DNA from: a bacterium
GTDB taxonomy: Bacteria; Patescibacteriota; JABMPQ01; JBDRIV01
Assembly: GCA_043815505.1 (NCBI GenBank)
Contig: JBDRIV010000002.1
Location: 116,784 to 180,783, forward strand
Direction: 5' to 3'
Length of the DNA: 64,000 nt
Part shown: positions 1-64,000 of the stretch, piece by piece
How the letters are laid out: every line of letters starts with the position of its first letter
Position numbering within the stretch: position 1 is the first letter of the stretch
The notes under the pieces: model-generated
What the model was told of the DNA's origin: nothing
The model's input: only the letters and a program-made list of their open reading frames with translations
Database searches by the model: none
Made by a program: the position numbers and the translations under genes

Positions 1-33
1 ATTATAATGAAGAGTAGTCCCCAACCAAAATTT

Positions 34-1431
34 TTAAATAGATTTTTCATAACTGTATATAATGTTAGATTGTTTAAATGGTTTAACTTTTAAGGTTAAA
101 TATTTCTTTGTTTGTTTACCTACTAAAAATTTGCGATCAGCTTTTATACCTACGATCCAAACAATATTGTTAGATTGAGTGGTTAAAACTGGAATTTTAT
201 TGCGCAGGAATTTAGGAATTTTTAAATCGGTGAAAATGTCTTGCAGTTTTTTCTTACCCTTCATGCCCCTGGGATGAATCGTGTCGCCCGGTTGCCAAGT
301 TCTGATAAGCAATTTATCTCCCGTTTTATCTTTATCAAAAACTTGGACAAATTTTGAAATTACCGCTTTTTGCTGAGAGGGCAAAACCTCTAAATTGAAT
401 TCTGAAAAAGTGCTTTTCTTTTCTAAATCAACAAATTCTGGATTAGATAAAACTTCTTTTTTTGGTTTATAACTGATAGCGATTTTATCATATCCCCACT
501 CACAATGCAATCCTGCTGGAAGCTCAATTTTACCACTAACTTTGTTGGAAGCAAAACATTTTTGAATGGCTAAAACATGCTTAGCTGTAATATTGGAAAG
601 ATTGGGTAAAAGTCTTTTTAGTAAATTGTGCAAAACAGCATTTTGTAGTCCTCTTTTTAAATTCTTAAATTCAATACGATCAACGATAATCTCATCAATA
701 TAGAAGTGTAGAGAGTTATTGTTTTGTAGAAAAATAATCTCTTTATCGGCAATTTCTGAAATAGTATCAACTGCCAAGCGATGGGCTTTTGAGGCTTGAT
801 TAAGGGTAAAAATTAGATTGGGATTGTAGGTTTTTAATAGTGGAATTAATTCGTGACGAATACGATTACGGGAAATTTTCACATTTTGATTAGAAGCGTC
901 TAAACGGTAGGAGGTATTGCTAGATTTTAGAAATTGTAAAATTTCTTTTCTACTAATTTCTCTTAAAGGGCGAATATAGAAATCTCTGGTAATGGGAATT
1001 CCAGCCAGTCCAAGTGGCCCAGAGCCTCGTAAGAAAAATTGAATAATAGTTTCTACATTATCATTTAAATTGTGTCCCAGAGCAACTTTATCAGCTTGAA
1101 AATGTTTCTTGGCTTGCCGGTAAAACTTATAACGAGATTTTCTAGCTGTTGTTTCTCCCTTTAATTTATTGTGAGAAGATTGAGAGAAAAAAGGTAGTTT
1201 ATTTTGTTTGGCAAATTGCGCAACAAATTCTTCATCTTTATCAGAAGCTAATTTTCTCATTTTATGATTAAAATGAGCAACGCAAAGCTTTAAATTAAAT
1301 TCTTTAGCAATCGCTTGCAACATTTTTAGCAGGCACATCGAATCGGGGCCGCCTGAAACCGCCACCACAATTTTATCTCCCGGAGAGATTAAATTATTTT
1401 CTTTAATTGTCCGTTTAAATTTGTTCAGCAT
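34..1431 (-). CDS. tilS: tRNA(Ile)-lysidine synthetase
   Basis: PP-loop motif SGGPDSMCLL near the N-terminus; length of 465 aa and overall architecture typical of TilS. Confidence 0.85.
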   Translation of the reverse strand: MLNKFKRTIKENNLISPGDKIVVAVSGGPDSMCLLKMLQAIAKEFNLKLCVAHFNHKMRKLASDKDEEFVAQFAKQNKLPFFSQSSHNKLKGETTARKSRYKFYRQAKKHFQADKVALGHNLNDNVETIIQFFLRGSGPLGLAGIPITRDFYIRPLREISRKEILQFLKSSNTSYRLDASNQNVKISRNRIRHELIPLLKTYNPNLIFTLNQASKAHRLAVDTISEIADKEIIFLQNNNSLHFYIDEIIVDRIEFKNLKRGLQNAVLHNLLKRLLPNLSNITAKHVLAIQKCFASNKVSGKIELPAGLHCEWGYDKIAISYKPKKEVLSNPEFVDLEKKSTFSEFNLEVLPSQQKAVISKFVQVFDKDKTGDKLLIRTWQPGDTIHPRGMKGKKKLQDIFTDLKIPKFLRNKIPVLTTQSNNIVWIVGIKADRKFLVGKQTKKYLTLKVKPFKQSNIIYSYEKSI

Positions 1432-1442
1432 ATTTGAATAAA

Positions 1443-1464
1443 CCAGCCCCTTTGGCGGGGCTGG
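1443..1464 (-). terminator. Rho-independent terminator downstream of rpsA
   Basis: Hairpin CCAGCCCC-TTTGGC-GGGGCTGG followed by a T-rich run on the minus strand. Confidence 0.5.
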
Positions 1465-1467
1465 TGT

Positions 1468-2664
1468 TTATTCCTTCTTAGCTTTTTTAACTTCTAGTTT
1501 TGACTCAGTTGATTTTGAATCTTTCAAAGTTAGCCCCAAGCGATGGTTGTCTGGGTCGATGGATATTATACGGAATTTCTTTTTCTCACCGATGGAGAAA
1601 ATGTCTTTAGGATTAACATCTTTTTTACCAGCCAGCTCAGAAATGTGGGCTAAGCCATGAATTTCGTTATCCAATTGAACAAAGGCGCCAAAGGGTGTGA
1701 TTTTAATAATCTCACCTTCAACATCTTGACCAACTTTATAATGTTTCATAGCTTCTTGCCACGGATCTTTTACCAATTTTTTCATTGATAAAGAAATCTT
1801 TTCGTTATCAATAGAAATAATTTCAGCATCAACTTTTTGACCGACTTTTACAATATCGCCGGGATCATCAATGCGTTGCCAAGCTAATTCCGAGATGTGA
1901 ACCAGGCCTTCAAGATCATCATCAAATTTTATAAAAACTCCAAAATCAACAATACCGGAAACTCTTCCTTTGACAACTTGGCCAACTTTAAAGTCTTTAA
2001 GTCTTTCTTTGTGTTCTTCAGCGTGAGCAGCTTTTTCCGAAATGATAAGCTTTTCTTCTCCTGGATCGACGCCAATAATACGAACCTTAAATTTGGTTCC
2101 CATGTAAGATTTTAGACGAGTTAAAATTTCATCTTGGTTTCCTCCTTCAACGCGCGGATAATGCTCAGGTGTTAATTGAGAAACCGGCAGGAAGGCAGGA
2201 AGGCCAGAGATAATGGTTAATAAACCACCCTTGTTGGCTTCATTAATTTTAACGGATAAAACTTCTTTGTCGTCCATTTTCTTGGCTAAATCTTCCCAAG
2301 CTTGTTGCTTGGAGATTTGTTTGAATGAGAGCTCAATGTTGCCATTTTCATTTTCGTAATCAACAACATTAGCAGACAATTTGTCGCCGACTTTTAAATC
2401 GTCATACATGTCAATTGATTCAAAAAGTTCTTGGCCGCGTACAACACCAACGCCGTAGGGACCGAGGTCCACGTAAATAGCGTTTTTGCTTATATCTAAA
2501 ATAATACCCTCAACAGTGTCTCCCAACTGGGGTATAGATATGGTGGAAGATTCTAGTAAATCTCCCATGGTGCCGTCGCCACTAACTTCAATGTCAGTGT
2601 CGGGCTCTTCAGATTTTTTATCGATAAGCTCGGAGAAGCTCATTTTCGAACTTTCCTTAGTCAT
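1468..2664 (-). CDS. rpsA: 30S ribosomal protein S1
   Basis: Four repeated S1 RNA-binding domains (GxV.G.V, F.G.F, GL.H.SE motifs); 398 aa. Confidence 0.8.
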   Translation of the reverse strand: MTKESSKMSFSELIDKKSEEPDTDIEVSGDGTMGDLLESSTISIPQLGDTVEGIILDISKNAIYVDLGPYGVGVVRGQELFESIDMYDDLKVGDKLSANVVDYENENGNIELSFKQISKQQAWEDLAKKMDDKEVLSVKINEANKGGLLTIISGLPAFLPVSQLTPEHYPRVEGGNQDEILTRLKSYMGTKFKVRIIGVDPGEEKLIISEKAAHAEEHKERLKDFKVGQVVKGRVSGIVDFGVFIKFDDDLEGLVHISELAWQRIDDPGDIVKVGQKVDAEIISIDNEKISLSMKKLVKDPWQEAMKHYKVGQDVEGEIIKITPFGAFVQLDNEIHGLAHISELAGKKDVNPKDIFSIGEKKKFRIISIDPDNHRLGLTLKDSKSTESKLEVKKAKKE

Positions 2665-2813
2665 TTAAGACCAGCTCCTTTCTTGTTTGGTGTCTACTAA
2701 AATTTAGTAGCTTATCTATAATAGTTTATATTTTAAATTTTGGCAAGCTAAAGCTTCAGTTTTACTAAAATAAGGGAATTAGAACACAAACTAGGACTGG
2801 GCAAGCATAAGAG

Positions 2814-3176
2814 TTATAGATTATTAGGTGAGACGTTTTTAAGGTGTTTGATTTCGCACTTTTGACCTTGTTTAAGCATAATGGACACAACGTCTAACCG
2901 AAATCTTCTGGGCTTGATAGTTTGTAAATAGATATAAGCACTATTTAAAATACGTTGCATTTTTTGTTTGGTAACAGCTGCCTCAGGTGATCCAAAGCGA
3001 TGAGAAGTTCTGGTTTTAACTTCAACCAAAACCAGCTCATTTTTATCGTGAGCAATGATATCAATTTCACCGTAACGGCAATTCCAACCTACAGTAATTA
3101 TTTTGTAGCCTAAATCTTGTAAAAAATTACAGGCAATTTCTTCACCTCTTTTCCCTAGTGGTGATGAATTTTTCAT
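2814..3176 (-). CDS. YraN/UPF0102 family endonuclease-like protein
   Basis: GEEIA..FL...GY.I....W.C..GEIDIIA......LV.VEVKTR motif typical of UPF0102. Start moved to the internal Met (MKNSS) to avoid a 80-nt overlap with the upstream methyltransferase. Confidence 0.65.
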   Translation of the reverse strand: MKNSSPLGKRGEEIACNFLQDLGYKIITVGWNCRYGEIDIIAHDKNELVLVEVKTRTSHRFGSPEAAVTKQKMQRILNSAYIYLQTIKPRRFRLDVVSIMLKQGQKCEIKHLKNVSPNNL

Positions 3177-3234
3177 AATTCCATATAATAAAAATCGTTT
3201 CCCCAGTTCAAAGAAAACGATTTTTTGTAGAGAT

Positions 3235-3771
3235 CTAGTTCTTTGCGAGAATGAAGGCAAAATGATGTGAGCCGGCGTTAAGTTCTTCTTTAATATCGAA
3301 ACCATATTTTCCAAATTCAGTTTTTATTTTGTCGGGGTCAAGTCTTTGCTCATCATTTGGTCCTGGAGATCCAGTTCCAGGTTTCCATTCCACAATTAGA
3401 ATTTGCCCACCATCTTTTAAAACCCTGTCCGCTTCTTCGTAAATTGGTTTATGATTATTTGATTGGTATAAAACATTAACAAGCAAAACGGCGTCTAAAC
3501 TATCATCTTTAATTTTTGTACTATTTGTTTGTTCTAAATCGGTCCAAATAGTTTTAATACTGGCCACATTATTTAATCTGATTTTACTTTGCAGGGCAGA
3601 AAGAACACTTTTTTGGACATCAACGGCGTAAACTTTGCCATCAACACCAACTTTTCTGGCTGCCGCAAAAGAAAAATATCCAGAACCACAACCAAAATCT
3701 GCAACTTGGCTACCATTTTTTATTGTAAGTTTAGATATTATGTTATCGGGATTGAGAAAATTATTTGTCAT
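3235..3771 (-). CDS. class I SAM-dependent methyltransferase
   Basis: Motif I VADFGCGSGYFS and the acidic residue after beta-2 (AVDV). Confidence 0.7.
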   Translation of the reverse strand: MTNNFLNPDNIISKLTIKNGSQVADFGCGSGYFSFAAARKVGVDGKVYAVDVQKSVLSALQSKIRLNNVASIKTIWTDLEQTNSTKIKDDSLDAVLLVNVLYQSNNHKPIYEEADRVLKDGGQILIVEWKPGTGSPGPNDEQRLDPDKIKTEFGKYGFDIKEELNAGSHHFAFILAKN

Positions 3772-3777
3772 ATATTT

Positions 3778-6700
3778 TTAATTTAAAGGCGGATTTCCTT
3801 TTTTAAGACCGATGTCTCTATTTACTACGCCCTCTTTGCCACCTTCTATTTCAACTTGTTTGGGAGGGAAATAATAGCCATCTTTTTCAATAGTTAAAAT
3901 GTAACGATCAGGACCGACTAAGAATTGATATCGTCCGTCGCGACCAGTTACTTTCGTTAATAATAGTTTACCATATTGGGCGTCAAAAAGCCTTACGATA
4001 GCTCCTGACATCGCTTCGGTGGTATCAACATTAAAGACAATTCCCCAAGGTTTAACTTTGGCTCCGGTAGTTAGGCGTTTGAAAAGGAAGAATAACATAA
4101 TGTGAGCAATAAGGAAGGAGCCAGTATAATAGGATGGAGATATGGCGAAACTGAGGATACCAATTGTTGGCCCAAGGTAGGCTATAATTTTGTTGAAACC
4201 AAAGCGGACATTGCGTTTTAGTATTTTACGGTTTTCTGCAGCAATTTTAGTTTTGTCTAGCTGGGCAATTTTGGCTAAAGTGTTATTTGTAGTTTTAATA
4301 ATTTGACCTTGGTTAGCATAAAAGACAACATCTTCAGCTGGATCAAGAGGAATATTGTAATGAATATATGTTTGGGGAATGTCATTGCCATTGCTCTTTT
4401 CTTCTGCAGTAGCTGTAAAAGGATTGCCATAATATAATCTTTCAAAGACGCTATCCTTCTCAATATTGTTTAATAGTTTTGATGGAAAGACATAATTGTC
4501 TTTTTTAACGGTAATATAGTATTCCTTGTTGGGTTCAACAATGAAAGCATAACGACCCTCTTTGCCGGTAACTTGAGTTTCGATCAAGCGATTAGTGGCT
4601 TTTTCAAACAAACGTACAATGGCTAAATCGACAGGAGTTTTAGTAAGAGAATTATAAATTGTTCCCCATTTTTTACGTCTTTTAGCAGTACCGCCGAAAA
4701 GCAATTTAGGATCAGTAATAAAGCGTAGTAAGTAGGTGAAATATGGAGCAATTGATGAGGCAAAAGCCATCAAGCTATTCAATAAAGCCGAAGCGGCTAC
4801 CAAAGGAACAGCAATTTGATTATTGACTCTTTGCAGGGCTTCATTATTGACGATGTTCTTATTATAAGCATCAGAAATGGCGTTTGTTAAAGTATTAAAA
4901 ATATCTCTGGCGCCATCAATAATTCTATCAAAACCTTTCTTGTTATCTGCATCAACTTCAATTTCCACTGCTTCTTCTTCGGGAATCACGACTTCTTCCT
5001 CTTCTTGATCAGGATTTTTTGTGCCTACATTTAAACCGTATCCGAAATTAATAGCGTAGTTTTCACCGGCATATAAGGAAACGTAAATTGGTTCATTGTG
5101 TGTGGTATTACCGTAATCGTTTGGTAAACTATTTGAAGCGACATCAATTATATAAGACTGGCCACCAATATTGTTTAGGCTGAAATTTCCAGAGGTGTTG
5201 GAAGAGCTGGAGAGAATAAGATCATCAAGTGCTCTGTTTAATACACGATCACCATTGTCTTCGTACAGATTAATGGTTACATTTTGCAAACCATTTTCAG
5301 TTGAATTTTGACGACCGTCATTGTTTTTGTCGTCAAAGACAACCCCACTTATAGAGCCATTAACCACTGGATTACTGGTAGTGTTACTGCTAACTGTTCT
5401 GGCGCCGGGATCGAATGTTCCCGTGGCATTGTTGGAAATTGAAGTTAAAGCATTAGGATTAGGAACTTTGGCTCTAAACAAAACGTAGCCAGAGCTGCTG
5501 GGCGCAACACTTGATATAGAAAAGGTTGTGTCTGCTGATGATGGGCTGTAATGAGCACTGTCAGAATCTTGAATATCTGTTTGGGGAATGCTGTTTATAG
5601 AAATAGATGAGGAAATGAAGCTAAGTCCTGATGGAACTGGGTCTTGAATTCTAATATTATTTATTTCTTCTTGGCCAACATTGGTATAATCTATGCGGTA
5701 TGTTAATTCGTCACCACCAGACACTATTTTTCCGTTATCATCATAAGGTGAAGCGAGAAGAACTCCGGGGAAGTTTAAGAGAATTAAAGGCAAAATTACT
5801 CCCACAGCTAGTTTAACAAGAGTTAGGGAAAGGGCTGAAGAAATTGTCCAAACCGTGGTTTGTCTTTCTTTTTTGAAGGTTGTAAAAGAATATTGATAGG
5901 TTCCTTGTTGATCTTTATCTTTTTGTGAAGCGATAACAAAAGTTACAGCTGGTCGTTTTGCTATATTATATATTATAGAAGTAATAACACTGAAGCGATG
6001 TTTTAAAACAGCAAGAGTTGGTTGTTTATGAGCAATGGCTTTAATTACTTCTCTGGTTAGGAATACTAATATGATAGCAAGTAGTACCCACAAAAGAATA
6101 TTTATGGAAACATTTAAAATATATAAGAAGGTGGCGGCGCTGGTTTCTTGTTTGGCTAAAACATTTTCGTTATTTGATACTGCACCTAAAACACTACCGG
6201 TATTAATGCCCACGCTTTTGGAGAGTTGTAAACTTTCTTTGTAAAAGGTTATATCAATTGTGCCTTGTATTTCGTCTGCAACTTCAGCCGTAATGGTTTC
6301 GGTGCCATAAGCTTCATCGGCAACTGTATAAATTGTTTCCACAACACCATCAACAGTGGTAGCTGTTTCAACGTCAAGTGTGCCATTTCCAGAGGTGAAT
6401 AAATTCACTTCAATACCATCTTCCACCTTGTTACCATATTGATCTGTTATTTCAGCATAAACTTTGGTGGATTCGTTTTGATCAACAACAAGAGAAATTA
6501 AATCAGCGGTCATGGTTACTATAGCTGGTGGGTCAGCAACAACGGGATTGGAAACACTATTAGAACTACTAGTAGAACTACTAGAGGTATTATAACCTGT
6601 AGATCCTTGTCCAGTGTCTAAAATTTCGTCGGCAGTAAATGATGATTGATTATCAATGGTTTCTGTTTCAATTACATTATTAACAGTTGCCTGGAAGGTA

Positions 6701-9700
6701 ATAGCTTCTTCTGAGGTGTAATCAAAGGCAATGTCTCTAAGGATTGGAGTTGTGTCAGGGTTTAAAGTGGCAAGAGTAGTTTTGTACTGAATATAGCGCG
6801 TATTATCTAAATCTTCATTAATTGGTTGACCATCACTAAGATTTATCCACGAGGTTGTCCAATTATATTGCCCTTCACTAATTCTAGAGTCGGCAACTCG
6901 AGCAGCAACTTGCAAAGACGTGCCAGCTGGTACATTAGCGCTCCAATTAGAGGTGTTAAAGTTTACATATCCTCCTAAATCAATAACTGATGATTCCAAG
7001 GAAGCGGTATTATAGTATTCGTAATATCTACCACCATAATAAATCTTTTTATAATCTTCAGAGACTGGTTTTTCTTCCCAAACAGAATAAAAACCATTAT
7101 TGGGCAATATGACGACCGAAGGATTGGTTTCGTTTACTTTTTCAATCTGCAATTCGATATTATTCTCATCAATTTTGTTTTCATTGTAATCAAAAGTTTG
7201 AGCATAGGTGCTGTTGGATGAGCCATTAACTCTCTGGTCATTCCAGATAACTACAAAAAATGGATTGGTCAAGTCTTCATCATTGATAGTGACTGATGAA
7301 TAATCTTGAACGAAAGAAGTTTCATCATCATTAGCTCGTGTGGCGTATGTACTATCAACTGGACTTCCTTGTTTGGAAAATCTTCTGATCAAAATGTCTT
7401 TATCTTTGTCATTTAAACTTTTTTCAGCAGTCCAACTAAAAACCATGGATCCTACTCTATCCAAGGCAATATTAGGTTTTGACGGATTTATATAAGTAGT
7501 TCCAGGAATGTCGGCATTAACTTGGAAGCGAGAGCCGTTAAATGAACCATCGGTATTTATCTTGCGAGCATAAATGATTTGCAGTGAACCATCATTCTCT
7601 ACCCAGGTGACAACAAAATTGGTTGTACGATCAATGGCGACTGCTGGATCAGATTGATTAGCACTAATAGTTTCCTCTGTACTGTCATTTAAAACCTGGA
7701 CATTAGATCCTTTTTTATTTAAATCATAATCATATTGTTGAAAATAAATATCAGTATCATCATCGGTATATTCTTCTCTCATATCTTCCCAGACCACCAC
7801 AAAATTACCCATTGGATCCATAGCAACATTAGGATTGTATTGACTTACGTTTGCATTATCATCATTGACTCGCACAGGAGCGCTGGCTTTATTATCATTT
7901 GCCAAAACAACTTGATAATAGATGTCTTGAGAAGAATTTCTGTTATCTTCCCAAACAACCACATATTTACCATTTTCTGAAACGGCCACTTGCGGATTGG
8001 AGGCGGAAACGGCGGTATGATTAATTCTTGATATTGAACAAGCATTTTGATTAACATCTTTACGAGAAGAATAAATATTGCCACCTTCTTCATAAACTAT
8101 AATAATATTTCCTTGACTGTCAGCCGCAATATCGGGAGTAATCTGATCTACATCAACTGAATCGCAATACACAACTTCGTCATCATAAGTTTGAATTGTA
8201 TCCTCGGAGTCGTGGTCAATTTTAATTACGGTTTGAGAAGCGTCTTCAATATTTGTTCCATTACTGTATTTGGCGGGGTTAGAAAAATCAGCTTGACCAG
8301 AACTTTCCCATTCGGTTTGTTCAAACTCACCAGCCGGTAAATCTCTAATTGCATAACCACTAGCTAGTGGTAAATTATCAGAATTTACTTGGGTTGATCC
8401 AATATACAAAGAATTGGGTACGTAAGTTGTTCCGGTCGGAACTAGGTTAGTTACATTAATATTTGTTAAATCTCGAGCTTGTCCCAATTCGTTATTAGCC
8501 AAGCTTATTTTATAGGTTAATAAATCCCCTGGTCCAACTTCCATGCCATTGTCTGTATATATTCCATCTTGGTTAGCGTCAACTGACAAAGTTATGGGAT
8601 TACTGGTTCCTGGTAGGACAGTAAAGTTCTCTTCACTTTCAATTTCATATGATTCAACTTTTAATCTAATTGGACTAGCTCCTGCGTGTACGCCCGCTGG
8701 CATTTCTACTAACACTTTTGTGTTTGACCACTCCAATATTTCTAAGGCTTCTTCGAAAGCGGTGCCACGATATCTATAAGCATATCCAGTCGTGTTACCA
8801 AAATTTTCTCCACGAATCAAAACTTTATCACCGGCTGAACCTTCTGTTGGTTCAATGGAATTAAGTTTAAAAATATTATTATAATTAAATACCAAATTAT
8901 CAACTGTAGGAGTTGTGGCGGGATCAGTGCTTGATAAATAAACTCGGTATTGTAGATATTTTCTACGATCATGAATTGATAACATATCTTGTCCGGAGGT
9001 TACATCTTTCCAATTAGTCCAATTTCCTGGTCCATTGCTTTTATCATATGGAACGGCGGAGTTACCTGTTCGTACGCTCACAACAGCTTCTGTGTTGGCA
9101 GGTTGAGTTGCTTCAAAACTAACTGTTCCGAAGTTGCTAGTTCCACCAGTATAATAAACTGAGGATAATAAAACTCCACTTGGTTCGTACCCAGGTTTAA
9201 CTTTTACTCTATAAATTTCTTTATCCAGTGATATGACAGCTGGTTTTCTACTGAAAACTACTTGAGTATTATTGTTCTGATCAATGCCCACATCAGCATA
9301 TTCTTCATTACTAATTCCAGTGTTGCCAGAAATTTTAAAATCATACGGATACAATATATTGCCACCCCAAGCTACCTTGTTGCCATAAGTATAGTTGTTT
9401 CTACCCCCATCTTTCCAAATTACTAAAGCATTACCACTGGTGTCATAGGCGATGTTTGGTGATGTTTGGTCATCTCTCCCAGCGTCTATTTGATTTATTT
9501 TGAAATCTTCTCCAACATTTTCAATGGCTACATTGTCATTATCATCAGAATAAGCAAATCTAAATCGATGACCATAAATATCGACGTTTCCATTACGAGA
9601 GTCTTCCCATACAATCATTAGGTTTCTATTGTCTTTAGCGAGAGCTACTTTTGGATTCTGTTTTAAACTCGTGTTGTTGTCACTTACTCTTGAGCTGGTA

Positions 9701-10737
9701 GTTGTTCCGTTACTATTCCCAAACTGCATCACCGCACCATCAGGTTTAACAAATCGATAATAAATATCACTATTTAAACCATTGCTATAATTACGATAAT
9801 CTTCCCAAGCTGCTAAAAGATAATTATTTGAGCCAATAACTGTAACGTTTTTCTGGTCATTATCAACGGCACCTATACCGTCATTATCACTAACTAGTAC
9901 GTCAGTATCGTACAGTTTAGTTACATCATTTTTCGTAATATTATAATAAATATCCTTGTTGCCATTTCTGTCATCTTCCCAAAACATTGCAAACCAACCA
10001 TAGCCTACACCATTCATTATGTGTCCGTCAGGATTCATCTGATTATTATCATCTTGAGCGCTGGCTTGAACCGGAATATAATATTTAACTAATTCACATT
10101 CATCACCAACAAATCCTTCTCGAAAAGCATGAAAATTTACATCGTAGTTTCCGTCTTGATTATCATGCCAAGCTACAGCGGCTAGAAAATCATTTGCAAC
10201 TGGTGTGCTACCTGTTTTTGTAATTACTTCAGTTCCTCCATAGGTAACAGAGTTTGTTTTTAAGGTATCTGATGAGGCGTCTTGAGCATTTGATTCAGCA
10301 TCATAAACACGATAACCAATATTCTTTGTTGCCCCCGTTGATGACCAGGCAGTCAGATGATAATTTTGATTGGGTCCCTTTATAGCAGCGGTTGAAGGGG
10401 CGGTTTGAATTCCGGCAGAGGTTGAATTAGAGACCGCAACAGCTTTGTCAACTATTAACGAAGAAGCGCCGGTATCAAGTTGAATATTTCCCCCAGCTGT
10501 TATATTTTTGTCCCATAAGTATTTGGTCGAAGAAGAACTGGTGTAAGCAAATTGTCCTGTTCCTCCGCTCCAATTATTATTACTCCAACTAGAAGTGCTT
10601 TTTAGTTGTGTATTATCAGGATTTATTGGTATGAAAGCATTGGCAGGGCCTTGAGTTGCTAGAATAATAAAAAAGGAAACTAAAATTGTTCCTAAAAACA
10701 TCTTCTTTAAATATGAAGAAATATTATTCTTTTTCAT
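3778..10737 (-). CDS. giant (2319 aa) multi-domain surface/membrane protein
   Basis: N-terminal signal peptide. About seven tandem WxD.RNG..DIYY beta-propeller-like repeats. IPT/TIG-like, DUF11-like, SdrD-B-like (VFDDKNNDGRQN) and two carboxypeptidase-regulatory-like (VTG.DGRY.F....Y) modules. Hydrophobic TM segments both mid-protein and at the C-terminus. Confidence 0.8.
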   Translation of the reverse strand: MKKNNISSYLKKMFLGTILVSFFIILATQGPANAFIPINPDNTQLKSTSSWSNNNWSGGTGQFAYTSSSSTKYLWDKNITAGGNIQLDTGASSLIVDKAVAVSNSTSAGIQTAPSTAAIKGPNQNYHLTAWSSTGATKNIGYRVYDAESNAQDASSDTLKTNSVTYGGTEVITKTGSTPVANDFLAAVAWHDNQDGNYDVNFHAFREGFVGDECELVKYYIPVQASAQDDNNQMNPDGHIMNGVGYGWFAMFWEDDRNGNKDIYYNITKNDVTKLYDTDVLVSDNDGIGAVDNDQKNVTVIGSNNYLLAAWEDYRNYSNGLNSDIYYRFVKPDGAVMQFGNSNGTTTSSRVSDNNTSLKQNPKVALAKDNRNLMIVWEDSRNGNVDIYGHRFRFAYSDDNDNVAIENVGEDFKINQIDAGRDDQTSPNIAYDTSGNALVIWKDGGRNNYTYGNKVAWGGNILYPYDFKISGNTGISNEEYADVGIDQNNNTQVVFSRKPAVISLDKEIYRVKVKPGYEPSGVLLSSVYYTGGTSNFGTVSFEATQPANTEAVVSVRTGNSAVPYDKSNGPGNWTNWKDVTSGQDMLSIHDRRKYLQYRVYLSSTDPATTPTVDNLVFNYNNIFKLNSIEPTEGSAGDKVLIRGENFGNTTGYAYRYRGTAFEEALEILEWSNTKVLVEMPAGVHAGASPIRLKVESYEIESEENFTVLPGTSNPITLSVDANQDGIYTDNGMEVGPGDLLTYKISLANNELGQARDLTNINVTNLVPTGTTYVPNSLYIGSTQVNSDNLPLASGYAIRDLPAGEFEQTEWESSGQADFSNPAKYSNGTNIEDASQTVIKIDHDSEDTIQTYDDEVVYCDSVDVDQITPDIAADSQGNIIIVYEEGGNIYSSRKDVNQNACSISRINHTAVSASNPQVAVSENGKYVVVWEDNRNSSQDIYYQVVLANDNKASAPVRVNDDNANVSQYNPNVAMDPMGNFVVVWEDMREEYTDDDTDIYFQQYDYDLNKKGSNVQVLNDSTEETISANQSDPAVAIDRTTNFVVTWVENDGSLQIIYARKINTDGSFNGSRFQVNADIPGTTYINPSKPNIALDRVGSMVFSWTAEKSLNDKDKDILIRRFSKQGSPVDSTYATRANDDETSFVQDYSSVTINDEDLTNPFFVVIWNDQRVNGSSNSTYAQTFDYNENKIDENNIELQIEKVNETNPSVVILPNNGFYSVWEEKPVSEDYKKIYYGGRYYEYYNTASLESSVIDLGGYVNFNTSNWSANVPAGTSLQVAARVADSRISEGQYNWTTSWINLSDGQPINEDLDNTRYIQYKTTLATLNPDTTPILRDIAFDYTSEEAITFQATVNNVIETETIDNQSSFTADEILDTGQGSTGYNTSSSSTSSSNSVSNPVVADPPAIVTMTADLISLVVDQNESTKVYAEITDQYGNKVEDGIEVNLFTSGNGTLDVETATTVDGVVETIYTVADEAYGTETITAEVADEIQGTIDITFYKESLQLSKSVGINTGSVLGAVSNNENVLAKQETSAATFLYILNVSINILLWVLLAIILVFLTREVIKAIAHKQPTLAVLKHRFSVITSIIYNIAKRPAVTFVIASQKDKDQQGTYQYSFTTFKKERQTTVWTISSALSLTLVKLAVGVILPLILLNFPGVLLASPYDDNGKIVSGGDELTYRIDYTNVGQEEINNIRIQDPVPSGLSFISSSISINSIPQTDIQDSDSAHYSPSSADTTFSISSVAPSSSGYVLFRAKVPNPNALTSISNNATGTFDPGARTVSSNTTSNPVVNGSISGVVFDDKNNDGRQNSTENGLQNVTINLYEDNGDRVLNRALDDLILSSSSNTSGNFSLNNIGGQSYIIDVASNSLPNDYGNTTHNEPIYVSLYAGENYAINFGYGLNVGTKNPDQEEEEVVIPEEEAVEIEVDADNKKGFDRIIDGARDIFNTLTNAISDAYNKNIVNNEALQRVNNQIAVPLVAASALLNSLMAFASSIAPYFTYLLRFITDPKLLFGGTAKRRKKWGTIYNSLTKTPVDLAIVRLFEKATNRLIETQVTGKEGRYAFIVEPNKEYYITVKKDNYVFPSKLLNNIEKDSVFERLYYGNPFTATAEEKSNGNDIPQTYIHYNIPLDPAEDVVFYANQGQIIKTTNNTLAKIAQLDKTKIAAENRKILKRNVRFGFNKIIAYLGPTIGILSFAISPSYYTGSFLIAHIMLFFLFKRLTTGAKVKPWGIVFNVDTTEAMSGAIVRLFDAQYGKLLLTKVTGRDGRYQFLVGPDRYILTIEKDGYYFPPKQVEIEGGKEGVVNRDIGLKKGNPPLN

Positions 10738-10806
10738 GTTTATTTAGCTATAAAATACGTAATCCTTATTATATTTATTATACGATATTACAACTCTTTG
10801 TACAAA

Positions 10807-11403
10807 CTAATTGTTAACAGATTTTTGGTATTTATTAAGGGGTTTATAGCTAAATCGATGAAAGGCCAGAGCGCCGTGTTTTTCTAGGGCTAATTGGTGT
10901 TCTTTTGTACCATAACCTTTATGATTTTTAAATCCGTAATGAGAATATTTATCCTCATAATTCAATATATAGTAATCCCGGAAAACCTTGGCAATTATTG
11001 AGGCGGCTGAAATTTCCTTTATTTTAGAATCACCACCAATAATGAATTCAAAATTTATTTTTGGATAGGTAATTTCCTTTATTTGTCTGCCATCAAAAAG
11101 CACACTATTTGGCTTAATAGAAAGCCTTTCAAGTGTTCTTCTAACTGCCAAGAAATAAGCTGTGTTTAAACCATATTTATCAATTTCGTATGCTTCTGCT
11201 ATTCCAATTGACCAATCATGAGCTGAAGCGACTATTCTGTCAAAAAGTTGTTCTCGCTTTCTGATTGAAAGAACTTTTGAATCAGTAATTCCAGAAATAT
11301 TTTTGTCTTTTAAAATAACACAACCAATAACCAGTGGCCCCGCCCAGGATCCTCTGCCAGCCTCATCCATACCGGCTATAAGTTTTGAATTTGAATTTTT
11401 CAT
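10807..11403 (-). CDS. rnhB: ribonuclease HII
   Basis: GMDEAGRGSWAGPLVIGCVIL catalytic motif at the N-terminus. Confidence 0.85.
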   Translation of the reverse strand: MKNSNSKLIAGMDEAGRGSWAGPLVIGCVILKDKNISGITDSKVLSIRKREQLFDRIVASAHDWSIGIAEAYEIDKYGLNTAYFLAVRRTLERLSIKPNSVLFDGRQIKEITYPKINFEFIIGGDSKIKEISAASIIAKVFRDYYILNYEDKYSHYGFKNHKGYGTKEHQLALEKHGALAFHRFSYKPLNKYQKSVNN

Positions 11404-11445
11404 AGTTTAATTTTATCATAAAAAACACAAATAAATGTGTTTTTT

Positions 11446-11521
11446 TGGTGGACCCAAGCGGGATCGAACCGCTGACCTCTCCCATGCCATGGGAGCGCTC
11501 TACCAGCTGAGCTATGGGCCC
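11446..11521 (-). tRNA. tRNA-Ala (anticodon GGC), CCA encoded
   Basis: Reverse complement folds as a cloverleaf: GGGCCCA acceptor with G3:U70, anticodon loop AUGGCAU, T-loop TTCGATC. Confidence 0.8.
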
Positions 11522-11769
11522 ACGTCGGAGTAATGCTCCTGCATTTGTAAATCCACTGTTGCGAATTTACTTCAACATACGCATTTCTTCTCTTTTCAGT
11601 CGAAATTCGTGATCGTCCCGCTTAGCGGGACTCTAATCCTAATTTCGAGTGTGTCTTTTTTATCTCTAATTATCTACGTGTTCGTACCACAAAGCGGTAA
11701 AACGTTTTTGAACTAATTAGCATTATCGACTGAAATTATTTATATACTAAAATATTGTGCAAGTCAATA

Positions 11770-11843
11770 TGCCCCCGGCAGGAGTCGAACCTGCGATATC
11801 CACGTTAGGAGTGTGGTGCTCTATCCAGCTGAGCTACGGGGGC
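11770..11843 (-). tRNA. tRNA-Arg (anticodon CCT)
   Basis: Reverse complement: GCCCCCG acceptor, D-arm GCTC/GAGC, anticodon loop CTCCTAA, T-arm GCAGG-TTCGACT-CCTGC. Confidence 0.75.
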
Positions 11844-11894
11844 TAGCTATAACTCATTGTATGAGAGAATGCTATTGTTGTAAATGAAATTATA

Positions 11895-13331
11895 GTGATA
11901 GAATTAAATTATATGGAACAAGCAGTAAACAATCTCTTGAAATTGAGTCTTTTTGTACTAGGAACAACAGCCTGGTTTTCACGCAGGCATATTTTTAATC
12001 TTGAAGATAATTTAGTAAATGGAAGATTTGTTGAATGGCTTAATGTCGCTTTATATTATGCTGATATACTAATAATAGTCATCGTCATATTGTATTTATT
12101 TAAGACACTATTCGAGCACAATAAGGTAGTTTGGCAAAATGCTATAATCTGGTCAGCTATAATTCTAATCTTATATATATGCTACCAGAATTATAATAGC
12201 GACCATAATAACATATATAGTAGTACAAAGATAATATTCTATATAATCTTCCTTTTTACTTTAATAAATGTTTCACGTGAAACAAAAAATAGGAAGGCAA
12301 TTATTTGGGGCATAATTTTTGGTGCTTTATTACAATCAATAATTGGAATTTTACAATTTGCTAACCAGTCTTCAATGAATCTTTGGATAATTGGTGAGCA
12401 AGCATTATCAACTGAAATACAAAATGTTGCAGAGATAGGAATTGATGGAATATACTATTTACGATCTTATGGGACACTTCTACATCCAAATGTATTAGGT
12501 GGATTATTGGTAGTATCAATCATATACTTGCTAACATGTTTTATGAAAGATAATGTTTCACGTGAAACAAATTTGAAAGATAATGTTTCACGTGAAACAA
12601 TGTGGAATAAAATAATGTTTCACGTGAAACAAAATAAATCAATTTTGATACTAATTTACGGAATTCTTTTTAGTTCACTTATATTTACCTTTTCGAGATC
12701 AGCGTGGTTAGCATTGCTATTAACAACAGCTATTTATACCTTTACTGTTGCAATAAATAGAAAAATGTTTCACGTGAAACATTTGATATATGTTGCGGTA
12801 ATATCTTTTATATTATTAATATTACTAAACAATTTTGTTTTCACTCGACTGGAACAAAATATTAACATTACAGAAAATGAAAGCGTAAGAGTAAATGATA
12901 TTCAAAAATTTAGTGATGGATTTAAGAATAATGTTTGGTTCGGTACCGGATTTGGAAATTACATAGAAAAACTAAGCTCTAATAATCCAGAGATGGAATG
13001 GTGGAAGCTTCAACCAATTCACAACTCATATTTGCTTATTATAGTTGAAATGGGAATAATTGGTTCTATAATAGTATTCGGACTTCTAATATCAATATTT
13101 CTTATAACGTTAATTGTTTCACGTGAAACAATTAGTAATAAAAATGTTTCACGTGAAACATATACAAGAAATATTCTAAATTTATTACCCTTACTAGCAT
13201 TATTAGTAATAATGATTTTTGATCATTATCCGTGGTCATTAGATCAGGGTAATATCTTATTATTTATTGTGATAGCCTTATCAATTACCAGAAATTACAA
13301 GGAACTTGACAATAAGCTTAATAATATGTAA
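11895..13331 (+). CDS. O-antigen ligase/polymerase (Wzy_C-like) family membrane protein interrupted in-frame by seven palindromic repeats
   Basis: Multi-TM protein with an FSRSAWLALLLT motif and a WFGTGFGNY motif. Contains seven copies of TGTTTCACGTGAAACA, encoding NVSRET or MFHVK(H/Q). Confidence 0.7.
   Translation: MIELNYMEQAVNNLLKLSLFVLGTTAWFSRRHIFNLEDNLVNGRFVEWLNVALYYADILIIVIVILYLFKTLFEHNKVVWQNAIIWSAIILILYICYQNYNSDHNNIYSSTKIIFYIIFLFTLINVSRETKNRKAIIWGIIFGALLQSIIGILQFANQSSMNLWIIGEQALSTEIQNVAEIGIDGIYYLRSYGTLLHPNVLGGLLVVSIIYLLTCFMKDNVSRETNLKDNVSRETMWNKIMFHVKQNKSILILIYGILFSSLIFTFSRSAWLALLLTTAIYTFTVAINRKMFHVKHLIYVAVISFILLILLNNFVFTRLEQNINITENESVRVNDIQKFSDGFKNNVWFGTGFGNYIEKLSSNNPEMEWWKLQPIHNSYLLIIVEMGIIGSIIVFGLLISIFLITLIVSRETISNKNVSRETYTRNILNLLPLLALLVIMIFDHYPWSLDQGNILLFIVIALSITRNYKELDNKLNNM
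12269..13160. repeat. Seven dispersed copies of the perfect 16-bp palindrome TGTTTCACGTGAAACA (12269, 12554, 12584, 12616, 12766, 13115, 13145), including a 30-bp tandem duplication at 12545-12604
   Basis: Read directly in the sequence. A degenerate eighth copy, TTTTCACGTGAAACA, lies at 19340-19354. Confidence 0.9.
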
Positions 13332-13375
13332 AGTCCATTAATGACATACCACGTCATTTTTGTTATTATGTCAAT

Positions 13376-16069
13376 ATGATTATAGAAATCCCCTACAATT
13401 TAAAGAAGGAAGATGTCCTTAAAAAGTTAGGATCAAGTTTTAATAGTGGTTTAAAAAATAATCAGGTCGTTGAAAGAAGAAAAAAATATAGTTCTAATAT
13501 GTTGCCTGAAGAAAAAAAGAAATCAAAACTGATTCTATTTTTGGGCCAGTTCAATAATATTTTTACGTACTTTCTTTTTGGAGCGGCCCTAGTTTCATTT
13601 TGGTTGGGTGAAAAACTGGACGTAGCTGTTATATTGGCAGTAGTATTTATAAATGTAATAATAGGATATTTTCAGGAAAACAAAGCACGAGAAACAATTA
13701 AGGAATTAAAAAAGATAATTAGAATAAAAGCCAAAGTTGTAAGAGAAGCAATTGTATCGGAAATTGATGCCGAAGATTTAGTACCAGGAGATTTAATTTT
13801 ATTAGATGCGGGAGACAAGGTGCCGGCTGACATAAGATTGATAAAAACAAATAACTTTCAGACCAAGGAACACGTGTTAACAGGAGAATCAAATCCAATT
13901 AACAAAAATGAAGAAGAGGTTTTAGAAAAGCAAACTCCTCTCGGTGACAGAATTAACATGGCTTATACAGGAACGGTAGTTACAAGTGGATCGGCTAAAG
14001 CAGTCGTTGTTGCAACCGGAAAATATACCGAGTTTGGAAAAATAGCTACGCTTGTAAAAGAGGCTGAGGAAGAACAAACGCCACTTAAAAGAAGAATTTC
14101 TAAAATGTCATATTGGTTAGGAGGAATTGCCCTTATTGCTTGTCTAATAATATTTCTAATTGGAGTTGTAATGGGTAGATCGGTGGGAGAGATGTTTATT
14201 TTTGCTGTTACCATTGCGGTGTCGGCAATACCTGAGGGCATGGTGGTAATGGTTACAATTATATTAACCATTGGCATGAGAAGAATTTTGAAAAGGCAGG
14301 CAGTGGTTAGAGAATTAATTGCCGCCGAAACTTTGGGAAGTACCACTGTAATTTGTACAGACAAAACAGGCACCATTACAACCGGAGAAATGGAAGCTGA
14401 AATTATTGACACGATAACTGAAGAATATAAGGTCACAGACCTATCCCCTTTAGTTAGCCAAGATGTAGCTCTGACCAATGTGATGTTAAGTTCTGTTTTA
14501 TGCAATGACGCAAAAATAGAAAATCCTAAAGAGGAACCTACGAGCTGGAATTTAATTGGTGAAGCCACAGACGTAGCGTTAATAGAAATGGCCAGTCGCG
14601 CCGGCGTTTATAAAAACGAATTGGAAAATAAATATTTGCGTCGTGACATTGTGCCCTTTGATTCGGATGTGAAATACATGGCCACTCTAAATTGCTCAGA
14701 AGAAAATAAGGAGTGTAAAATATTTGTAAAAGGAAGTGTTGAGGTTTTGCTAAAATATTCTCACTATGTTTATCAGGATGATCGCCGCCAGATTTTAGAT
14801 GGAAAAACAGCTGATAAAATTATAAAAGAAGTTAACGAGCTGAGTGGAAAAGGATATCGCGTTATTGGGACGGCTTATAAAACAGTGTCCACTGACGATA
14901 ATATTAACTTAGAAAAAGAATCTAGACGTAATTTAATTTTCACAGGTTTTATTGGAATCAGAGATCCGATTCGTCCGCAAATTAAAAATGTTATAAAGAA
15001 AACCCTAAGTGCTGGTATTAAAATTAAAATGATAACAGGTGATCACAAACTAACCGCTCTCTCTATTGCTGAAGATATTGGTTTAGATGTAAAGTCAGAC
15101 GAAGTGATTACCGGTGAAGAATTTGAAACTTTGTCTACAACTGATTTGGAAAGTTTGGTACCGCGAGCAAAAATATTTGCTCGCGTTACTCCCAAACATA
15201 AATTACAAATTGTAGATATTTTACAGCGCGCAGGAGAAATTGTGGCCATGACAGGTGATGGAGTTAATGACACGCCGGCTTTAAAAGCGGCTGACATTGG
15301 TGTGGCGATGGGTTCTGGTTCCGAGGTGGCCAAAGAAACTTCCGATATAATTTTGCTTGATAATAATTTTAAAACCATTTCCGCCGCCGTCGAGGAAGGT
15401 AGATTAATTTTTGATAATTTAAAAAAGAATATTTTATATTTGTTGTCCGATTCATTAAGTGAAATTATTTTAGTTTTGAGTACTTTGCTTTTAGCATTGC
15501 CGGTACCAATTCTACCGGCTCAAATTCTGTGGATAAATTTAGTTGCTGATGGAGCACCTGGAGTGGCCTTGGCCTTTGAGCCAGCCGATAAAGATATTAT
15601 GAATAGAAAACCACAAGAGAAGGATTCTCCAATAGTTACCTTTGAAATGAAGCTTTTAATTATAGTTATTGGCTTAATTACGGGATTTGGTGTATTGGGA
15701 ATATTTTGGTGGTTGCTCAAAGATGGCTATAGCATTGAACATGCGCGAACAGTGGCATTTACGGCTCTTAGTATAGACTCACTTATATATGTATTTAGTT
15801 GTCGAACTTTAAGATATTCCATATTTCAGAAGAATATGTTCTCTAATAAGTATTTAATTTGGACAGTTCTTGGTGGTATTGGCTTACAATTTTTGGCCGT
15901 TTATCTTCCTCAGTTTCAGGCTGTTTTTCATACCGTGCCATTAAATTTATTGGATTGGGGCATAATAGCTGCTGTAGCGGTTGTAGTAATTCTCTCGATT
16001 GAAATCATCAAACACTATTTTATTATAAAAAAAACAGAGTCTTTACCAGCGACTTCTGATGCGGTATAA
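13376..16069 (+). CDS. P-type cation-transporting ATPase (type II, Ca2+/Mg2+-like)
   Basis: Phosphorylation motif CTDKTGTITT, TGES motif, hinge motif MTGDGVNDTPALKAADIGVAMG, about 10 TM segments. Confidence 0.9.
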   Translation: MIIEIPYNLKKEDVLKKLGSSFNSGLKNNQVVERRKKYSSNMLPEEKKKSKLILFLGQFNNIFTYFLFGAALVSFWLGEKLDVAVILAVVFINVIIGYFQENKARETIKELKKIIRIKAKVVREAIVSEIDAEDLVPGDLILLDAGDKVPADIRLIKTNNFQTKEHVLTGESNPINKNEEEVLEKQTPLGDRINMAYTGTVVTSGSAKAVVVATGKYTEFGKIATLVKEAEEEQTPLKRRISKMSYWLGGIALIACLIIFLIGVVMGRSVGEMFIFAVTIAVSAIPEGMVVMVTIILTIGMRRILKRQAVVRELIAAETLGSTTVICTDKTGTITTGEMEAEIIDTITEEYKVTDLSPLVSQDVALTNVMLSSVLCNDAKIENPKEEPTSWNLIGEATDVALIEMASRAGVYKNELENKYLRRDIVPFDSDVKYMATLNCSEENKECKIFVKGSVEVLLKYSHYVYQDDRRQILDGKTADKIIKEVNELSGKGYRVIGTAYKTVSTDDNINLEKESRRNLIFTGFIGIRDPIRPQIKNVIKKTLSAGIKIKMITGDHKLTALSIAEDIGLDVKSDEVITGEEFETLSTTDLESLVPRAKIFARVTPKHKLQIVDILQRAGEIVAMTGDGVNDTPALKAADIGVAMGSGSEVAKETSDIILLDNNFKTISAAVEEGRLIFDNLKKNILYLLSDSLSEIILVLSTLLLALPVPILPAQILWINLVADGAPGVALAFEPADKDIMNRKPQEKDSPIVTFEMKLLIIVIGLITGFGVLGIFWWLLKDGYSIEHARTVAFTALSIDSLIYVFSCRTLRYSIFQKNMFSNKYLIWTVLGGIGLQFLAVYLPQFQAVFHTVPLNLLDWGIIAAVAVVVILSIEIIKHYFIIKKTESLPATSDAV

Positions 16070-16091
16070 TTCAGACAGATGAATTAACATT

Positions 16092-16589
16092 ATGAATCAA
16101 ACGATTTTAATTTATATCGCTTTAGGTGTAGGAGTAATAGTTTTACTATGGCAAGTTTATTTGACCATAGTTTTATTTAGGTACCAAGGGCAAAGAAAAA
16201 ATTTAATAGCTGGAGTTAAGGGTGAAGGAGTTGAAAAATATTTGGAAAAACAAGCGAAAGATATTAGAAAAGCTCAAGCCGGAGTGGGAGATTTACAGGA
16301 TGTGGGTAAGCGACTTAGTCGTGTGGTTAGTCGTAGTGTTACCAAGGTGGGAGTAATTAGATTCAATCCTTTTGGTGATACTGGCGGTAATCAAAGTTTT
16401 GCTGTGGCTTTTTTGGATTCTAAGAATAATGGTGTGGTGTTGTCCAGTTTATATGGACGTGATGGCACTAGAATTTATTGTAAAGAAATTCGCGGTGGAA
16501 TTTCTGAACATCCTTTATCTGAAGAAGAACAAAATTGCATTATGCAAGCTCAACAAAATTCAACTAACAAAGAAGAATCTAATTCTTAA
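16092..16589 (+). CDS. DUF4446 family protein
   Basis: N-terminal TM segment; IRFNPFGDTGGNQSFAVAFLD...GVVLSSLYGRDGTRIY resembles DUF4446. Confidence 0.5.
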   Translation: MNQTILIYIALGVGVIVLLWQVYLTIVLFRYQGQRKNLIAGVKGEGVEKYLEKQAKDIRKAQAGVGDLQDVGKRLSRVVSRSVTKVGVIRFNPFGDTGGNQSFAVAFLDSKNNGVVLSSLYGRDGTRIYCKEIRGGISEHPLSEEEQNCIMQAQQNSTNKEESNS

Positions 16590-16600
16590 ATAACATTATT

Positions 16601-17047
16601 ATGGCTATGTTCAATAATCAAAACGAAGAAGATCAAAACACAACCAAAACAGAAGAAAGCAACGAAACAGTTGTTGGTAATTCTGTAAAATTAGAAGGAG
16701 AATTTGCTAGCCAAGGCAATATAACTATTCATGGTGAAGTAGTAGGAAAAGTCGTTACCGAACGAGAAGTTCATATTGGTGACACAGCAGTTGTTAAGGC
16801 TGATGTTGAAGCGGAAAATATTTTTGTGTCAGGAAAAGTAAATGGTAATTTGCATGCTCGCGATCGTTTAGAAATAAAAAACACCGGTAAGGTAAAAGGT
16901 GATATTCAAGCCAAAAACTTAACCATTTCTTCAGGTGCAGTCTTTTCTGGTAACTGTTCAATGGAAAAAGAAGTTGAGAAAAAAGAAGTAAAAGAAGCAA
17001 AAGTTACAGACAAAGTTAAGGCTAAAGAAAATCAGCCGGTTGCTTAA
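16601..17047 (+). CDS. bactofilin family cytoskeletal protein
   Basis: Repetitive beta-helical bactofilin core (G.V.G.V....V.I...A.V.G.I.A). Confidence 0.65.
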   Translation: MAMFNNQNEEDQNTTKTEESNETVVGNSVKLEGEFASQGNITIHGEVVGKVVTEREVHIGDTAVVKADVEAENIFVSGKVNGNLHARDRLEIKNTGKVKGDIQAKNLTISSGAVFSGNCSMEKEVEKKEVKEAKVTDKVKAKENQPVA

Positions 17048-17083
17048 TAAACCGTTTTAAAATATTAAATATTTAAAACGGCA

Positions 17084-17944
17084 ATGTATTTTTTCATCTA
17101 CGAAAATATTGGCAACAAAAGAAAGTTTCGTAAAGAAGCTGATAGAATCCAATTACAGCTGGCTAATTTTGGAATTGCTGATGAACATACCGAAAGCACT
17201 CCCTTACGTCCTATTAACGAAATCGTTAAAGATGCGCTGAAACGCAATATGAGTAATATTATTATGGTTGGGAGTGATAAGGCGGCGCATATAACAATAA
17301 ATGAGATGGCAAAAAGTAAAACGCCGTCTTGTTTTGGTTTTATCCCCATGGATACCGATAGTAACATTGCCAAAGTACTTGGTATGTCCCATGGTCATAA
17401 AGCTTGTCAGGATATTGCTAAAAGAAAAATTAAAGATGTGGATCTAGGAAAAGTGGGACAAGAGTATTTTTTAACTACCCTAAGGCTGAATGCGGGTGAA
17501 GAAGAAACAGAAATTAGGGGAATGTTTAACAGAAAAGCAATGCCGTTGCCAAAATCTTGTACTATTAAAGTCCCTTTCAAAAAACAAGCGATTATGACCA
17601 TTCCACTGCGCGAAGCCATGGTGGTCAATATTTCGCCTTATCACAAAGCAGGAGAATTAAAAATTGCTTCCGAGCAATCAGCAAAAATAAATCCTACTGA
17701 CGGTCGTCTAGATTTCTTTTTCTTGCCTTCTGGGGAAAATGATCCCGATGTTTTTAAAGAATTTCGTCAAGGAAGTTTTACGAGTACAAATATTTCCTAT
17801 TTTAATCGGGAAACTTTAAATATAAATACCAACGACAAAGTTCAGCTAGTAGCAGACGGTACAAAAATAAAACAGTTTCCAATTAATATAGAAACTGTTA
17901 CAGGTGCCTTACGTGTAATCGTTGGCTCTAATCGGATGTTTTAA
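17084..17944 (+). CDS. diacylglycerol-kinase catalytic-domain (YegS/BmrU-like) lipid kinase, degenerate motifs
   Basis: IIMVGSDKAAH (a degenerate GGDGT motif) and GFIPMDTDSNIAKVLG (PlGTgN-like). Confidence 0.45.
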   Translation: MYFFIYENIGNKRKFRKEADRIQLQLANFGIADEHTESTPLRPINEIVKDALKRNMSNIIMVGSDKAAHITINEMAKSKTPSCFGFIPMDTDSNIAKVLGMSHGHKACQDIAKRKIKDVDLGKVGQEYFLTTLRLNAGEEETEIRGMFNRKAMPLPKSCTIKVPFKKQAIMTIPLREAMVVNISPYHKAGELKIASEQSAKINPTDGRLDFFFLPSGENDPDVFKEFRQGSFTSTNISYFNRETLNINTNDKVQLVADGTKIKQFPINIETVTGALRVIVGSNRMF

Positions 17945-18307
17945 ACTCGTTCTTTTTATTTTTTGGAGGAGAAAAATGACTTCTTTATCATCCTTTTTCA
18001 TGTTAAAAAGACCTAAATGTGCAGCTTTTTTAAGCAGAAAACCACGAAAATGTGAAATACTACCTGGGTCAAAACGATCATCACTAGATAACCCACAGTT
18101 CACAGGGATGTTTACAGATGAGCCCCCCCTTAATTTTCTTTGTCGAGATATTATGTGGATACACAGTGAATTGATCTCGGATCCAAGAAAATATTTTGAG
18201 GATATAGGTAAGGGTATGAAAGAAAGTGACTTTTGTTTAGATTCATGTAGATCTTTAAGGCACAGTACTGGTGAAGATGGTTATTAGTTCTATTCAAAAA
18301 TTATCAT

Positions 18308-19156
18308 TTAGGCCTGCAAACGCGGGTCTTTTTTTATCCTAATATATTTCCTGGTCAAAGATTCCCATTCTGGCCAAGTGAGAGTTTCTGCTCGGCGCGT
18401 TTTATCAATTGCGCTAATTTTTAATAGTTGGATAATTTTATCTTTTTCCCATTTTAATCCCGACTCCAAATTGTTGTGAATCTGTTTACGTTTAGCAGCA
18501 AAAGCAATTTTAGCTAGATGGAAAAAATCTGCAATTAAAGTTTCTGCAATTAGTGGTGTTTGACGCAGTTTTAGTAAAATTACAGCTGAATCAACTTTAG
18601 GGGCGGGATAAAATGCTTCACTTGGCACAACAGAAATTATTTTTGTCTCAGCGTAAAGTTGAACTGAGAGTGTTAGCAAACTAACATTAGGAGCTTCAGC
18701 AGTAAGTCGGTCGGCAATTTCCTTTTGGACTAAAAACGCCATTAATTCCGGTCGGGTTTTATTTTCTAAAAAGAATTTGAAAAGATGCGAAGTTAAATAG
18801 TAAGGAATATTGGCGACAACTTTATATTTATTATTTTCAAAATATTTGGCTAAATCAAGCCGTAAAATATCTGCTTTAAGAATCTCAATATTTTCTTGTT
18901 GATATTTATTTTGCAAATAGGAAATTAATTTATCATCAACTTCACAAGCTAAAACTTTTCTTGCTTGCTCAACTAGTTTTTCGGTTAAAGCGCCCAGCCC
19001 AGGGCCAATTTCTAAAACCTTATCTTTTTTGGAAAGGGAAGCTGCTCCAACTAAATCGCTAACAACTTTATCGGAAATTAAAAAATGCTGACCTCGTTTT
19101 TTTAGAGGCGCAGTATCAAGTGATTTTATAATTTGTTTCAATTTCTCTTTATTCAT
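18308..19156 (-). CDS. rsmA: 16S rRNA (adenine1518/1519-N6)-dimethyltransferase
   Basis: GQHFL..., the EIGPGLGALT SAM motif, and NIPY. Confidence 0.85.
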   Translation of the reverse strand: MNKEKLKQIIKSLDTAPLKKRGQHFLISDKVVSDLVGAASLSKKDKVLEIGPGLGALTEKLVEQARKVLACEVDDKLISYLQNKYQQENIEILKADILRLDLAKYFENNKYKVVANIPYYLTSHLFKFFLENKTRPELMAFLVQKEIADRLTAEAPNVSLLTLSVQLYAETKIISVVPSEAFYPAPKVDSAVILLKLRQTPLIAETLIADFFHLAKIAFAAKRKQIHNNLESGLKWEKDKIIQLLKISAIDKTRRAETLTWPEWESLTRKYIRIKKDPRLQA

Positions 19157-19164
19157 AAAATATT

Positions 19165-20211
19165 TTATAAAACTCTTTGGTACATATAGTCTGCCAACTC
19201 AACATAGAAGTCTTGGCTGTTTTTGGTAAAGTTTGATTTCTTAATAATCTCTCTGGCTTCACCTGTAATTTGGGCAATACTTGAAGTCATCTGTTTATCA
19301 ATATTTTTTGCCTTAGCCAAAGTTGTTACTTTGACCATTTTTTCACGTGAAACATTAGCTTGGCCAAAATCACTCATATCCTTTTTATCCAGTTCTGAAA
19401 ATAAAACTTTAACCAAGGGCGTTAATTTGCCTTCTTTAAAATCAGAGCCTACTGGTTTACCAAGAGTTTTTTCGTCACCAAAAAATCCTAACAGATCATC
19501 TTGCATTTGAAATGCTTCACCAATGAGAGTGGCATAACTGGCCAGGATTTCTAGGTTTGTTTTTTCGGTACGTGCCAAAATTGCTCCCGAAATTATGGGG
19601 CTAAGAGTTGTATAGCCAGTAGTTTTAAGTTTCACAATTGTTTCAGTGGGAACATTAGTTAAATTCTTTTCGTTTGAATAATGAATATCAATAAATTGAC
19701 CGATGCCGGTATCAAACAAACGATTTTGAATATAAGTTAAAGCCGGAACTTTTATTTCGTCTTCAAAATCACAATTTAAAATTACTGACATGGCCAGATG
19801 AGAAAGAAGGTCACCGGCCAGTAAGGCTACTTTGTAACCGTATTGCTTAGCTCTTTTTTCCTCGTAAACCACGTGAACTGTTTTTTCGCCGCGCCTTATT
19901 TCATCTAAATCAATTATATCGTCGTGAATTAAAAGGGCGGCGTGAGCCAGTTCTAAACCGGCGGCAAAATCTAAAATAGCTTTTTTATTTTCACCACCAA
20001 AAAATTCATAAGTGGCAATTAAAAGAGAGGCCCGAAAGCGTTTGCCGCCTCTGCTTACCAAATTGCAAGCTTCAGCAAACAAATCTTTCACATTTTCGTC
20101 ATAAGAATCATAGGTTTTTGAAGCTTCATTTATAATGCTGTTCAAATGGGAATTAACCAAATTCTGGTGTTTGGTTAAGGTTGTTTGAAAAATGTTTTTG
20201 CTACTCATCAT
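19165..20211 (-). CDS. polyprenyl (isoprenyl) diphosphate synthase
   Basis: First aspartate-rich motif LIHDDIIDLDEIRRG and second motif FQMQDDLLGFFGD. Start set at MMSSKN to remove the overlap with the divergent gene. Confidence 0.8.
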   Translation of the reverse strand: MMSSKNIFQTTLTKHQNLVNSHLNSIINEASKTYDSYDENVKDLFAEACNLVSRGGKRFRASLLIATYEFFGGENKKAILDFAAGLELAHAALLIHDDIIDLDEIRRGEKTVHVVYEEKRAKQYGYKVALLAGDLLSHLAMSVILNCDFEDEIKVPALTYIQNRLFDTGIGQFIDIHYSNEKNLTNVPTETIVKLKTTGYTTLSPIISGAILARTEKTNLEILASYATLIGEAFQMQDDLLGFFGDEKTLGKPVGSDFKEGKLTPLVKVLFSELDKKDMSDFGQANVSREKMVKVTTLAKAKNIDKQMTSSIAQITGEAREIIKKSNFTKNSQDFYVELADYMYQRVL

Positions 20212-20232
20212 AAATTCTAGTAGAATAAGATT

Positions 20233-21810
20233 ATGGTTAAGGAATTCATACAAAAACTGGAAAACAAAAATTACAATTTTGCCTCGTGGTTAGCACTAAT
20301 TGCTAGTGTTATTATTGTACGCGTGATTCTGGAAAGTGTTTCGTCCAACGGCTATAATCCCTACAATCTAGTAAACATACTTCATCTTACCATTTTCTTT
20401 CTCACGTTGCTATTGTCTTTAATTTTAGTAGCGGCGTTTTTTACAAAAGAGAGAATAGAACAGATTTCGAAGTTTTTTGCCTTTGGTTTCTTTTTGTTGT
20501 GGTCGGCGCCAATTGTTGATTTGTTGCTTTCTTGGGGCAAGGGTTACCAAATGGCCTATATGTTTGTAGGCATAAATGATTTAATTTCCAACTTATTTTC
20601 CTTTTTTGGACCAATTTTAAGTCCCGGAATTACTTTTGGTATGCGCGTGCAAATTCTGCTCGCTATGCTTGCTCTTACTTGGTATGTCTGGCACAAAACT
20701 AGATCTTTATGGAAAGCGGTTTCCACTTTTATAGTTTCCTATTTAGTGGCCTTTTTTTACGGAGCTTTGCCTTCGCTATTTGTTTATGTTGCTCATCCGG
20801 CGCATTTAGATTCTGGGCGGGAAGAAATAATTGATACCTTGTTTACTCCTAAATCAATTTTTGCCATTGAATTTTTTGATACCGAAAAACTTTTTGATGT
20901 GCACATGGCTTTAGTTCTTTTGCCGATTTTAATTATCCAATTACTGATTTGGTACGGTTTAATAAGTAAAGAAAAATTGTGGGCCTTCTTGAAGAACTTG
21001 CGTTTGTTAAGATTATTGTTTCAGATTGTGGCTCTGGGCTCAGGAATTTATTTAGGTTCCATTGTTTTAAATCAGCCTCTAGATCTTTCGGCCGCCGGAA
21101 TTTTGATGGTGCTGGCCTTGGCATTAGCAGTAATTTCTGCTTGGTCATTTTCTGTAATTGTAAATGACTATTATGATACTGCTATTGATGCCGTTACAAA
21201 TAAAAACCGACCCCTAATTAAAAAAACTATCAGCCAAGAAGAATTTATTTATTTAGGAGTCGTTTCTTTTATAATTTCAGTCCTAGCCGCTGGCATTGTT
21301 GGTTATGTATTCTTCTTGCTGATAATGGGCATAAACGCGCTTTCCTATGTTTATTCAGCTCTACCATTGCGTTTAAGGCGCTTTCCTTTTCTCACTTCCT
21401 TTGTGATAGCCTTGGCCACTCTTTTTATTGCCATGTCCGGCTTTGCTCTATTTACTGGTGACAATAATCTGTCCTCGTTTCCTAAAAGCATAATTGGTCT
21501 TATTCTAATTATTTTCACTCTGGTTTTAAATGCCAAAGATATAAAAGATCGTGAAGGTGATAAGGCTAATAACGTTATTACTATACCGACACTTTTAGGA
21601 GAGCGCGCTGGCAAATTGGTAATAGGAACTTTAATTTTTGCCTCCTTTACTCTCTTTGCTATAATCTTGCAGAATTTTATGCTGTTTGTTGGTTCGCTGG
21701 GATTTGGAATAGTTGGTTTCTTTCTGGTCTATGATAAAAGGGCTAAAGAAAAATATGTTTTTATTCTTTATGCCCTCTATATGATTTTAGTTTTGCTGAC
21801 TACTTTTTAA
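20233..21810 (+). CDS. membrane protein with a C-terminal UbiA-family prenyltransferase domain
   Basis: NDYYDTAIDAVTNKNRP (NDxxDxxxD) and KDIKDREGDKANNVITIP motifs in the C-terminal half. The N-terminal about 290 aa form an extra multi-TM domain. Confidence 0.65.
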   Translation: MVKEFIQKLENKNYNFASWLALIASVIIVRVILESVSSNGYNPYNLVNILHLTIFFLTLLLSLILVAAFFTKERIEQISKFFAFGFFLLWSAPIVDLLLSWGKGYQMAYMFVGINDLISNLFSFFGPILSPGITFGMRVQILLAMLALTWYVWHKTRSLWKAVSTFIVSYLVAFFYGALPSLFVYVAHPAHLDSGREEIIDTLFTPKSIFAIEFFDTEKLFDVHMALVLLPILIIQLLIWYGLISKEKLWAFLKNLRLLRLLFQIVALGSGIYLGSIVLNQPLDLSAAGILMVLALALAVISAWSFSVIVNDYYDTAIDAVTNKNRPLIKKTISQEEFIYLGVVSFIISVLAAGIVGYVFFLLIMGINALSYVYSALPLRLRRFPFLTSFVIALATLFIAMSGFALFTGDNNLSSFPKSIIGLILIIFTLVLNAKDIKDREGDKANNVITIPTLLGERAGKLVIGTLIFASFTLFAIILQNFMLFVGSLGFGIVGFFLVYDKRAKEKYVFILYALYMILVLLTTF

Positions 21811-23963
21811 TCAAGTTCAATTTCGTCGCCTTTGTTTTTTACGGTTAATGGTGCCACCGCTGCGGCGATTTTTTTATTGCCACTTCTTTGAAAGGTAATT
21901 TCTAAAATACCATTTTGATAGTTTTTAACAACGCCTTCACCAAAATATGGATGATCTATCACATCGCCTTTGTTGTAGTGAGGTAATTCTTCTAAGATTT
22001 CATCGGAGAAAGGGACAACGTCATTAAAATCTTCTGTACTGGCAAATTGATCACTTTTTATGGCGTCTAAAAAGCGTGACGGCATGCTGTAATTAGTTTG
22101 ACCAAAAATTGTACGTTTATGAGTGAGTAGTAAAAAGAGGTTTTTCATGGCACGCGTAATTCCCACATAAAATAATCTTCTTTCTTCTTCAATTTGGCTT
22201 GCATCCATCATGCTATTGGTGTGCGGAAATAAACCTTCTTCTACTCCAATCACAAAAATAACCGGAAATTCCAAACCTTTAGCAGCGTGGCAGGTCATTA
22301 AAGTAACAGAATTCTTTTCGTCTCGCATTTGATCAATGTCACTCATTAAGGCAATTTCTTCCAAGAAAGTTGTTAAAGCTTCTTCTAATGGTAAGCCATC
22401 ATATTTGGCGGCCAAACTTTTCAATTCCATAACATTTTCCCAGCGCGTTTCTCCTTCATCAGTTCCGTCCTGTAAATATTTTTTATAACCACTGGAAACG
22501 GTGATCTGATCAAAAACTTCAGTCAAAGAAGGTTTAGTTAAAGCCCGAACATTATTAAAAATGTTAACAAAATCTTTAAGTGAGTTTTTTGCTGTGGGGG
22601 TTATAGCGAGTGGTAGTTTGCCGTCAACAATATATGTAATTAAGGTTAAAAAGTCTTCGTGGTGCTCAAATCTGGCTTGTAGAAGACGATTGAGTGTAAC
22701 GTGGCCGATGTAGCGAGCAGGCTCATTTATAATTCTGGCTAAACTTATTTCGTCGTTAGGATTTTGTAGAAGCCGAAGATAAGCAATAATATCTTTAATT
22801 TCTTTACGTTCATAGAAACGCACGCCGCCCACAATTTGATAAGGTGTTTGTGTTTGTAAAAACATTTCTTCAATCGCTCTCGACTGAGCGTTAGTGCGAT
22901 ACAAAATGGCCACTTCTGATAAGCTTTTTATAACGCCGCGCCTTTTTAAAGCTTCTACTGTTTCAATAATAGTTTTGCCTTCATCATATTCTGTGCGGAC
23001 TTGGGAAAGTTTAACTTCTTCGCCAGGAGGATTTTTGGTCCACAATTTCTTTTCCATTTGTTTAGTGTTGGCGGCAATAACTTCATTGGCAACATCTAAA
23101 ATATTTTTTGTCGAGCGATAATTTTGTTCCAACTTTACTACTACGGCTTCGGGAAAGTCTTTTTCAAAATTTAAAATATTCCTGATGTCAGCGCCGCGAA
23201 AACCATAAATACTTTGAGCGTCATCACCTACCACGCAAATATTGCGATGTTTGTCCGCTAGGAGCATAACTAATTTGTATTGAGCATGATTAGTGTCTTG
23301 ATACTCGTCAACTAAAATATACTGATATTGTTTTTGATATTTCTTTAAGATTTCCGGATTAGCTTCAAATATTTTTACAGTTTTCATTAACAAATCATCG
23401 AAGTCGAGAGCATTATTAGTTTTTAAAATTCTTTGATACACTGGATAAATTTTAGCCACGATTTTTTCGATGTATTCTAAGTTCTTATCAGCCAAGTTCT
23501 CTGGTTCAATCAGCTCATTTTTATTTTTAGAAATTAGGGAGAGAATCATTTGAGGGGCAAACTGTTTGGTGGAAATGTTTACTTCTTTCATAGCCGCTTT
23601 AACAGTACGCAGTTGATCATCAGTATCATAAATTGCAAAACTCTTTTTAAAATCAAGAACAGTAATTTCTTGTCTTAAAATGCGTACACAAAAAGAATGA
23701 AAGGTTCCGACAAATGGTTGCGCTGAATTTGTTTTGCCAGACAATAAGGAGGCGACGCGTGTTTTCATTTCCCCGGCCGCTTTGTTGGTAAATGTGACCG
23801 CCAAAATTTGCTCTGGGCGTATACCTTGTTCAATTAAATAGGCTAAACGATAGGTTAGAGTTCTAGTTTTGCCTGACCCAGCACCAGCAATAATCAAAAC
23901 AGGCCCTTCAAGTGTCTGGCAGGCTCGTAGTTGTTCGGGATTTAAGTCTTTCTCTAAATTCAT
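21807..23963 (-). CDS. pcrA: ATP-dependent DNA helicase PcrA/UvrD
   Basis: Walker A AGAGSGKTRTLTYR, helicase motifs II-VI; 718 aa. Confidence 0.9.
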   Translation of the reverse strand: MNLEKDLNPEQLRACQTLEGPVLIIAGAGSGKTRTLTYRLAYLIEQGIRPEQILAVTFTNKAAGEMKTRVASLLSGKTNSAQPFVGTFHSFCVRILRQEITVLDFKKSFAIYDTDDQLRTVKAAMKEVNISTKQFAPQMILSLISKNKNELIEPENLADKNLEYIEKIVAKIYPVYQRILKTNNALDFDDLLMKTVKIFEANPEILKKYQKQYQYILVDEYQDTNHAQYKLVMLLADKHRNICVVGDDAQSIYGFRGADIRNILNFEKDFPEAVVVKLEQNYRSTKNILDVANEVIAANTKQMEKKLWTKNPPGEEVKLSQVRTEYDEGKTIIETVEALKRRGVIKSLSEVAILYRTNAQSRAIEEMFLQTQTPYQIVGGVRFYERKEIKDIIAYLRLLQNPNDEISLARIINEPARYIGHVTLNRLLQARFEHHEDFLTLITYIVDGKLPLAITPTAKNSLKDFVNIFNNVRALTKPSLTEVFDQITVSSGYKKYLQDGTDEGETRWENVMELKSLAAKYDGLPLEEALTTFLEEIALMSDIDQMRDEKNSVTLMTCHAAKGLEFPVIFVIGVEEGLFPHTNSMMDASQIEEERRLFYVGITRAMKNLFLLLTHKRTIFGQTNYSMPSRFLDAIKSDQFASTEDFNDVVPFSDEILEELPHYNKGDVIDHPYFGEGVVKNYQNGILEITFQRSGNKKIAAAVAPLTVKNKGDEIELD

Positions 23964-24065
23964 GTTTTCCTATTATAACATATTAAAAATTTGGCTTCAG
24001 GTGGCTTTTTTGTGTACAAACGCCTTGACGGAAAAACCCAGTGTTGTACCATAATTATACCAATT

Positions 24066-25331
24066 ATGTTTAAAAAAATAACTCTAAGCGAAGAACAAAA
24101 AAACGAGCTTTGGAAGAAAGTACGAAAGTATATGGCCCAAGGTGTTTTTATTATCCTAACATTACTTGTTACCAGTTTTAATGTCCAGGCCTATTTTGCC
24201 GAAGATGCCAATGAGGTGCGTGACGGAGGTTTTGGCGCCATTGACGAAGAAAAAAATGTCTTAGCGTTTTTAACTCAAGAAGAAGCGGTGGAGGTTATTC
24301 CCAATAATAATTTAACTTACGAAGAAAAAAGTGTAGAAGAAAGTTTTTCCGAAGAATCTTTAGCATCGGCTCAAGGTTTTGTGGCGGGTTCAAAAACAAC
24401 AGCTACGGAAGATGAAATTGGTAGTGCGGTGGAAGAATTGGCAACTGTTCAAGGTGAGGCGCTACAAAAAACTAGCTCACCCGACGGTGACTTACCAGAC
24501 ACTCCCGGACAAGGCGATAGAGTAATTCAATATACAATTCAACCTGGTGATACTCTTTCAACCATTGCTGCTAAGTTTGGTGTTTCTACTGAAGTAGTTT
24601 ATTGGGAAAATAAATCTCGAGGTTTATATATTGACAGCGCTCTAAAGCCAGGAGATGAATTGGGAATTCCTATATTTGAAGGCGTTACTCATCAAGTGGG
24701 TTCGGGTGATACAATAGAAAAAATTGCTGCCATATTTGAAGCTGATGCGGATGAAATAGTTCTATATAATGATTTAAATAATGCAGAAGATATTAGCATT
24801 GGCCAAATTCTCTACATTCCTGGTGGCGAGAAAGCTGATCCGGAGAAAAAACCAGTTCCCCAAGCACCAACCAGTATCGCTTCCAATTATGGTTACGGAT
24901 CAAATACCAGTGTAGCAGCAACTAATTATGGAACACCGCAAGCTGCCACCGGATCATTGTTGTGGCCAACATCTTCACGTTCTTACACCACAACTTTTAG
25001 TTATCGTCATCCCGCTCTTGATATTACCACTGGTGGTAATTGTTCTAATTTACCTTTGTATGCCGCCGACAACGGCCGCGTAACCGTTTCCAGTTATGGT
25101 TATAATGGTGGTTATGGTAATCGTTTGTGTATTGATCATGGTAATGGTATTACCACTTGTCATAATCATAATTCATCAAATGTAGCTGGTGTTGGTCAAT
25201 ATGTGAGCAGGGGTGAAGTGGTGGCTTATATGGGACGCACTGGACGAGCTTACGGCAGTTGTGCTATTCACACTCATTTTGAAGTTATCGTCAATGGTAG
25301 AAAGGTTAATCCTCTGAATTATATTAGATAA
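24066..25331 (+). CDS. LysM-domain M23 family metallopeptidase
   Basis: N-terminal TM segment, two LysM repeats (GDTLSTIAAKFGV; GDTIEKIAAIFEA), C-terminal M23 motif HxH (CAIHTHFEV). Start set at MFKKI. Confidence 0.75.
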   Translation: MFKKITLSEEQKNELWKKVRKYMAQGVFIILTLLVTSFNVQAYFAEDANEVRDGGFGAIDEEKNVLAFLTQEEAVEVIPNNNLTYEEKSVEESFSEESLASAQGFVAGSKTTATEDEIGSAVEELATVQGEALQKTSSPDGDLPDTPGQGDRVIQYTIQPGDTLSTIAAKFGVSTEVVYWENKSRGLYIDSALKPGDELGIPIFEGVTHQVGSGDTIEKIAAIFEADADEIVLYNDLNNAEDISIGQILYIPGGEKADPEKKPVPQAPTSIASNYGYGSNTSVAATNYGTPQAATGSLLWPTSSRSYTTTFSYRHPALDITTGGNCSNLPLYAADNGRVTVSSYGYNGGYGNRLCIDHGNGITTCHNHNSSNVAGVGQYVSRGEVVAYMGRTGRAYGSCAIHTHFEVIVNGRKVNPLNYIR

Positions 25332-25385
25332 GTTTGTAATTTCTATACGTTCTTTTAGAAGCGGTCCCTTAAACAGGAGGAGAAA

Positions 25386-25700
25386 ATGAATATCAGGCAA
25401 AGGTTTGAAAGAGTCTTTAGAATTCTCGTAGATGTTCCGAATAGTGTCGAACAGTGGCTAGGGTGGATGGTTTTTTTGGAAATATTTCCCTTTTATTGTG
25501 TTTGCATGATCATTCCTTTGCTATTGTTAAAAAGTGTGTCTGGTGATGTTTTGTCCACAGTATGGTTAGTTTCAATGATCGTAATGATAACGGTGTTTTG
25601 GATAGTAGTAGGAACAGGCCAATATAATAAGCGTCTCGCTACTTACTACAAGCAGAAGAAGGAAGACACTGGGAAAAGCATGAACAATGAAACAGGGTGA
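25386..25700 (+). CDS. small 2-TM membrane protein, hypothetical
   Basis: ORF with two hydrophobic helices; GGAGG SD-like sequence upstream. Confidence 0.4.
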   Translation: MNIRQRFERVFRILVDVPNSVEQWLGWMVFLEIFPFYCVCMIIPLLLLKSVSGDVLSTVWLVSMIVMITVFWIVVGTGQYNKRLATYYKQKKEDTGKSMNNETG

Positions 25701-25773
25701 AGCTGCTTACAATTCAAACACCCCTACTATTTTTGTAATAGAAGGGGTATTTTCAATTATATTTTATTCATTT

Positions 25774-26367
25774 TTAGTAACCAAGAGATTTGGCGATTGA
25801 TAGAACGCGATTAACGTAGGAGTAACTATGGTTATAACTAAGTAAGGCTCTGTTAATGTTGTCTTTACCTCCGCTATGGGATAATAAATTAGCAGCCGAG
25901 TATATAGCATCATTAACATTATTGATTTGAGCGATGTTATCACCATTACCGTCAGTTCCGTAAGCGCGAAATGTTGAGGGGATGAACTGCATTGGTCCTT
26001 GCGCTCCGGCATAACTTCTTATAAAAGAATCACCAGAACGTTTTGTTTCTACGTAATGGACAGCTGACAGAACTTCCCAGGGCACATCATATTTTTTAGC
26101 AGCTTGGCGATAGATACGATCATAACCAGTGGTATCAACAAAAGCTTCCGCATAAACTGCTGGTTGCAAATAACTCTTGGCAGCAAGATTTTTGTTGTAT
26201 TCAATTATTAAGGAATCTGAAGATTGGTTTAGAGGTGAAGTTAAATGGGTGAAAGAGTTGTTGTCCAATTTATTTAAATTCACACTTTGCCCGTTAGCAG
26301 CTTGAGGAAATAATAGTGTAACTATTATAGCCGACAAGGTGAGGGCGATTATTATGTTTTTAGACAT
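25774..26367 (-). CDS. secreted lytic transglycosylase (SLT domain)
   Basis: Signal peptide; E..S....A.S..GA.GPMQFIPSTF motif. Confidence 0.65.
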   Translation of the reverse strand: MSKNIIIALTLSAIIVTLLFPQAANGQSVNLNKLDNNSFTHLTSPLNQSSDSLIIEYNKNLAAKSYLQPAVYAEAFVDTTGYDRIYRQAAKKYDVPWEVLSAVHYVETKRSGDSFIRSYAGAQGPMQFIPSTFRAYGTDGNGDNIAQINNVNDAIYSAANLLSHSGGKDNINRALLSYNHSYSYVNRVLSIAKSLGY

Positions 26368-26595
26368 AATTATATTTGGTAAGCTAGGGAAGATTTTGCG
26401 CTACTATAGTCGGGTTTTGATATAGTTATCATTAAGGTAAGCCTAAACATAGGCTTAACCGACGAGTGAGCGGTACTATTAAATAAGTACTTCTTTTAGC
26501 TTGTTTTAAACAAAAACAGGCTTTTACACCTGTACCAAATACTCACCAGATATTAGCAAATTATATGCTATTTGTCAATACTTTGTGGATCTTAA

Positions 26596-27180
26596 TTATT
26601 TTCTCTTTTTTACCGCCTCTTTCCACAACATGCTTTCATGGGCTTTTGATTTAGAATGATATTTACTTCCAAGACGTTTAGTATATGGGGTTTCTACAGC
26701 TGATGACATCATTTCAAAAACAATCTGACAAATTCTCATTCCCGGACGTAAGATTACTGGCATGACACCAATGTTAGTAATCTCTAAAGTTAAATTTCCT
26801 TTGAAGCCAGCATCAACATGACCAGCAGTAGAGTGTACAATAATTCCAATTCTTCCCAGTGATGAACGACCATCAATTCGGACTGATAGGTCATTTGGCA
26901 ATTCAATTGCTTCTTTTGTAACGCCTAAAACAAAATCATGAGGATGAACTATAAAACCCTTATTTTTTTCAATAACAATTTCTGAGGTTAAATCCTTAAA
27001 GCTGGCTGGATCAGAAACATCAATGCTTGATTTTTGAGTATGATTATAAACTCTGAAGACATTGCCTAACTTCATATCAAGTGAACCGGTAGAAAGCGCA
27101 GATTTTAGATCTGGTGCCGGAGTCATTTTTATTCTACCACTTTTTAAGGCTTTTTTAATGTCTTTATCAGATAAAATCAT
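26596..27180 (-). CDS. dcd: dCTP deaminase
   Basis: MILSDKDIKKAL N-terminus, VHSTAGHVDAGFKGNLTLEI motif. Confidence 0.85.
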   Translation of the reverse strand: MILSDKDIKKALKSGRIKMTPAPDLKSALSTGSLDMKLGNVFRVYNHTQKSSIDVSDPASFKDLTSEIVIEKNKGFIVHPHDFVLGVTKEAIELPNDLSVRIDGRSSLGRIGIIVHSTAGHVDAGFKGNLTLEITNIGVMPVILRPGMRICQIVFEMMSSAVETPYTKRLGSKYHSKSKAHESMLWKEAVKKRK

Positions 27181-27755
27181 AGATTTTTGTTAAGTTTTTT
27201 AACTTTGACTGATTTTAAATTTAGAGCCTTAAGTTTATTGTAAGAAATCAAAGAAATAAATGAAAGCACAGGAACAAATAATAAATTGCCAATTAAATTA
27301 AATCTCAAAAAAGGTAAACCAGCCATAAAAGAAGCTAGTAGCCCAGACAAATCTTTGGTGTACATGGGGGTGGTTGCCCAAACACCAAAGTTAGTGAAAA
27401 GATAAAAGAAAATTCCCACCAGCAAACTAGCACCAGTTAAAGCTAAAGTTTTTTTACCAACTTTGTTATTAGAAATTCTTTTTAGGAAAATGCCTGAAAG
27501 GCCAATTATTATCCAAGCTGACCAAGTGAATATAAAAATATTAGAATTGCCAATAATGAAATCGGAAATACCAATGGTCAACAATGGTACAAAAATTGCA
27601 TAAACGCCACCAAGAATTGATCCACCAAGCATGGAAATAGCAGTAATGGGTTCTACGTTAGGAAATGAAGCAAAGTATTCAATGCGCACAAAACGCAAAA
27701 CAACACCTAGTACAACTAGGCTTAAGGCAAATATAAATTTCAGATACTTATTCAT
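27177..27755 (-). CDS. 6-TM membrane protein, possible ECF-type substrate-binding (S) component (cobalamin-related by context only)
   Basis: About 190 aa, six predicted TM helices. Translationally coupled between dcd and the corrinoid adenosyltransferase. Confidence 0.35.
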   Translation of the reverse strand: MNKYLKFIFALSLVVLGVVLRFVRIEYFASFPNVEPITAISMLGGSILGGVYAIFVPLLTIGISDFIIGNSNIFIFTWSAWIIIGLSGIFLKRISNNKVGKKTLALTGASLLVGIFFYLFTNFGVWATTPMYTKDLSGLLASFMAGLPFLRFNLIGNLLFVPVLSFISLISYNKLKALNLKSVKVKKLNKNL

Positions 27756-27765
27756 TTTTATTCTT

Positions 27766-28299
27766 TTAAAATTCTAGTCCTTGCTTTCCCATCTCCTTAT
27801 CGTCAAAATAATGTTTAACACTTTTTACATCAGAAACGAGATCAGCCTTTTTTATAAAACTTTTAGGAGCATCGCGTCCAGTTAAAACAATTGTAACAAA
27901 AGAAGGTTTTTTAGCAATCACTTTTAGAACTTCTCTCGGCTCTAACAATTTTAAGGAACAAGCCACGTTTATTTCATCTAAAACAACAATATCATGCTTG
28001 CCGGCTGTTATAATTTTAGCAGTTTCAGCCAAAGCTTTTTTAGCTGCTGTTTTATGGTCTGAAAGTGGTAATTTGTCTCCCATTATACCCACAAAACCCA
28101 AGCCAAACTTTTTTAAAGTAATTCTGGGAATTGTTTTTACGGCCTTATCTTCACCAGATGGCCAGGGGCCCTTTATAAACTGAGCAAAGTATACTTTCTT
28201 TCCGTTACCAACCGCTCTAACGCTTAAACCTAGGGCGGCGGTTGTTTTTCCTTTGCCGTCACCGGTATAAATGAGAATTTTCCCTGGTGACTTATTCAT
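27766..28299 (-). CDS. cob(I)alamin/cob(I)yrinic acid a,c-diamide adenosyltransferase (CobA/CobO/BtuR family)
   Basis: P-loop GDGKGKTTAALG. Confidence 0.8.
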   Translation of the reverse strand: MNKSPGKILIYTGDGKGKTTAALGLSVRAVGNGKKVYFAQFIKGPWPSGEDKAVKTIPRITLKKFGLGFVGIMGDKLPLSDHKTAAKKALAETAKIITAGKHDIVVLDEINVACSLKLLEPREVLKVIAKKPSFVTIVLTGRDAPKSFIKKADLVSDVKSVKHYFDDKEMGKQGLEF

Positions 28300-28300
28300 T

Positions 28301-30802
28301 TTAGTGATCAGAACAAGATTTAGTTAACTGTCCATCCTTAAATTCAATTTTGCAAGCACCTTTGCCGTTAGCAGATTCGTCATTTTTCTTTTCCATATTG
28401 GCATCAGTAGAAAGAACTTGTTCAGAACGACTATGATCGCGATAAACTGTTACACCTTTACAACCGAGGTCATAAGCCATTTCGTAAACTTCTTTAGTTT
28501 GATCAACTGTGAAATCAGCGGGAGCGTTAGCGGTTTTGCTAATGGAAGAGTCTGTCCATTTTTGCACAGCGGCTTGAACTTTAATATGATCCAGTGGATC
28601 AAGATCCATGGCGGAAACAAAATAATCAGGCAAAGTTCCATCCTCTTTTTGGTATTGTTTAGCTAAAGGAATAGAAACTTTGTGGAAACCTAGTCGTGAT
28701 TGACGATAGAATTCAAATTCATAAAATGGTTCAATACCAGTTGAAGTACCAAGCATAGTACCTACCGATCCGGTTGGAGCTTGAGTGGTTAAGGTAACAT
28801 TTCTGATGCCATTTTCTTTAATGACTTTTTTAACTTTTTCTGGCAAAGTTTTAATAAAACCGGTCTCAAGGAATTTATCACGTTCATATTTAGGGAAGGT
28901 TCCTTTTTCTGCTGCCAATTCTGATGAAGTTAAATACATATTAGTGGTAATGCATTCATAAATTTTATCAATCATTTTAATTGATTCAGCACTACCATAT
29001 TTTAAGCGCAGTTTAATTAACATTTCACCAAGTCCAATGGTGCCACCGCCAACTCTTCTTTCTCGCTTTTGGTTTTCTTCGTTTTCGGCGAAATGATAAG
29101 CTGATAAATCAATAACATTATCAAGGAAACGAGTTAAAACGCGAGCTGAGTGGGCTAATTTATCCCAATCAACATCGTAGAGCGGACCTTCTTTGTCTTT
29201 GCCAGAAACTTTTAGAAAAGTGGGTAAATTCAAATGTCCTAAATTACAAACTCCCCACCCAGGTAGTCCTTGTTCGCCACAAGGGTTGGTGGCAGTTAAG
29301 GTGTTGTAATAGGAAGAATTGCTTAATTTGTTGTAGCGTTCCATAAAGACAACTCCTGGTTCAGCGCTGGCATGGGCAGAGGTAATAATTTTGTCCCACA
29401 ATTCTCTAGCCTTTACAATTTTATAAACTTTGGTTGGATAACCCTTGGCTTTCCAGGCCCAGATATCACCTTCCCATTCAGTGTCATAAATATCATTATA
29501 AGCTGGGTCTTCATAATCAGGATATTCCAGTGGCCAGTCAGCATCATTTTTCAAAGCTTCCATAAAATGGTCAGAAACCATTACTGAGATGTTGGCATTT
29601 TCCAAAGTTCCTTTATCCATTTTAGCTTCAATAAAATCTACCACATCTGGATGCCAATCAGCTTGCATTAACATTAAAGCGCCTCTTCTCGCTCCACCTT
29701 GTTCTACTAATCCGGTGGCAAAAGAGAAAATTCCACCCCAAGAAACACTGCCCGAAGAACGACCGTGTACACCTCGAACATAAGCCAAACGTGGTCGCAA
29801 AGAAGATAAAGACAAACCAACACCGCCGCCCCGAGCCATAATTTCAATTAATTGAAACAATGCTTCTTTAATTATTGATCCTCGTGAGTCAGCTGGATTT
29901 GGTATTACAAAGCAGTTATAAAGAGTTAAATTTTCTGTATATTTTCCATCTTCGCCAACATTGGCTCCGGTCATAATGCGGCCACCAGGTTGCAGATGTT
30001 TTTGACGCAATTGATCTAAAAATTCTTTTTCCCAATGTTCTTGTTGTTCTTCGGGTTCAATACTGGCAATAGCTTTAGCAATACGTTGATAAGAATCATC
30101 AATGGCTTCTCGAGGTTTTTCACATTTTAGTAAATCTTGAGTAAATTCAAAATTACTTTCTTTGTCGGCATAAACTCCTGTTACCATGTGTAATTTCACT
30201 TCTTGATTTCTAGCATCAATTTCTTTAACAATACCTAAATCTTTTTTAGGATATTTAATTTCGTCTTTAGTTATTACAATTACCAAATCACCTTCAGCAA
30301 TATCATCACGTTTAGTTTTAATGGAATAACGATCTAAAAATATAAGTCTTCCAATTTCATCAAAATTAGCAGACTTGTTTAAAACATGGACGGCTTGGCG
30401 AGACATTTTTACGCCCAGTTTTTTTAGTTCCAAAACTTCTTTTACATCTTCACCAAGCTCGGCTTCTCTTTCTTCAGTTCTTTTAGCGCGATAAAGAATA
30501 TAAGCTTTAGCAGTTTTAGCGTGGCCCTCTTCAATAAGAATCTTTTCTACCTTATCTTGAATTTCTTCTACTGTTGGTTGTTCAATATCCTGAACAGATT
30601 TAACTACTTTAGCAGCAATCTTCTCTGCTAATTTTCTATCTGAACCACCTACAGCTTTGGCCGCTTTAAAAATGGCTTCAGTGATTTTGTTATTATCAAA
30701 ATCAACTACATCACCATTTCGTTTTCTTATTTTTAGTGGACCCTTCACAAATTTTGCTTGGGTTTGAATTTTGGTTGTTGTTTTTGTTTGATTGTCTCGC
30801 AC
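28301..30802 (-). CDS. nrdJ: adenosylcobalamin-dependent (class II) ribonucleotide reductase with N-terminal ATP-cone
   Basis: ATP-cone (VVDFDNNKITEAIFKA); catalytic core NPCGEQGLPGWGVCNLG with the thiyl Cys; 833 aa. Confidence 0.9.
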   Translation of the reverse strand: MRDNQTKTTTKIQTQAKFVKGPLKIRKRNGDVVDFDNNKITEAIFKAAKAVGGSDRKLAEKIAAKVVKSVQDIEQPTVEEIQDKVEKILIEEGHAKTAKAYILYRAKRTEEREAELGEDVKEVLELKKLGVKMSRQAVHVLNKSANFDEIGRLIFLDRYSIKTKRDDIAEGDLVIVITKDEIKYPKKDLGIVKEIDARNQEVKLHMVTGVYADKESNFEFTQDLLKCEKPREAIDDSYQRIAKAIASIEPEEQQEHWEKEFLDQLRQKHLQPGGRIMTGANVGEDGKYTENLTLYNCFVIPNPADSRGSIIKEALFQLIEIMARGGGVGLSLSSLRPRLAYVRGVHGRSSGSVSWGGIFSFATGLVEQGGARRGALMLMQADWHPDVVDFIEAKMDKGTLENANISVMVSDHFMEALKNDADWPLEYPDYEDPAYNDIYDTEWEGDIWAWKAKGYPTKVYKIVKARELWDKIITSAHASAEPGVVFMERYNKLSNSSYYNTLTATNPCGEQGLPGWGVCNLGHLNLPTFLKVSGKDKEGPLYDVDWDKLAHSARVLTRFLDNVIDLSAYHFAENEENQKRERRVGGGTIGLGEMLIKLRLKYGSAESIKMIDKIYECITTNMYLTSSELAAEKGTFPKYERDKFLETGFIKTLPEKVKKVIKENGIRNVTLTTQAPTGSVGTMLGTSTGIEPFYEFEFYRQSRLGFHKVSIPLAKQYQKEDGTLPDYFVSAMDLDPLDHIKVQAAVQKWTDSSISKTANAPADFTVDQTKEVYEMAYDLGCKGVTVYRDHSRSEQVLSTDANMEKKNDESANGKGACKIEFKDGQLTKSCSDH

Positions 30803-30833
30803 ATTTTTTGATTAATTATGTGAATAGAATTAT

Positions 30834-31283
30834 TTAGTCTTTAGATAAAACTTTAATTTCTTTTTCAAAACTTTCTACATCCTTAAAATCTTTATAAACA
30901 GAAGCAAAGCGAATATAAGCAACCTGATCTTTTTCTCGGAGTCTGTTCATTACAATTTCTCCAATTCTTTTACTTTTAATTTCATTGCTATCCTCGTTTT
31001 GAATATCATGCTCAATGGTATTTATTAAATTTTGAACCTCATCTTCAGAAAAGGGTCTTTTTTCACAAGCGCGACGAATACCAATTTCTAGCTTTTGTCT
31101 AAGGTATGGTTCGCGATCACCATTTCTTTTTACAACGGCCAGATTCAAAATCTCGATATCTTCAACGGTTGAAAAGCGGGCACCACAATCAAGGCATTCG
31201 CGTCGGCGACGTATAGAAAAATTATTAATTGCTCTGGAATCAATAACCTTGGTTTCACCTTGTTGGCAGGTAGGGCATTTCAT
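30834..31283 (-). CDS. nrdR: transcriptional repressor NrdR
   Basis: MKCPTCQ...C..C Zn-ribbon followed by an ATP-cone. Confidence 0.9.
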   Translation of the reverse strand: MKCPTCQQGETKVIDSRAINNFSIRRRRECLDCGARFSTVEDIEILNLAVVKRNGDREPYLRQKLEIGIRRACEKRPFSEDEVQNLINTIEHDIQNEDSNEIKSKRIGEIVMNRLREKDQVAYIRFASVYKDFKDVESFEKEIKVLSKD

Positions 31284-31358
31284 AAAAGTTATTAAAAATG
31301 CGACTTATTAGCTTAAATATAGTAACAAAGAGGAAGTATTAGTGAACAAAATTATTAT

Positions 31359-31407
31359 ACAACATATAGTAGTCGCAAGTATTATATTATCACAATATAT
31401 AGTGGTG
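31359..31407 (-). promoter_or_regulatory. two putative NrdR boxes about 32 bp apart upstream of nrdR-nrdJ
   Basis: acaacATATAgtagt and cacaATATATagtggtg are imperfect palindromes with an ATATA core, at one-turn-multiple spacing in the nrdR 5' region. Confidence 0.45.
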
Positions 31408-31504
31408 TCAAAAAAGTGTGATGAAGTAATATTTGGCTTATAAAAGCCTAATTGTAAATGGGCAACAAAAAATATGGAAAGTTATCCACATTTTTAATCA
31501 ATTT

Positions 31505-32065
31505 CTACTTACTATTTTCGGATTTTGGCCAATCTTGCAAAACTTTTACCACGGTAATTTCTTTATTTGGAATATGATAAATATTTCCTTCTTGGTCTTC
31601 AATAATGGTTCTTCTTAAATTTAATTCTTTCACAATGCCAGTTTCTTTGGTTACGGTTATAATATCACCTTGACCATATTGATCTTCAATGATTATAAAT
31701 AAACCCGAAATTACATCTTTTACAAGTCCTTGAGCACCAAAGCCTAAAGCTAAACCAGCAATACCGACACCGGCCACTAAAGCACTAATATTAATTGCCA
31801 TTTCTGATAAAACGGTAATTACTACAAAAACTGAAAGTAGAACTTGAGAGCTCTTAACAATCACAGTTGATAAAGTACTGGAACGTTTATCAATTTCTTC
31901 TTCTGGCCTTGTTCCCTTAGCTTTTTTATAAAAGATTTTAAGAAGTCTTTTAGATGACAATCTCACAAAAGCTTGAAGAACTAAAGCGGCAATAATAATT
32001 AGAGCGATTTTTACACCGTGTTCTAAAAACCAGCTGGTTGTATCTGAAAAAATATTATCAAACAT
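31505..32065 (-). CDS. small-conductance mechanosensitive channel (MscS family), short form
   Basis: TM3-like LVAGVGIAGLALGFGAQ...IIEDQYGQGD..V pore-lining and beta-domain motifs. Confidence 0.6.
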   Translation of the reverse strand: MFDNIFSDTTSWFLEHGVKIALIIIAALVLQAFVRLSSKRLLKIFYKKAKGTRPEEEIDKRSSTLSTVIVKSSQVLLSVFVVITVLSEMAINISALVAGVGIAGLALGFGAQGLVKDVISGLFIIIEDQYGQGDIITVTKETGIVKELNLRRTIIEDQEGNIYHIPNKEITVVKVLQDWPKSENSK

Positions 32066-32085
32066 AATTTGATTTTAGCAGATTT

Positions 32086-33612
32086 TTAAATACTGTAAAC
32101 TGCCTCGGCTTTAAAACGATATTGCAAACCTTCAGCCACATGACGTGAATATATTTTCTTACTGTTATCTAAATCAGCAATAGTACGACTAATTTTTATT
32201 AACCGATAATAGGAACGCGCCGATAAAAATAATTTGGCGGCTGCGGTAGTTAGAAGTTGATTAGCTTTTTTGGATAATATACAATGATGGTTAATATCAA
32301 TGGTTTTCATTTCACTATTGGTTGTTAATTTAGATTTGGTGAATCTTTTATTTTGTAAAAGTCTAGTCGTGGCAACTAATTTTTGGATTTCAGCTGATTT
32401 TGTTTCTTTATTCACTTTATTGGCAAGTTGAGTAATTGGAACTTTAGGAACTTCAATAACCATATCAATCCTATCAATTAAAGGACCAGATATTTTCTTG
32501 GAATAAGAAATCATTTGGTGGGGACTACAAACACAATCTTTATCAGGATCGGTAGCATAACCACATGGACAAGGATTTTGCGAAGCAACCAACATAAAAC
32601 TAGCAGGATAGGTGAGTGACATTTGCGCTCGCGAAATATGAACAATGTTATCTTCCAAAGGTTGACGCAGTGCTTCTAAAACGCGTCTTTCAAATTCTGG
32701 AAATTCATCCAGAAATAAAATTCCCCGGTGCGCCAAGGAGATTTCTCCCGGGCGTGGCCAAGAACCACCACCAATAATTGAAACTGAGCTGGCGGAATGA
32801 TGAGGACTGCGAAAAGGAGGTTTGGTAATTAGAGCGTGGTTGTTGGTTAGTAGTCCTGCTACACTGTAAATTTGGGTAACTTCTAACATTTCTTCTTCCG
32901 ATAAGCTTGGTAGAATACTGGGAACGCTTCTGGCCAACATTGTTTTGCCCGAACCTGGTGGTCCAATCATTAAAATGTTGTGACCACCACCAGCAGCGAT
33001 GGTCAAAGCTCGTTTAGCTTGATTTTGCCCTTTAATATGGGCAAAATCTGTTAAGTCATCTTTTGTGTCAATTTCAATTTCCGATTTTTCATAGGGCTCT
33101 ACACTAGAAGATTTCTTCAAATGATCACAAATTTCTTTTAAGGTTTTTGCAGCTATAATATTATGTCCAGAAACCAGACTGGCTTCTCTGGCATTACTTC
33201 GGCAAATAAACAGATTTTTTATTCCCTTATCCTTGCCCATAATAGACATGGATAAAACACCATTTACTGGACGTAAATTACCGTTTAAAGAAAGTTCCGC
33301 CGCAAACAAATTGTCAGATTTGGGCCAGGGAATTTGTTTGGAAGCAGCTAAAATCGATAAAGCAATTGGCAAATCAAAAGCTGGTCCTTGCTTTTTTATG
33401 TCGGCGGGAGCCAAATTTATTGTGATGTGAGTATCAGGAAAACGAAATTTAGAATTTTTGATAGCTGAACGCACTCGCTCTTTAGCTTCTTGCACGGCCG
33501 TATCTCCCAAGCCAACGATTTGAAAAGAGGGAAGTCCTTGTGAGATGTCAGCTTCTACTTTTATAGGATAACTTTCTAAACCAACAGTGGCGGCTGATAA
33601 AATGGTGGGCAT
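32086..33612 (-). CDS. YifB/ComM family Mg-chelatase-like AAA+ ATPase
   Basis: Lon-like N-domain, Walker A MIGPPGSGKTMLA, C-terminal ChlI-like domain. Confidence 0.8.
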   Translation of the reverse strand: MPTILSAATVGLESYPIKVEADISQGLPSFQIVGLGDTAVQEAKERVRSAIKNSKFRFPDTHITINLAPADIKKQGPAFDLPIALSILAASKQIPWPKSDNLFAAELSLNGNLRPVNGVLSMSIMGKDKGIKNLFICRSNAREASLVSGHNIIAAKTLKEICDHLKKSSSVEPYEKSEIEIDTKDDLTDFAHIKGQNQAKRALTIAAGGGHNILMIGPPGSGKTMLARSVPSILPSLSEEEMLEVTQIYSVAGLLTNNHALITKPPFRSPHHSASSVSIIGGGSWPRPGEISLAHRGILFLDEFPEFERRVLEALRQPLEDNIVHISRAQMSLTYPASFMLVASQNPCPCGYATDPDKDCVCSPHQMISYSKKISGPLIDRIDMVIEVPKVPITQLANKVNKETKSAEIQKLVATTRLLQNKRFTKSKLTTNSEMKTIDINHHCILSKKANQLLTTAAAKLFLSARSYYRLIKISRTIADLDNSKKIYSRHVAEGLQYRFKAEAVYSI

Positions 33613-33667
33613 ATGTTTGCAATTAAAAAACTGGGGATGTCCCCCAGCGCACAAGGTTGTTATAAAT

Positions 33668-34135
33668 CTATTTTATTGTCTTTAGTTCGTGAATCAATAA
33701 TAGCACAGCACCATATAAAATTGCAAGATCAGCCAAATTAAAAATAGTAAACCCAGAAATAGTTATGTAATCAATAACTTGTCCATAAACAAAACGATCA
33801 AGTAAATTTGATAAACCACCCGCAAACAATAGCAGAAAAGCGAGTTGAATAGTTTCTGCGACAATTTTCTTTTGCTGTAAAAAATGCCAAAACAAAAGAA
33901 TAAAACCTAAGGGTAGCAAAATTATCATCAAATAAGATGGCAGGGGTAATCCAAAAGCAATACCATCATTCATAAAATATTCTAAATACAAATATTTACC
34001 AAATTGGACAGGGTAAGGAGCAAAATAATTAATGGCCAGTTTCTTGAAAAGCTGATCCAAGATAATTATGAGACTGCCCAAAAATAAAAACACCACTAGA
34101 TATTTAGGCGGTATTTTTAAATTCTTAATTGGCAT
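33668..34135 (-). CDS. lspA: lipoprotein signal peptidase (signal peptidase II)
   Basis: N.G.AFG and FNLADL.I..G motifs, 4 TM. Confidence 0.75.
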   Translation of the reverse strand: MPIKNLKIPPKYLVVFLFLGSLIIILDQLFKKLAINYFAPYPVQFGKYLYLEYFMNDGIAFGLPLPSYLMIILLPLGFILLFWHFLQQKKIVAETIQLAFLLLFAGGLSNLLDRFVYGQVIDYITISGFTIFNLADLAILYGAVLLLIHELKTIK

Positions 34136-34492
34136 TTATTTTTCCAAAGCAAATTTGGCACTAGGAAGAGCGCGCAAGCGATTTTCAGAAATTGGTTTAC
34201 CAGTTTTTAAGCAGATACCATAAGTGTCGTCCTCTATTCTCTTTAAGGCTCCATTAACATCAGCCAAATGAGATTCCAAATTATGTTCAACAGAAAGAGA
34301 AGAATCATAAGAAGCAACCTCAGCGGCGTTGTCTTCTTCTGTGGATCCGTACTCAGGAAAGGAAGTATCATAATCCGATTCTTCATGCTTATCTTTTTTG
34401 GCAAAAGATTCAAGTTGACCTTCCAGTTTTAATTTTTCTTCTTCCAGTTTTTGCTTCATTTCAGAAATGAAGTCGGCGGATAAATGTGACAT
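34136..34492 (-). CDS. DksA/TraR-like coiled-coil protein (zinc finger degenerate)
   Basis: N-terminal coiled coil, C-terminal G.C..TG..I...RL.A.P motif without the Cys4 set. Confidence 0.4.
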   Translation of the reverse strand: MSHLSADFISEMKQKLEEEKLKLEGQLESFAKKDKHEESDYDTSFPEYGSTEEDNAAEVASYDSSLSVEHNLESHLADVNGALKRIEDDTYGICLKTGKPISENRLRALPSAKFALEK

Positions 34493-34559
34493 AGAATTTA
34501 ATTAGTGTATTTATTATAGTCAGAAAGCGAAAATTATACAACATTTAGTAACAAAAAAT

Positions 34560-34760
34560 CCCTGCAACGGGAATGTGTTACAGGGCGCTGATGCGCCCAC
34601 ATAGAAGAAATGGCGTCAGCGCCCTGTGATGGGCTTAAGCTGACTTATTAACCGCTAAAGAATTAGCAGTTCGTAAGATCATCTGTTTAAACCCCAAATA
34701 GGCGCTAAATGGTTTACGACTTAACCTTAGCTTTCCCTGGCCGCCTCAATGGCAGTCACA
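34560..34760. other. GC-rich structured noncoding segment (unassigned RNA or attenuator) in a 670-bp intergenic region
   Basis: Strong hairpin CAGGGCGCTGATGCGCC / GGCGTCAGCGCCCTG (34581-34626). No ORF on either strand; GC well above local average. Confidence 0.3.
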
Positions 34761-35164
34761 TTATTTTGATGTTATGCCTTTTGTTTTTGTTTTTGATGAA
34801 AGTGTCGTTTTCTTTCTAGAAGAGCAGCTTAGGGGATCTAAGCTCAAATGAAGCGCAGATCGCCTAAGCCGGTTTCTTCCAGTGATGAAAGAGTGGCGAG
34901 GGTTTAATATTTTGATATTTGTTTATCAATGAAATGAGCGGTATTTTTCCACTTCTTTATAAACCTTATCATAAAAAAGAGAAAAAGTCAATCATTATAC
35001 CCTTATTCAAGGTAAAAGGTAGACATGGAGAAGATTTTGGCTTAAACACTAGTAAAATGAAAAAACCCATCATAAGGTTTTTGAACAATAGAATTGTTTA
35101 TCCACATGGCAAATTTTATCTTTTGCAACGGATGTCTAACTTATCCACAGAAATAAGTGAAAAG

Positions 35165-36910
35165 TTAGAAGTTTATAGTAATGTCAGACCTTAAAAAATT
35201 ACGAGGTTTTTTAAAAATGGCAGTAATACTATCAAACAAAGAATTATAGTCCGTTAGATCCGTATATTGGAAAACATCACTATTTATATAATTGAAACTC
35301 ACAGGTTTATCGAAAAAGGAAAAACTGTTGGCAATTTCGTTATTGGGTTCATGATTAATAATTGTGTTAACAATGCTTTCGGTGGTGCCAATAATAATAG
35401 TGGTTTCAGACCGAGCAATTGTTATAGCTGATACTCCTGGCTCCGAAATTTTATAAATTGTGAAGCCATTTTCGTTGGCGGTAGTGTATTTTTTATTTTC
35501 ATCTGGCATCAACTCAATTACGCTTGAACCATCCGATAAAGTTGTGCTTATTTCAGTTGGATGCAAGGTGCCATAATACTCGGCAAAATAATTTGTCATC
35601 ACGGTTATATCACTATCTGAAAAATTGTCAGATTTATTAGAAATAGTGGCAATGTCAAAACTATTTTTAGCATTTGGTAAACCAATAACAGCGGTATCAC
35701 TGGTAAATAGTTTTGTAAAAGAGCCTGTAATCTCATTGCTGGCCGAGAAAGAACTTACTAATTCACTAAGTGCTTCATTGTCAGATACGATATTTAAAAC
35801 TTCTGAATTTTGTAACAAATTATTTCCACTAAAAATAAATAAGGAATCAGAGGGGATTAAAGTAAACAGATCTTCATTAATGGCAGATAGTTTTTCATTT
35901 GTTAAAGTTGAAAAAGTAATAGCTAGATTATTATTTGTAGGTGTTATTGTGAAGGCTAATTCTGAAAGTGGTTTTATAAAAGTATCAGATAATAAACTTA
36001 GATTATTGATGTTAAGATCTTTGGTGAGATTAAGATAATGTTCCTCGGCAAATAAATCTTGTGGTTGTAGATAGGAAAATATAAAAGGTTGAGCAGACAA
36101 AGAGCGACGAAGTTTTTTGTAGTTAGAATTATATTTTAAGGAAGTAGCTCGTTCATATTTACTGTCTAACATTTCCTCAATAATTGTACGATCAGTTGAA
36201 AAGAGTAAATAATTTTTATCCAAAGCATAGCTTAAGGAATTGTCTCCCAATTTGGTAATTATAGAAACATTAAGATGAGCATCCGATCTAATACCAGTTT
36301 GTTTAGATTTGGCAGAAATAAAATCTTTACCAGTTTTAGTGTTACTTAGCTTCATTATTATATAAGGATGAATTAATTCATCGGTGCCGTTTTTAGCTTT
36401 CATTAATCCCAAAGCCATTTCATTATCAAGAGAATTTAATATTTCATCATCAACTAATTCAAATTCGCTCAAGGTTTTATCAAGGAGAGCACTGGCAGTG
36501 CCGATGGTATTACTGGCTTTTTCATTCTCAGCTAAATTAGAAACAGTTTGCAGAAAACTCTTATTATCATTTAAATCTGCCCACAGATATAACAAGGAAC
36601 TAGCGGGAGCATAATTTACAGCCTTGTCTTTAATACCAAAAAAATAACTGTATTCCTGCCAAGCTAAAAATAAGGCAAAAATTACGGCGATAACTATAGC
36701 TAAAACACCAATAAGCAAATGTTTTCTTTTAGTCTTGTTTTTATCATTTTCTTCCTTAATATGAAAAACATTAGCTAAAACATTTTGCTTATACTCTTTT
36801 TTGTTCTTAATATCAGCAACTTTTTTACCAATTACAGAATCAGTTTTTTTATTTACAGAGGGAGATTTTGATACTCTTACAGGGACTGAACTTTTATTTT
36901 TGGATGTCAT
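35165..36910 (-). CDS. N-terminally membrane-anchored Ser/Asn/Thr-rich protein, hypothetical (paralogous architecture to the next gene)
   Basis: Basic N-tail, a single TM segment (LLIGVLAIVIAVIFALFLAW), and a large low-complexity ectodomain. Confidence 0.5.
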   Translation of the reverse strand: MTSKNKSSVPVRVSKSPSVNKKTDSVIGKKVADIKNKKEYKQNVLANVFHIKEENDKNKTKRKHLLIGVLAIVIAVIFALFLAWQEYSYFFGIKDKAVNYAPASSLLYLWADLNDNKSFLQTVSNLAENEKASNTIGTASALLDKTLSEFELVDDEILNSLDNEMALGLMKAKNGTDELIHPYIIMKLSNTKTGKDFISAKSKQTGIRSDAHLNVSIITKLGDNSLSYALDKNYLLFSTDRTIIEEMLDSKYERATSLKYNSNYKKLRRSLSAQPFIFSYLQPQDLFAEEHYLNLTKDLNINNLSLLSDTFIKPLSELAFTITPTNNNLAITFSTLTNEKLSAINEDLFTLIPSDSLFIFSGNNLLQNSEVLNIVSDNEALSELVSSFSASNEITGSFTKLFTSDTAVIGLPNAKNSFDIATISNKSDNFSDSDITVMTNYFAEYYGTLHPTEISTTLSDGSSVIELMPDENKKYTTANENGFTIYKISEPGVSAITIARSETTIIIGTTESIVNTIINHEPNNEIANSFSFFDKPVSFNYINSDVFQYTDLTDYNSLFDSITAIFKKPRNFLRSDITINF

Positions 36911-38502
36911 TATTTTGTATTGATTAAGCCTTTAAAGAATGATTTGCTTTTTTTAGGACCAGTAACGCCGGTAACATTTTTAATTTGTTTGTTGTCGACG
37001 TTGACATAGTAAAAAGTATGGATTTCTAAATCAGAAGCACTTTCGAAAGTGGCGTCGGTGTTCTTTTTAAAATCTGTTACTTTTGATAAAGATTCGACTT
37101 TGCCAGTTGTCACATCAATAATGTTTTTAATTCCTTCAATATTGGTGGCTAAAACAATAGTTTCTTGCAAAGGTGTTACATATAAATCCAACAAACCTGC
37201 TTCATAATGAGTTATGGTTGAATCGCCATATTTTATTTCTTCGTTTACAAGTTCAGTTGTTTCTCCTTCAGTAGTTGCAGATTCAGTAATTGCAGAATTG
37301 TTAGATTCAATTATTAAATTAATAATTGCATCCAGAGCATTCATAACTTTGTTTTCATCCTTGCTTTTTACCAGCAATGATACGTCCCAATAATTACTTA
37401 CAGTGGTTAAGAAATAATTGCTAGGAATTGAGACATCCATATTAGGTTTTTCGGTGGCAACAATAGCAAAAGAATCACTAATGTTGTCTATAAAGTCAGC
37501 CTGCAAATCAACTTTCTTAGTTAAAGACAAAATAGTTTGTAAATTTCCAATAGTTTGAGTGGGATCTTCATTGCCAACAAACAAAGGAATAAGAATATTT
37601 ATAATATTTGAACCCTCAAGATATAATTTAGAATTGGCGGGAGCAAATTCTGCTAAATTTATTTTGCTAAGTTTTGGTAAGCCGTTGCCTTCGGGATTAC
37701 TGGCAGGTAAGAAAGCACTGAGTGATAAACCATTGGAATTTTGTGAAAGCATAGCTCCAAACTGCAAAGAAGCATTTACTGTTCCAGTTTCTGGAATTAA
37801 GCTTTCTAAATCAAGAGGTAAACCGAGTGATACGATTGATAGAAAATTTTTGCCGTCGGTTAGCAATGTGGCTAAAGTATCAGCGTTAATTTCTTTTTTG
37901 GTGGATTTGTAAAAATCTGTTTTAGCCAAACTATTTTTTGTAGAAGATGATTGGTCAACAATTTGGCGCACACCATCTATAGATTCTGAAAACACAACGT
38001 AATCCTGCAAATAAGTATAAGCCACATAAAGAGGATTACCGGATTGATAAATGGTGTGGTTATTAAATTCCTCTGTCGAAATATTTTTTAAGCTGGTTTC
38101 GAGGAAATTTTTAGCTCCTTCTTTGTCTTTCATATACATGATAATCGAAAAGACGTCTTTATCAGCACTAATTGGTTGTTTTACAATTGTTAAATTGTCA
38201 CCCAACCAATCATAATTGCTCTCTATTCCACTCAAGGCAAAAGTTGAACCTAAAACCAATTGACCAATATTTCTTTCTAAAATTTCAACGCCTCCATAAT
38301 TAGTTATCAGATTGGTTAAATCCTGATTGTTGCGAGCTTTAGTAAGATCAACTGATAAATAAAGAGTGGTGGTATCTTTTACCAATTCAGCCACATCTTT
38401 GGTACGAAAAAACTGCCAGTAAGCCAAATAAACAACAACCAAAATTACTACCACCATAAAAATGGCAATAATTATGTTTTTAGGAGAACGGTTAGACGTC
38501 AT
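36910..38502 (-). CDS. N-terminally membrane-anchored protein, hypothetical (tandem paralog-like)
   Basis: The MTS start, a single TM segment and a large ectodomain match the downstream neighbour. The stop and start codons overlap. Confidence 0.5.
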   Translation of the reverse strand: MTSNRSPKNIIIAIFMVVVILVVVYLAYWQFFRTKDVAELVKDTTTLYLSVDLTKARNNQDLTNLITNYGGVEILERNIGQLVLGSTFALSGIESNYDWLGDNLTIVKQPISADKDVFSIIMYMKDKEGAKNFLETSLKNISTEEFNNHTIYQSGNPLYVAYTYLQDYVVFSESIDGVRQIVDQSSSTKNSLAKTDFYKSTKKEINADTLATLLTDGKNFLSIVSLGLPLDLESLIPETGTVNASLQFGAMLSQNSNGLSLSAFLPASNPEGNGLPKLSKINLAEFAPANSKLYLEGSNIINILIPLFVGNEDPTQTIGNLQTILSLTKKVDLQADFIDNISDSFAIVATEKPNMDVSIPSNYFLTTVSNYWDVSLLVKSKDENKVMNALDAIINLIIESNNSAITESATTEGETTELVNEEIKYGDSTITHYEAGLLDLYVTPLQETIVLATNIEGIKNIIDVTTGKVESLSKVTDFKKNTDATFESASDLEIHTFYYVNVDNKQIKNVTGVTGPKKSKSFFKGLINTK

Positions 38503-38511
38503 CTTTTTTAA

Positions 38512-40737
38512 TTACTTTTTATTTCGAGGGGAAAAGAATTTTTTCTTGTCTCTTTTAGGAAAATCGCGCTTGTTGTTATCACGCTTGTCCTGATTTTTAT
38601 TGAAGGAATCATTTCTCTCGCGCGGAGCACTATTACGCTCTGGTCGAGGCAGCATGGCGCGACGAGAAAGATTAATACGTTTTTGACTATCAATTTCAAT
38701 TACTTTTACAGTTATTTCGTCGCCAACTTGAACTTCATCCTCAACCTTATTAATGCGCTTATGAGCCATTTCCGAAATGTGAACTAAACCTTCAACTTCA
38801 GGCAGAATTTCTACCATAGCACCGAAATCGAAAATGCGAGTAACTTTACCGGTGAAAATTTCACCCGCCTCAATTTCACGAGTTAAGTTTTTAACAATTT
38901 CTACAGCTTTTGGCACATCAGCTTCGTGCGTTCCGGTAATCATCACTAAACCACTGTCTTCAATGTCTATATCAACACCAGTTTCAGCAATAATCTCGTT
39001 GATTTTCTTACCACCTGGTCCAATTACATCACGGATTTTATCGGGATTGATGGTGAGGGAAACAATTCTCGGAGCAAATTCAGATAAATCTTTGCGAGGT
39101 TTAGCAATGGCTTTTTCCATAACTGCTAGAATTTTCATTCGTCCAGCTTTGGCATCAGCAAATGTTTGCTTAACAATTTCGTCAGTTAGTCCTGAAGTTT
39201 TGGTGTCTAATTGAATGGCGGTAATACCATCTTTAGTACCGGCAATTTTGAAATCCATTCCACCTTCGTTGTCTTCTAAATCTTGCAGGTCAGTTAGAAT
39301 TTGGTATTTTCCTTCGGCGTTGGAAACGAGTCCCATCGCAACTCCAGCCACGTGTTTAGGAATATTAACGCCGGCATCCATTAAGGAAAGTGATGATCCA
39401 CAAACTGCAGCCATGGAAGATGAGCCATTTGATCCCATCACTTCTGTTACCAGTCTTATAGTATAAGGGAATTTTTCTTTTGGTGGAATTAAAGATTCCA
39501 AAGCTTTTTCTGCTAGCGAGCCATGACCAATGTCACGCCTGCTAGGTCCACGCATCGGTTTAACATCAGCCACAGAATAAGGAGGAAAATTGTAATGATG
39601 CATGTAGCGTTTTTTGTATTCTTCTTCCATCTCATCAATTATTTGTTCGTCTCCAGGAGAACCGAGTGTAGTGACGGTTAGAACTTGAGTTTCACCGCGC
39701 ATAAAATAACCAGTACCATGTGTGCGAGGTAAAATTCCCACCTCGGCAGTTAAAGGGCGAATCTCATCCATGGCACGACCACCAATTCTTTTTCCTTCAT
39801 TAAGAATCTTGTCACTTATCATTTGTTCAACCATTTCCAGCAAATATTGTTTAGCTAATACTGCTTTACTTTCGTCTTCAGGAAATTTTTCTTTGACAGT
39901 TTTTGCTACCTCATTGTTTAAGTCATAAACAAGATCCTTACGCTTAAGCTTAGTTTCTCCAAACAAAACTTCTTCAATCTTTTTGCCAGCCAGTTCAGAA
40001 ACTATGTTACAAACTTTTTCATCTTTAGCTGGTGCCGGAACATCCATTTTTTCTTTGCCAATTTCTTTTGTAACTTTGTCAAAGAAATCACACATTTCGC
40101 CTAAATATTTTTTAGAGTAATCGAAAGCTTCAAACATTCCTTCTTCCGAAACTTCCTTAGCTGCGGCTTCAACCATAATGACTTTATCCTTTGTTCCAGC
40201 TAAAACTAGGTCCAAATCACCTTCTGTTCTGTCTGAAAAATTGGGACAGAAAATCATAGTTCCGTCTTTTCTTCCTAGTCGCACAGCACCAAGGGGACCA
40301 TTAAATGGGACATCAGAAATCTGACAAGCTAGGGCGGCAGCTAAAAATCCGGGAACATCTGAATCGTTTTCACCATCAAAAGACAGAACAGTAACAATCA
40401 CTTGGAGATCGCGAGTTATATGTTGAGCAAATAAAGGTCTGAGAGCGCGGTCGATCATGCGTGCAGTTAATACTGCTTCGTCTGATGGGCGACCTTCACG
40501 TTTAATGAAACGTGAACCCTTAATTTTTCCGGCGGCGTACAATTTTTCTTCGTAATCAACCATAAGTGGAAAGTAGTTGGCACTTGTTTCATCACGACTC
40601 ATAACAACTGTAGCTAAAACTACTGTGTCACCAAGTCGGCACACAACTGATCCATTTGTTTGATTGGCAATTTTGCCAATTTCAAAAAAGAAGTTTTTAT
40701 CACCAACTTCCAAAGTGTAATTTTTTATTTCGTTCAT
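38512..40737 (-). CDS. pnp: polyribonucleotide nucleotidyltransferase (PNPase) with an Arg/Lys-rich C-terminal tail
   Basis: Two RNase PH domains, KH and S1 domains. After S1, a roughly 55-aa basic tail (RRAMLPRPERNSAPRERND...RDKKKFFSPRNKK). Confidence 0.9.
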   Translation of the reverse strand: MNEIKNYTLEVGDKNFFFEIGKIANQTNGSVVCRLGDTVVLATVVMSRDETSANYFPLMVDYEEKLYAAGKIKGSRFIKREGRPSDEAVLTARMIDRALRPLFAQHITRDLQVIVTVLSFDGENDSDVPGFLAAALACQISDVPFNGPLGAVRLGRKDGTMIFCPNFSDRTEGDLDLVLAGTKDKVIMVEAAAKEVSEEGMFEAFDYSKKYLGEMCDFFDKVTKEIGKEKMDVPAPAKDEKVCNIVSELAGKKIEEVLFGETKLKRKDLVYDLNNEVAKTVKEKFPEDESKAVLAKQYLLEMVEQMISDKILNEGKRIGGRAMDEIRPLTAEVGILPRTHGTGYFMRGETQVLTVTTLGSPGDEQIIDEMEEEYKKRYMHHYNFPPYSVADVKPMRGPSRRDIGHGSLAEKALESLIPPKEKFPYTIRLVTEVMGSNGSSSMAAVCGSSLSLMDAGVNIPKHVAGVAMGLVSNAEGKYQILTDLQDLEDNEGGMDFKIAGTKDGITAIQLDTKTSGLTDEIVKQTFADAKAGRMKILAVMEKAIAKPRKDLSEFAPRIVSLTINPDKIRDVIGPGGKKINEIIAETGVDIDIEDSGLVMITGTHEADVPKAVEIVKNLTREIEAGEIFTGKVTRIFDFGAMVEILPEVEGLVHISEMAHKRINKVEDEVQVGDEITVKVIEIDSQKRINLSRRAMLPRPERNSAPRERNDSFNKNQDKRDNNKRDFPKRDKKKFFSPRNKK

Positions 40738-40912
40738 AAATATGCTCCTTTACATAGGTGCATAGAACGTGAATTTCAGATATGAAGACTCAAACGAAGC
40801 GCGCTTGCTTAGATAAGTCTTTTATTATCTAACTTCCACATTTATATACACCAGCATTTAATAATTATAATGAACTTTTGTGTTTAGAAGTATAAATCAT
40901 TTATGTTAAGTT

Positions 40913-41025
40913 GGCAAGCCCCGCTCCAGTTTTTTAGAACTTAGATACTTATAGTTAAGTAATGCTATTTAGTATCAATATAGTTGTTGAAATTTTTAAG
41001 TTCAATAAAACTGGGGCGGGGCAAG
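40913..41025. repeat. about 113-bp inverted-repeat element, copy A
   Basis: GGCAAGCCCCGCTCCAGTTTT ... 73 nt AT-rich ... AAAACTGGGGCGGGGCAAG. Confidence 0.8.
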
Positions 41026-41107
41026 TCATTAGGGTTCATGTTTAGCCACACAATAATTTTGTTCAAAAAATAATCCCCAATCGATTATTTCCGATTGGGG
41101 ACACTGA

Positions 41108-41884
41108 CTAGAATCCTTCAAATATTGATGGAGCGAAAATTATCGTTACACCAATTACTTCTAGACTTGCGGGCTCATCAAGATACTCAAGATCGTATTC
41201 CTCTCTATAAAATGAGAGTCCGAATCCATATATTGGCTTGATTTGTATTTCTATGCGTTTACCAAATCCCGACCAGTTCTCCTTTTTTACTTCTTCCCAG
41301 CTAAGATATCGATCATGACCGGATCTGGCCGTGAAGCCGGTATATGGCCATCCATATTCGACTGATATCGATGATTTCCAGCACTTAAAAACAACAACAT
41401 CAAGTCCAATGTGTGGAATGGCATCAAAGAAGACTGGAGAGTCAAAGTAAAATTGAGTGAAGACGAAAGCTGCGTCAAATGCAGGTCGTGGATCATTATC
41501 CTGTTGTTGATAAGTGTATATTCCACTTCTAAAGTCATCATCGCGCATGGGGATTCTTAAATCTAGCCCGAGAGTTAAGCGAAGCCGCTCTGATCCATAC
41601 GATATGTCACCACCAGCCGTAGTTGCGCCAATGCGATAACTGTTACCGGCAGCTATATCAGTTGTTGTTTCTCCGTCAAAAAGCCAGTAATCGTCAGGGT
41701 GAGCGGGTGTTGTTTGGATTGTATCTCCAAGTTCGACATCGCAGATCATAAGATCAATAGAATATCTTAAGCTACCAGCAAAGAAAAGAAGCTTTTCCTC
41801 TTCTTTCGTTTCTTGACAAAAAGAAATTGCAGATGAGATAGTAAGAAAAATCAAAACTATAAAAAGAACACATTTTTGCCACAT
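41108..41884 (-). CDS. secreted beta-rich protein of unknown function
   Basis: Signal peptide MWQKCVLFIVLIFLTISSAISFC; Tyr/Gly/Asp-rich sequence with alternating hydrophobics; C-terminal ...SIFEGF. Confidence 0.5.
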   Translation of the reverse strand: MWQKCVLFIVLIFLTISSAISFCQETKEEEKLLFFAGSLRYSIDLMICDVELGDTIQTTPAHPDDYWLFDGETTTDIAAGNSYRIGATTAGGDISYGSERLRLTLGLDLRIPMRDDDFRSGIYTYQQQDNDPRPAFDAAFVFTQFYFDSPVFFDAIPHIGLDVVVFKCWKSSISVEYGWPYTGFTARSGHDRYLSWEEVKKENWSGFGKRIEIQIKPIYGFGLSFYREEYDLEYLDEPASLEVIGVTIIFAPSIFEGF

Positions 41885-41967
41885 CTTATTTCCTCCTTAA
41901 ATAAAAGTTGTTAGAGCAAAAAGACATATCAAATTACCAATAATGTTTGTTTTTGTCAAATAAAAAT

Positions 41968-42002
41968 CCCCAACTGCGTACTGCTTGCAGTTGGGGTTTT
42001 CG
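41968..42002. terminator. bidirectional-looking Rho-independent terminator
   Basis: CCCCAACTGC-GTACTGCTT-GCAGTTGGGG followed by TTTT, preceded by an A-run. Confidence 0.55.
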
Positions 42003-42875
42003 TTACGCAGCCGGTTGGCTGTGAACGAGAATTTTGCGGCCGAGTGAGCGCAGCCACTGAGGAATGAATTCACTCAAGCTTTTTCTGGTCAGAGGTTGAT
42101 TTAGTTCTTCCGGCGGTTTCGGCGGATTCACTAAATCCAGCATCTGCAAAAGTTCCCGTTTGATTTCCGGACCTTTCTCCAGATAATCAGCATAAGTTTG
42201 GCAACGGCTGATGATCAGAACCAGTTCGGCTAGAGAGTGCGAAGCAATCTCATTGCCGAAAAAGAGATCATTTTTGTCCACGCCGTCCGGTTCCCAGCGA
42301 ATTACATAGAGAGCTGTCCTCGCCATATCGGCAAAAACCACATCGCTCTCATTGCGAATTCCCTTGGGAAGAACGAAGCGAACAAATTTCCAGTTGGTAG
42401 CTGGTGGTCCGTAGATCTTACCTTCACCCTTGGAATCAACTGCCACACCGCCGAGAATATCTCGCATCATGGGATCATAACCGGGCAAATTAGGGGTTAC
42501 CTTCTCATCGCCGAGATGATAGTGAGGAGGTTGACCATCTTCGTAAAAAGCATGGAATTTTAATCTTTTACCCAGGCGTTGTAAAAGGCAAGCACTAAGC
42601 CAAGTTCCAGAACATACCAAAATCATAATACCTGTTAACAGTAGTCCGAACAGCACGTCCTGGTCAATGATTTTTTGCAAGTAACGGGCATAGTGATTAC
42701 CGCTTGTGATCAAAAAATACCCACTTCCCAAAGGTATTATTACCAACAGGGAAATGAGAAACAGGATAAGTGATCTTATAAGCCCGCTGTGATGCAGGGC
42801 TGGTAGGATCAGTTTGTGAACTTGCGCAACGATCGTGTCGTTGCAGTAAACACAGTTAGTTTTCTGTTGAGTCAT
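42003..42875 (-). CDS. membrane protein of unknown function with an N-terminal CxYC motif
   Basis: Start MTQQKTNCVYCND with a GGAGGA SD. 2-3 TM helices, then a roughly 180-aa soluble domain. GC clearly higher than neighbours. Confidence 0.5.
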   Translation of the reverse strand: MTQQKTNCVYCNDTIVAQVHKLILPALHHSGLIRSLILFLISLLVIIPLGSGYFLITSGNHYARYLQKIIDQDVLFGLLLTGIMILVCSGTWLSACLLQRLGKRLKFHAFYEDGQPPHYHLGDEKVTPNLPGYDPMMRDILGGVAVDSKGEGKIYGPPATNWKFVRFVLPKGIRNESDVVFADMARTALYVIRWEPDGVDKNDLFFGNEIASHSLAELVLIISRCQTYADYLEKGPEIKRELLQMLDLVNPPKPPEELNQPLTRKSLSEFIPQWLRSLGRKILVHSQPAA

Positions 42876-43188
42876 CGTTTTTCCTCCTTCATAAACGTGG
42901 GGGTTTATGATATAGGAAGATTTGTTCAGTAGTACAATATTATTGTACAACTGGGTATATAATCAACTCTGCCCTTATTTATGGGAAGTAGTTGTTATTT
43001 CAGATCATGGATTTTCAAGTGAGCAACTTAGAATATTATACTATATAAGCTGAAATGTCAAGTATTTGGAGCAAGAAAAAGAGCGGAAATCACGAGATTT
43101 CCGCCCCTGCTTAGTCAGTTGTTACTTTCTTGGTTTTTTGAAATTGGTGAATCGAACTTTGCCAGAAACACCTTTTCCTCCAGAATCT

Positions 43189-44499
43189 CTAGCTTTTTTT
43201 TGCGCCCTCCCCACCTTTTTTCAGTGCTTGATTAATGTCTTTAGGGGCCAGAATTTCTTCTTCTTTTTTATCGCAAAGATGAGAACCTCGGTTACCTGAC
43301 CTGATTTGATCCATGAGGTTGCCGGGCCTGGGAGGGCGACCGAGACAATGTTTTGAATCGCGCACGCCATCGATTTCGGACACAATAACAGGCCTTTGGG
43401 TTGGAACCTGCTTAGGTGGATCCAAAACGATATCAGATACAAGGTCTAGATCCTTACTTTCTTTCGGTCCAATCGAAAAGAGATCATCGCCCTCATCTTC
43501 TAATGATTCCAAAGCTGCATCAGCGAATTCCTCGTCCGCATCATTACCTGCTAAAACAACTTTAGCACCACTGAAATCAGGAACATCAGCGTTCACTGGC
43601 GATTCATCATCCACAGTAGCCAAATCGGCTTCGGCGAATTCATCTTCTGCGTCACTCGGAACATCCAGTTCAGCTACCGTCAAGGAATAGGAATTAATGT
43701 ATCTGAGTATTTCACTCATTATTTCCAGCATAGACTCATTGGGACTATTCTCAACTAGTCCATACAGATATTCATGACGAGGCCAATTTATCACCTGAGA
43801 AAAGTTTTCAAACAGTTTCATGATAATTAAAACCAGGGGAGAGAAGAAAGGGTAAATTAAACCAGCTTTTTTGTTATCCAATAAATGGATCGGGATAAGC
43901 CTAACATAGGATTCGAAAGTAGAATTTTCATTGGTTTTAATCTCAATGAATTCAGAATTAATAACCCAAGGGTTATTTAGAATGCCGGCGGTCCCAAACG
44001 ATTTGATGTGTATTGTTTTGTCACGAAGATCGAAAATAAATACTACACCAGCAGTCGCGTTTCGTGGTTTTCCTATTAGCTTTTTGGAAATACCTAGATC
44101 ATTATTTTTGAGAAGATGAAGCCTAGCTTGCAAATAGTCATTCTTATCTAAATAAACCATGAGTGATACATGATCGTTGTTTCTTACTTTCCGCATATAT
44201 TTTCTGTGTAACATTTTTGTGCAGTAAGCCAGGATTAGTGTAATGAAAACTGCGAGAAAAAGAAAGAGATTAAACCTTTCCAGGCTGACCACTTTCGACA
44301 GCAGACTCTGCACAAAGGCCACATTCACTGTGTTCATGAAAATAGCAATCGTAAGAGTACTTGTAAGCAGAAAGAAAACAATCAGAAGAGAAGAAATTAA
44401 AAACCAAAATTCTTTAAGAAAAGACCATCTCCTTACTTTTCCGAAAATAGGGAGAACCTTAGTGGACAAAACTTTCTTTGTGATTTGCTGATCAGTCAT
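43189..44499 (-). CDS. membrane protein of unknown function with a long acidic low-complexity C-terminal region
   Basis: Start MTDQQ with an AAGGAG SD; three TM helices; central globular region; D/E-rich tail (DVPSDAEDEFAEADLATVDDE...). Confidence 0.45.
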   Translation of the reverse strand: MTDQQITKKVLSTKVLPIFGKVRRWSFLKEFWFLISSLLIVFFLLTSTLTIAIFMNTVNVAFVQSLLSKVVSLERFNLFLFLAVFITLILAYCTKMLHRKYMRKVRNNDHVSLMVYLDKNDYLQARLHLLKNNDLGISKKLIGKPRNATAGVVFIFDLRDKTIHIKSFGTAGILNNPWVINSEFIEIKTNENSTFESYVRLIPIHLLDNKKAGLIYPFFSPLVLIIMKLFENFSQVINWPRHEYLYGLVENSPNESMLEIMSEILRYINSYSLTVAELDVPSDAEDEFAEADLATVDDESPVNADVPDFSGAKVVLAGNDADEEFADAALESLEDEGDDLFSIGPKESKDLDLVSDIVLDPPKQVPTQRPVIVSEIDGVRDSKHCLGRPPRPGNLMDQIRSGNRGSHLCDKKEEEILAPKDINQALKKGGEGAKKS

Positions 44500-44672
44500 A
44501 ACAATTCTCCTTATAGTGGTATTTACAAAATTGAATATGTGAAAGGGCAAATTGCCAGAATTAGCAACGGTTTATAATATCATTAATTATAGAATTGGCA
44601 AGTAGCAGTCTTTTTAAAAAAAAGAGAGTCAAAATAATCTAGACTCTCGTATATGTTTTGAAATAAGTGTCA

Positions 44673-45392
44673 TTAAATCCAAGCTCGATCTGAGTGAAAT
44701 CTTTGTCCGATAAAATCTGTCACTTCCTTCGAAGATCTACAGTTTGCGATAATATGTGGAATTTTTTCAGCTGAGAAAATGAATTTCTTACCTGTTCCTT
44801 TCAATTTTATCACAGCTAAAAGATTACTCACAAGACCTGATTCACAAAAACAGATATTGAGATATTCTGGAGGAATATTATTATTGACAAAACCACCAAG
44901 AACCTCCCAAATAGATGAAAAATATATGTAAGAAGAATTATCTGTGTCTATTTTGTGTCCAAGAATACAGCTATTTTTTTTTCTGTTATTGGCGGTACCG
45001 TCAAAAGCAATTATGACAGTCAACTGTTGGTCTGTAAATACAGTGTTGGGGTACTTCACGTCATTATTTTTTGCAGAACAGGGTGGCGTGCTATGAATAT
45101 GTGTGATTCCTCCATTATCGTTTTGTATATGCCCAATTGAATGAGTGAAGTTTCTCAAATAGTATTCACAAGTTAAGCAAAGAATTAAAATCCCGAAAAT
45201 GATAATTCCAGATGTTGTGGATGTGTAGGGTATGTTAGCAGTTTTAGCTAAGTAGAAAAAGAACCCAAGTACAATCACCCAAAGTATTCGCCGAATCAGA
45301 TTGGTACCAGATAAAGGTTTGAATTTTGTGATTCTTGAAATGAAGTTTGTACAACTGGAACAAATCGGATAGTCTTTTCCCGCTTTACGCAT
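44673..45392 (-). CDS. membrane protein of unknown function with an N-terminal CSSC motif
   Basis: MRKAGKDYPICSSCTNF with an AGGAGG SD, two TM helices, C-terminal soluble domain. Architecture parallels 42003..42875. Confidence 0.45.
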   Translation of the reverse strand: MRKAGKDYPICSSCTNFISRITKFKPLSGTNLIRRILWVIVLGFFFYLAKTANIPYTSTTSGIIIFGILILCLTCEYYLRNFTHSIGHIQNDNGGITHIHSTPPCSAKNNDVKYPNTVFTDQQLTVIIAFDGTANNRKKNSCILGHKIDTDNSSYIYFSSIWEVLGGFVNNNIPPEYLNICFCESGLVSNLLAVIKLKGTGKKFIFSAEKIPHIIANCRSSKEVTDFIGQRFHSDRAWI

Positions 45393-45510
45393 TTTGCTTC
45401 CTCCTTAATAAATTTTATAGAGTACGGTTTAATACTGGCAGAGTATCATAGATAAATAATTTGGCAAATAAAAATCCGCTACAAGTTCAGATAGCAGATT
45501 TTCTATTTTT

Positions 45511-46005
45511 TTATTTAAGTAAGAATTTTTTATTCTTTCCTAAATCCAGAAATTCGTCAGCTACATCCATCAATTTGGAAGAAGTTGATTTTTGGAAAGA
45601 GGCAACTTCAACTCGACAACCTTTGGCGTGACGCAAATGATGAACCAAATCAACGTAGTCGCCGTCACCAGAAGCGATTACAACGACATCACATTTTTCT
45701 GCAATCTCGATTGTGTCCATGGCCAGTCCAATATCCCAATCACCTTTTTTATTGCCACCATAAAAGATTTGAATGTCTTTCATTTTAACTTCGTAACCTT
45801 GATTAGAAAGTGCGCCGAAAAATGTTTGTTCTTCTGGTGCTTCGGCTTTGATAACGTAAGCAATTGCTCGAACCAATTTTCTTGGTCCCACAACTTCTTT
45901 TAATATTTCTTTAAAGTTAACTTTGGTTCCAAATAAATGTTTGGCGGAGTAGTACAAGTTTTGCACATCCACAAAAACACCAACGCGTTGGTCTTTAAAT
46001 TTCAT
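45511..46005 (-). CDS. NYN-domain (LabA-like) predicted ribonuclease
   Basis: VGVFVDVQNLYY...VVVIASGDGDYVDLV, typical of the NYN/LabA fold. Confidence 0.6.
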   Translation of the reverse strand: MKFKDQRVGVFVDVQNLYYSAKHLFGTKVNFKEILKEVVGPRKLVRAIAYVIKAEAPEEQTFFGALSNQGYEVKMKDIQIFYGGNKKGDWDIGLAMDTIEIAEKCDVVVIASGDGDYVDLVHHLRHAKGCRVEVASFQKSTSSKLMDVADEFLDLGKNKKFLLK

Positions 46006-46075
46006 ATCAGTAAATTAATAGTTAATTCAATCGGCCATAAGCCATAAGCCATTGGCCATTTGCAGGGCACGAGCC

Positions 46076-46381
46076 CTACACTTGTTTTATTTTTAGTTTT
46101 TTGGTGATGCTCAAATAGCGCTTTTCATCTTCTTTTTTTAGATGATTTAGTAACTTCACACGTTGTGCTACCATGCCGAGTAAACCTCGGCGAGAAGAGT
46201 GATCTTTTTTATGATCTTGCAAATGTTTTGTAAGCTCCTTAATTTCCTCAGTCAAAATTGCGACCTGTACCTCGGGGGATCCAGTGTCTTTGGCGTGAGT
46301 TTTATATTTCTTTATAAGATTTTCTTTCTTCTTTTGGCTAATCATTTTTATGGTTATTAAACATGTACGAGTATGATACAA
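46076..46381 (-). CDS. rpsO: 30S ribosomal protein S15
   Basis: [13 protein letters not shown]...L..H..D..SRRGLL.MV..R..LL.YL. Confidence 0.85.
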
Positions 46382-46462
46382 GAAATTTATACTTTTGGCA
46401 ATAGTTTGTTTATTTGGCAGAAATACGGTATTATTATAATGTCGTACAATAATTAATTACGC

Positions 46463-47404
46463 ATGGCTACGCAAAATTCATTAAAAGGGCTTATCCAAGA
46501 CTTCTTGGATTATTTAGAAGGGGAGAAAAACTGCTCTCCTTTAACAACCAGAAATTATCATTCTTATTTGACCGATTTTGCTAACTCTATGAAAGTTTCT
46601 CAGCCAGCCGAGATAACAGATAGTAAGTTGCGAGATTATCGAGTTGTTTTAAATAGAAGAAAAAATTCTAAGGGAGATTATTTAAAACATTCTACCAAGA
46701 ATTATTATTTAATTGCTCTTCGTTCCTTTCTGAAGTATTTAGCCAAGCGCGATATAAAAAGTCTAATGCCTGAAAAAATTGAGTTGGCCAAAGTGGCTGG
46801 ACGTGAGATAGATTTTTTGGAGCCAGAAGAACTCGCTCGTTTGCTTGATGCACCAGATGCAGGAACAATGCGTGGATTGCGTGACAAAGCAATTTTAGAA
46901 CTGCTGTTTTCCTCTGGTTTGCGTGTCAGTGAATTATGTTCACTTGATACTAAGAAAATAAATTTGAAAAAAGATGAATTTTCTATTCGCGGAAAAGGAG
47001 ATAAGTTGCGGGTCGTTTTTCTTTCTAACACCGCTAAGTACTGGTTGAAAAAATATAATGATGCCAGACAAGATGGTTTATCTCCACTATTCATAAGCTA
47101 TCCAAAAGGGAAAGCTAGTCTCGATGTTTCCGATCCAGAAAAAAGAAGATTAACCCCAAGGAGTATTCAAAGGTTAGTTCATAAATATGCTCTTATTGCT
47201 GGAATTACAACCAAGGTTACACCCCATGTTTTGCGTCATAGTTATGCCACAGATTTACTAATGGGTGGTGCTGATATTCGTTCGGTGCAGGCCATGCTTG
47301 GGCACGCTTCTATTACCACTACGCAAATGTATACGCACATTACTGACAAAAGATTACGCGAAGTTTATAAGAAGTTTCACGGGAAAACTAGAAGAGGCGA
47401 GTAG
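46463..47404 (+). CDS. tyrosine site-specific recombinase, XerC/XerD family
   Basis: N-terminal core-binding domain. Catalytic R (LRDKAILELLFSSGLRVSEL), the HVLRHSYATDLL box and LGHASITTTQMYTH with the Tyr nucleophile. Confidence 0.8.
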   Translation: MATQNSLKGLIQDFLDYLEGEKNCSPLTTRNYHSYLTDFANSMKVSQPAEITDSKLRDYRVVLNRRKNSKGDYLKHSTKNYYLIALRSFLKYLAKRDIKSLMPEKIELAKVAGREIDFLEPEELARLLDAPDAGTMRGLRDKAILELLFSSGLRVSELCSLDTKKINLKKDEFSIRGKGDKLRVVFLSNTAKYWLKKYNDARQDGLSPLFISYPKGKASLDVSDPEKRRLTPRSIQRLVHKYALIAGITTKVTPHVLRHSYATDLLMGGADIRSVQAMLGHASITTTQMYTHITDKRLREVYKKFHGKTRRGE

Positions 47405-47539
47405 TCTTTGTTCAGAGTTTGTCGAGGGGTTGTTAATTAGATGCTATAATGTTATAGTAACGCGGAAATTATTTGGCATATGGCATATAGCAAATGGCAA
47501 ATAGTACATAATCGTTTACAATTCAAACGAGGAGAGCAT

Positions 47540-47568
47540 CCAGCCCCAGTTTGAAAAACTGGAGCTGG
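47540..47568. repeat. hairpin-only mini copy of the inverted-repeat element
   Basis: CCAGCCCCAGTTT-GAAAA-ACTGGAGCTGG. Confidence 0.6.
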
Positions 47569-47570
47569 AG

Positions 47571-47760
47571 AGCACGGATTCAAATTGAGAAGAGGAATAA
47601 ATACAGTCGAAATTAGGAGCGCAGGTGAACGTAGTGAACCGAGCACGCGTTTAAATTGAGAGTAGGAATAGTACAGTCGAAATTAGGAACGGAAGGCGAA
47701 GCCTGAGTACGGATTTCGACTGAGAGGAGGAGCAATACGGAGGTCGGTGAAGTTCAATTA
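47571..47760. repeat. about 70-bp imperfect tandem repeat, 2.6 units
   Basis: Units AAATTGAGAAGAGGAATAAATACAGTCGAAATTAGGAGCG... and AAATTGAGAGTAGGAATAGTACAGTCGAAATTAGGAACGG..., each bounded by GAGYACGGATT. Confidence 0.8.
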
Positions 47761-47770
47761 ATTGAACTTC
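47749..47770. promoter_or_regulatory. perfect 22-bp palindrome GAAGTTCAATTAATTGAACTTC, 25 nt upstream of tRNA-Arg
   Basis: Read directly; fully self-complementary. Confidence 0.8.
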
Positions 47771-47795
47771 GTAGACCGCAGTATTGGTCCGACGA

Positions 47796-47867
47796 GTCCC
47801 CATAGTTCAACGGATAGAACGAGAGCCTTCTAAGCTCTAGATGTAGGTTCGATTCCTACTGGGGATA
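47796..47867 (+). tRNA. tRNA-Arg (anticodon TCT)
   Basis: GTCCCCA acceptor, D-arm GTTC/GAAC, anticodon loop CTTCTAA, T-arm GTAGG-TTCGATT-CCTAC. Confidence 0.8.
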
Positions 47868-47946
47868 GGGATAATTATATGTAAGCAAAACTGTTTAGCT
47901 AAACCCTGTTGTAGACATTGATATAGTATTCTGATATGCTTTAAAC

Positions 47947-48411
47947 ATGAATGTAAAATGCAAGATTTGCTCAAAAGAGTTTTATGTAAAACCATCCCAT
48001 AAAAAAATGGGTTGGGGAAAGTTCTGTTCATTAAAATGTGCATATATTGCAAGAAGAAAAGGTAAGGAATTAGATTGCGCAGAATGTGGAAAGAGAATAT
48101 ACCGATCCCCGAAGCAACTTAAGAAGTCTAAGTCACAATTATATTTTTGTACAAAATCATGTCATCAGAAGTATAAAAATAAGTTTATGTCTGGCGAGAA
48201 TCATCCGCAGTGGAAGTACGGGAAATATTACTATCTTCCGCTAATGAAGAGAAAGAAGAAAATGATATGCATGAAATGTAATGAAAAAAATAAAAAAGTT
48301 TTGGTTGTTCATCATATAGATAGAAATAGAAAAAATAATGAATTGGAAAATCTGATTTGGTTATGTAGGAATTGTCATTATCTAGTTCATCAGTATAAAG
48401 AAAAGTTTTGA
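47947..48411 (+). CDS. HNH endonuclease with N-terminal Cys-rich zinc ribbons
   Basis: Four CxxC pairs in the N-terminal 100 aa; C-terminal HHIDRNRKNN...LCRNCH HNH motif. Confidence 0.65.
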   Translation: MNVKCKICSKEFYVKPSHKKMGWGKFCSLKCAYIARRKGKELDCAECGKRIYRSPKQLKKSKSQLYFCTKSCHQKYKNKFMSGENHPQWKYGKYYYLPLMKRKKKMICMKCNEKNKKVLVVHHIDRNRKNNELENLIWLCRNCHYLVHQYKEKF

Positions 48412-48418
48412 ACGATAT

Positions 48419-48490
48419 GGTGGCCATAGTTCAATGGTAGAACACTAGCTTGTGGCGCTAGCTACGAGAGTTCGATTCTCTCTGGTCACC
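48419..48490 (+). tRNA. tRNA-His (anticodon GTG) with encoded G-1
   Basis: G-1 plus GTGGCCA acceptor, anticodon loop TTGTGGC, discriminator C73. Confidence 0.8.
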
Positions 48491-48602
48491 CGGCAAAGAC
48501 ATCTTCGTAACAGAAGGTGTTTTTGTTTTGGATAAAAAAGGACCTGCGGACCGAGTTGGTCGCGCAGGCCTTGCCAAATTCATGTTGCATGTTGAGAAAG
48601 TA

Positions 48603-49133
48603 TCAATAATCAGAAGTGATAAAGAAACTAACCCATCCAATTGCAGCAATGATAAAGGATATCCACCACCAGAGCAGAATTCCAACCTCACTTGGAAACC
48701 AGACGATGTGAGCTGGTAGAGTAACCTCAGTACCAGACTTTCCTTCGTCAAGGACAACTTCCCTGATCTTCATCAGAGCATTGTCTCTTACGAGTTGGGA
48801 GACCGATTCTGGGTCCTCTACGATCCTTGCAAGAAGATCACTGACGGTTTCGTTGGCCTCATTGATCTTGCGATACCAGATGCCAACATCCGTGACCTTA
48901 AGTTTGTTGAAAAAGAAGGCCGAGTTGCCGCTGGTGAGTCCTTGTTCTTCCATTTTCTCGATAGCGGCTGAAAGAAATTCGTTGGCCATCTCGAGGTTTG
49001 GAGCATCGCCAGCGTTTTTGAGGTGGTCACCGATCTCACTGTGAAAATCGTACCACCAGCTGATGCTGCATACCCCGACGATAATCAGGGACACTGCACC
49101 GACGATTCCTAATGCAAGAAATAATCCTCTCAT
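48603..49133 (-). CDS. membrane protein, hypothetical (N- and C-terminal TM helices)
   Basis: ORF of 176 aa with TM helices at both ends; higher GC than the genome average. Confidence 0.45.
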   Translation of the reverse strand: MRGLFLALGIVGAVSLIIVGVCSISWWYDFHSEIGDHLKNAGDAPNLEMANEFLSAAIEKMEEQGLTSGNSAFFFNKLKVTDVGIWYRKINEANETVSDLLARIVEDPESVSQLVRDNALMKIREVVLDEGKSGTEVTLPAHIVWFPSEVGILLWWWISFIIAAIGWVSFFITSDY

Positions 49134-49519
49134 CGTACTTCTCCTTTTGAAGGAGTGGATTGTCTATTGAAGACAAGCCACTCGGGTTTGAAAACATTGC
49201 TTGCCTACATTCGCATTTGAATCCGAACACAATGAACAAGACTTTGTAGACTACAAAACTTCCCCATATTTGTCAATAATTCTCTCTTGACAGAGTTATT
49301 AATTCCTGCTACATTACTTAGTCCAGTTTTGCTATACTAAAAGTGTAAATGTTTAAAGGTTAGAACTTTTACAAATTCAAAGTAAACACTTTGACATAAA
49401 CATGAACAAACAATATTTGTTTCAATTAAGGAGGTGAAGATTGTTGACATCTTGGTTTTATGAAGTTCTCATTCTTTGAAATCTGGCCCGCCTAGGGCTT
49501 TACAAAAAGGAGACGAAAA

Positions 49520-52009
49520 ATGAAAAGCTGTAATGCCATTCTGTGTCTCGTGGTGGTTTTTCTGCTGTCTGTTATGACAGCGGATGCCGCAGTTTTGCGG
49601 GTCCCTCAAAGCTATCCGACCATCCAGGTTGCTGTTGATGCCTCCGTGGATGGCGACACGGTGCTGGTGGACGAAGGCACCTACACTGGTGTTGGTAATC
49701 GTGATATCTATATCGAAAGGAAAAAGATAACTGTAAAGTCGGTGTCTGGACCCACTAAATGTATTATCAACTGCGAGAATAAAGGTCGTGCCTTCATGAT
49801 CTATCTCGAAGGTGATGACTCTCCAACTATCAATGGGTTTACCATTGTAAATGCATCCAAGTTTGTTGGTGGTTTCTATGATGATGGCGGTGGAATCTAT
49901 TGCCACTATGTCAATCCAACCATCAAAAACTGCATTATTATGAATTGCAACGGTGGTAATGGCGGTGGAATTTATCTCGATAATTCCAGTCCAGTCATTC
50001 AAGATTGTGTGATCGCGAACTGTGAAGCTACAAGATTTGGCGCTGGAATCTCTGGTCACAGCGAATGCTCTCCAAAAATTTTGGATTGTATCATTGACAA
50101 TAACAAAACGAACGATGGTGGCGCTGGAATTGCTATTGGTTATAATGGAAAGCCAGAAATAACCAATTGTATTATTACCAACAATCGTTCTAAAGATTCA
50201 TATGGTGGTGGTATCTCAATTTATCAAGATGCTGTTGGAAAAATTCAAAAATGTACAATCATTGGGAATTACTCTTACTCTGGAGGTGGAGGAGTTTACG
50301 TTGGTGGTTGTGGTATTGGTGAAAACCAATTAATCGAGAATTCCATTGTATGGGGAAATAGTGCAGTATCTCAAGGTGACAACATCTTTACCTATAATGA
50401 AGAAGACCTCATCGTCAAATTCTCTTGCATCGAAGGTGGTTGGGCTGGTCAGGGTAATATTAGTCAGAATCCGCAGTTTCGAGATGGTCCTCCCGACAAT
50501 GCATGGAAAAACACTCACTGGCCGTCAGGTTTGAATTCTGACGCCTACTATCTGAAACAAATCGCTGCTGGTGATGCAGTAGATAGTCCCTGTGTAGATG
50601 CCGGTAATCCCGGCACAACTGTTACAGGAACTACGCGCAACGATCAGGTTATCGATTCTGGCACGCCCGATATGGGTGCTCATTACAGAGAATTTTTCAT
50701 CGGATACAATCCGACTAACATGATTTTCACAGCTTCAGAAGGGGAAATCCCCGCGCCACAGTATGTGGAAATTTGGCCGGACGGTGATGGTTCAACTGGT
50801 ATGAACTGGACAGTTAGCAAATATGTTCCATGGATTTCTCTTGATCCGCTTTCTGGAACTTCAACAGGAGAAGTTGATCAGGTGGCAGTGAATATCGACA
50901 CTAGCAACATGAGTAGAGGAACCTACTCAGGCAAGATTTATGTTAATGCCAATGATGCTTTTTGGCCTACAGAAAGTATCCTGATTACAGTTAGCATCGG
51001 TGAAACGGTCACGGGCCCAAAGCTCGTTGTGGGGCCTGGCCCCGCTTACGGTAATGATTCTGTTGTTCGAGTTTTTCCTCCGCAGCAGAATGCAACCTAT
51101 GAATTGGAGTTTGCCGCTTACGGCGTGCCCCATTATGGGGTCAACGTTACGGTAGGGAATTTCGGTGGTGGCGACATGATCGTTACCGGCGCTGGCCCTG
51201 GGGCTGTATTTGGTCCTCATGTTAGAGGATTCTTGCCCAACGGTATTCAACTACCTGAGTTTTCCTTTCTCGCTTACGGAACCAACAAATGGGGTGTAAA
51301 CGTCGCTTGTGGTAATCTGGATGATGACGAAGCAGATGAGATTATTACTGGCGCTGGCCCAGGAGAAATTTTTGGCCCGCACGTGCGGGCGTGGAACTAT
51401 AATGGTTCTACTATTTCTTCCATAGCGAAGGTAAGCTATTTCGCCTATAAAACCCCTAAATGGGGAGTCAACGTAGCGGCTGGTGATGTGGATGGTGATG
51501 GTTACGACGAAATCATTACCGGCGCAGGACCAGGTGCGGTATACGGCCCTCACGTCCGGGGTTGGGATGTGGACTCTGATTCCGCGGTAGCCATACCAGG
51601 AATCAACTTCCTTGCTTATGGAACCAATAAGTTTGGTGTTAATGTGACAGTCGGAGATGTCGACGGCGACGGCTACGACGAAATCATTACCGGCGCTGGT
51701 CCAGGATCTGTGTTTGGAGCTCATGTGCGTGGTTGGAACTACGACGGCGCGCAAATCACAGAACTTCCTAACTTTTCCTTCTTTGCTTGGTCGCCTAACG
51801 ATATACGTTATGGCGCCAAGGTTTATGCCGGTGCTGATTTGGACGGTGACGGCAAAAATGAACTGATCGTTGGCGGTGGTCCTGATCCGAATATGAATAC
51901 CGAGATCAAAGCCTACCGCTATAATGGAAGTATCGTTGAATGGTTCTCCATCTACGAAACTTTCGTCGGATATACGAAGGGAACCAGCATCGCTGCTGGT
52001 AACTTCTAA
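49520..52009 (+). CDS. secreted right-handed beta-helix (pectate-lyase-like) protein with C-terminal FG-GAP/VCBS-like beta-propeller repeats
   Basis: Signal peptide. PbH1-like repeats (NCIIMNCNGGNGGGIY, CVIANCEATRFGAGIS). At least five repeats of GVNV..GD.DGDGYDEIITGAGPG..FGPHVRGW with DxDxDG Ca-binding-like loops. Strong AAGGAG SD. GC about 10 points above surroundings. Confidence 0.75.
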   Translation: MKSCNAILCLVVVFLLSVMTADAAVLRVPQSYPTIQVAVDASVDGDTVLVDEGTYTGVGNRDIYIERKKITVKSVSGPTKCIINCENKGRAFMIYLEGDDSPTINGFTIVNASKFVGGFYDDGGGIYCHYVNPTIKNCIIMNCNGGNGGGIYLDNSSPVIQDCVIANCEATRFGAGISGHSECSPKILDCIIDNNKTNDGGAGIAIGYNGKPEITNCIITNNRSKDSYGGGISIYQDAVGKIQKCTIIGNYSYSGGGGVYVGGCGIGENQLIENSIVWGNSAVSQGDNIFTYNEEDLIVKFSCIEGGWAGQGNISQNPQFRDGPPDNAWKNTHWPSGLNSDAYYLKQIAAGDAVDSPCVDAGNPGTTVTGTTRNDQVIDSGTPDMGAHYREFFIGYNPTNMIFTASEGEIPAPQYVEIWPDGDGSTGMNWTVSKYVPWISLDPLSGTSTGEVDQVAVNIDTSNMSRGTYSGKIYVNANDAFWPTESILITVSIGETVTGPKLVVGPGPAYGNDSVVRVFPPQQNATYELEFAAYGVPHYGVNVTVGNFGGGDMIVTGAGPGAVFGPHVRGFLPNGIQLPEFSFLAYGTNKWGVNVACGNLDDDEADEIITGAGPGEIFGPHVRAWNYNGSTISSIAKVSYFAYKTPKWGVNVAAGDVDGDGYDEIITGAGPGAVYGPHVRGWDVDSDSAVAIPGINFLAYGTNKFGVNVTVGDVDGDGYDEIITGAGPGSVFGAHVRGWNYDGAQITELPNFSFFAWSPNDIRYGAKVYAGADLDGDGKNELIVGGGPDPNMNTEIKAYRYNGSIVEWFSIYETFVGYTKGTSIAAGNF

Positions 52010-52027
52010 ATCCAAAAAGTAAATCTC

Positions 52028-52070
52028 AGGGTGAGTTGCATAGCAATATGTAACTCACCCTTTTTCTTTA
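52028..52070 (+). terminator. Rho-independent terminator
   Basis: AGGGTGAGTT-(14 nt)-AACTCACCCT followed by TTTTTCTTT. Confidence 0.6.
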
Positions 52071-52217
52071 TTTAAAATGCGCGCATCGATGGAGTGAGTG
52101 CGCGCAAAGCAAAGCTGGCTAGCAGAAAACATGGAGAGTTTCTCTGCGATTGGAGTTAAGCTATATTTGGGTTGGTATTCATTGATGTGGTAGATCAGGT
52201 AGATTTCTCCACATTTT

Positions 52218-52472
52218 TTATTTTGGTAGATCAAAGAGCATGCCGAGTTTGGGTCGGTGTTTGACGATGTGCTGAGTGAGCAGGATGCTTTTGATGAGAT
52301 GTTCCCGGTTTTCACCGCTTTCTTCTCCATAAATGATGTCAGGATCATTCATGAAGTCACATGAGATATCGTGATTTTTACCTAAATCGACACCACATTT
52401 CGGGCAGTTTTCTGGAAGTTGAAAGTCTTCCGGAATCTCAATCTCTAACTGACCATGAACAAAGCTTGTCAT
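52218..52472 (-). CDS. small hypothetical protein with a CPKCG motif
   Basis: 84-aa ORF with a strong GAGGGGG SD 8 nt upstream; higher-GC patch. Confidence 0.4.
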   Translation of the reverse strand: MTSFVHGQLEIEIPEDFQLPENCPKCGVDLGKNHDISCDFMNDPDIIYGEESGENREHLIKSILLTQHIVKHRPKLGMLFDLPK

Positions 52473-52594
52473 TTTTCTACCCCCTCTATATAAAAGTTAA
52501 AAGAACAAAGTTTCACATCAATATACTAATTATATTATATAATGTCAAAAATTACACGTCTACTATTATTTCTGAAATTTGCTAAGATAAATTT

Positions 52595-53134
52595 ATGTCA
52601 AAACAATGGAAAAAATTAAGTTCTAAAAAGGTTTATGAAAATCCTTGGATGAAAGTATTTGAGGATGATGTTGTTGGTCCCGACGGAAAGAAAAGTATTT
52701 ATGGTTACATAGATAAACCTCATTACGTTTTAGCTATTCCAATTTATAAGAAAAAATTCTATTTAGTTGAACAATATAGATATCCAGTTCAGGAAAGAGG
52801 AATTGAGTTTCCACAAGGTGGGAATGAAAATGGGCGTGAACCTCAAGAGCAAGTTAAAATAGAATTGCAAGAAGAAACTGGTTTAATCACAAAAAAGATA
52901 AAAAAACTTGGATTTTTATGGTTATCAAATGGACATTCAACTCAAGGATTTTACATTTATTTAATCCATTGTAAAAAGAAGGGAAAAACCAATTTTGAAG
53001 GAACAGAAGCAGATATGAAAATTAAAAAATATTCTAAAAAGAAATTAGAAAAAATGTTAGCAGATGGAACTATAAAAGATTCTCCTACCGTTGCTGCTTA
53101 CGGATTATATTTGCTCAAAAAGAAAAGGACTTAA
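52595..53134 (+). CDS. NUDIX hydrolase
   Basis: Nudix box GGNENGREPQEQVKIELQEETGL. Confidence 0.6.
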   Translation: MSKQWKKLSSKKVYENPWMKVFEDDVVGPDGKKSIYGYIDKPHYVLAIPIYKKKFYLVEQYRYPVQERGIEFPQGGNENGREPQEQVKIELQEETGLITKKIKKLGFLWLSNGHSTQGFYIYLIHCKKKGKTNFEGTEADMKIKKYSKKKLEKMLADGTIKDSPTVAAYGLYLLKKKRT

Positions 53135-53158
53135 GATAAGTCCTTTAAAATGTGCGGT

Positions 53159-53560
53159 TTAAGCTGGTTGATCCAGTTTATTTTTTTCGATTTCGTGATG
53201 CAGGTTTTCAGCCAGGGCGTTAACAACACTGCGAACATTGCTAGTGGTGATGTCACCTTTGTAGTGAACGCTCATAGGTCTTTTATACTCACCTTCTCTG
53301 AAAAAAGGAAAAGCAACACTCAACCTATTCTTTTCTCCAAATCTGAAAATGAGTTGGGTGCAGAAATGACTACGAACGTCAATTTTGGAGCTAACATTAC
53401 ATTCATAAGATTCTATCGGTCTGGCAATTCTTTTAAACAAAACAGGGTCATGTTTGTAGAGTCTATTAAACTCAGCTTCTAGAATTCTCAGTTCATGGGG
53501 ATGCTTTGGTGCGCTCCAAAATTGGAATTTGTCCATAAGATTATACGGAGTTCTACCCAT
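53159..53560 (-). CDS. hypothetical protein (133 aa)
   Basis: AGGAGGAACGATA SD directly upstream; globular composition; higher-GC patch. Confidence 0.45.
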   Translation of the reverse strand: MGRTPYNLMDKFQFWSAPKHPHELRILEAEFNRLYKHDPVLFKRIARPIESYECNVSSKIDVRSHFCTQLIFRFGEKNRLSVAFPFFREGEYKRPMSVHYKGDITTSNVRSVVNALAENLHHEIEKNKLDQPA

Positions 53561-53714
53561 TATCGTTCCTCCTATGTGAAAGATTTCAATTACGATCTAT
53601 ATTTCGAACTTTAAAGATTGCCACAAGAATTTCAAATAGTCAAACAAAAAAAGCCCTCGCAGAAAGAGCTTATAATAATATAATTCTGCGAAGGCCGTGT
53701 GGCGATGCCTTGAG

Positions 53715-53906
53715 TCAGCTAAATTCGAAGAATCTTGACATGACGATATCGTCGACTCTGATGCTGAAGCGAGAAATTGTTGGCGATTGGTTTTCCAAAC
53801 CACCATTTTCACTGAGATGCTTCAATGCACCCGTGACCTCCTCGTCAGAAAACCTTTCCGGATTTTCCAAAATATTTCTTGCTGCTCTTGTCCTTTCTTC
53901 CTGCAT
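53715..53906 (-). CDS. small hypothetical protein (63 aa)
   Basis: GGGGGTAAGC SD-like sequence upstream; charged helical composition. Confidence 0.3.
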   Translation of the reverse strand: MQEERTRAARNILENPERFSDEEVTGALKHLSENGGLENQSPTISRFSIRVDDIVMSRFFEFS

Positions 53907-54055
53907 CGCTTACCCCCATCATGTTGTTTGAAAGATCAAACTATTACCCTAAAAACACTGATATATTTTTATCATACACAAACCAAAAAGTCAATCCCGC
54001 TTTCAAAAAATATAAATATTTAGTAAAATAACAAACAGATTACTAAAAACAAACA

Positions 54056-54820
54056 ATGAATATTATAACTGCTGAAGCTTCAATTGTTAGAATAATTCAA
54101 GACACACATTGTGTAAAAAGATATCAACTGGAATTTCCCGAATTAAAAGATCTAAATTTTCAAGCGGGACAATTTATAATTCTGTCTTTGCCCGAAATAA
54201 AAGACGAAGAAGACAAGCCAATAAAAAGAGCATATTCAATTGCATCTTCACCTGACATGAAAGATTATTTAGAGCTTTGTATAAAAAACATGGCTACCGG
54301 CGGACTTTCCACTCAACTAAATGATTTACAAGTTGGTGACAAAGTAAATGTGCAAGGACCATTCGGTGCTTTCACTTTACAACACAAACAACCAAAATAT
54401 ATTTTCTTAGCTGGTGGTAGTGGAATTTCTCCTTTAATGAGCATGGTACGTCACATGGCTCACGAAAAAAGGGGTGAAGAAATTCTTTTTTTCTTTTCCG
54501 CTCTAACTCGCTGTGATTTAGTTTATGAAGAAGAACTTCCCGCTTTGGTGAAAGAGTTTCCCAACATCAAACTGATTTTTGGAATTAGTGAAGAAGAATG
54601 GCCAGCCATGTTTAAAGATGCGCCATGGGAAAAAGTGCAAGGTTTATTTAATAAAGACACTTTAGCAAAATATATGAATGGTATAGATTATGAAGCCTAC
54701 ATTTGCGGACCAGAGCCTTTCATAAATGCTATGAAAGATGGATTAGATGCACTTGGTGTGCCAAAAGAAAACGTTCATTATGAAGATTGGGGCACAGCCA
54801 ACAAACAATTAGCCAAGTAA
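54056..54820 (+). CDS. FAD/NAD(P)-binding oxidoreductase (ferredoxin-NADP reductase / PyrK-like fold)
   Basis: Flavin-binding RAYSIAS motif and GGSGISP NAD(P)-binding motif. Confidence 0.6.
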   Translation: MNIITAEASIVRIIQDTHCVKRYQLEFPELKDLNFQAGQFIILSLPEIKDEEDKPIKRAYSIASSPDMKDYLELCIKNMATGGLSTQLNDLQVGDKVNVQGPFGAFTLQHKQPKYIFLAGGSGISPLMSMVRHMAHEKRGEEILFFFSALTRCDLVYEEELPALVKEFPNIKLIFGISEEEWPAMFKDAPWEKVQGLFNKDTLAKYMNGIDYEAYICGPEPFINAMKDGLDALGVPKENVHYEDWGTANKQLAK

Positions 54821-54860
54821 TATAAATTGTGGTATAGTAATAAAAAAGTAAGCAAAACAA

Positions 54861-55367
54861 ATGTCAGAACAAGAAGAAAAAACAATTGATCTAAACAAAA
54901 TTGGCAATGAGCTTTTGTCTTGGGAAGCGAACGAGTTTGTGCAATATGATAGAGATCAAAGTTGGTATTTGGGTGGTGGAATTTTAGCTGTGCTTCTAGT
55001 CATATATTCCATTTTTACCAGCAATTATCTTTTTACTTTGATAATTGCCATGATTGTAGCCGTTGTTTATTTGTACACGCAAAAAAAGCCAGAAAAATTA
55101 AAGGTTGTAATCACAGAAAAGGGAATAGTTTTGAATAAAGAATTTCTTGATTACGAAGATTTAGAAGATTTTTGGATTTTATATAAACCACCCGAGCTTA
55201 AAACTCTAAATATTGGCAGACAAGGTTTTTGGCGACCACATTATGAAATTCAGTTAGAAGATATTAATCCGCTAAAAGTTCGCGAGATTTTGCTGGAATA
55301 TTTGGAAGAAAATGTGGAACGAGAAGAAGGCGGAGTTGATAGAATGTCCAGGAACTTGAAGTTTTAG
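54861..55367 (+). CDS. 2-TM membrane protein, hypothetical
   Basis: ORF with a central hydrophobic hairpin. Confidence 0.4.
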   Translation: MSEQEEKTIDLNKIGNELLSWEANEFVQYDRDQSWYLGGGILAVLLVIYSIFTSNYLFTLIIAMIVAVVYLYTQKKPEKLKVVITEKGIVLNKEFLDYEDLEDFWILYKPPELKTLNIGRQGFWRPHYEIQLEDINPLKVREILLEYLEENVEREEGGVDRMSRNLKF

Positions 55368-55460
55368 TTTGTTTCTTGTAAAGTAGTTTTAGTATCAGGA
55401 ACCATTTTTGGTTCCTTTTACGATAGAAGTGGCAAATGGCACTTTGCATTTATTTTAAGA

Positions 55461-55566
55461 GGAGCCCCGCCCCAGTTTTATAGAACTCAAATGCTTTAAG
55501 TTAAAAATTACTTTTTAGCATTATTGAATTAGATTATATTGAGTTTTGAAAAACTGGGGCGGGGCG
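55461..55566. repeat. inverted-repeat element, copy B, abutting tRNA-Arg
   Basis: GGAGCCCCGCCCCAGTTTT ... 69 nt AT-rich ... AAAACTGGGGCGGGGCG. Confidence 0.8.
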
Positions 55567-55570
55567 ACGA

Positions 55571-55643
55571 GCGCTCGTAGCTCAGCGGATAGAGCATCAG
55601 ATTGCGGATCTGAAGGTCGCAGGTTCGAATCCCGCCGAGCGCA
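55571..55643 (+). tRNA. tRNA-Arg (anticodon read as GCG; ACG is more usual in bacteria)
   Basis: GCGCTCG/CGAGCGC acceptor, D-arm GCTC-AGCGGATA-GAGC, anticodon arm TCAGA-TTGCGGA-TCTGA, T-loop TTCGAAT. Confidence 0.7.
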
Positions 55644-55647
55644 GAAA

Positions 55648-55678
55648 ATATCCACCATGATGGTGGATATTTGTTTTG
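55648..55678 (+). terminator. Rho-independent terminator after tRNA-Arg
   Basis: Perfect palindrome ATATCCACCATGATGGTGGATAT followed by TTGTTTTGT. Confidence 0.7.
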
Positions 55679-55756
55679 TCCAAATTGAAAGAAATTATAT
55701 AGTGGTTATAATTAAAGGAATTTTATTTTGGGTAGTTCTTTAAAAAGGGGGAATAG

Positions 55757-55954
55757 ATGATGATCAAGAATAAGAGAATAAAGAAGGATTCTAATTGCCA
55801 ACCCTGTCCTGAGTGTGGAAGTGAAAATGTAAGCGCTTCCAATATTAAGGACGTTGCTTTTTCCATCCATTATATTGATGATGTGGCAGATTTTCTCTGT
55901 CATGATTGTAAACACGTCTGGCACGGTCAGTATGGATATATGGGGTTAACGTGA
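55757..55954 (+). CDS. small zinc-ribbon protein (CPECG...CHDC)
   Basis: 65-aa ORF with two CxxC pairs and a GGGG SD-like sequence upstream. Confidence 0.4.
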   Translation: MMIKNKRIKKDSNCQPCPECGSENVSASNIKDVAFSIHYIDDVADFLCHDCKHVWHGQYGYMGLT

Positions 55955-55978
55955 TTATGTGAGAGAAGGAGGGAAAAG

Positions 55979-56479
55979 ATGCTTTGCATTATTTCTGACC
56001 AGGGATATCCTAAAGATGGTAATGTGATGGCTAGGGTTGAACTTTATCTTGATAATCCTTTTGAAGGTGGAATTATGATTTTAGGCAAGGACAGTCAAGA
56101 AAAAGAATTCAAACCAAAACATGAGCCTGGAGGATCATATGCTCTTCCATCGGGAAAGCAATTTCGTGTACCCGTAGGAAATCATTCGGTTTTGTATTTT
56201 CCTTTCGAGTTGAATTGTAGTATCGGAACCCAGGAAATTAAAAAGTATGAACATATTGATGACGAATTTTTTCGTCATTTTGACCTGGTTCTGATGGACG
56301 AATTCATGGAACGAATCGAACTCAACGATTCGGAAATCGAAAGGTTTTTCAAGAAGATGGTTATTTGGGGGAGGCTTGAATTGATTGGGGTACTGGCAAC
56401 TCATTTTTGGGGTGAGGTTTATCAGGAGAGAACTCCCGTAGTTGAAGAGTTCTTGAACCGTTTTAGAAAACAAGAATAA
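55979..56479 (+). CDS. hypothetical protein (166 aa)
   Basis: ORF with an AGGAGGGAAAAG SD region; no recognisable motifs. Confidence 0.45.
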   Translation: MLCIISDQGYPKDGNVMARVELYLDNPFEGGIMILGKDSQEKEFKPKHEPGGSYALPSGKQFRVPVGNHSVLYFPFELNCSIGTQEIKKYEHIDDEFFRHFDLVLMDEFMERIELNDSEIERFFKKMVIWGRLELIGVLATHFWGEVYQERTPVVEEFLNRFRKQE

Positions 56480-56488
56480 ATGTACTTT

Positions 56489-56523
56489 GACCCGCAACCA
56501 TGTTGGTTTGCGGGTTTTCGTTT
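56489..56523 (+). terminator. Rho-independent terminator
   Basis: ACCCGCAACCA-TG-TTGGTTTGCGGGT followed by TTTTCGTTT. Confidence 0.65.
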
Positions 56524-56593
56524 GCTGGAAGGTGTAAAAATTGATAAAATCTTATTATGTATATGAAATTATAAGAGAGGATATAATCTTAAT

Positions 56594-56690
56594 GGAGGAG
56601 TGTCAGAGTGGGTTGCAAGCGAACTTGTGGAGCTTGTGACGGGTTGCAAAAGCAACCCTGGCATTTGCGAGATTCAGTTTTTTGCTTAAG
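56594..56690 (+). other. tRNA-Ser-like 5' fragment / small structured RNA candidate downstream of a TATAAT box
   Basis: Begins GGAGGAGTGTCAGAGTGG, matching the tRNA-Ser 5' end GGAGGGGTGACGGAGTGG, but does not fold as a cloverleaf. Contains the GGGTTGC-AAAA-GCAACCC hairpin and ends in a T6 run. Confidence 0.3.
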
Positions 56691-56731
56691 ACGAAGTCGA
56701 GATATAATGTAATCGAGCAAATGAACGGACC

Positions 56732-56932
56732 GGTCTTGTTACCCAAAGCGTGATCCGCCTTTGACAGAAAAACAATTATTTTATTAAAACGTCTTTTCTA
56801 CTGAGTGGAGGGGTGACGGAGTGGACGATCGTGACAGTCTTGAAAACTGTTGTCTCTTCACGGGGACCGTGAGTTCGAATCTCACCCCCTCCGCTCAGTA
56901 GAAAAGTCTTGTCACCCAAAGGGTGATCGCCC
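56732..56932. repeat. cassette: 28-bp direct repeats (GTCTTGTyACCCAAAGsGTGATCsCC at 56732-56759 and 56905-56932) flanking a 15-bp inverted repeat that directly abuts tRNA-Ser
   Basis: IR-L GTCTTTTCTACTGAG (56791-56805) and IR-R CTCAGTAGAAAAGTC (56894-56908) extend the tRNA acceptor helix. Confidence 0.7.
56807..56893 (+). tRNA. tRNA-Ser (anticodon TGA)
   Basis: GGAGGGG/CCCCTCC acceptor, anticodon arm ACAGT-CTTGAAA-ACTGT, long variable arm GTCTCTTCACGGGGAC, T-arm GTGAG-TTCGAAT-CTCAC, discriminator G. Confidence 0.8.
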
Positions 56933-56933
56933 T

Positions 56934-57048
56934 CTGGGCGAAAAACCGGAGTCCCCTCACGGGGACCGTGAGCCTGCCTGTCGTTAGGCGGGTTCGAATC
57001 TCCCTAGCCGCGCCTGTGGCTTGCCGCGGGCAGGCACCCCCTCCGCCA
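56934..57048 (+). pseudogene. chimeric tRNA-derived remnant carrying duplicated tRNA-Ser 3' segments and a CCA end
   Basis: Contains TCCCCTCACGGGGACCGTGAG (the Ser variable arm plus T-stem), an embedded GGGTTCGAATCTCCC T-arm-like unit, and ends CACCCCCTCCGCCA, identical to the Ser acceptor 3' strand plus CCA. No matching 5' half. Confidence 0.4.
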
Positions 57049-57070
57049 TTAAAATATTAATAGCAAAAAT

Positions 57071-57292
57071 ATGTACAAAACAGCAACAAGATGGGTAGCG
57101 ATTATTTTAACCGCTTCCGTAATATTATTTACTTTGATGGCGATATTGGCCATTTGGGACGTACTTGATGGCGACATAGCTTGGAAATCTCTAAGTACAT
57201 TAAGTGTTATTCTTTTTGCTTCACTCATCTCTTTGGTAATCATAAAAATAATTAAAAACAAAGGCGGATCTGATAAAAATTTAGATCTATAG
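57071..57292 (+). CDS. small 2-TM membrane protein, hypothetical
   Basis: 73-aa ORF with two hydrophobic helices. Confidence 0.35.
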   Translation: MYKTATRWVAIILTASVILFTLMAILAIWDVLDGDIAWKSLSTLSVILFASLISLVIIKIIKNKGGSDKNLDL

Positions 57293-57306
57293 ATATAAAC
57301 AACTAA

Positions 57307-58539
57307 ATGCTCATAACAAATTTTCTAATATTTCTAGTTTTAATTTTAGTGTCAGCAGTCTTTTCTGGTACCGAAACGGCTCTCATGACGATTGGTCCTG
57401 CCAAAGTTGAAGCTTTGATTGAACAAAATAAAAAAGGTGCTAAAGCCTTAAAAAGAATAAAGAAAAATACTCATCGTTTAATAATAACAATTTTAATTGG
57501 TAACAATTTAGTAAACATTGCCGCTGCCTCGCTGGCGACAGTGTTTTTTACTGATTTATTTGGATCAAAGGGAGTGGGTATTGCTACAGGAATTATGACA
57601 TTTCTAATTTTGGTATTTGGTGAAATAACTCCTAAAACTTATGCTGCCAATAATGCTGTGAGCTTGTCTCTTATGTTGGCTAAACCAATGGAAGTTCTAA
57701 TAATAACAATTTTACCTTTGGTTATGCTCTTTGAATATATTGCCAAAGGCATGTCATGGTTATTGCGTTCCAAAAAAGAAGATAAACTTTCTGAAGAAGA
57801 AATTAAATCTGTGGTAACCTTGGGACATAAAGAAGGAGTTTTAACTGAAGATGAAGCCGAAATGATTGAAAATGTTTTAGACTTTGAAGACAAAACTGTT
57901 AAGGAGGTAATGACACCAGTTTCTAATGTAAAAATGGTGGATGGCGCCAAACAGCTTTCTGAAGTTGTCGATTATGTGGCAAAAACTCCTCATTCTGAAT
58001 ATCCAGTTTATTTGAATAATAAAAACAATATTATAGGTGCCTTAGATGTTGATGATGTTTTAGAATATGTCAAAGACGATAAAGAAGATGTTTTGGTAAA
58101 AGATATTACGCGGGGTGTATTGCAAGTTACGGAAAAAAAGGAAATTGACGATTTGTTACAAGAACATGAACACGAAGACATGCCGTTAGTTATTGTGACA
58201 GATGATAATGAAAAAGTAATTGGGCTGGTAACTACTGAAGACATTTTAGAGGAAATCGTCGGTGAAATATTTGATAAAAGCGATAGAGAAGATGTGTTGG
58301 TGGAAAAAATTGATGCTAAAACAGCTCGCGTTAGCGCCATGATTCCGCTTGAAGAAGTAAATAAAAAATTAAAATTAAATCTGAAAGGGAGAAAATTTTT
58401 CACTCTAGCAGGCTTCATTCTTCACAGATTAAAACGTATGCCCAAGGAAGGTGAAATTATTAAGTTAAAAAATGCTATAATTGAAGTGGATGAGGTGACG
58501 GGCAATGCTATTGAAAGTGTAAAAATAATTAAGAAATAA
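57307..58539 (+). CDS. CNNM/HlyC/CorC family transporter (DUF21 + CBS pair + CorC_HlyC)
   Basis: 4-TM DUF21 N-domain, tandem CBS domains, C-terminal transporter-associated domain. Confidence 0.8.
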   Translation: MLITNFLIFLVLILVSAVFSGTETALMTIGPAKVEALIEQNKKGAKALKRIKKNTHRLIITILIGNNLVNIAAASLATVFFTDLFGSKGVGIATGIMTFLILVFGEITPKTYAANNAVSLSLMLAKPMEVLIITILPLVMLFEYIAKGMSWLLRSKKEDKLSEEEIKSVVTLGHKEGVLTEDEAEMIENVLDFEDKTVKEVMTPVSNVKMVDGAKQLSEVVDYVAKTPHSEYPVYLNNKNNIIGALDVDDVLEYVKDDKEDVLVKDITRGVLQVTEKKEIDDLLQEHEHEDMPLVIVTDDNEKVIGLVTTEDILEEIVGEIFDKSDREDVLVEKIDAKTARVSAMIPLEEVNKKLKLNLKGRKFFTLAGFILHRLKRMPKEGEIIKLKNAIIEVDEVTGNAIESVKIIKK

Positions 58540-58541
58540 TT

Positions 58542-58934
58542 ATGCCGAGAGAACTTAGAATCAAATGGTTATACTGGACACCGCGAATTTTAGGAATAGC
58601 CTTAACTATATTTGTTACCTTATTTGCTTTTGATGTTTTTGAAGAAGGTTCAGTTTTGGAGAAGTTTGTTGGTTTTCTAATTCATCTTTTGCCCACCTTT
58701 TTAATTTTATTGTTTTTATTTATTTCTTGGAAATGGGATAGTGTGGGTGGCACAATGTTTGTTTGTCTCGGAGTTTATTATATGGTTCTAGTTTGGGAGA
58801 GTTCACCTTACTCTTGGTTGTGGAGTTTAATTTTAGCTGGACCAGTAATGGCTATGGGAGTTCTTTTCATGCTCTCAGCAGTTTACAATAAATCTAAATT
58901 TGAACTTGATTTTCTGCGCCGTTTGAAAAGATAA
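58542..58934 (+). CDS. 4-TM membrane protein, hypothetical
   Basis: 130-aa ORF starting 3 nt after the upstream stop. Confidence 0.4.
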   Translation: MPRELRIKWLYWTPRILGIALTIFVTLFAFDVFEEGSVLEKFVGFLIHLLPTFLILLFLFISWKWDSVGGTMFVCLGVYYMVLVWESSPYSWLWSLILAGPVMAMGVLFMLSAVYNKSKFELDFLRRLKR

Positions 58935-58951
58935 TTAGTAATAAATTTAAA

Positions 58952-59770
58952 ATGAAAATAGAAAACAAAACATTTCTTATTACGGGTGGTGGCAGTGGAA
59001 TTGGCAGAGCTTTGGTTTTAGCTTTACTAAAAAAAGGAGCACAAGTTGCCGTGGTCGATATCAATGACGCCACTTTGTTGGAGACTAAAAAATTAGCTGG
59101 CGTTGACGACGAGAAAATTTCAACTCATGTTGTGGATATTACCGATAAAGAAGCGGTAACAGCCTTACCTCAAGAGGTTGTTAAGTTTCATGGCCAAATT
59201 GATGGTTTAATAAACAACGCTGGGATTATCCAGCCGTTTGTAAAAGTTAATGATCTTGAATACGAAGCGATTGACAAGGTGATGAATGTTAATTTTTACG
59301 GTACGCTTTTTATGGTCAAAGCATTTTTACCATATCTTATTAAAAGAGCGGAAGCATATATTGTTAATGTTTCCAGTATGGGTGGATTTCTGCCAGTGCC
59401 TGGACAAAGTGTTTATGGCGCTTCCAAAGCGGCGGTGAAACTTTTAACAGAAGGTTTGTATGCTGAGCTGAAAGATACTGGTGTTCATGTTAGCGTGGTT
59501 TTTCCAGGTGCTACCAACACAAATATAACTAAAAATTCTGGTGTACAAGGACCAAGTGATGCAGAAGAAAGTTCTCAAAATAATTTTTCTATGACTTCTC
59601 CGGAAAACGCGGCCGCGACGATTATTACTGGTATAGAAAAAAATAAAACACGCATTCTAATTGGTAAAGATTCTAAAATGATGAATAAATTGTATCGATT
59701 GGCACCAAATTTTGCGACTAATTTGATTGCTAAACAGATGAGTTCTTTGCTAAAAGTAGACAAAAAATAA
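58952..59770 (+). CDS. short-chain dehydrogenase/reductase (SDR)
   Basis: TGGGSGIGRA cofactor motif, NNAG, catalytic YGASK. Confidence 0.8.
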   Translation: MKIENKTFLITGGGSGIGRALVLALLKKGAQVAVVDINDATLLETKKLAGVDDEKISTHVVDITDKEAVTALPQEVVKFHGQIDGLINNAGIIQPFVKVNDLEYEAIDKVMNVNFYGTLFMVKAFLPYLIKRAEAYIVNVSSMGGFLPVPGQSVYGASKAAVKLLTEGLYAELKDTGVHVSVVFPGATNTNITKNSGVQGPSDAEESSQNNFSMTSPENAAATIITGIEKNKTRILIGKDSKMMNKLYRLAPNFATNLIAKQMSSLLKVDKK

Positions 59771-59841
59771 ATTCTTGACAAAATATTAGAAGACAGTACA
59801 ATGTTATATTGTGCTGTTTTAAATTAAAAAAGAAATCCCCC

Positions 59842-60045
59842 GTGACTTAGGTGGTTCAAAAAGGCAAGGCAGCTTTTGTAGACCAAATCAACTTAAGTTG
59901 CGGGGGAACAGGATAATGTGTCAGAGATTTGGGAAAGAAACGTCGCACGATTTCACGGTTGGAAAATTATACCTACTTGTGAGAAAGTGAGGCAATTGAT
60001 GTGAGCCACGAAGTGGTTCTGCAATAAGCGCCCAAATCTCTGGCA
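59842..60045. other. structured noncoding region with nested long-range inverted repeats (unassigned small RNA candidate)
   Basis: TCCCCCG(59842)...CGGGGGA(59905); CAGAGATTTGGG(59918) ... CCCAAATCTCTG(60031). Confidence 0.3.
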
Positions 60046-60066
60046 ACCAATTCCGAGTATTTTAGA

Positions 60067-60143
60067 GCTTGTATAGCTCAGTTTGGAAGAGCGCCTGTTT
60101 CTTATGCAGGAAGTCGTGGGTTCGAGTCCCACCTTCGGCACCA
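60067..60143 (+). tRNA. tRNA-Lys(CTT)-like gene with a non-complementary acceptor stem (possible pseudogene or att-site chimera)
   Basis: Canonical D, anticodon (CCTGT-TTCTTAT-GCAGG) and T arms (GTGGG-TTCGAGT-CCCAC) plus ACCA. But the 5' strand GCTTGTA does not pair with the 3' strand CTTCGGC: only 2 Watson-Crick pairs. Confidence 0.45.
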
Positions 60144-60339
60144 ATCTTGTCCTGAGCTTGTCGAGGGAGCACTAATCGTACATTATAAAAAAATAATCTA
60201 TTTCATAGTTTCTGTTATCGGAGTCTCATATTATCAAGGTTCTACACCTTGGCAGAGACTTGAAATAGAGTGAATCCAAAGCACGGTCAAGTATCGTGTA
60301 TAGGTTAAAATCTATTGGACTCACTAATAAGTTAAGGCT

Positions 60340-60416
60340 GGCGTGTTAGCTCAATTTGGTAGAGCAACCGACTCTTAATCGAGAGGTCGCTGGTTCGACT
60401 CCGGCACGGGGAACCA
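60340..60416 (+). tRNA. second tRNA-Lys(CTT)-like gene with mismatched acceptor and anticodon stems (possible pseudogene)
   Basis: GGCGTGT-TA-GCTC-AATTTGGTA-GAGC; anticodon loop CTCTTAA; T-arm GCTGG-TTCGACT-CCGGC; 3' ACGGGGA-A-CCA not complementary to the 5' strand. Confidence 0.4.
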
Positions 60417-60426
60417 AATCTTAGGG

Positions 60427-60499
60427 AGAACTATCGTCTAGATGGTCTAGGACTCCCGGCTTTGATCGGGGAACCCTGGTTCAAATCCAGGTAGTTCTC
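60427..60499 (+). tRNA. tRNA-Gln (anticodon TTG)
   Basis: AGAACTA/TAGTTCT acceptor, flanked by a further GGG/CCC extension; anticodon loop CTTTGAT; T-arm CCTGG-TTCAAAT-CCAGG. Confidence 0.7.
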
Positions 60500-60620
60500 C
60501 CTTCTCCCAGCGGTTTTCCGATTACCCCCCTCGGACCAACCGCTTTTTTTTATCTCAAATTTCTATATAATAAATAAACCATGTGCCATAAGCCACATGC
60601 TATAAGCCCTAAGCAAACTA

Positions 60621-61484
60621 GTGCCCGAACTTCCAGAAGTAGAAACAATTAGACGTGATCTTAACAAAAAGATTGTTGGCAAAAATATTTCTGACATAAA
60701 AGTTAGAAAGAACAAAATGGTTATTGGATCAACTAAGTCTTTTATTGCGTCATTAAAGGGAAGGAAATTTACTAAAATAGACCGTCGAGGCAAATTAATG
60801 ATTTTCAATTTAGATAAAAAGGATTTATTTTTACTGGCCCATTTAAAAATGACTGGTCAATTAATTTTTAAAAAGAAAAATCAAATAACAGCTGGTGGAC
60901 ACAGTGGTTCGGAAACAAATTTAGAATTACCCAATAAGTTTTCTCATATAATTATTACCTTTTCAGACAAGTCACAACTCTTTTTCAATGACATGAGGCA
61001 ATTTGGTTACATGAAACTGGTTAATGAAAAAGACAAGGATTTGGCTCTAACAAAATTTGGTTTAGAGCCTCTAACAAAGAATTTCCAATTCAAAGATTTC
61101 GGCAAAGTATTTAAAAACAAAAAATCTTCCTTAAAGGCCGTACTACTTAACCAAAAATTAATTGCGGGATTGGGAAACATATATGTTGATGAAATCTGTT
61201 TTCGAGCTAAAGTTTTGCCAACCAAAAAAGTCTATAGAATATCACAAAAAAAAATTACAGAACTTTTTAAAGCTACCAACTATATTATAAAAAAAGCCAT
61301 TCAAAAACGCGGAACAACTTTTAATGATTATGTTGATGCTGATGGAAAAACTGGAAATTTCATTAAGTATTTAAAGGTTTATCAACGCGCTGGTGAAACT
61401 TGCCTACGCTGCAAAAAAGTAAAAATAAAAAAAGTAAAATCTGCCGGCAGGGGAACTCACCTCTGTCCTTATTGCCAGAAATAA
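60621..61484 (+). CDS. mutM: formamidopyrimidine-DNA glycosylase
   Basis: N-terminal MPELPEVE (catalytic Pro2, Glu3), H2TH domain, C-terminal C4 zinc finger (CLRC...CPYC). Confidence 0.85.
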   Translation: MPELPEVETIRRDLNKKIVGKNISDIKVRKNKMVIGSTKSFIASLKGRKFTKIDRRGKLMIFNLDKKDLFLLAHLKMTGQLIFKKKNQITAGGHSGSETNLELPNKFSHIIITFSDKSQLFFNDMRQFGYMKLVNEKDKDLALTKFGLEPLTKNFQFKDFGKVFKNKKSSLKAVLLNQKLIAGLGNIYVDEICFRAKVLPTKKVYRISQKKITELFKATNYIIKKAIQKRGTTFNDYVDADGKTGNFIKYLKVYQRAGETCLRCKKVKIKKVKSAGRGTHLCPYCQK

Positions 61485-61607
61485 CATTCTGATATTCTCA
61501 AGAATGTTGGAATAAAAAAGAGCGGACAGAAAACTTTATTGTGCACTAGCACAGAACGCTTTATGCAAACGTTAAAAGAATTTTCTATCCGCTTATTTTA
61601 CTAAAGA

Positions 61608-61802
61608 TCAAGGTGGGGCACTGACAGGTGTGCCGTCTTGGTTGCGCCCCGTATCTATAAACAATTCTGATAGTTTACGAGATTTTCCTAAGTGAGTTAT
61701 TGTTGTTTCTCCTTCTTTAGAAACTTCAATAACTAAAGGTCCTCTTTTTCCAACATCAAGAAATGTTACAATTCCATGTTGTAAACAATAAGTTTCTACC
61801 AT
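61608..61802 (-). CDS. small hypothetical protein (64 aa)
   Basis: ORF only; no clear RBS. Confidence 0.25.
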   Translation of the reverse strand: MVETYCLQHGIVTFLDVGKRGPLVIEVSKEGETTITHLGKSRKLSELFIDTGRNQDGTPVSAPP

Positions 61803-62207
61803 TTTTTCTTCCTTGGGTTTGTAGATCAGAACTTGGATAATGAAACGGGGAGTATCTATAGCCCATGTTTACATGAGCTATTTAATTTCTGTAGCTTTTC
61901 TTACATTGGCTACCCTCCTTGTTAAAAGATCAATTTAAATCAATAAAAAACTGCCAACAGCGGCAGCTTCCAGGTTATTTATACAAATATTAACCTAGCC
62001 ACCGGTAGGTGAGACCAATTAGGATAATAATTTGTATAAGTTGATTTAGCATTATGATAATTATAGAGCATCAAAATATTTTCGTCAATAAAATTGTGGA
62101 TAAAAATATTTTGAGTTATTTGTTGGCTTAAAATAGGCAATTTGACAGCCTTGAAAAATAAGAGTAATATTAATAGTAATCATTACTAATCTTTAATCAT
62201 ACAAAAA

Positions 62208-62591
62208 ATGGCCATTGTCCACAGAAACACATCTCAAAGAACAATAATTTTAGATTATTTGAAAAGTATAAAAGAAACCGACAAACATCCAACCGCTGAC
62301 GATGTTTACAAAAAGGTAAGAACTAAGCTTCCTCGCATTTCGTTGGGTACAGTTTATAGAAATCTGAATTTTATGAAAGAGCGCGGGGAAATTCAAGAAA
62401 TTTCCGGACCCATGGCCAGATATGAAGTTATTCATGGTCCCCATGCTCACTTTGTTTGTGAAAATTGTAATAAAATTGTTGATTTAGAAAATGAATACGT
62501 TAACAAACTTTCTTGTCTTAAAACTAAAGTTGGAAAAGTAAAATCCTGCAGTATTTATTTATATGGAATCTGCAATAATTGTAAAAAGTAA
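62208..62591 (+). CDS. Fur-family transcriptional regulator (PerR/Fur-like)
   Basis: Winged helix (HPTADDVY...ISLGTVYRNL) followed by HAHFVCENC and CNNC metal sites. Confidence 0.75.
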   Translation: MAIVHRNTSQRTIILDYLKSIKETDKHPTADDVYKKVRTKLPRISLGTVYRNLNFMKERGEIQEISGPMARYEVIHGPHAHFVCENCNKIVDLENEYVNKLSCLKTKVGKVKSCSIYLYGICNNCKK

Positions 62592-62599
62592 TTAAAATT

Positions 62600-63178
62600 A
62601 TGCACAAATTACCAGAATTAAATTATGCGTATGATGCGCTAGAACCTTACATTGATGAGGCGACGATGAAAATACATCATACCAAACATCATCAAGCTTA
62701 TCTTGATAAATTCAACATCTTGTTAGAAAAATATCCAAATCTTCAAGATTTAGAAGCAAAAGAGTTTTATGCCAAACTCAAAGATGCTGAAATGGATGAG
62801 AAAGATAAGCAAGGCTTAATAAATCAAGGTGGCGGTTTCTATAATCACTCATTATTTTGGGAGATTATGGGACCAGAAAAAGCGGTAGATGAAAAGCTAA
62901 CAGAAGAAATCAAACGTGATTTCGGCTCTGTAGAAAAATTTCAAGAGGAATTTACGAATGCTACCGCAACTCACTTTGGTTCCGGTTGGGCTTGGCTTGT
63001 TCGTGACGAGGAAGGAAAACTTCATATCTATTCTTTATCCAATCAGGATTCACCATGGAAAAAAGGTCACGAGCCTATAATTGCTCTTGATGTTTGGGAG
63101 CACGCTTACTACTTGAAATACAAGAATGTTCGACCAGATTACATTGCCAATTGGTGGAAAGTCTTAAAACTAATCTAG
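62600..63178 (+). CDS. sodA: Fe/Mn superoxide dismutase
   Basis: HHTKHHQAY and DVWEHAYYL metal-ligand motifs. Confidence 0.85.
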   Translation: MHKLPELNYAYDALEPYIDEATMKIHHTKHHQAYLDKFNILLEKYPNLQDLEAKEFYAKLKDAEMDEKDKQGLINQGGGFYNHSLFWEIMGPEKAVDEKLTEEIKRDFGSVEKFQEEFTNATATHFGSGWAWLVRDEEGKLHIYSLSNQDSPWKKGHEPIIALDVWEHAYYLKYKNVRPDYIANWWKVLKLI

Positions 63179-63197
63179 AGTAAAACCCATAATTTTG

Positions 63198-63230
63198 AAA
63201 AGTTGCCTCATATTAGGGGCAACTTTTTTA
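63198..63230 (+). terminator. Rho-independent terminator after sodA
   Basis: AAAGTTGCC-(10 nt)-GGCAACTTT followed by a T-run. Confidence 0.7.
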
Positions 63231-63277
63231 CAAAAAAGCAGCGTGCTAGAAGCAGCTGCTGATGATAAAAAGAATTC

Positions 63278-63541
63278 CTAGATTCTGCTCCATGAAGGCT
63301 TGTATGCAGAAAATGGACCCAACAAACATTCTTCGTTACATGGACCATAGCTTGATTGTTCGGTCTCAGTTATAAGAAGTAGAATAGCCGTGTTTGCATT
63401 ATTTGGATCTTTTACCTCTATAACTTCGTGACCAATAGCTTGTGGATGGCGAGATAGTTCCTTATCTTTATCAAATGGAGAATAAAGCAATATTTTACCA
63501 TGTTCAATTGTTATACTACCTACTTTGTCAGGAATTCCCAA
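63278..63541 (-). CDS. small hypothetical protein, possible cupin/metal-binding fold
   Basis: 87-aa ORF with His-rich motifs (H..AIGHEVIEV). Sits next to the sod/fur pair. Confidence 0.3.
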   Translation of the reverse strand: MGIPDKVGSITIEHGKILLYSPFDKDKELSRHPQAIGHEVIEVKDPNNANTAILLLITETEQSSYGPCNEECLLGPFSAYKPSWSRI

Positions 63542-63715
63542 TTGAGTTTTCTAAGTGTATAATAAACAACAGTTTTTCCAGGCAGTCTTTCAGTACTTGT
63601 AATAGGCATAACTAACCTCCTTATGCTAAAAAGTACATATTCTTCTAAGTATAGATTCATACTATAGTTTTTTATCGTTAATGTAAAGAGTTGTCCACAC
63701 ATATAACTAGTAAAA

Positions 63716-63824
63716 CCCTTGCCCCGCCCAAGTTACTTTAATTGATATAATCGCTTGTTTAAGCATAAATAGTTCTTCTATGGTTTTAATCTATCAATAA
63801 AATTAAACTGGAGCGGGGCTTGCC
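63716..63824. repeat. inverted-repeat element, copy C (opposite orientation to copy A)
   Basis: CTTGCCCCGCCCAAGTT ... 70 nt AT-rich ... AAACTGGAGCGGGGCTTGCC. Confidence 0.8.
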
Positions 63825-64000
63825 ATAGTTGTTTTTTATTGTTAGACTTAAAAAAATTTATTATAAATTTTTTTGCCTGCCTGTTGGCAGACAGGCCTAA
63901 TTTCGGGGGTTACAACCGAAAACGGCTCTTTTAAAAAAGAAATTATGCGCATGAGAGGATGCGCTTTAATTTTGCCTAAATATCAAGCGGAAAAGGAGAA

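Follow-up and report, generated by a model that had tools for sequence, protein, structure and literature searches.

Genomes of Patescibacteria (CPR) are tiny and gene-dense, and few non-coding RNAs have been described in them. The release of RNAs by punctuating tRNAs is an established principle, and hairpins can direct RNA processing, as in the E. coli pnp leader, where a hairpin is cleaved by RNase III. Palindromes close to recombinase genes have a background of their own: in some single-recombinase systems (XerS/difSL), the recombination site adjoins the recombinase gene. By their established definition, dif sites (PMC2958812, PMC1914069) span 28–31 bp and are composed of two ~11-bp arms around a non-palindromic centre of 6–8 bp. 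TIGR arrays, in turn, consist of ~36-nt units with 8–12-nt dual repeats, 9-nt spacers, box C/D and an adjacent Nop-domain gene; in one of their subtypes, found in CPR bacteria, stem-loops whose palindromic stems vary follow one another in tandem (PMC12045711). HNH domains occur in TasH proteins. Finally, the group I introns of patescibacterial tRNA genes, detected with RF00028, are located in anticodon loops (PMC13011429).

Here, we analysed the 390 nt between the stop codon of a Xer-family recombinase gene and tRNA-Arg(TCT) within a 64,000-nt stretch of a patescibacterial contig (hereafter, the window). This segment is non-coding, purine-rich and strongly folding. With a confidence slightly above even, we favour the reading that it is transcribed as a modular leader or spacer of a pre-tRNA, is specific to this lineage and is cut away when the tRNA matures. 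It belongs to a small family of modular cassettes placed directly before tRNA genes at no fewer than three loci of this CPR genome.

Anatomy of the tRNA-Arg(TCT) leader

All elements of the leader lie on the plus strand. At its 5′ end, a promoter-like site (47430–47458) combines a -35 element (TTGTTA, 47430–47435), a 17-nt spacer and the extended -10 element TGTTATAGT (47450–47458), which is overlapped by a second extended -10, TGCTATAAT, at 47442–47450. The initial annotation had correctly noticed an extended -10 box in this region, the position of which is to be corrected from 47447–47456 to 47442–47450. Consensus promoter matches in the region are no more numerous than in shuffled sequences (10 versus 9.8), and the promoter is therefore plausible at most. 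This segment is homologous to one upstream of tRNA-Arg(GCG), with the similarity extending over ~130 nt (47430–47560 versus 55369–55487, z = 7.3). By analogy with relatives, whose -10 boxes sit only ~5–12 nt from their tRNAs, a cryptic proximal promoter that would leave the cassette untranscribed is possible. Next comes a run of about four TGGCAWA heptamers (47474–47504), identified by TRF and folding as a hairpin; similar runs are found at 46034–46060, 55431–55452 and 60574–60614.

The middle of the leader, initially described as 2.6 units of a 70-bp tandem repeat, is indeed a repeat array, now resolved into ~3.5 diverged units of 64–85 nt. The 70-bp repeats are three tandem copies (0, A and B) of one stem-loop module that arose by local duplication. 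A 30-nt core recurs at 47570, 47641 and 47705 (83% and 73% identity, spacing of 71 and 64 nt), and a 20-nt core at 47517, 47602 and 47672 (spacing of 85 and 70 nt); the leader matches itself over 52 nt with 85% identity (E = 4e-10), and Tandem Repeats Finder does not detect the ~70-nt array. Each module follows the same plan: a 10-bp stem closes off a small, variable hairpin, and a GA-rich linker comes next. In module B (47672–47737), the intact copy, which contains a perfect inverted repeat and aligns with the tRNA-Ala leader, the closing stem is formed by CAGTCGAAAT (47674–47683) and ATTTCGACTG (47713–47722), encloses the small hairpin AGGC-GAA-GCCT (47694–47704) and is followed by the purine-rich linker GAGAGGAGGAGC. 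Module A (47602–47671) is a degenerate copy, with both the closing stem and the apex weakened; a decayed stem in the middle module would be expected if the repeats drift neutrally, which speaks against the leader reading.

Module 0 (47517–47601) is distinguished by its GC-rich, E-element-like apical hairpin at 47539–47569, which has 14-nt arms with 93% complementarity and is unique in the window. The hairpin core, CCCCAGTTT/AAACTGG(G/A)G, corresponds to arm sequences in three inverted-repeat E elements of 105–115 nt. To call it a hairpin-only copy of such an element, as was done at the outset, is reasonable in the light of the 130-nt homology described above, although the direct match taken alone is weak (just 19 nt, E = 0.22).

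The modules are followed by an imperfect 62-nt terminal hairpin (stem-loop B, 47729–47790) with 81% complementarity between its 31-nt arms. At the apex of this hairpin stands the perfect 22-nt palindrome GAAGTTCAATTAATTGAACTTC (47749–47770), where chance would predict none; the palindrome ends 25 nt before tRNA-Arg(TCT), exactly as first reported. At the corresponding place of the tRNA-Ala leader, the hairpin is retained with another sequence, and an A-U to G-C compensatory change distinguishes the outer stems of the two copies. Being the apex of a longer hairpin, with a counterpart of different sequence, the palindrome is hardly the recombinase or regulator binding site that it had been taken for. 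A search of the window for further copies of the 22-mer returned its core, TTCAATTAATTGAA, only once more, inside an 833-aa coding ORF and at chance level, and the idea of a recurrent operator was therefore dropped. We likewise rejected a decayed tRNA 5′ half as the source of stem-loop B, since the 16/25 identities (P ~0.015 in the leader) are equalled by chance matches elsewhere; that it derives from a tRNA 5′ half is a possibility hinted at by pseudo-fragments in relatives.

The leader terminates in the junction TCCGACGA (47788–47795), directly 5′ of the mature tRNA-Arg(TCT) (47796–47867, +; ARAGORN; 71.2 bits with the Rfam tRNA model). Equivalent junctions are TCCGACGT before tRNA-Ala(GGC) and GCGACGA before tRNA-Arg(GCG), and all three leaders are co-oriented with the tRNA that they precede, closing with (C)CGACG(A/T) at position -1.

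Paralogous cassettes and conserved folding

At a distance of 36 kb, a paralogous element of ~230–248 nt (11522–11769, minus strand) fills the spacer between tRNA-Arg(CCT) and tRNA-Ala(GGC) and combines a pair of stem-loop modules with a terminal hairpin and with TCCGACGT as its junction. Its local alignment score is 94, compared to 37 ± 5.8 for shuffles, and its fold z is -4.6, while the covariance-model hit of 169.7 bits is a self-match by construction, this being a training copy. After this copy comes no gene but a stem and a T-run, which we read as a terminator though the terminator scan did not call it. A GC-skew minimum at ~12 kb raised the question of a replication origin near this copy, which was rejected as neither dnaA nor dnaN is present; an AT-rich stretch nearby overlaps a gene for a Wzy-like membrane protein. 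As the tRNA-Arg(CCT)/tRNA-Ala(GGC) spacer measures 0 nt in the relative L026 versus 248 nt here, the cassette is best viewed as a lineage-specific addition at the 5′ end of the tRNA.

The third locus (55369–55570, +) is a short leader version before tRNA-Arg(GCG), comprising a promoter-like segment, heptamers, a GAGGAG linker, the E2 hairpin and a GACGA junction. The tRNA-Arg(TCT) leader thereby appears as a mosaic, in which the 5′ third resembles the region upstream of tRNA-Arg(GCG) and the modules are of the tRNA-Ala type. The original proposal that the listed elements form one composite leader for tRNA-Arg(TCT) has held up; this leader is probably transcribed. The E inverted-repeat elements, the arms of which share the hairpin core, are located at 40914–41028, 55462–55565 (E2, 105 nt) and 63719–63825, and each of the three is oriented as its downstream gene. 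Altogether, the 64 kb contain three loci of mosaic build and three E hairpins, all in the orientation of the gene that follows. An E-type long hairpin is located within the pnp leader, and a tRNA-Ser in the window is bracketed by a 14-nt leader–trailer stem, both of which would suit hairpin-directed RNA processing in this organism. GC-rich hairpins inserted in tRNA-like fragments were observed in the window as well.

Compared with shuffled sequences, the leader together with its tRNA folds with z = -7.0, and the leader alone with z ~ -6. The sense strand folds more stably than the antisense strand, both in the tRNA-Arg(TCT) leader (-105.2 versus -92.6 kcal/mol) and in the tRNA-Ala copy (-59.6 versus -49.3 kcal/mol), where the apex stem includes two G-U pairs that turn into A-C mismatches on the opposite strand. 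Of the 27 pairs in the consensus structure common to these two leaders, 6 are compensatory. Across the five modules, 82.7% of the cells are paired versus 64.5% in shuffles (0/500 reach the observed value), and double changes occur in 10/15 pairs; slid controls reach 22–44%. The stems thus seem to be kept through compensatory changes, with the covariation counted on a structure from the same alignment, a measure that does not separate RNA from single-stranded-DNA hairpins.

The longest ORF on the sense strand of the leader has 24 codons, which led us to reject a coding leader. A decayed protein gene was discarded as its origin, too, because the products of the genes that separate Xer from tRNA-Arg in relatives (a GT2 glycosyltransferase, a protein apparently resembling exonuclease III and one unknown protein) gave no tblastn match in 47405–47795. 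Among Rfam families, tRNAs alone reach the gathering score in the whole window; at E ≤ 10, the further matches on 47380–47900 fall far below thresholds, and the best of them (E = 0.022) is to the model of a plastid leader and lies antisense to the tRNA. No credible covariance-model match was obtained for HEARO/omega RNA, RNase P RNA, 6S RNA, riboswitches or the group I intron, which was also considered as the identity of the leader, and all of these candidates were rejected.

The search for relatives of the cassette yielded no further members. A metagenome scan for TCGAAATTAGGA-N(12-42)-ATTTCGACTGA produced 0 matches, and a scan for CGRATTTCGACTGARARGAG produced 5, which we attribute to chance because none is near a tRNA and none resembles the leader. 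Viral pattern scans returned chance matches alone. When 12 loci of Patescibacteria (~90 kb) and the 64-kb window were searched with blastn and the covariance model, no additional family member was found, the model matches in the window being limited to the copies used for training and to pieces of this leader. The known family thus consists of three loci in one genome, and, since no member was found outside it, conservation driven by selection is inseparable from recent copying.

The Xer gene and its ancestral neighbourhood

The recombinase gene (46463–47404, +) precedes the leader without being part of it, and its product contains the Pfam domain Phage_integrase and a SAM-like N domain. The gene, which occurs once in the window, is intact and retains the catalytic motifs. 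Its product scores 228.8 bits with the XerA-type NCBIfam model (cut-off 220) and 247/242 bits with the XerD/XerC models, the latter two below their own cut-offs. At E ≤ 1e-40, ~8000 homologues were found, the best ~60% identical, and wherever the lineage is named, it is Patescibacteria. The gene order PNPase–NYN–S15–Xer is common to loci of five distant Patescibacteria (L001, L002, L014, L016 and L017), and in three of these five tRNA-Arg(TCT) lies 1–2 kb downstream of Xer; L005 and L015 carry Xer relatives too, and the relatives' Xer proteins are ~53–62% identical to that of the window. Moreover, the order tRNA-Arg(TCT)–HNH–tRNA-His reappears in another relative, which, combined with the three Xer to tRNA-Arg(TCT) arrangements, marks the neighbourhood as ancestral. 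By synteny, the recombinase beside the leader is the core, housekeeping Xer of Patescibacteria and not an island integrase, so that its proposed role as the marker of an integration module proves a false lead.

On the other side of the leader and outside it, the HNH gene and tRNA-His were found where they had been annotated. The HNH/zinc-ribbon gene (47947–48411, +; Pfam HNH) and tRNA-His(GTG) (48420–48491, +) are a fixed gene pair, separated by exactly 8 nt in 4/4 loci. The 154-aa HNH protein has 111 homologous clusters, for which every name given by the source is a Patescibacteria (CPR) lineage. The rise in GC content noted downstream is equally real (0.40–0.51 at 47–52 kb versus ~0.35 elsewhere in the window). 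For an 829-aa gene that follows tRNA-His, the best full-length homologues lie on contigs of 2.3–3.5 Mb, and the named homologues are all non-Patescibacteria, mostly Planctomycetota/Phycisphaerae; this higher-GC gene is probably foreign.

It is highly improbable that the palindrome and the repeats are dif, att or arm-type sites of the adjacent tyrosine recombinase, as an integration hotspot would imply. Such a reading can invoke the position of the site next to an intact Xer-family gene, an arrangement known from XerS/difSL-type systems, as well as the probably foreign gene beyond tRNA-His; besides, the palindrome can be parsed as 8 + 6 + 8 or, with imperfect outer positions, as 11-6-11. However, dif architecture is absent from the 22-mer: being fully symmetric through its centre AATTAATT, it lacks the asymmetric overlap region of dif, and beyond the inner 8 nt per arm, the 11-nt reading matches 0/3 outer positions. 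Between 46 and 64 kb, cumulative GC skew shows a steady rise without a terminus-type turnover at 47.7 kb (the window covers 64 kb, the contig at least 567 kb). In the five relatives, Xer belongs to a core syntenic block, and none of these loci contains the palindrome, the repeats or a covariance-model match; at ~53–62% Xer identity, the relatives are so distant that this comparison carries little weight. At up to 3 mismatches, the window contains no further copy of the 25–26-nt 3′ ends of tRNA-Arg(TCT) and tRNA-His, such as an att-type duplication would leave. The comparison with dif and att consensus features was, in other words, negative. That the repeats act as arm-type or att sites is made unlikely by the same modules 36 kb away, where no recombinase is found among the annotated neighbours and the counterpart of the palindrome keeps the hairpin only. 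What speaks, weakly, for the hotspot part of the initial annotation is the foreign-looking 829-aa gene and the 5′-flank insertions of relatives, in which small duplications and hairpin insertions occur at the tRNA-Arg(TCT) 5′ flank; the ancestral gene order and the missing att duplication argue against it.

Competing readings and comparison with known systems

Under the leader reading that we prefer, transcription would start at the extended -10 near 47442–47458 or reach the leader by read-through from xer. The RNA would then fold as a row of stem-loops, with the heptamer hairpin followed by the three module copies and the terminal 62-nt hairpin tipped by the palindrome, and an RNase P cut after the conserved CCGACGA junction would release the tRNA. 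The long hairpins are probably processing elements for a double-strand-specific (RNase III-type) enzyme or stabilizing elements, either of which might benefit the cell. The family would have spread between tRNA loci via duplication or ectopic recombination, not via the adjacent Xer.

The main rival, about half as probable, is that the cassette is a selfish or neutral mosaic of palindromic repeats (BIME/REP- or BOX-like) that pile up at tolerant tRNA flanks and are duplicated by slippage, with any transcript being incidental. The mosaic build, with a 5′ part of the Arg(GCG) type ahead of modules of the Ala type, the E hairpins at three further sites, the GC-rich hairpins within tRNA-like fragments in the window and in relatives, the decayed module, the restriction of the family to this genome and the splitting of a tRNA pair that abuts in L026 would all be natural under this explanation. 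It accounts less well for the orientation of the elements, which is that of the downstream gene in 3/3 leaders and 3/3 E elements, for the exact and conserved tRNA junction, for the stronger folding of the sense strand and for the compensatory changes that keep the closing stems; in addition, the genome is small and compact, and no sign of a transposase or terminal duplication accompanies the cassette. The initial annotation had also mentioned a small RNA as an alternative for the repeats, which is closer to the evidence than integration sites are, and one may imagine an array of small-RNA genes in which the tRNA serves as a 3′ processing signal (RNase P) and purine/GGA-rich stem-loops act in trans in a sponge- or guide-like manner. 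We consider this rather unlikely, and we would put just as little weight on the related conjecture that the cassettes, instead of being mere spacers, are tRNA-punctuated small-RNA arrays of a kind new in CPR bacteria; the tRNA-processing machinery would free each module to act in trans, for instance on a protein bound at the GA-rich linkers and at a conserved UAGGA / GANCACG internal loop. No other 281-nt segment of the window is as dense in GGA as the tRNA-Arg(TCT) leader (13–14 motifs versus a mean of 3.4, top 0.2%; 64% purines), the tandem structured units are joined by conserved single-stranded linkers, and tRNA-punctuated release would supply an established route. Tandem stem-loop guide arrays are, furthermore, known in CPR bacteria (PMC12045711). 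Nevertheless, GGA richness is not a family trait, as the tRNA-Ala paralogue has just 4 GGA in 248 nt; box C (TGATGA) is absent, and CTGA occurs 1–2 times; neither a Nop-domain gene nor a shared unknown gene lies beside both copies; and the variable parts, being self-complementary hairpins, do not resemble spacers. Specific versions of this idea were rejected: a CsrB/RsmZ-type sponge, because GGA is no family trait and is found mostly in linkers instead of loops; a TIGR array, because the units are 64–85 nt long and lack TGATGA, with CTGA limited to one or two occurrences; and a type III toxin–antitoxin system (ToxI-like), because both arrays are followed by a tRNA and not by a toxin gene. Pfam gave no Nop-domain hit in the 26 neighbouring ORFs, several of which are hitless, and divergent Tas proteins might escape Pfam.

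If they are more than repetitive DNA, the cassettes would speak for a control of tRNA maturation specific to this lineage, or for a new family of small RNAs. A cassette of 250–390 nt before several tRNAs would be an unusual investment, since these genomes are gene-dense and the tRNA promoters of relatives appear to lie a few nucleotides upstream. If the cassettes are only repetitive DNA, tRNA flanks would be the places where streamlined genomes tolerate and accumulate palindromic repeats, which matters for annotation and for the interpretation of tRNA-adjacent 'islands'.

Several described systems share features with the cassette. Like Xer/dif and tRNA-linked att sites, it places a palindrome close to genes for a tyrosine recombinase and a tRNA, but it has no asymmetric centre, terminus position or duplicated tRNA end, and its neighbours are ancestral. 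With TIGR arrays, it has in common tandem structured RNA units in CPR bacteria and a nearby HNH protein, which, unlike TasH, is tied to tRNA-His and not to the repeats. BIME/REP of E. coli, BOX of S. pneumoniae and Correia elements of Neisseria are likewise intergenic, multi-copy palindromic modules with stable predicted folds, and BOX even has a tandemly repeated middle unit, as does the cassette. The cassette differs from these elements in being co-oriented with and abutting tRNA 5′ ends via a conserved junction and in having three known loci; neither terminal inverted repeats nor target duplications were observed, and it is not known to resemble those families in sequence. The leaders and spacers of tRNA and rRNA precursors, with their RNase III stems, and the E. 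coli rpsO–pnp hairpin are also non-coding, sense-strand elements with long hairpins located directly 5′; as in precursor leaders, the cassette ends exactly at the tRNA 5′ end, the predicted RNase P cut point. Compared with the tRNA leaders of relatives, it is far longer (250–390 nt), and what sets it apart from known precursor leaders is its construction from tandem modules that are paralogous between unrelated tRNA genes.

Structure of the tRNA-Arg(TCT) leader

The 391 non-coding bases between the Xer-family recombinase gene (46463-47404, + strand) and tRNA-Arg(TCT) (47796-47867) contain every feature named in the initial annotation, and that observation is confirmed. The promoter-like TGCTATAAT lies at 47442-47450, overlapped by a second extended -10 box, TGTTATAGT (47450-47458), with a -35 element, TTGTTA, 17 nt away; a hairpin with 14-nt arms follows at 47539-47569. 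The tandem repeat, described as 2.6 units of 70 bp, is real as an array (self-match E = 4e-10), but its units have diverged, with periods of 85, 70-71 and 64 nt and cores sharing 73-95% identity, and Tandem Repeats Finder did not detect it. The 22-nt palindrome (47749-47770), perfect, unique and ending 25 nt ahead of the tRNA, forms no more than the tip of a 62-nt hairpin with 31-nt arms (81% complementary).

The leader holds no sense ORF longer than 24 codons and has no credible match in Rfam. A decayed gene was rejected, because the proteins encoded at the same position in relatives leave no trace there. The leader folds far more stably than shuffled sequences do, with z = -7.0 when the tRNA is included and about -6 alone.

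Paralogous copies and shared modules

A survey of what precedes each tRNA in the window revealed two further regions related to the leader. The spacer of 248 nt that separates tRNA-Arg(CCT) from tRNA-Ala(GGC) (11522-11769, - strand; hereafter the Ala copy) is homologous to 47585-47794, with a local alignment score of 94 against 37 +/- 5.8 for shuffles. Common to both copies are the blocks TCGAAATTAGGA, ACG(G/A)ATTTCGACTGA and TCCGACG, the last directly adjoining the tRNA in each; between the blocks the sequence differs, and a hairpin is formed in each copy. The leader's 5' third (47430-47560) shows homology to 55369-55487 (z = 7.3), upstream of tRNA-Arg(GCG), where a shorter version comprises a 105-nt hairpin (E2), then GACGA, then the tRNA. 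Being homologous to both regions, the tRNA-Arg(TCT) leader is a mosaic of an Arg(GCG)-type 5' part and Ala-type modules.

In both long copies the sense strand is 10-13 kcal/mol more stable than the antisense strand, and the apex stem of the Ala copy contains two G-U pairs; both observations favour an RNA transcribed in the same sense as the tRNA. RNAalifold on these two copies yielded 27 pairs, six with compensatory changes, one of them an A-U to G-C change in the terminal hairpin's outer stem. Re-cut by structure, the repeats give five modules (three in the Arg leader, two in the Ala leader), each with a closing stem of ~10 bp and a GA-rich linker, an internal loop that is conserved (UAGGA / GANCACG) and an apical hairpin that varies. 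Across these five sequences, with the structure taken from the same alignment that was scored, 82.7% of cells are paired against 64.5% after shuffling (reached by 0 of 500 shuffles), and double changes occur in 10 of 15 pairs; sliding the partner columns lowers pairing to 22-44%. Such covariation counts fit RNA hairpins and single-stranded-DNA hairpins alike.

Long hairpins of the E2 type (105-115 nt) occur three times, at 40914-41028 (E1, - strand), 55462-55565 (E2, + strand) and 63719-63825 (+ strand). Their feet are GC-rich (GCCCCGCCCCAGTTTT / AAAACTGGGGCGGGGC) and their interior AT-rich, and E1 and E2 can be aligned from end to end. Each is co-oriented with the gene it precedes: pnp for the first, tRNA-Arg(GCG) for the second and an ORF near 63990 for the third. 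Short runs of a 7-nt repeat, reading TGGCAWA or, on the opposite strand, GCCATAA, occupy intergenic positions near gene or tRNA starts, at 46034-46060, 47474-47504, 55431-55452 and 60574-60614. Two tRNA-like genes missed by ARAGORN (60067-60140 and 60345-60407; Rfam 47.8 and 36.8 bits), the former with an acceptor stem that reads as poorly paired, are separated by a 204-nt spacer that opens with GAGCTTGTCGAGGGA, similar to GAGTTTGTCGAGGGG at 47413-47427.

A conserved neighbourhood with a lineage-specific insert

The window belongs to a genome of the Patescibacteria (CPR). Its gene order around the leader begins with PNPase (pnp, 38512-40737, - strand) and, after four ORFs (258, 315, 453 and 239 aa; 41108-45392; GC up to 0.446) lacking Pfam or NCBIfam matches, continues with an NYN-domain gene, rpsO (S15) and the recombinase. 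Downstream of the leader, tRNA-Arg(TCT), an HNH/zinc-ribbon gene and tRNA-His(GTG) follow in that order; next come an oppositely oriented ORF of 176 aa and a gene for an 829-aa beta-helix/FG-GAP protein. The PNPase-NYN-S15-Xer order recurs in five loci from distant Patescibacteria (L001, L002, L014, L016 and L017), allowing one or a few unrelated genes ahead of Xer in some. tRNA-Arg(TCT) lies 1-2 kb downstream of Xer in three of the five, and two of those three have tRNA-His still further along. The four-ORF block, with E1 at its pnp-side border, splits pnp from the NYN gene, the two being adjacent in all five relatives.

The recombinase is of the Xer family by score, has intact catalytic motifs and is present once in the window; apart from the identical protein of its own genome, its homologues reach at most about 62% identity and, where a lineage is named, are always from Patescibacteria. 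Likewise, the HNH protein family (111 clusters, 37-59% identical) carries only Patescibacteria source names where these are given. In all four Patescibacteria loci inspected (window 47947-48491; L023 331-881; L024 3001-3550; L026 3001-3569), an HNH gene of 150-165 aa ends exactly 8 nt before tRNA-His(GTG), and in L023 the whole tRNA-Arg(TCT)-HNH-tRNA-His order is identical to that of the window. HNH and tRNA-His thus look like a fixed gene pair and not a roaming homing endonuclease. The 8-nt spacer ends in ATG in every locus, its G apparently being the encoded G-1.

The initial annotation had read the leader as a site-specific integration hotspot, a reading to be abandoned should the context prove not to be mobile and the recombinase a core one. 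Second copies of the tRNA-Arg(TCT) and tRNA-His 3' ends occur nowhere in the window, the cumulative GC skew keeps its direction across the leader, and the palindrome core recurs once, within a coding gene, as expected by chance. Within the 64 kb and the distant relatives compared, ancestral synteny, a core-type Xer, the HNH-tRNA-His pair, unduplicated tRNA ends, the unturned skew and the chance palindrome count together refute integration on the terms set for it, and a recombination or integration module at the leader is not supported. The neighbourhood is ancestral and not an island.

The 829-aa gene (49520-52009), which follows tRNA-His and has internal 171-nt repeats, reaches a GC content of 0.51. 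Homologues that match it over the full length (about 42% identity) are found on contigs of 2.3-3.5 Mb, and its named homologues belong to one FCB-group bacterium and to Planctomycetota/Phycisphaerae. Horizontal acquisition of this gene is probable, and nothing ties it to the leader or to Xer. Elsewhere, the 16-24-nt palindrome TGTTTCACGTGAAACA occurs in seven or eight copies (12253-13161 and 19323-19354) in an AT-rich stretch (GC 0.28-0.30) that either overlaps an ORF for a Wzy-like membrane protein or lies ahead of it, near a local minimum of cumulative GC skew, with neither dnaA nor dnaN nearby.

Set in these conserved surroundings, the modular stem-loop cassette itself is a lineage-specific addition. 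Distant Patescibacteria share the pair tRNA-Arg(CCT)/tRNA-Ala(GGC) (window 11770-11843 / 11446-11521; L026 4731-4875), with a spacing of 0 nt in L026 and 248 nt in the window, and the relatives' -10 boxes lie no more than about 5-12 nt from their tRNAs. Searches of 12 other Patescibacteria loci (about 90 kb) with blastn and a covariance model found no relative of the cassette, nor did two metagenome scans or viral contigs reveal one.

Processing leader, repeat mosaic or small-RNA array

The region represents a new modular family of structured leaders at tRNA genes, so far genome-specific. We propose that the cassette is transcribed as a leader or spacer and then removed during tRNA maturation, with RNase P cutting where the conserved junction ends and with the long hairpins serving as double-strand-specific processing or stabilising elements; transcription, the enzymes involved and any benefit are inferred. 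Indirect support for this mechanism comes from a 14-nt leader-trailer stem (CTTTTCTACTGAG / CTCAGTAGAAAAG) bracketing tRNA-Ser(TGA) in the region 56790-57050, from the E-type hairpin in the pnp leader (the E. coli pnp leader has an RNase III hairpin) and from the co-orientation of all six elements, without exception, with the downstream gene.

The strongest alternative is a mosaic made of palindromic repeats that are selfish or neutral; it would fit the mosaic build of the leader, the decay of one module and the insertion of GC-rich hairpins into tRNA-like fragments in the window and in relatives. In L014 (6886-6973), L017 (6732-6866) and L023 (1-129), nt 1-12 of tRNA-Arg(TCT) are found as a pseudo-copy 88-120 nt ahead of the true gene, and a GC-rich hairpin beginning TCC(G/C) comes next. 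The duplication also took in promoter-like upstream sequence with a -10-like box, 27 nt of it in L017 and at least 46 nt in L023. Small duplications have therefore repeatedly remodelled the tRNA-Arg(TCT) 5' flank in this phylum. Together with the probable horizontal gain of the 829-aa gene, this is what survives, in weak form, of the hotspot reading. Behind the hairpin, a D-arm remnant is seen in L023 and L014 and only 5 nt in L017; the L014 fragment matches the window's tRNA-Arg(TCT), not its own. The window's terminal hairpin bears a weak likeness to the tRNA 5' half (16/25 identities, P about 0.015). About 40 nt downstream of tRNA-Ser(TGA), a 3'-partial tRNA-Ser-like copy is broken by two GC-rich hairpins whose ends read CCTGCC...GGCAGG.

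A trans-acting small-RNA array, suggested by the 13-14 GGA motifs of the Arg copy (3.4 expected), is possible but weakened, as the Ala copy has only four in 248 nt and the high density is not common to both. TIGR arrays do occur in CPR bacteria (PMC12045711), and we rejected the cassette as one of them, since it differs from that description in unit size, in motifs and, among the 26 neighbouring ORFs compared with Pfam, in partner gene.

Follow-up and report, generated by a model that had tools for sequence, protein, structure and literature searches.

The window analysed here, a 64-kb stretch of DNA, contains a GC-richer patch; judging by its sequence, the stretch derives from a Patescibacteria (CPR)-like bacterium whose genome is small and AT-rich. 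The left border of the patch is a tRNA-His (GTG) gene (48420-48491, plus strand; ARAGORN, Rfam tRNA 66 bits), placed directly beside it as an earlier note on this DNA had stated, and beyond the tRNA lie a 176-aa membrane protein gene, an 829-aa secreted protein gene, an 84-aa ORF, a NUDIX hydrolase gene, and ORFs of 133 and 63 aa. GC content amounts to 45.1% in 48540-52100 versus 36.0% in 1-48000 and 35.8% in 54000-64000, which bears out the rise that had been reported for 48.5-52.1 kb. In 300-nt windows over 48.4-52.1 kb, GC ranged from 0.44 to 0.52 and dropped to 0.33 in the intergenic spacer at 49.15-49.45 kb, while the highest-GC 1-kb bin of the window was found at 51001-52000 (50.9%). A second block at 53150-53940 had been claimed to reach 45-48% GC, but we measured 39.7%.

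The 829-aa gene (49520-52009, plus strand) encodes a multidomain protein, as delineated by Pfam and an AF2 model. A signal peptide (aa 1-24, 49520-49591; an N-terminal hydrophobic helix, then ADA-A) is followed by a right-handed beta-helix (aa 25-315, 49592-50464), a conserved, low-confidence cap/linker (aa 316-395), an Ig/BACON-like domain (aa 396-495, 50705-51004), and, at the C-terminus, a propeller of FG-GAP repeats with six predicted blades (aa 498-829, 51011-52006). Pfam matched Beta_helix at 61.1 bits (cutoff 25.9), FG-GAP_3 at 43.5 (26.9), and FG-GAP at 36.5 (22.1); the propeller is modelled as 24 strands with a 57-residue period; and the top Foldseek matches of the model were integrin-alpha propellers. 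The adhesin- or lyase-like combination of signal peptide, beta-helix, and FG-GAP repeats proposed in the earlier note was thus correct, and its count of at least five repeats with DxDxDG signatures held for the repeats, with six blades in the model, but not for the signatures: only three blades carry the canonical loop (residues 656, 713, and 773; 51485-51502, 51656-51673, and 51836-51853), one loop is degenerate (NLDDDE), and two blades lack it. An AT-rich divergent spacer (49134-49519, 34.7% GC) separates the gene from the 176-aa gene and holds a promoter-like TTGACA-17-TACATT (49287-49315, plus strand) and an AAGGAG Shine-Dalgarno (SD) sequence, whereas an intrinsic terminator, a 15-bp stem and then TTTTTCTTT, lies downstream (52028-52061, plus strand). 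AAGGAG likewise precedes the 176-aa gene and AGGAGG the 133-aa ORF, in line with the strong AAGGAG-type SDs noted before.

Upon scoring GC3 conditional on the amino acids that a gene encodes and on a codon table made from the 64-kb window, which also supplied the background composition, we found the codon-usage deviation for which a check had been suggested. The 829-aa gene ranked first of 55 ORFs (z = +8.7) and the 176-aa gene third (+6.6); the 84-aa ORF reached +3.45 and the 63-aa ORF +3.35, only 3 of the other 50 ORFs exceeded +3, and the 133-aa ORF, the larger one of the second block, was not significant at +1.8. The GC excess of the patch is therefore beyond chance and beyond amino-acid composition. 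Part of it does reflect amino-acid content, as the 829-aa gene also has elevated GC1 (0.528) and GC2 (0.448, the window maximum) and the GC peak falls on its Gly-rich propeller repeats. One could accordingly regard all these genes as native, with GC raised by Gly/Ala/Pro/Val/Asp-rich propeller repeats and by gene-specific codon selection, but we hold this to be quite unlikely, given that the conditional score is positive in every domain of the 829-aa gene (beta-helix +4.0, middle region +2.6, propeller +7.3), that the 176-aa gene scores high though it is not Gly-rich, that the window's housekeeping genes S15, PNPase, and XerC show no high GC3, and that the nearest relatives examined of the 829-aa protein all reside in GC-rich genomes.

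These relatives were drawn from 2028 homologue matches, with 42% identity over the full length and up to 65% over the propeller; weaker named matches were 'right-handed parallel beta-helix repeat-containing protein' entries of Planctomycetota and Phycisphaerae. All five source loci examined had 52-66% GC, with homologue GC3 of 0.55-0.85, and three of the five belonged to contigs 0.3-2.3 Mb long. Individual loci carried a TonB-dependent receptor, a sigma-54 activator, NrfD/cytochrome c3 genes, or a Ser/Thr kinase, and some source genomes showed diderm or large-genome features. Four of the five (L017, L019, L075, and L014) had tandem or clustered paralogues, and the order DUF418 - gene - DnaE was shared between two of these genomes. 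Viral contigs held no relative of the protein. An NJ tree built from the propeller, without support values, nested the window protein within relatives from GC-rich genomes, and the protein's nearest relatives differed between the beta-helix and propeller trees. The N-terminus, signal peptide included, aligned to homologues from residue 1. The FYMINK fraction of the protein was 0.294 versus 0.18-0.29 across 27 homologues, and its 80 departures from conserved consensus residues went to lower-GC codons in 52 cases and to higher-GC codons in 10. On composition and on the carriers of its relatives, the 829-aa gene looks foreign. We infer that it was taken long ago from GC-rich bacteria with an expanded, often tandem family, the donor group being read from genome features and GC alone, with top homologues that carry no taxon names, and that it would since have drifted to the AT-rich composition of its host, short of equilibrium. 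The promoter-like site, SD, and terminator described above serve this gene alone.

As the source is a metagenome-assembled genome and composition shifts abruptly at 48.5 kb, one might also suspect an assembly or binning chimera, in which a fragment of a GC-richer organism was joined into the contig. This is very improbable: the patch lies within a 567-kb contig and has genes of native composition on both sides and in the middle, its intergenic spacer is as AT-rich as the host, its GC of about 46% is far from that of the relatives' genomes, and the AT-directed amino-acid drift in the 829-aa protein would be expected after long residence.

Transcribed divergently from the 829-aa gene is the 176-aa gene (48603-49133, minus strand; hypothetical protein MFH1508697.1 in the annotation). 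Downstream of it (48533-48570, minus strand), the sequence shows a GC-rich hairpin with a trailing T-run that resembles a terminator; a consensus scan missed this hairpin because its stem is bulged. Though among the strongest compositional outliers, the gene had not been singled out in the first reading. Its AF2 model (pLDDT 96.7) runs from a TM helix through a four-helix bundle and a beta hairpin to a second TM helix, which points to a membrane protein that has two TM helices and the four-helix bundle as its ectodomain, and neither a Pfam family nor a PDB fold match was found. The unnamed family comprises 480 representative clusters at E<=1e-3, with a best non-self match of 48% identity, and occurs in CPR-like housekeeping loci, a Woesearchaeota MAG (DPANN), 50 IMG/VR loci, and a 595-kb uncultured phage record. 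Neighbours in IMG/VR include RNA ligase, UvsX, primase/helicase, SbcC, exonucleases, and integrases; this phage link is weakened, however, because some IMG/VR contigs of 0.3-0.7 Mb could be small cellular genomes that were misclassified. Across the family's loci we found no conserved neighbour and no beta-helix partner gene, which argues that the 176-aa gene arrived separately from the 829-aa gene. It looks foreign on composition and on the carriers of its relatives, and it was most likely acquired independently via a phage or other mobile element.

The NUDIX hydrolase gene (52595-53134, plus strand; Pfam NUDIX 27.3 bits, cutoff 21.1), with 29.6% GC and a native-looking GC3 z of -2.4, interrupts the patch between its two blocks and does not count among the foreign genes. 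The small ORFs around it look like separate units. The 84-aa ORF (52218-52472, minus strand; annotated hypothetical MFH1508699.1) has its own GAGGGGG SD and a promoter-like site matching 11/12 consensus positions (52548-52520, minus strand), and a search for relatives found none, viral or phage ones included. The 133-aa ORF (53159-53560, minus strand), whose sole match among 5.8 billion proteins was itself, and the NUDIX gene have a bidirectional terminator-like hairpin (53124-53146) in common. The 63-aa ORF (53715-53906, minus strand) has its own SD and a downstream terminator-like hairpin (53671-53651), but its coding status is doubtful: its GC1/GC2/GC3 profile is flat (0.44/0.41/0.45), it is missing from a protein collection that contains its annotated neighbours, and its RNA fold z is -3.3, terminator hairpin included, so that it may not be a gene. 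The toxin-antitoxin or defence role once considered for these ORFs found no backing, as none matched Pfam, NCBIfam, PHROGs, or PADLOC and none sits in a two-gene operon; they would rather be lineage-specific orphans.

Could the patch nonetheless be a single genomic island or decayed prophage at tRNA-His that carried in all five ORFs, with small genes of toxin-antitoxin or defence type among them? It does abut the tRNA, a gene for a phage-type HNH endonuclease (PHROG 1271, 4.6e-18) is found just upstream, virus-catalogue contigs commonly hold the 176-aa family, and GC3 is raised in four of the five ORFs. We nevertheless consider a single island unlikely. The patch contains no integrase, and the nearby XerC-type recombinase is housekeeping, because its synteny with S15, NYN, and PNPase is conserved in distant relatives: the best XerC relatives, at 53-54% identity, come from Saccharibacteria and Paceibacterota MAGs that share the PNPase-NYN-S15-XerC order with the window, which also speaks for a CPR-like host. 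The tRNA-His 3' end has no second copy within the window at up to 3 mismatches, and we found neither an att repeat nor a flanking repeat of >=14 nt. Phage and plasmid records gave no DNA match, the NUDIX gene splits the patch, the viral contigs lack the 829-aa family, the small ORFs lack database matches, and the 176-aa and 829-aa families never co-occur. Hence, of the horizontally acquired segment proposed earlier, the foreign look of the two large genes stands, while the single segment does not. We favour, as the probable account, a mosaic variable region downstream of tRNA-His whose genes arrived separately, with the 829-aa gene as an old horizontal acquisition; this would be ordinary piecemeal gene acquisition and no new system.

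As to function, the 829-aa product is probably exported via its cleavable signal peptide and would serve extracellularly in calcium-dependent binding, with the propeller as the binding module and the Ig-like domain bridging to the pectin-lyase-fold beta-helix. A binding propeller joined to a beta-helix would suit a glycan- or cell-surface-binding protein (adhesin), possibly a glycan-cleaving one, and in an episymbiont it could plausibly act at a cell-cell or matrix interface. A less probable possibility is that the protein is chiefly an extracellular polysaccharide-degrading enzyme (a pectin-lyase-fold lyase, hydrolase, or epimerase) with a carbohydrate-binding propeller, which would make it a scavenging enzyme and not an adhesin. 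Its fold neighbours are indeed mostly enzymes, yet its Pfam match is the generic Beta_helix and not a CAZy-type family, solved structures gave no sequence-level match, the invariant helix-body residues are Gly, Asn, and Ile (structural: Asn ladder, turns) and not a charged catalytic cluster, and the GG[GA][IV] rung motifs look like Pmp-type adhesin repeats. The homologue alignment, which is unreliable across the repeats, showed no invariant acidic or basic cluster in the helix body, and on sequence and model together no feature appears to discriminate adhesin from enzyme.

Compared with known systems, the patch resembles tRNA-linked genomic islands in that its composition deviates and that it directly follows a tRNA gene, but differs from them in having no integrase, att-type direct repeats, or mobility genes, in being interrupted by a native gene, and in the differing origins of its genes. 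Integrin alpha FG-GAP propellers have seven blades, against six predicted here; relative to these and to bacterial FG-GAP/VCBS proteins, including Acinetobacter Rhombotarget A (PDB 9cdu/9cdv), the 829-aa protein keeps the calcium motif in only three blades, and its chain ends at the last propeller strand, without GlyGly-CTERM or other C-terminal anchor. Pectin-lyase-fold enzymes (PL9 Pel9A, PL6, AlgE4, and alginate lyase 6kfn) and beta-helix adhesins (PfbA, Vag8, and chlamydial Pmp repeats) share only 12-21% identity with it, and unlike them it has no family-specific Pfam/NCBIfam match, recognisable catalytic cluster, or autotransporter barrel. Far closer are beta-helix proteins with a C-terminal FG-GAP propeller from GC-rich environmental bacteria (P0008, 797 aa, and P0015, 791 aa; 42% identity over 97-99% of the length), which have the signal peptide, beta-helix, BACON-like domain, and propeller in the same order and share the cap motif SPC.DAG...D.G.H and the blade motif GAGPG..GPHVRGW. 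Genes of this type have 51-67% GC in their source genomes, where they are often tandemly duplicated and are syntenic between two genomes, whereas the window copy lies in a small genome of 36% GC, is single within the window, and has AT-shifted codons and amino acids.

The compositional anomaly to the right of tRNA-His (GTG; 48420-48491) is genuine at synonymous sites, yet discontinuous. Against 36.5% GC for the whole window and flanks of 36.0% (left, 1-48000) and 35.8% (right, 54000-64000), GC reaches 45.1% at 48540-52100, as the earlier note had claimed for a first GC-rich block, drops to 33.1% at 52100-53150, and is raised again at 53150-53940, where we measured 39.7% rather than the 45-48% claimed for a second block. 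In 300-nt windows, GC is 0.44-0.52 over ~48.4-52.1 kb, down to 0.33 in the intergenic spacer at 49.15-49.45 kb, and only 0.27-0.31 across 52.45-53.2 kb, with the NUDIX gene (52595-53134, plus) sitting mid-patch. To express codon usage independently of protein composition, an expected GC3 was derived for each ORF (n=55) from the amino acids it encodes, using a codon table built on the remaining ORFs outside the patch. The resulting GC3 z scores are +8.7 for the 829-aa ORF (49520-52009, plus), +6.6 for the 176-aa ORF (48603-49133, minus), +3.45 for the 84-aa ORF (52218-52472, minus), +3.35 for the 63-aa ORF (53715-53906, minus), and +1.8 for the 133-aa ORF (53159-53560, minus), while the NUDIX gene scores -2.4. 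The GC excess of the 829-aa gene, whose GC2 of 0.448 is the window maximum, is partly protein-driven because its propeller contains many Gly, Ala, Pro, and Val residues; its GC3 z is positive in every part (beta-helix +4.0, middle region +2.6, propeller +7.3). As the z scores of S15, PNPase, and XerC are about zero, high GC3 is not a housekeeping-gene signature in this window. Only three ORFs outside the patch exceed +3, two of them in a block at 42.0-44.6 kb (+7.1 and +4.1).

These two ORFs (42003-42950 at +7.1 and 43189-44550 at +4.1) belong to a stretch of four minus-strand ORFs (41108-45392; 258, 315, 453, and 239 aa) located between PNPase and NYN-S15-XerC. In the two nearest relatives (L001, L002), PNPase and NYN-S15-XerC are contiguous, without these ORFs between them. 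None of the four matches Pfam, NCBIfam, or PADLOC, and their sole PHROGs match is at chance level (E = 0.012). We regard 41108-45392 as a second foreign-looking insertion, compositionally as strong as the patch.

The relatives of the 829-aa protein point to where its gene came from. A homologue search returned 2028 matches, among them full-length relatives with 42% identity (P0008, P0015) and a second set to which the propeller alone shows 60-65% identity (P0003-P0006, P0010-P0012); the named matches, which are weaker, belong to Planctomycetota and Phycisphaerae, and the family has no relative in IMG/VR. Five source loci that we looked at have 52-66% GC, with a homologue GC3 of 0.55-0.85, and three of the five lie on contigs of 0.3-2.3 Mb. 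Across these loci, we found genes for a TonB-dependent receptor, a sigma-54 activator, NrfD/cytochrome c3, and an ECF sigma factor with a Ser/Thr kinase. Paralogues are tandem or clustered in three source loci (L017, L019, L075), another FG-GAP gene is nearby in a further one (L014), and two source genomes share the order DUF418 - gene - DnaE. In a neighbor-joining (NJ) tree of the propeller, calculated without support values, the window protein is nested inside the homologue set, and the beta-helix tree places it elsewhere, a discord that is a weak hint of domain shuffling. The FYMINK content of the window protein (0.294) is the highest among the 28 aligned sequences, and its 80 departures from conserved consensus residues, most commonly D to N and V to I, lead to lower-GC codons in 52 cases and to higher-GC codons in 10. 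GC-rich bacteria are the home of this family, which has expanded in them, and the window holds a single AT-shifted, still GC3-rich copy. From this pattern, we infer an old horizontal acquisition that has been partly ameliorated, and likewise the direction and age of the transfer.

The gene forms an independent transcription unit, bounded by a promoter-like site (TTGACA-17-TACATT) and a 15-bp-stem terminator, and it encodes an exported protein with a defined order of domains. A cleavable signal peptide, with its n-, h-, and c-regions, is recognizable at the N-terminus (MKSCNAILCLVVVFLLSVMTADA/A), which aligns with homologues starting at residue 1 and forms a helix (residues 2-19) in an AF2 model built from 28 homologues (mean pLDDT 79). 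The deposited protein MFH1508698.1 has 787 aa and starts from a GTG, codon 43 as counted from the ATG at 49520 (49520-49645), with the loss of the signal peptide, while the longer form has both this peptide and an AAGGAG Shine-Dalgarno (SD) sequence. A by-product of the analysis is hence a public gene start that is probably wrong, lying 42 codons late and hiding the export signal.

Downstream of the signal peptide, Pfam Beta_helix (PF13229; pectin-lyase fold) matches residues 82-234 at 61.1 bits (cutoff 25.9), and the three-stranded fold of a right-handed parallel beta-helix is present, modeled at 25-310 with a pLDDT of about 85-95. The segment at 316-395 has low AF2 confidence, yet contains many invariant residues. 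It is followed by an Ig-like sandwich (400-493) that is best described as 'BACON-like': PF19190 BACON_2 reaches 21.6 bits, under its cutoff of 25, and Foldseek matches a 106-column segment of BoGH5 chain 3zmr (E = 1.2e-3). Residues 500-829 fold into 24 strands that make up six four-stranded blades, marked at the DNA level by repeats with a 171-nt period and recognized by FG-GAP_3 (43.5 bits, cutoff 26.9) and FG-GAP (36.5 bits, cutoff 22.1). Three blades carry canonical calcium-type loops (DVDGDG or DLDGDG; residues 656, 713, and 773), and a fourth loop is degenerate (NLDDDE, near residue 600); the DxDxDG loops of the propeller are predicted to bind calcium. The protein has no match to solved structures at the sequence level and no C-terminal anchor.

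We propose that the 829-aa protein would work outside the cell, where the propeller would offer a binding platform stabilised by Ca2+, and the groove of the beta-helix would bind, and perhaps cleave, a polysaccharide or surface polymer. We favour binding as an adhesin over catalysis, because a family-specific catalytic signature, which in pectin-lyase-fold enzymes such as PL6, PL9, and GH28 would be a Ca-binding Asp cluster plus a Lys/Arg base or a catalytic Asp triad, is not visible; a CAZy-type match is likewise missing from Pfam and NCBIfam, and the invariant columns of the helix body consist of G, N, and I only, in an alignment that is unreliable across repeats. The fold neighbours of the protein are mostly enzymes, however, and for this reason we keep an enzyme as the less likely alternative to the adhesin.

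The 176-aa protein, annotated as hypothetical, has a different history. In an exhaustive HMMER search, its family comprised 480 representative clusters at E<=1e-3, of which 207 reached E<=1e-10; the best non-self match has 48% identity, lengths are kept at about 165-180 aa, and none of the Pfam models matched any of 60 family members. The AF2 model (pLDDT 96.7) begins with a long transmembrane (TM) helix that continues into a four-helix bundle, followed by a beta hairpin and, at the C-terminus, another TM helix; a PDB fold search with this model returned just generic helical-bundle and BRIL-fusion matches. Homologues occur at a CPR-like locus of 33% GC full of ribosomal/RecA-type housekeeping genes, at a locus of 62% GC, in a Woesearchaeota MAG amid many small ORFs, in a 595-kb uncultured phage record, and on 50 IMG/VR contigs of 24-59% GC, where the larger neighbours include RNA ligase, UvsX, SbcC, primase/helicase, exonucleases, and integrases. 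These homologues share no conserved neighbour, and beta-helix or FG-GAP genes are absent from their surroundings. We therefore rejected a co-transfer of the 176-aa and 829-aa genes as a cassette; the 176-aa gene stands alone, is associated with mobile elements, and came in separately from the 829-aa gene. As an unnamed family of at least 480 clusters with a very confident predicted fold and no Pfam model, it could be catalogued.

Two metagenome contigs (L021 and L022, ~7001-7528) have one and the same 176-aa homologue and agree in the genes downstream of it, but differ entirely upstream, where one has ribosomal/RecA housekeeping genes and the other an MmeI-type methyltransferase with an SNF2 helicase. 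In these contigs, the family member is at a rearrangement or insertion junction.

The suggestion that the small ORFs serve toxin/antitoxin or defence functions found no support. Pfam, NCBIfam, PHROGs, and PADLOC gave nothing beyond chance-level matches (E = 0.02) for the 84-, 133-, 63-, and 176-aa products, and the first three have no match in phage records either. Neither the 84- nor the 133-aa product has a relative in viral contigs, and the latter matched itself only among 5.8 billion proteins. An SD-like sequence precedes each of the three ORFs; in addition, the 84-aa ORF has a promoter-like site to itself, and a terminator-like hairpin goes with the 133-aa ORF and another with the 63-aa ORF. 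None of them belongs to a two-gene operon. The 63-aa ORF is doubtful as a gene: the protein collection includes its annotated neighbours, under consecutive accession numbers, but not the ORF itself, and its codon-position GC is flat, without the usual GC1>GC2 coding pattern. Its region (53645-53945, minus) ends in a clean terminator hairpin, has a somewhat more stable fold than shuffled sequences (z = -3.3, with the terminator counted in), and could be a small non-coding RNA rather than a protein gene.

As in a tRNA-associated island, the deviant composition lies directly beside tRNA-His. An island-borne integrase with flanking direct repeats, as in att-type insertion, was not found: 48.5-54.0 kb encodes neither a recombinase nor an integrase, the 3' end of tRNA-His does not recur even when up to 3 mismatches are allowed, and the patch is flanked by neither direct repeats of at least 14 nt nor inverted repeats. 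Comparing 48500-54050 by blastn with phage and plasmid collections gave no match that would point to a phage or plasmid origin of the patch DNA. The XerC-type recombinase gene (46463-47404) was rejected as an island integrase, as its gene order is conserved with distant relatives. Upon using it as a synteny anchor in GTDB species genomes and JGI metagenomes, we obtained Saccharibacteria and Paceibacterota MAGs as best relatives, at 53-54% identity and with none closer in either collection; the order PNPase-NYN-S15-XerC is common to the window and these loci, and because of this conserved synteny, XerC is a housekeeping gene. We treated the host as a small-genome, Patescibacteria-like bacterium. 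The patch genes are absent within 10 kb downstream of XerC in these relatives, which, at 53-54% XerC identity, are too distant for the absence to count. Between tRNA-Arg(TCT) and tRNA-His lies a lone HNH endonuclease gene (47947-48411, plus) of native AT-rich composition, with TRASH-like zinc-finger matches and PHROG 1271 'HNH endonuclease' as best PHROG (4.6e-18), which may be a free-standing homing-type endonuclease. Overall, the most fitting description of the region is a variable stretch, rich in tRNA genes, in which foreign genes accumulated piecemeal.

The spacer between XerC and tRNA-Arg(TCT) (47520-47795, plus) is purine-skewed with a GC of 0.45, and contains an imperfect direct repeat (47602-47621 / 47672-47691, 19/20 identical, ~70 nt apart) and a 31-nt palindrome. 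Its predicted RNA fold, at -91.6 kcal/mol, is far more stable than those of shuffles, at -60.7 +/- 4.3 kcal/mol (z = -7.1). The spacer has no Rfam match (E<=1) and its repeat core has no exact match in viral contigs; it could represent a structured RNA not described before, or else a tRNA leader. A 19-nt motif, TTTGAAAAACTGG(A/G)GC(T/G)GG, occurs as the 3' arm of a hairpin on the plus strand, at 47550-47568 upstream of tRNA-Arg(TCT) and at 55545-55563 upstream of tRNA-Arg(GCG). The latter copy, part of a 27-nt inverted repeat (55464-55490 / 55539-55565), stops 8 nt short of the tRNA. Rfam searches of the whole window (gathering threshold) and of 47380-49560 (E<=1) returned only tRNAs and chance-level matches. 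Two of the tRNA-like matches, next to tRNA-Gln on the plus strand (60067-60140, 47.8 bits; 60345-60407, 36.8 bits), were not called by ARAGORN and may be divergent or degenerate tRNAs.

The acquisition of surface proteins by reduced symbionts via horizontal transfer is well known, as are beta-helix/FG-GAP proteins, and our findings on the patch leave the understanding of how such regions arise unchanged. Less ordinary are two things: the 176-aa family, which has no name, and the RNA-like element with its strong predicted structure at 47520-47795. If true, the account of the 829-aa gene adds another case of a reduced, host-dependent bacterium widening its surface proteome via horizontal transfer, and points, in a little-known lineage, to a specific protein as a candidate for attachment or glycan handling. 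Going further, one may picture a symbiont that took its beta-helix/propeller protein from the lineage it lived on, together with a 176-aa family acting at the symbiont/phage-host interface. The window bacterium would possibly be an episymbiont of GC-rich bacteria with many paralogues, and the 829-aa protein possibly a host-derived module used for attachment to host cells or matrix, while the 176-aa family, common to CPR bacteria, DPANN archaea, and large phages, could act in, for example, superinfection exclusion or envelope remodelling. We hold this joint picture to be very improbable.

Among known systems, the 829-aa protein differs from the integrin-alpha FG-GAP propeller, which has seven blades, in that its AF2 model has six. 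It carries six GG[GA][IV] motifs, recalling the GGA[ILV] motifs that, with FxxN, make up the repeats of chlamydial Pmp adhesins, but has no Chlam_PMP match, and, in contrast to autotransporter and Pmp adhesins, its C-terminus is a propeller instead of a beta-barrel translocator.

Follow-up and report, generated by a model that had tools for sequence, protein, structure and literature searches.

Two tRNA-like loci with unpaired acceptor strands in a Patescibacteria genome: candidate hybrid remnants of class-I tRNA genes

Known tRNA genes with mismatched or missing acceptor strands

Transfer RNAs whose encoded acceptor strands do not pair are known from the mitochondria of Acanthamoeba, Dictyostelium and chytrids, where the mismatches are fixed by 5' editing involving Thg1-like proteins. 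In these organelles, only the first three pairs carry mismatches, many tRNAs are affected, and the 3' strand serves as the template. Bacterial Thg1-like proteins also repair 5'-truncated tRNAs in vitro. A second way in which tRNA genes can be altered is through mobile elements, with the anticodon loop and the T loop being the classical sites at which tyrosine integrases cross over in tRNA genes. Partial and hybrid tRNA genes that derive from element integration and are mistaken for tRNAs have been documented in prokaryotes (van der Gulik et al. 2023; PMC9897764).

The window analyzed here, meaning the whole stretch of 64,000 nucleotides (GCA_043815505.1 JBDRIV010000002.1:116784-180783), derives from a Patescibacteria (CPR) metagenome-assembled genome of the streamlined, reduced type and has a GC content of 0.365. 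No close relative of the source organism was present in any collection searched. Fpg, encoded directly downstream of the tRNA-like loci, is most similar to proteins from metagenome-assembled genomes of Komeilibacteria, Parcubacteria and Paceibacterota, at only 59-63% identity, and the closest relative of the SDR encoded directly upstream of the RNA cluster is about 70% identical. Between these genes lies an 840-nt intergenic region that is laid out like one transcription unit, with a promoter, two structured modules, a tRNA-like locus (L1), a spacer, a second tRNA-like locus (L2), a tRNA-Gln and a terminator in succession:

Upstream: genes for CorC/CNNM, DUF7670 and SDR, all ordinary cellular genes
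59775..59802, + strand: sigma-70-type promoter TTGACA-16 nt-TACAAT (11 of 12 consensus matches)
59836..59907, + strand: module 1, a long hairpin with a 17-bp basal stem, TCCCCCGTGACTTAGGT / ACTTAAGTTGCGGGGGA (72 nt; MFE -36.7 kcal/mol, z = -5.7)
59919..60045, + strand: module 2, a branched domain with a 15-nt inverted repeat, TGTCAGAGATTTGGG / CCCAAATCTCTGGCA, as its closing stem, then A-CCA (127 nt; z = -5.4)
60067..60143, + strand: L1, tRNA-like gene with anticodon CUU and encoded ACCA (sequence, Rfam, register scan)
60144..60339, + strand: spacer between L1 and L2, 196 nt, AT-rich and weakly structured (z about -2 to -2.6; GC 0.36)
60340..60416, + strand: L2, tRNA-Lys(CUU)-like gene with encoded ACCA (sequence, Rfam, register scan)
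60424..60502, + strand: tRNA-Gln(UUG), 60427-60499, with leader and trailer (ARAGORN; Rfam 45.2 bits)
60509..60551, + strand: terminator-like two-step hairpin AGCGGTT..TCCGA / TCGGA..AACCGCT, then T8 (sequence, centroid structure)
Downstream: genes for Fpg, Fur and Fe/Mn-SOD, all ordinary cellular genes

Anatomy and affinities of the two loci

From 5' to 3', L1 reads GCTTGTA / TA / GCTC-AGTTTGGAA-GAGC / G / CCTGT-TTCTTAT-GCAGG / AAGTC / GTGGG-TTCGAGT-CCCAC / CTTCGGC / A / CCA, and L2 reads GGCGTGT / TA / GCTC-AATTTGGTA-GAGC / A / ACCGA-CTCTTAA-TCGAG / AGGTC / GCTGG-TTCGACT-CCGGC / ACGGGGA / A / CCA. Each has a 4-bp D stem, a D loop with G18G19, a 7-nt anticodon loop (UUCUUAU in L1, CUCUUAA in L2), a 5-nt variable loop, a 5-bp T stem, a TTCGANT-type loop and an encoded A-CCA. 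L1 has all three arms intact, with five base pairs in the anticodon stem, and the tertiary nucleotides U8, A14, G18G19, A21, U33, G53-C56, A58 and C61 are undamaged. L2 carries a non-standard A15.C48 and has two of the five pairs of its anticodon stem mismatched (27-43 A.G and 28-42 C.A). Both loci exceed the gathering score of 29 for the Rfam tRNA model (RF00005): L1 scores 47.8 bits over its full length, with the model flagging the same non-standard acceptor pairs as described below, and L2 scores 36.8 bits in a local alignment that covers only model positions 6-65. Their likeness to tRNA is beyond chance in the 64-kb window (E = 4e-7 for L1 and 4e-4 for L2).

The two loci differ in their affinities. 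L2 is 78-84% identical to annotated phage tRNA-Lys genes and has a standard Lys anticodon loop; over positions 6-75, it is about 84% identical to a mycobacteriophage tRNA-Lys(ctt), and its descent from a tRNA-Lys(CUU) is clear. The anticodon loop of L1 lacks the usual C32 and A38, having U32 and U38 instead, and its best full-length phage matches are tRNA-Thr. Because of this loop, these relatives and a 3' strand of the Thr/Phe/Leu type, a Lys identity of L1 appears doubtful. An 8-nt direct repeat, GAGCTTGT, lies on both sides of L1 (at 60065 and 60154); considered as a target-site duplication, it was judged compatible with chance.

Unpaired acceptor strands

The original prediction held that the acceptor strands of both loci cannot pair, with only two or three Watson-Crick pairs in each, despite normal D arms, 7-nt CTT loops, T arms and an encoded ACCA, and that the second locus has two further mismatches in its anticodon stem. 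The sequence reads as described. The L1 strands GCUUGUA / CUUCGGC pair at four of seven positions, two of them Watson-Crick (G1-C72 and C2-G71) and two wobble (U3.G70 and G5.U68), leaving 4-69, 6-67 and 7-66 unpaired. The L2 strands GGCGUGU / ACGGGGA likewise pair at four of seven, through three Watson-Crick pairs (C3-G70, G6-C67 and U7-A66) and one wobble (U5.G68), with 1-72, 2-71 and 4-69 unpaired. Four of seven pairs in the canonical register is about what random sequence would give. Misalignment had been named as a possible flaw in the prediction, but no other register restores either acceptor stem: among 1176 registers scanned per locus, none provides a 7-bp helix abutting U8 and the T stem. 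Perfect partners for the four acceptor strands are found neither nearby on the same strand nor elsewhere in the window, and leader-trailer helices around L1 and L2 are not significant. A pairing of L1's 3' acceptor strand with the first 23 nt of the spacer (60144-60166) is possible.

Such defects are exceptional among the tRNAs of the window and of the relatives' loci compared with it. A comparison of tRNA-finder scores had been proposed together with the prediction, and the finders disagree: ARAGORN reports neither locus, while the Rfam model gives both the low scores stated above. Two marks of a canonical tRNA are missing from L1 and L2, namely a 7-bp acceptor stem and a score comparable to those of the other tRNAs of the genome. 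The other six tRNAs of the window have completely paired acceptor stems and scores of 55-71 bits, and none of the 17 full-length tRNAs present in 286 kb of loci from relatives among the Patescibacteria falls below 52 bits. Across the window and these relatives' loci, the only low scorers are L1, L2 and the adjacent tRNA-Gln(UUG). The 10-bp acceptor helix that had been pointed out for this neighboring tRNA is real and perfect, extended by a leader GGG and a trailer CCC (GGGAGAACTA / TAGTTCTCCC), though the tRNA-Gln is itself atypical, with 45.2 bits, a 3-nt variable loop, A1-U72 and an anticodon stem that has either a G30.G40 mismatch or perfect pairing around an 8-nt loop, GCUUUGAU. CCA is encoded in both L1 and L2 versus one of the seven other tRNAs of the window. 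No tmRNA was reported by ARAGORN, and no non-tRNA Rfam family was significant in 59000-61200 or in the whole window.

The positions of the unpaired nucleotides bear on whether L1 and L2 might be genuine tRNAs with acceptor stems that are repaired after transcription, through template-dependent 5' editing of the Thg1-like kind or through 3' editing. This is extremely unlikely. While the acceptor mismatches of L2, at 1, 2 and 4, cluster at its 5' end, those of L1, at 4, 6 and 7, lie outside the window of positions 1-3 within which known 5' editing operates, and seven other tRNAs of the genome do without any repair. An encoded CCA also speaks against a rebuilt 3' strand, and the anticodon stem of L2 would remain broken in any case.

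Mismatch topology and the origin of the strands

The mismatches are not scattered. In L1, the acceptor stem holds all three and the remaining 14 pairs are free of them (probability by chance, C(7,3)/C(21,3) = 0.026); in L2, all five are distributed over the acceptor and anticodon stems, with the nine D- and T-stem pairs unaffected (C(12,5)/C(21,5) = 0.039 by chance). The affected stems are those connecting the 5' part of each molecule with its 3' part, while the D and T stems each lie within one half. In L1, five of the seven acceptor positions are off any perfectly paired ancestor while the rest of the locus is undamaged, which argues for block replacement, the simplest account of the damage, instead of gradual decay.

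This pattern weighs upon a rival account of the loci, that they are ordinary pseudogenes of redundant isoacceptor genes produced in place by point mutation only, with no recombination and no foreign segment. L2 could be derived in this way from a tRNA-Lys with a GCCCCGT/ACGGGGY acceptor by about four acceptor and two anticodon-stem changes; its A15.C48 would also fit, as would an AT-rich genome in which AAG is a minor codon. However, L1 would require five changes in one 7-nt strand and none elsewhere, the disruptive changes at each locus all fall in the stems bridging the 5' and 3' parts (p about 0.03-0.04), and ACCA and all loop nucleotides are kept in both. Point mutation alone is distinctly unlikely as an explanation for the pair.

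The single strands point to mixed parentage. The 3' 26-mer of L1, GGGTTCGAGTCCCACCTTCGGCACCA, which extends from the T loop to CCA, occurs 31 times in viral contigs, in every case as the 3' end of a tRNA-Leu or of an att-type partial duplicate, and five viral contigs hold both a complete tRNA-Leu and a 3' fragment with this block. It is thus a widespread tRNA-Leu terminus of the sort borne by integrating elements. Its diagnostic part amounts to only 11 nt, CTTCGGCACCA, a strand that class-I tRNAs also employ. The acceptor GCCGAAG/CTTCGGCA is also used by tRNA-Thr and tRNA-Phe, and the T stem GTGGG/CCCAC of L1 is also found in tRNA-Lys of related Patescibacteria. With CTTCGGC opposite GCCGAAG in class-I tRNA-Thr and tRNA-Phe and this T stem in relatives' tRNA-Lys, the case for L1 as necessarily a Lys/Leu chimera is weakened. 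The 5' strand of L1 is equally at home elsewhere, with GCTTGTA/TACAAGC used by a tRNA-Asn. For L2, acceptors of the NCCCCGT/ACGGGGN type are used by tRNAs for Arg, Thr, Asn and Lys; its 3' strand being common in real tRNAs, the misfit would lie in the 5' strand plus position 72. Each acceptor strand of L1 and L2 looks genuine and in register, and it is the two strands of each locus that look mismatched in origin. The encoding of CCA in both, when it is encoded in one of seven other tRNAs, fits a 3' part that is non-native or element-borne.

On balance, L1 and L2 are probably non-functional hybrid or fragment remnants of class-I tRNA genes decoding ANN codons, with L2 descended from a tRNA-Lys(CUU) and L1 of Thr- or Lys-like descent. 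In both, the 5' acceptor strand and the 3' part would no longer come from the same tRNA. In L1, position 8 (or the T arm) through CCA may form one coherent piece of the canonical GCCGAAG/CTTCGGC-A-CCA type joined to a foreign 5' strand, the replaced portion being the 5' strand or else the sequence that follows the T arm. L2 could have arisen by a single crossover in the anticodon loop between two tRNA-Lys-like sequences, or else by several point mutations; in the former case, all sequence 3' of the anticodon loop would have been replaced, and a common CGACUCUUAAUCG core would permit such a crossover. The recombination may have been site-specific, with the anticodon loop or the T loop as an integrase's crossover site, or may have taken place between short homologies.

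It is also conceivable that the joins were made by assembly, with the mismatches being a consensus artefact of the metagenome-assembled genome such as a chimeric join within tRNA genes. The locus is known from one assembly, and sequence blocks common to tRNA genes can confuse assembly graphs. Such an artefact is nevertheless very unlikely, since the blocks that the supposed parents share are short (about 13 nt at the L2 anticodon loop and 17-20 nt at the L1 T arm, below usual assembler k-mers) and two events 200 nt apart would be needed; the flanks are, moreover, coherent in composition and gene content.

Pseudogenes and att-site chimeras had both been listed as possible explanations for the loci. 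These fit best, as indicated by the mismatch topology, the Leu-type 3' end of L1 and the encoded CCA, but the hallmarks of an att site are absent. A coherent tRNA block reaching the 3' end with a non-cognate 5' side, as in att fragments, spans positions 8-76 of L1 and about 5-76 of L2. No integrase or mobile-element genes are found among the genes adjoining L1 and L2, and the sole tyrosine recombinase in the window is Xer-like and lies 13 kb away (46463-47404). The 64-kb window, which extends only 3.5 kb downstream of the loci, contains no genomic island, direct repeat of a displaced 3' end, second copy or tRNA fragment.

Searches for parents and orthologues were likewise negative. The chimera signature of L1 has no match in metagenome contigs, and the L1 body and the L2 3' end have none in viral contigs. 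Neither hypothetical intact parent of L2, with both strands of each stem required, is matched in viral contigs; the predicted 3'-half parent of L2, with TCGAG as 3' strand of the anticodon stem and ACGGGG as acceptor strand, has two matches in metagenome contigs, both in coding sequence and attributable to chance. No tRNA cluster occurs upstream of fpg in relatives (38 GTDB loci and three look-ups for closer homologues), which also show no BLAST similarity to the cluster, synteny by way of the SDR gene is not conserved in relatives, and no orthologous locus was found in the genome, metagenome, viral or phage collections searched. The lineage being unsampled, these absences of parents, chimera signature and orthologous locus are weak negatives.

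A structured unit from promoter to terminator

The promoter at 59775..59802 is the sole strong promoter-like site on the + strand ahead of the RNA cluster, and a promoter scan found none between the modules, L1, L2 and tRNA-Gln, making co-transcription of the cluster the natural inference. Lying between this strong promoter and the tRNA-Gln, L1 and L2 would be transcribed. The terminator hairpin is missing from a simple terminator scan because its loop is too long. Over its 751 nt, the unit folds much more stably than shuffled sequence does (z = -9.4). GC content is 0.49 in module 1 and 0.44 in module 2, versus 0.365 for the window. Neither belongs to an Rfam family, has a second copy in the window or matches phage records. 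SRP, 6S, RNase P, tmRNA, ROOL/GOLLD and riboswitch RNAs were considered for the modules and have no Rfam support, and repeat-family membership was set aside given that the window holds no other copy. The spacer between L1 and L2 also has no detected homologue. The closing helix of module 2 is followed by A-CCA-AT, like the 3' ends of L1 and L2, and the 3' strand of module 1, GCGGGGGAAC, resembles the L2 3' end, CACGGGGAAC.

Given that neither locus can form an acceptor helix, transcripts of L1 and L2 should not undergo RNase P processing or aminoacylation. A related Patescibacteria contig (L097, positions 2160-2489) carries a class-A bacterial RNase P RNA (154.6 bits) beside a tRNA, indicating that relatives have an RNA-based RNase P, which normally needs the acceptor/T-arm helix in its substrates.

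The same organization can be read as that of functional tRNA-shaped RNAs that need no acceptor helix and form part of a multi-module transcript with modules 1 and 2. These would be decoys or ligands for proteins that bind the anticodon loop or elbow, such as anticodon nucleases and modification enzymes, or would punctuate the processing of the structured modules on either side. Both loci keep their three arms and conserved tertiary nucleotides; five consecutive structured modules are bracketed by a strong promoter and a terminator in a streamlined host genome; the unit reaches z = -9.4, with raised GC in modules 1 and 2; and at the end of module 2, L1 and L2 alike, A-CCA-A(A)T comes after a helix. 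The intact tertiary nucleotides over about 75 nt, the streamlined genome and the position between promoter and tRNA could reflect selection on L1 and L2 instead of relic status. However, no related locus was found in genome, metagenome, viral and phage collections, no known RNA family matches and no partner protein gene lies nearby, and the additional defects of L2 (two anticodon-stem mismatches and A15.C48) resemble decay. A function of this kind is considered unlikely. A bolder version, less likely again, is that the unit at 59775-60551 is a set of 'open-ended' tRNA mimics, comprising L1, L2 and possibly the CCA-ended module 2, and forms a tRNA-derived regulatory cluster specific to this Patescibacteria lineage. 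Such mimics would serve as decoys or ligands for factors that target tRNA-Lys or bind the elbow, or would be completed by a repair or trans-pairing step.

Other structured and repeated elements in the window

Hairpins and repeats accompany several other tRNA genes in the window. Long hairpins immediately 5' of tRNA genes recur: one with 31-nt arms (47729-47790) lies directly upstream of tRNA-Arg(tct), and others occur at 55464-55565 and 59836-60045. Three MITE-like elements of about 100 nt (40918-41022, 55464-55565 and 63721-63819) share 16-nt terminal inverted repeats, GCCCCGCCCCAGTTTT / AAAACTGGGGCGGGGC, around a variable interior, with six matches to the terminal repeat in the window versus 0.23 expected by chance; the copies are flanked by 2-nt direct repeats (AA, GA and TT), and the second abuts tRNA-Arg(gcg). 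Leader and trailer of a tRNA-Ser(tga) within 56793-56906 pair perfectly over 13 bp, CTTTTCTACTGAG ... CTCAGTAGAAAAG (duplex z = -5.6), around the tRNA, an arrangement seen for no other tRNA in the window; the tRNA seems to be placed within a processing stem or split hairpin. Of the seven normal tRNAs, three have the motif CCGACGW / GCGACGA immediately before their 5' end: Ala(ggc) (11522-11530, - strand), Arg(tct) (47787-47795) and Arg(gcg) (55563-55570). The motif may serve 5' processing or act as a leader signal.

Elsewhere in the window, at 46463-48491, a gene for a Xer-like tyrosine recombinase (313 aa) precedes tRNA-Arg(tct), the gene for a small HNH endonuclease (47947-48411) and tRNA-His. 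At least five copies of a perfect 16-nt palindrome, TGTTTCACGTGAAACA, occur at 12552-12783 and 13111-13160 in a low-GC (0.29) stretch and look like an operator array for a dimeric regulator. Near the recombinase region, the most GC-rich part of the window (0.47) contains the gene for an 829-aa beta-helix/FG-GAP protein (49520-52009).

Implications for annotation and decoding capacity

Annotations should leave L1 and L2 out of the count of tRNA-Lys(CUU) genes. They pass generic covariance models but not ARAGORN, and including them would distort the decoding capacity inferred for a reduced Patescibacteria genome. The suggestion that they might include the only Lys(CTT) decoder is unsupported: the window represents only 64 kb, whereas the contig is 567 kb or longer, and Lys codons in the window comprise 826 AAA and 184 AAG, so that AAG makes up 18%. 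AAG can be read by tRNA-Lys(UUU). As AAG is a minor Lys codon, a CUU isoacceptor would be dispensable provided that tRNA-Lys(UUU) is present. tRNA gene remnants are already known as a kind, of which L1 and L2, so read, are a further example; they would illustrate cleanly how a tRNA gene can die by replacement of a strand or half instead of slow decay, and how relics can persist in an active tRNA transcription unit. If the two loci instead yield stable, conserved RNAs, they would represent a new type of tRNA mimic.

Comparison with known systems

Three known systems resemble this locus in part. Phage tRNA clusters with small stable non-tRNA RNAs, such as the tRNA region of T4, likewise mix tRNAs, low-scoring tRNA-like sequences and structured RNAs. 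Unlike those clusters, the unit described here has no flanking phage genes, and its similarity to phage records is that of generic tRNA only. The 5'-edited tRNAs of mitochondria share with L1 and L2 the combination of unpaired acceptor strands with an otherwise normal cloverleaf; in contrast to them, L1 has its mismatches at pairs 4, 6 and 7, and normal tRNAs make up the rest of the set here.

The closest resemblance is to att-site tRNA fragments. These are usually 20-50 nt long, whereas L1 and L2 are nearly full length (positions about 5-8 to 76), and the present case also departs from them in that one tRNA transcription unit holds two distinct relics, separated by 200 nt, with no integrase, island or complete partner copy in the 64-kb window. 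Like L1 and L2, however, att-site fragments are coherent to the 3' end including CCA and have a non-cognate 5' side, and they pass generic tRNA models at low score with an acceptor stem that appears broken (van der Gulik et al. 2023; PMC9897764). The att-site duplicates in viral contigs carry the same 3' block as L1.
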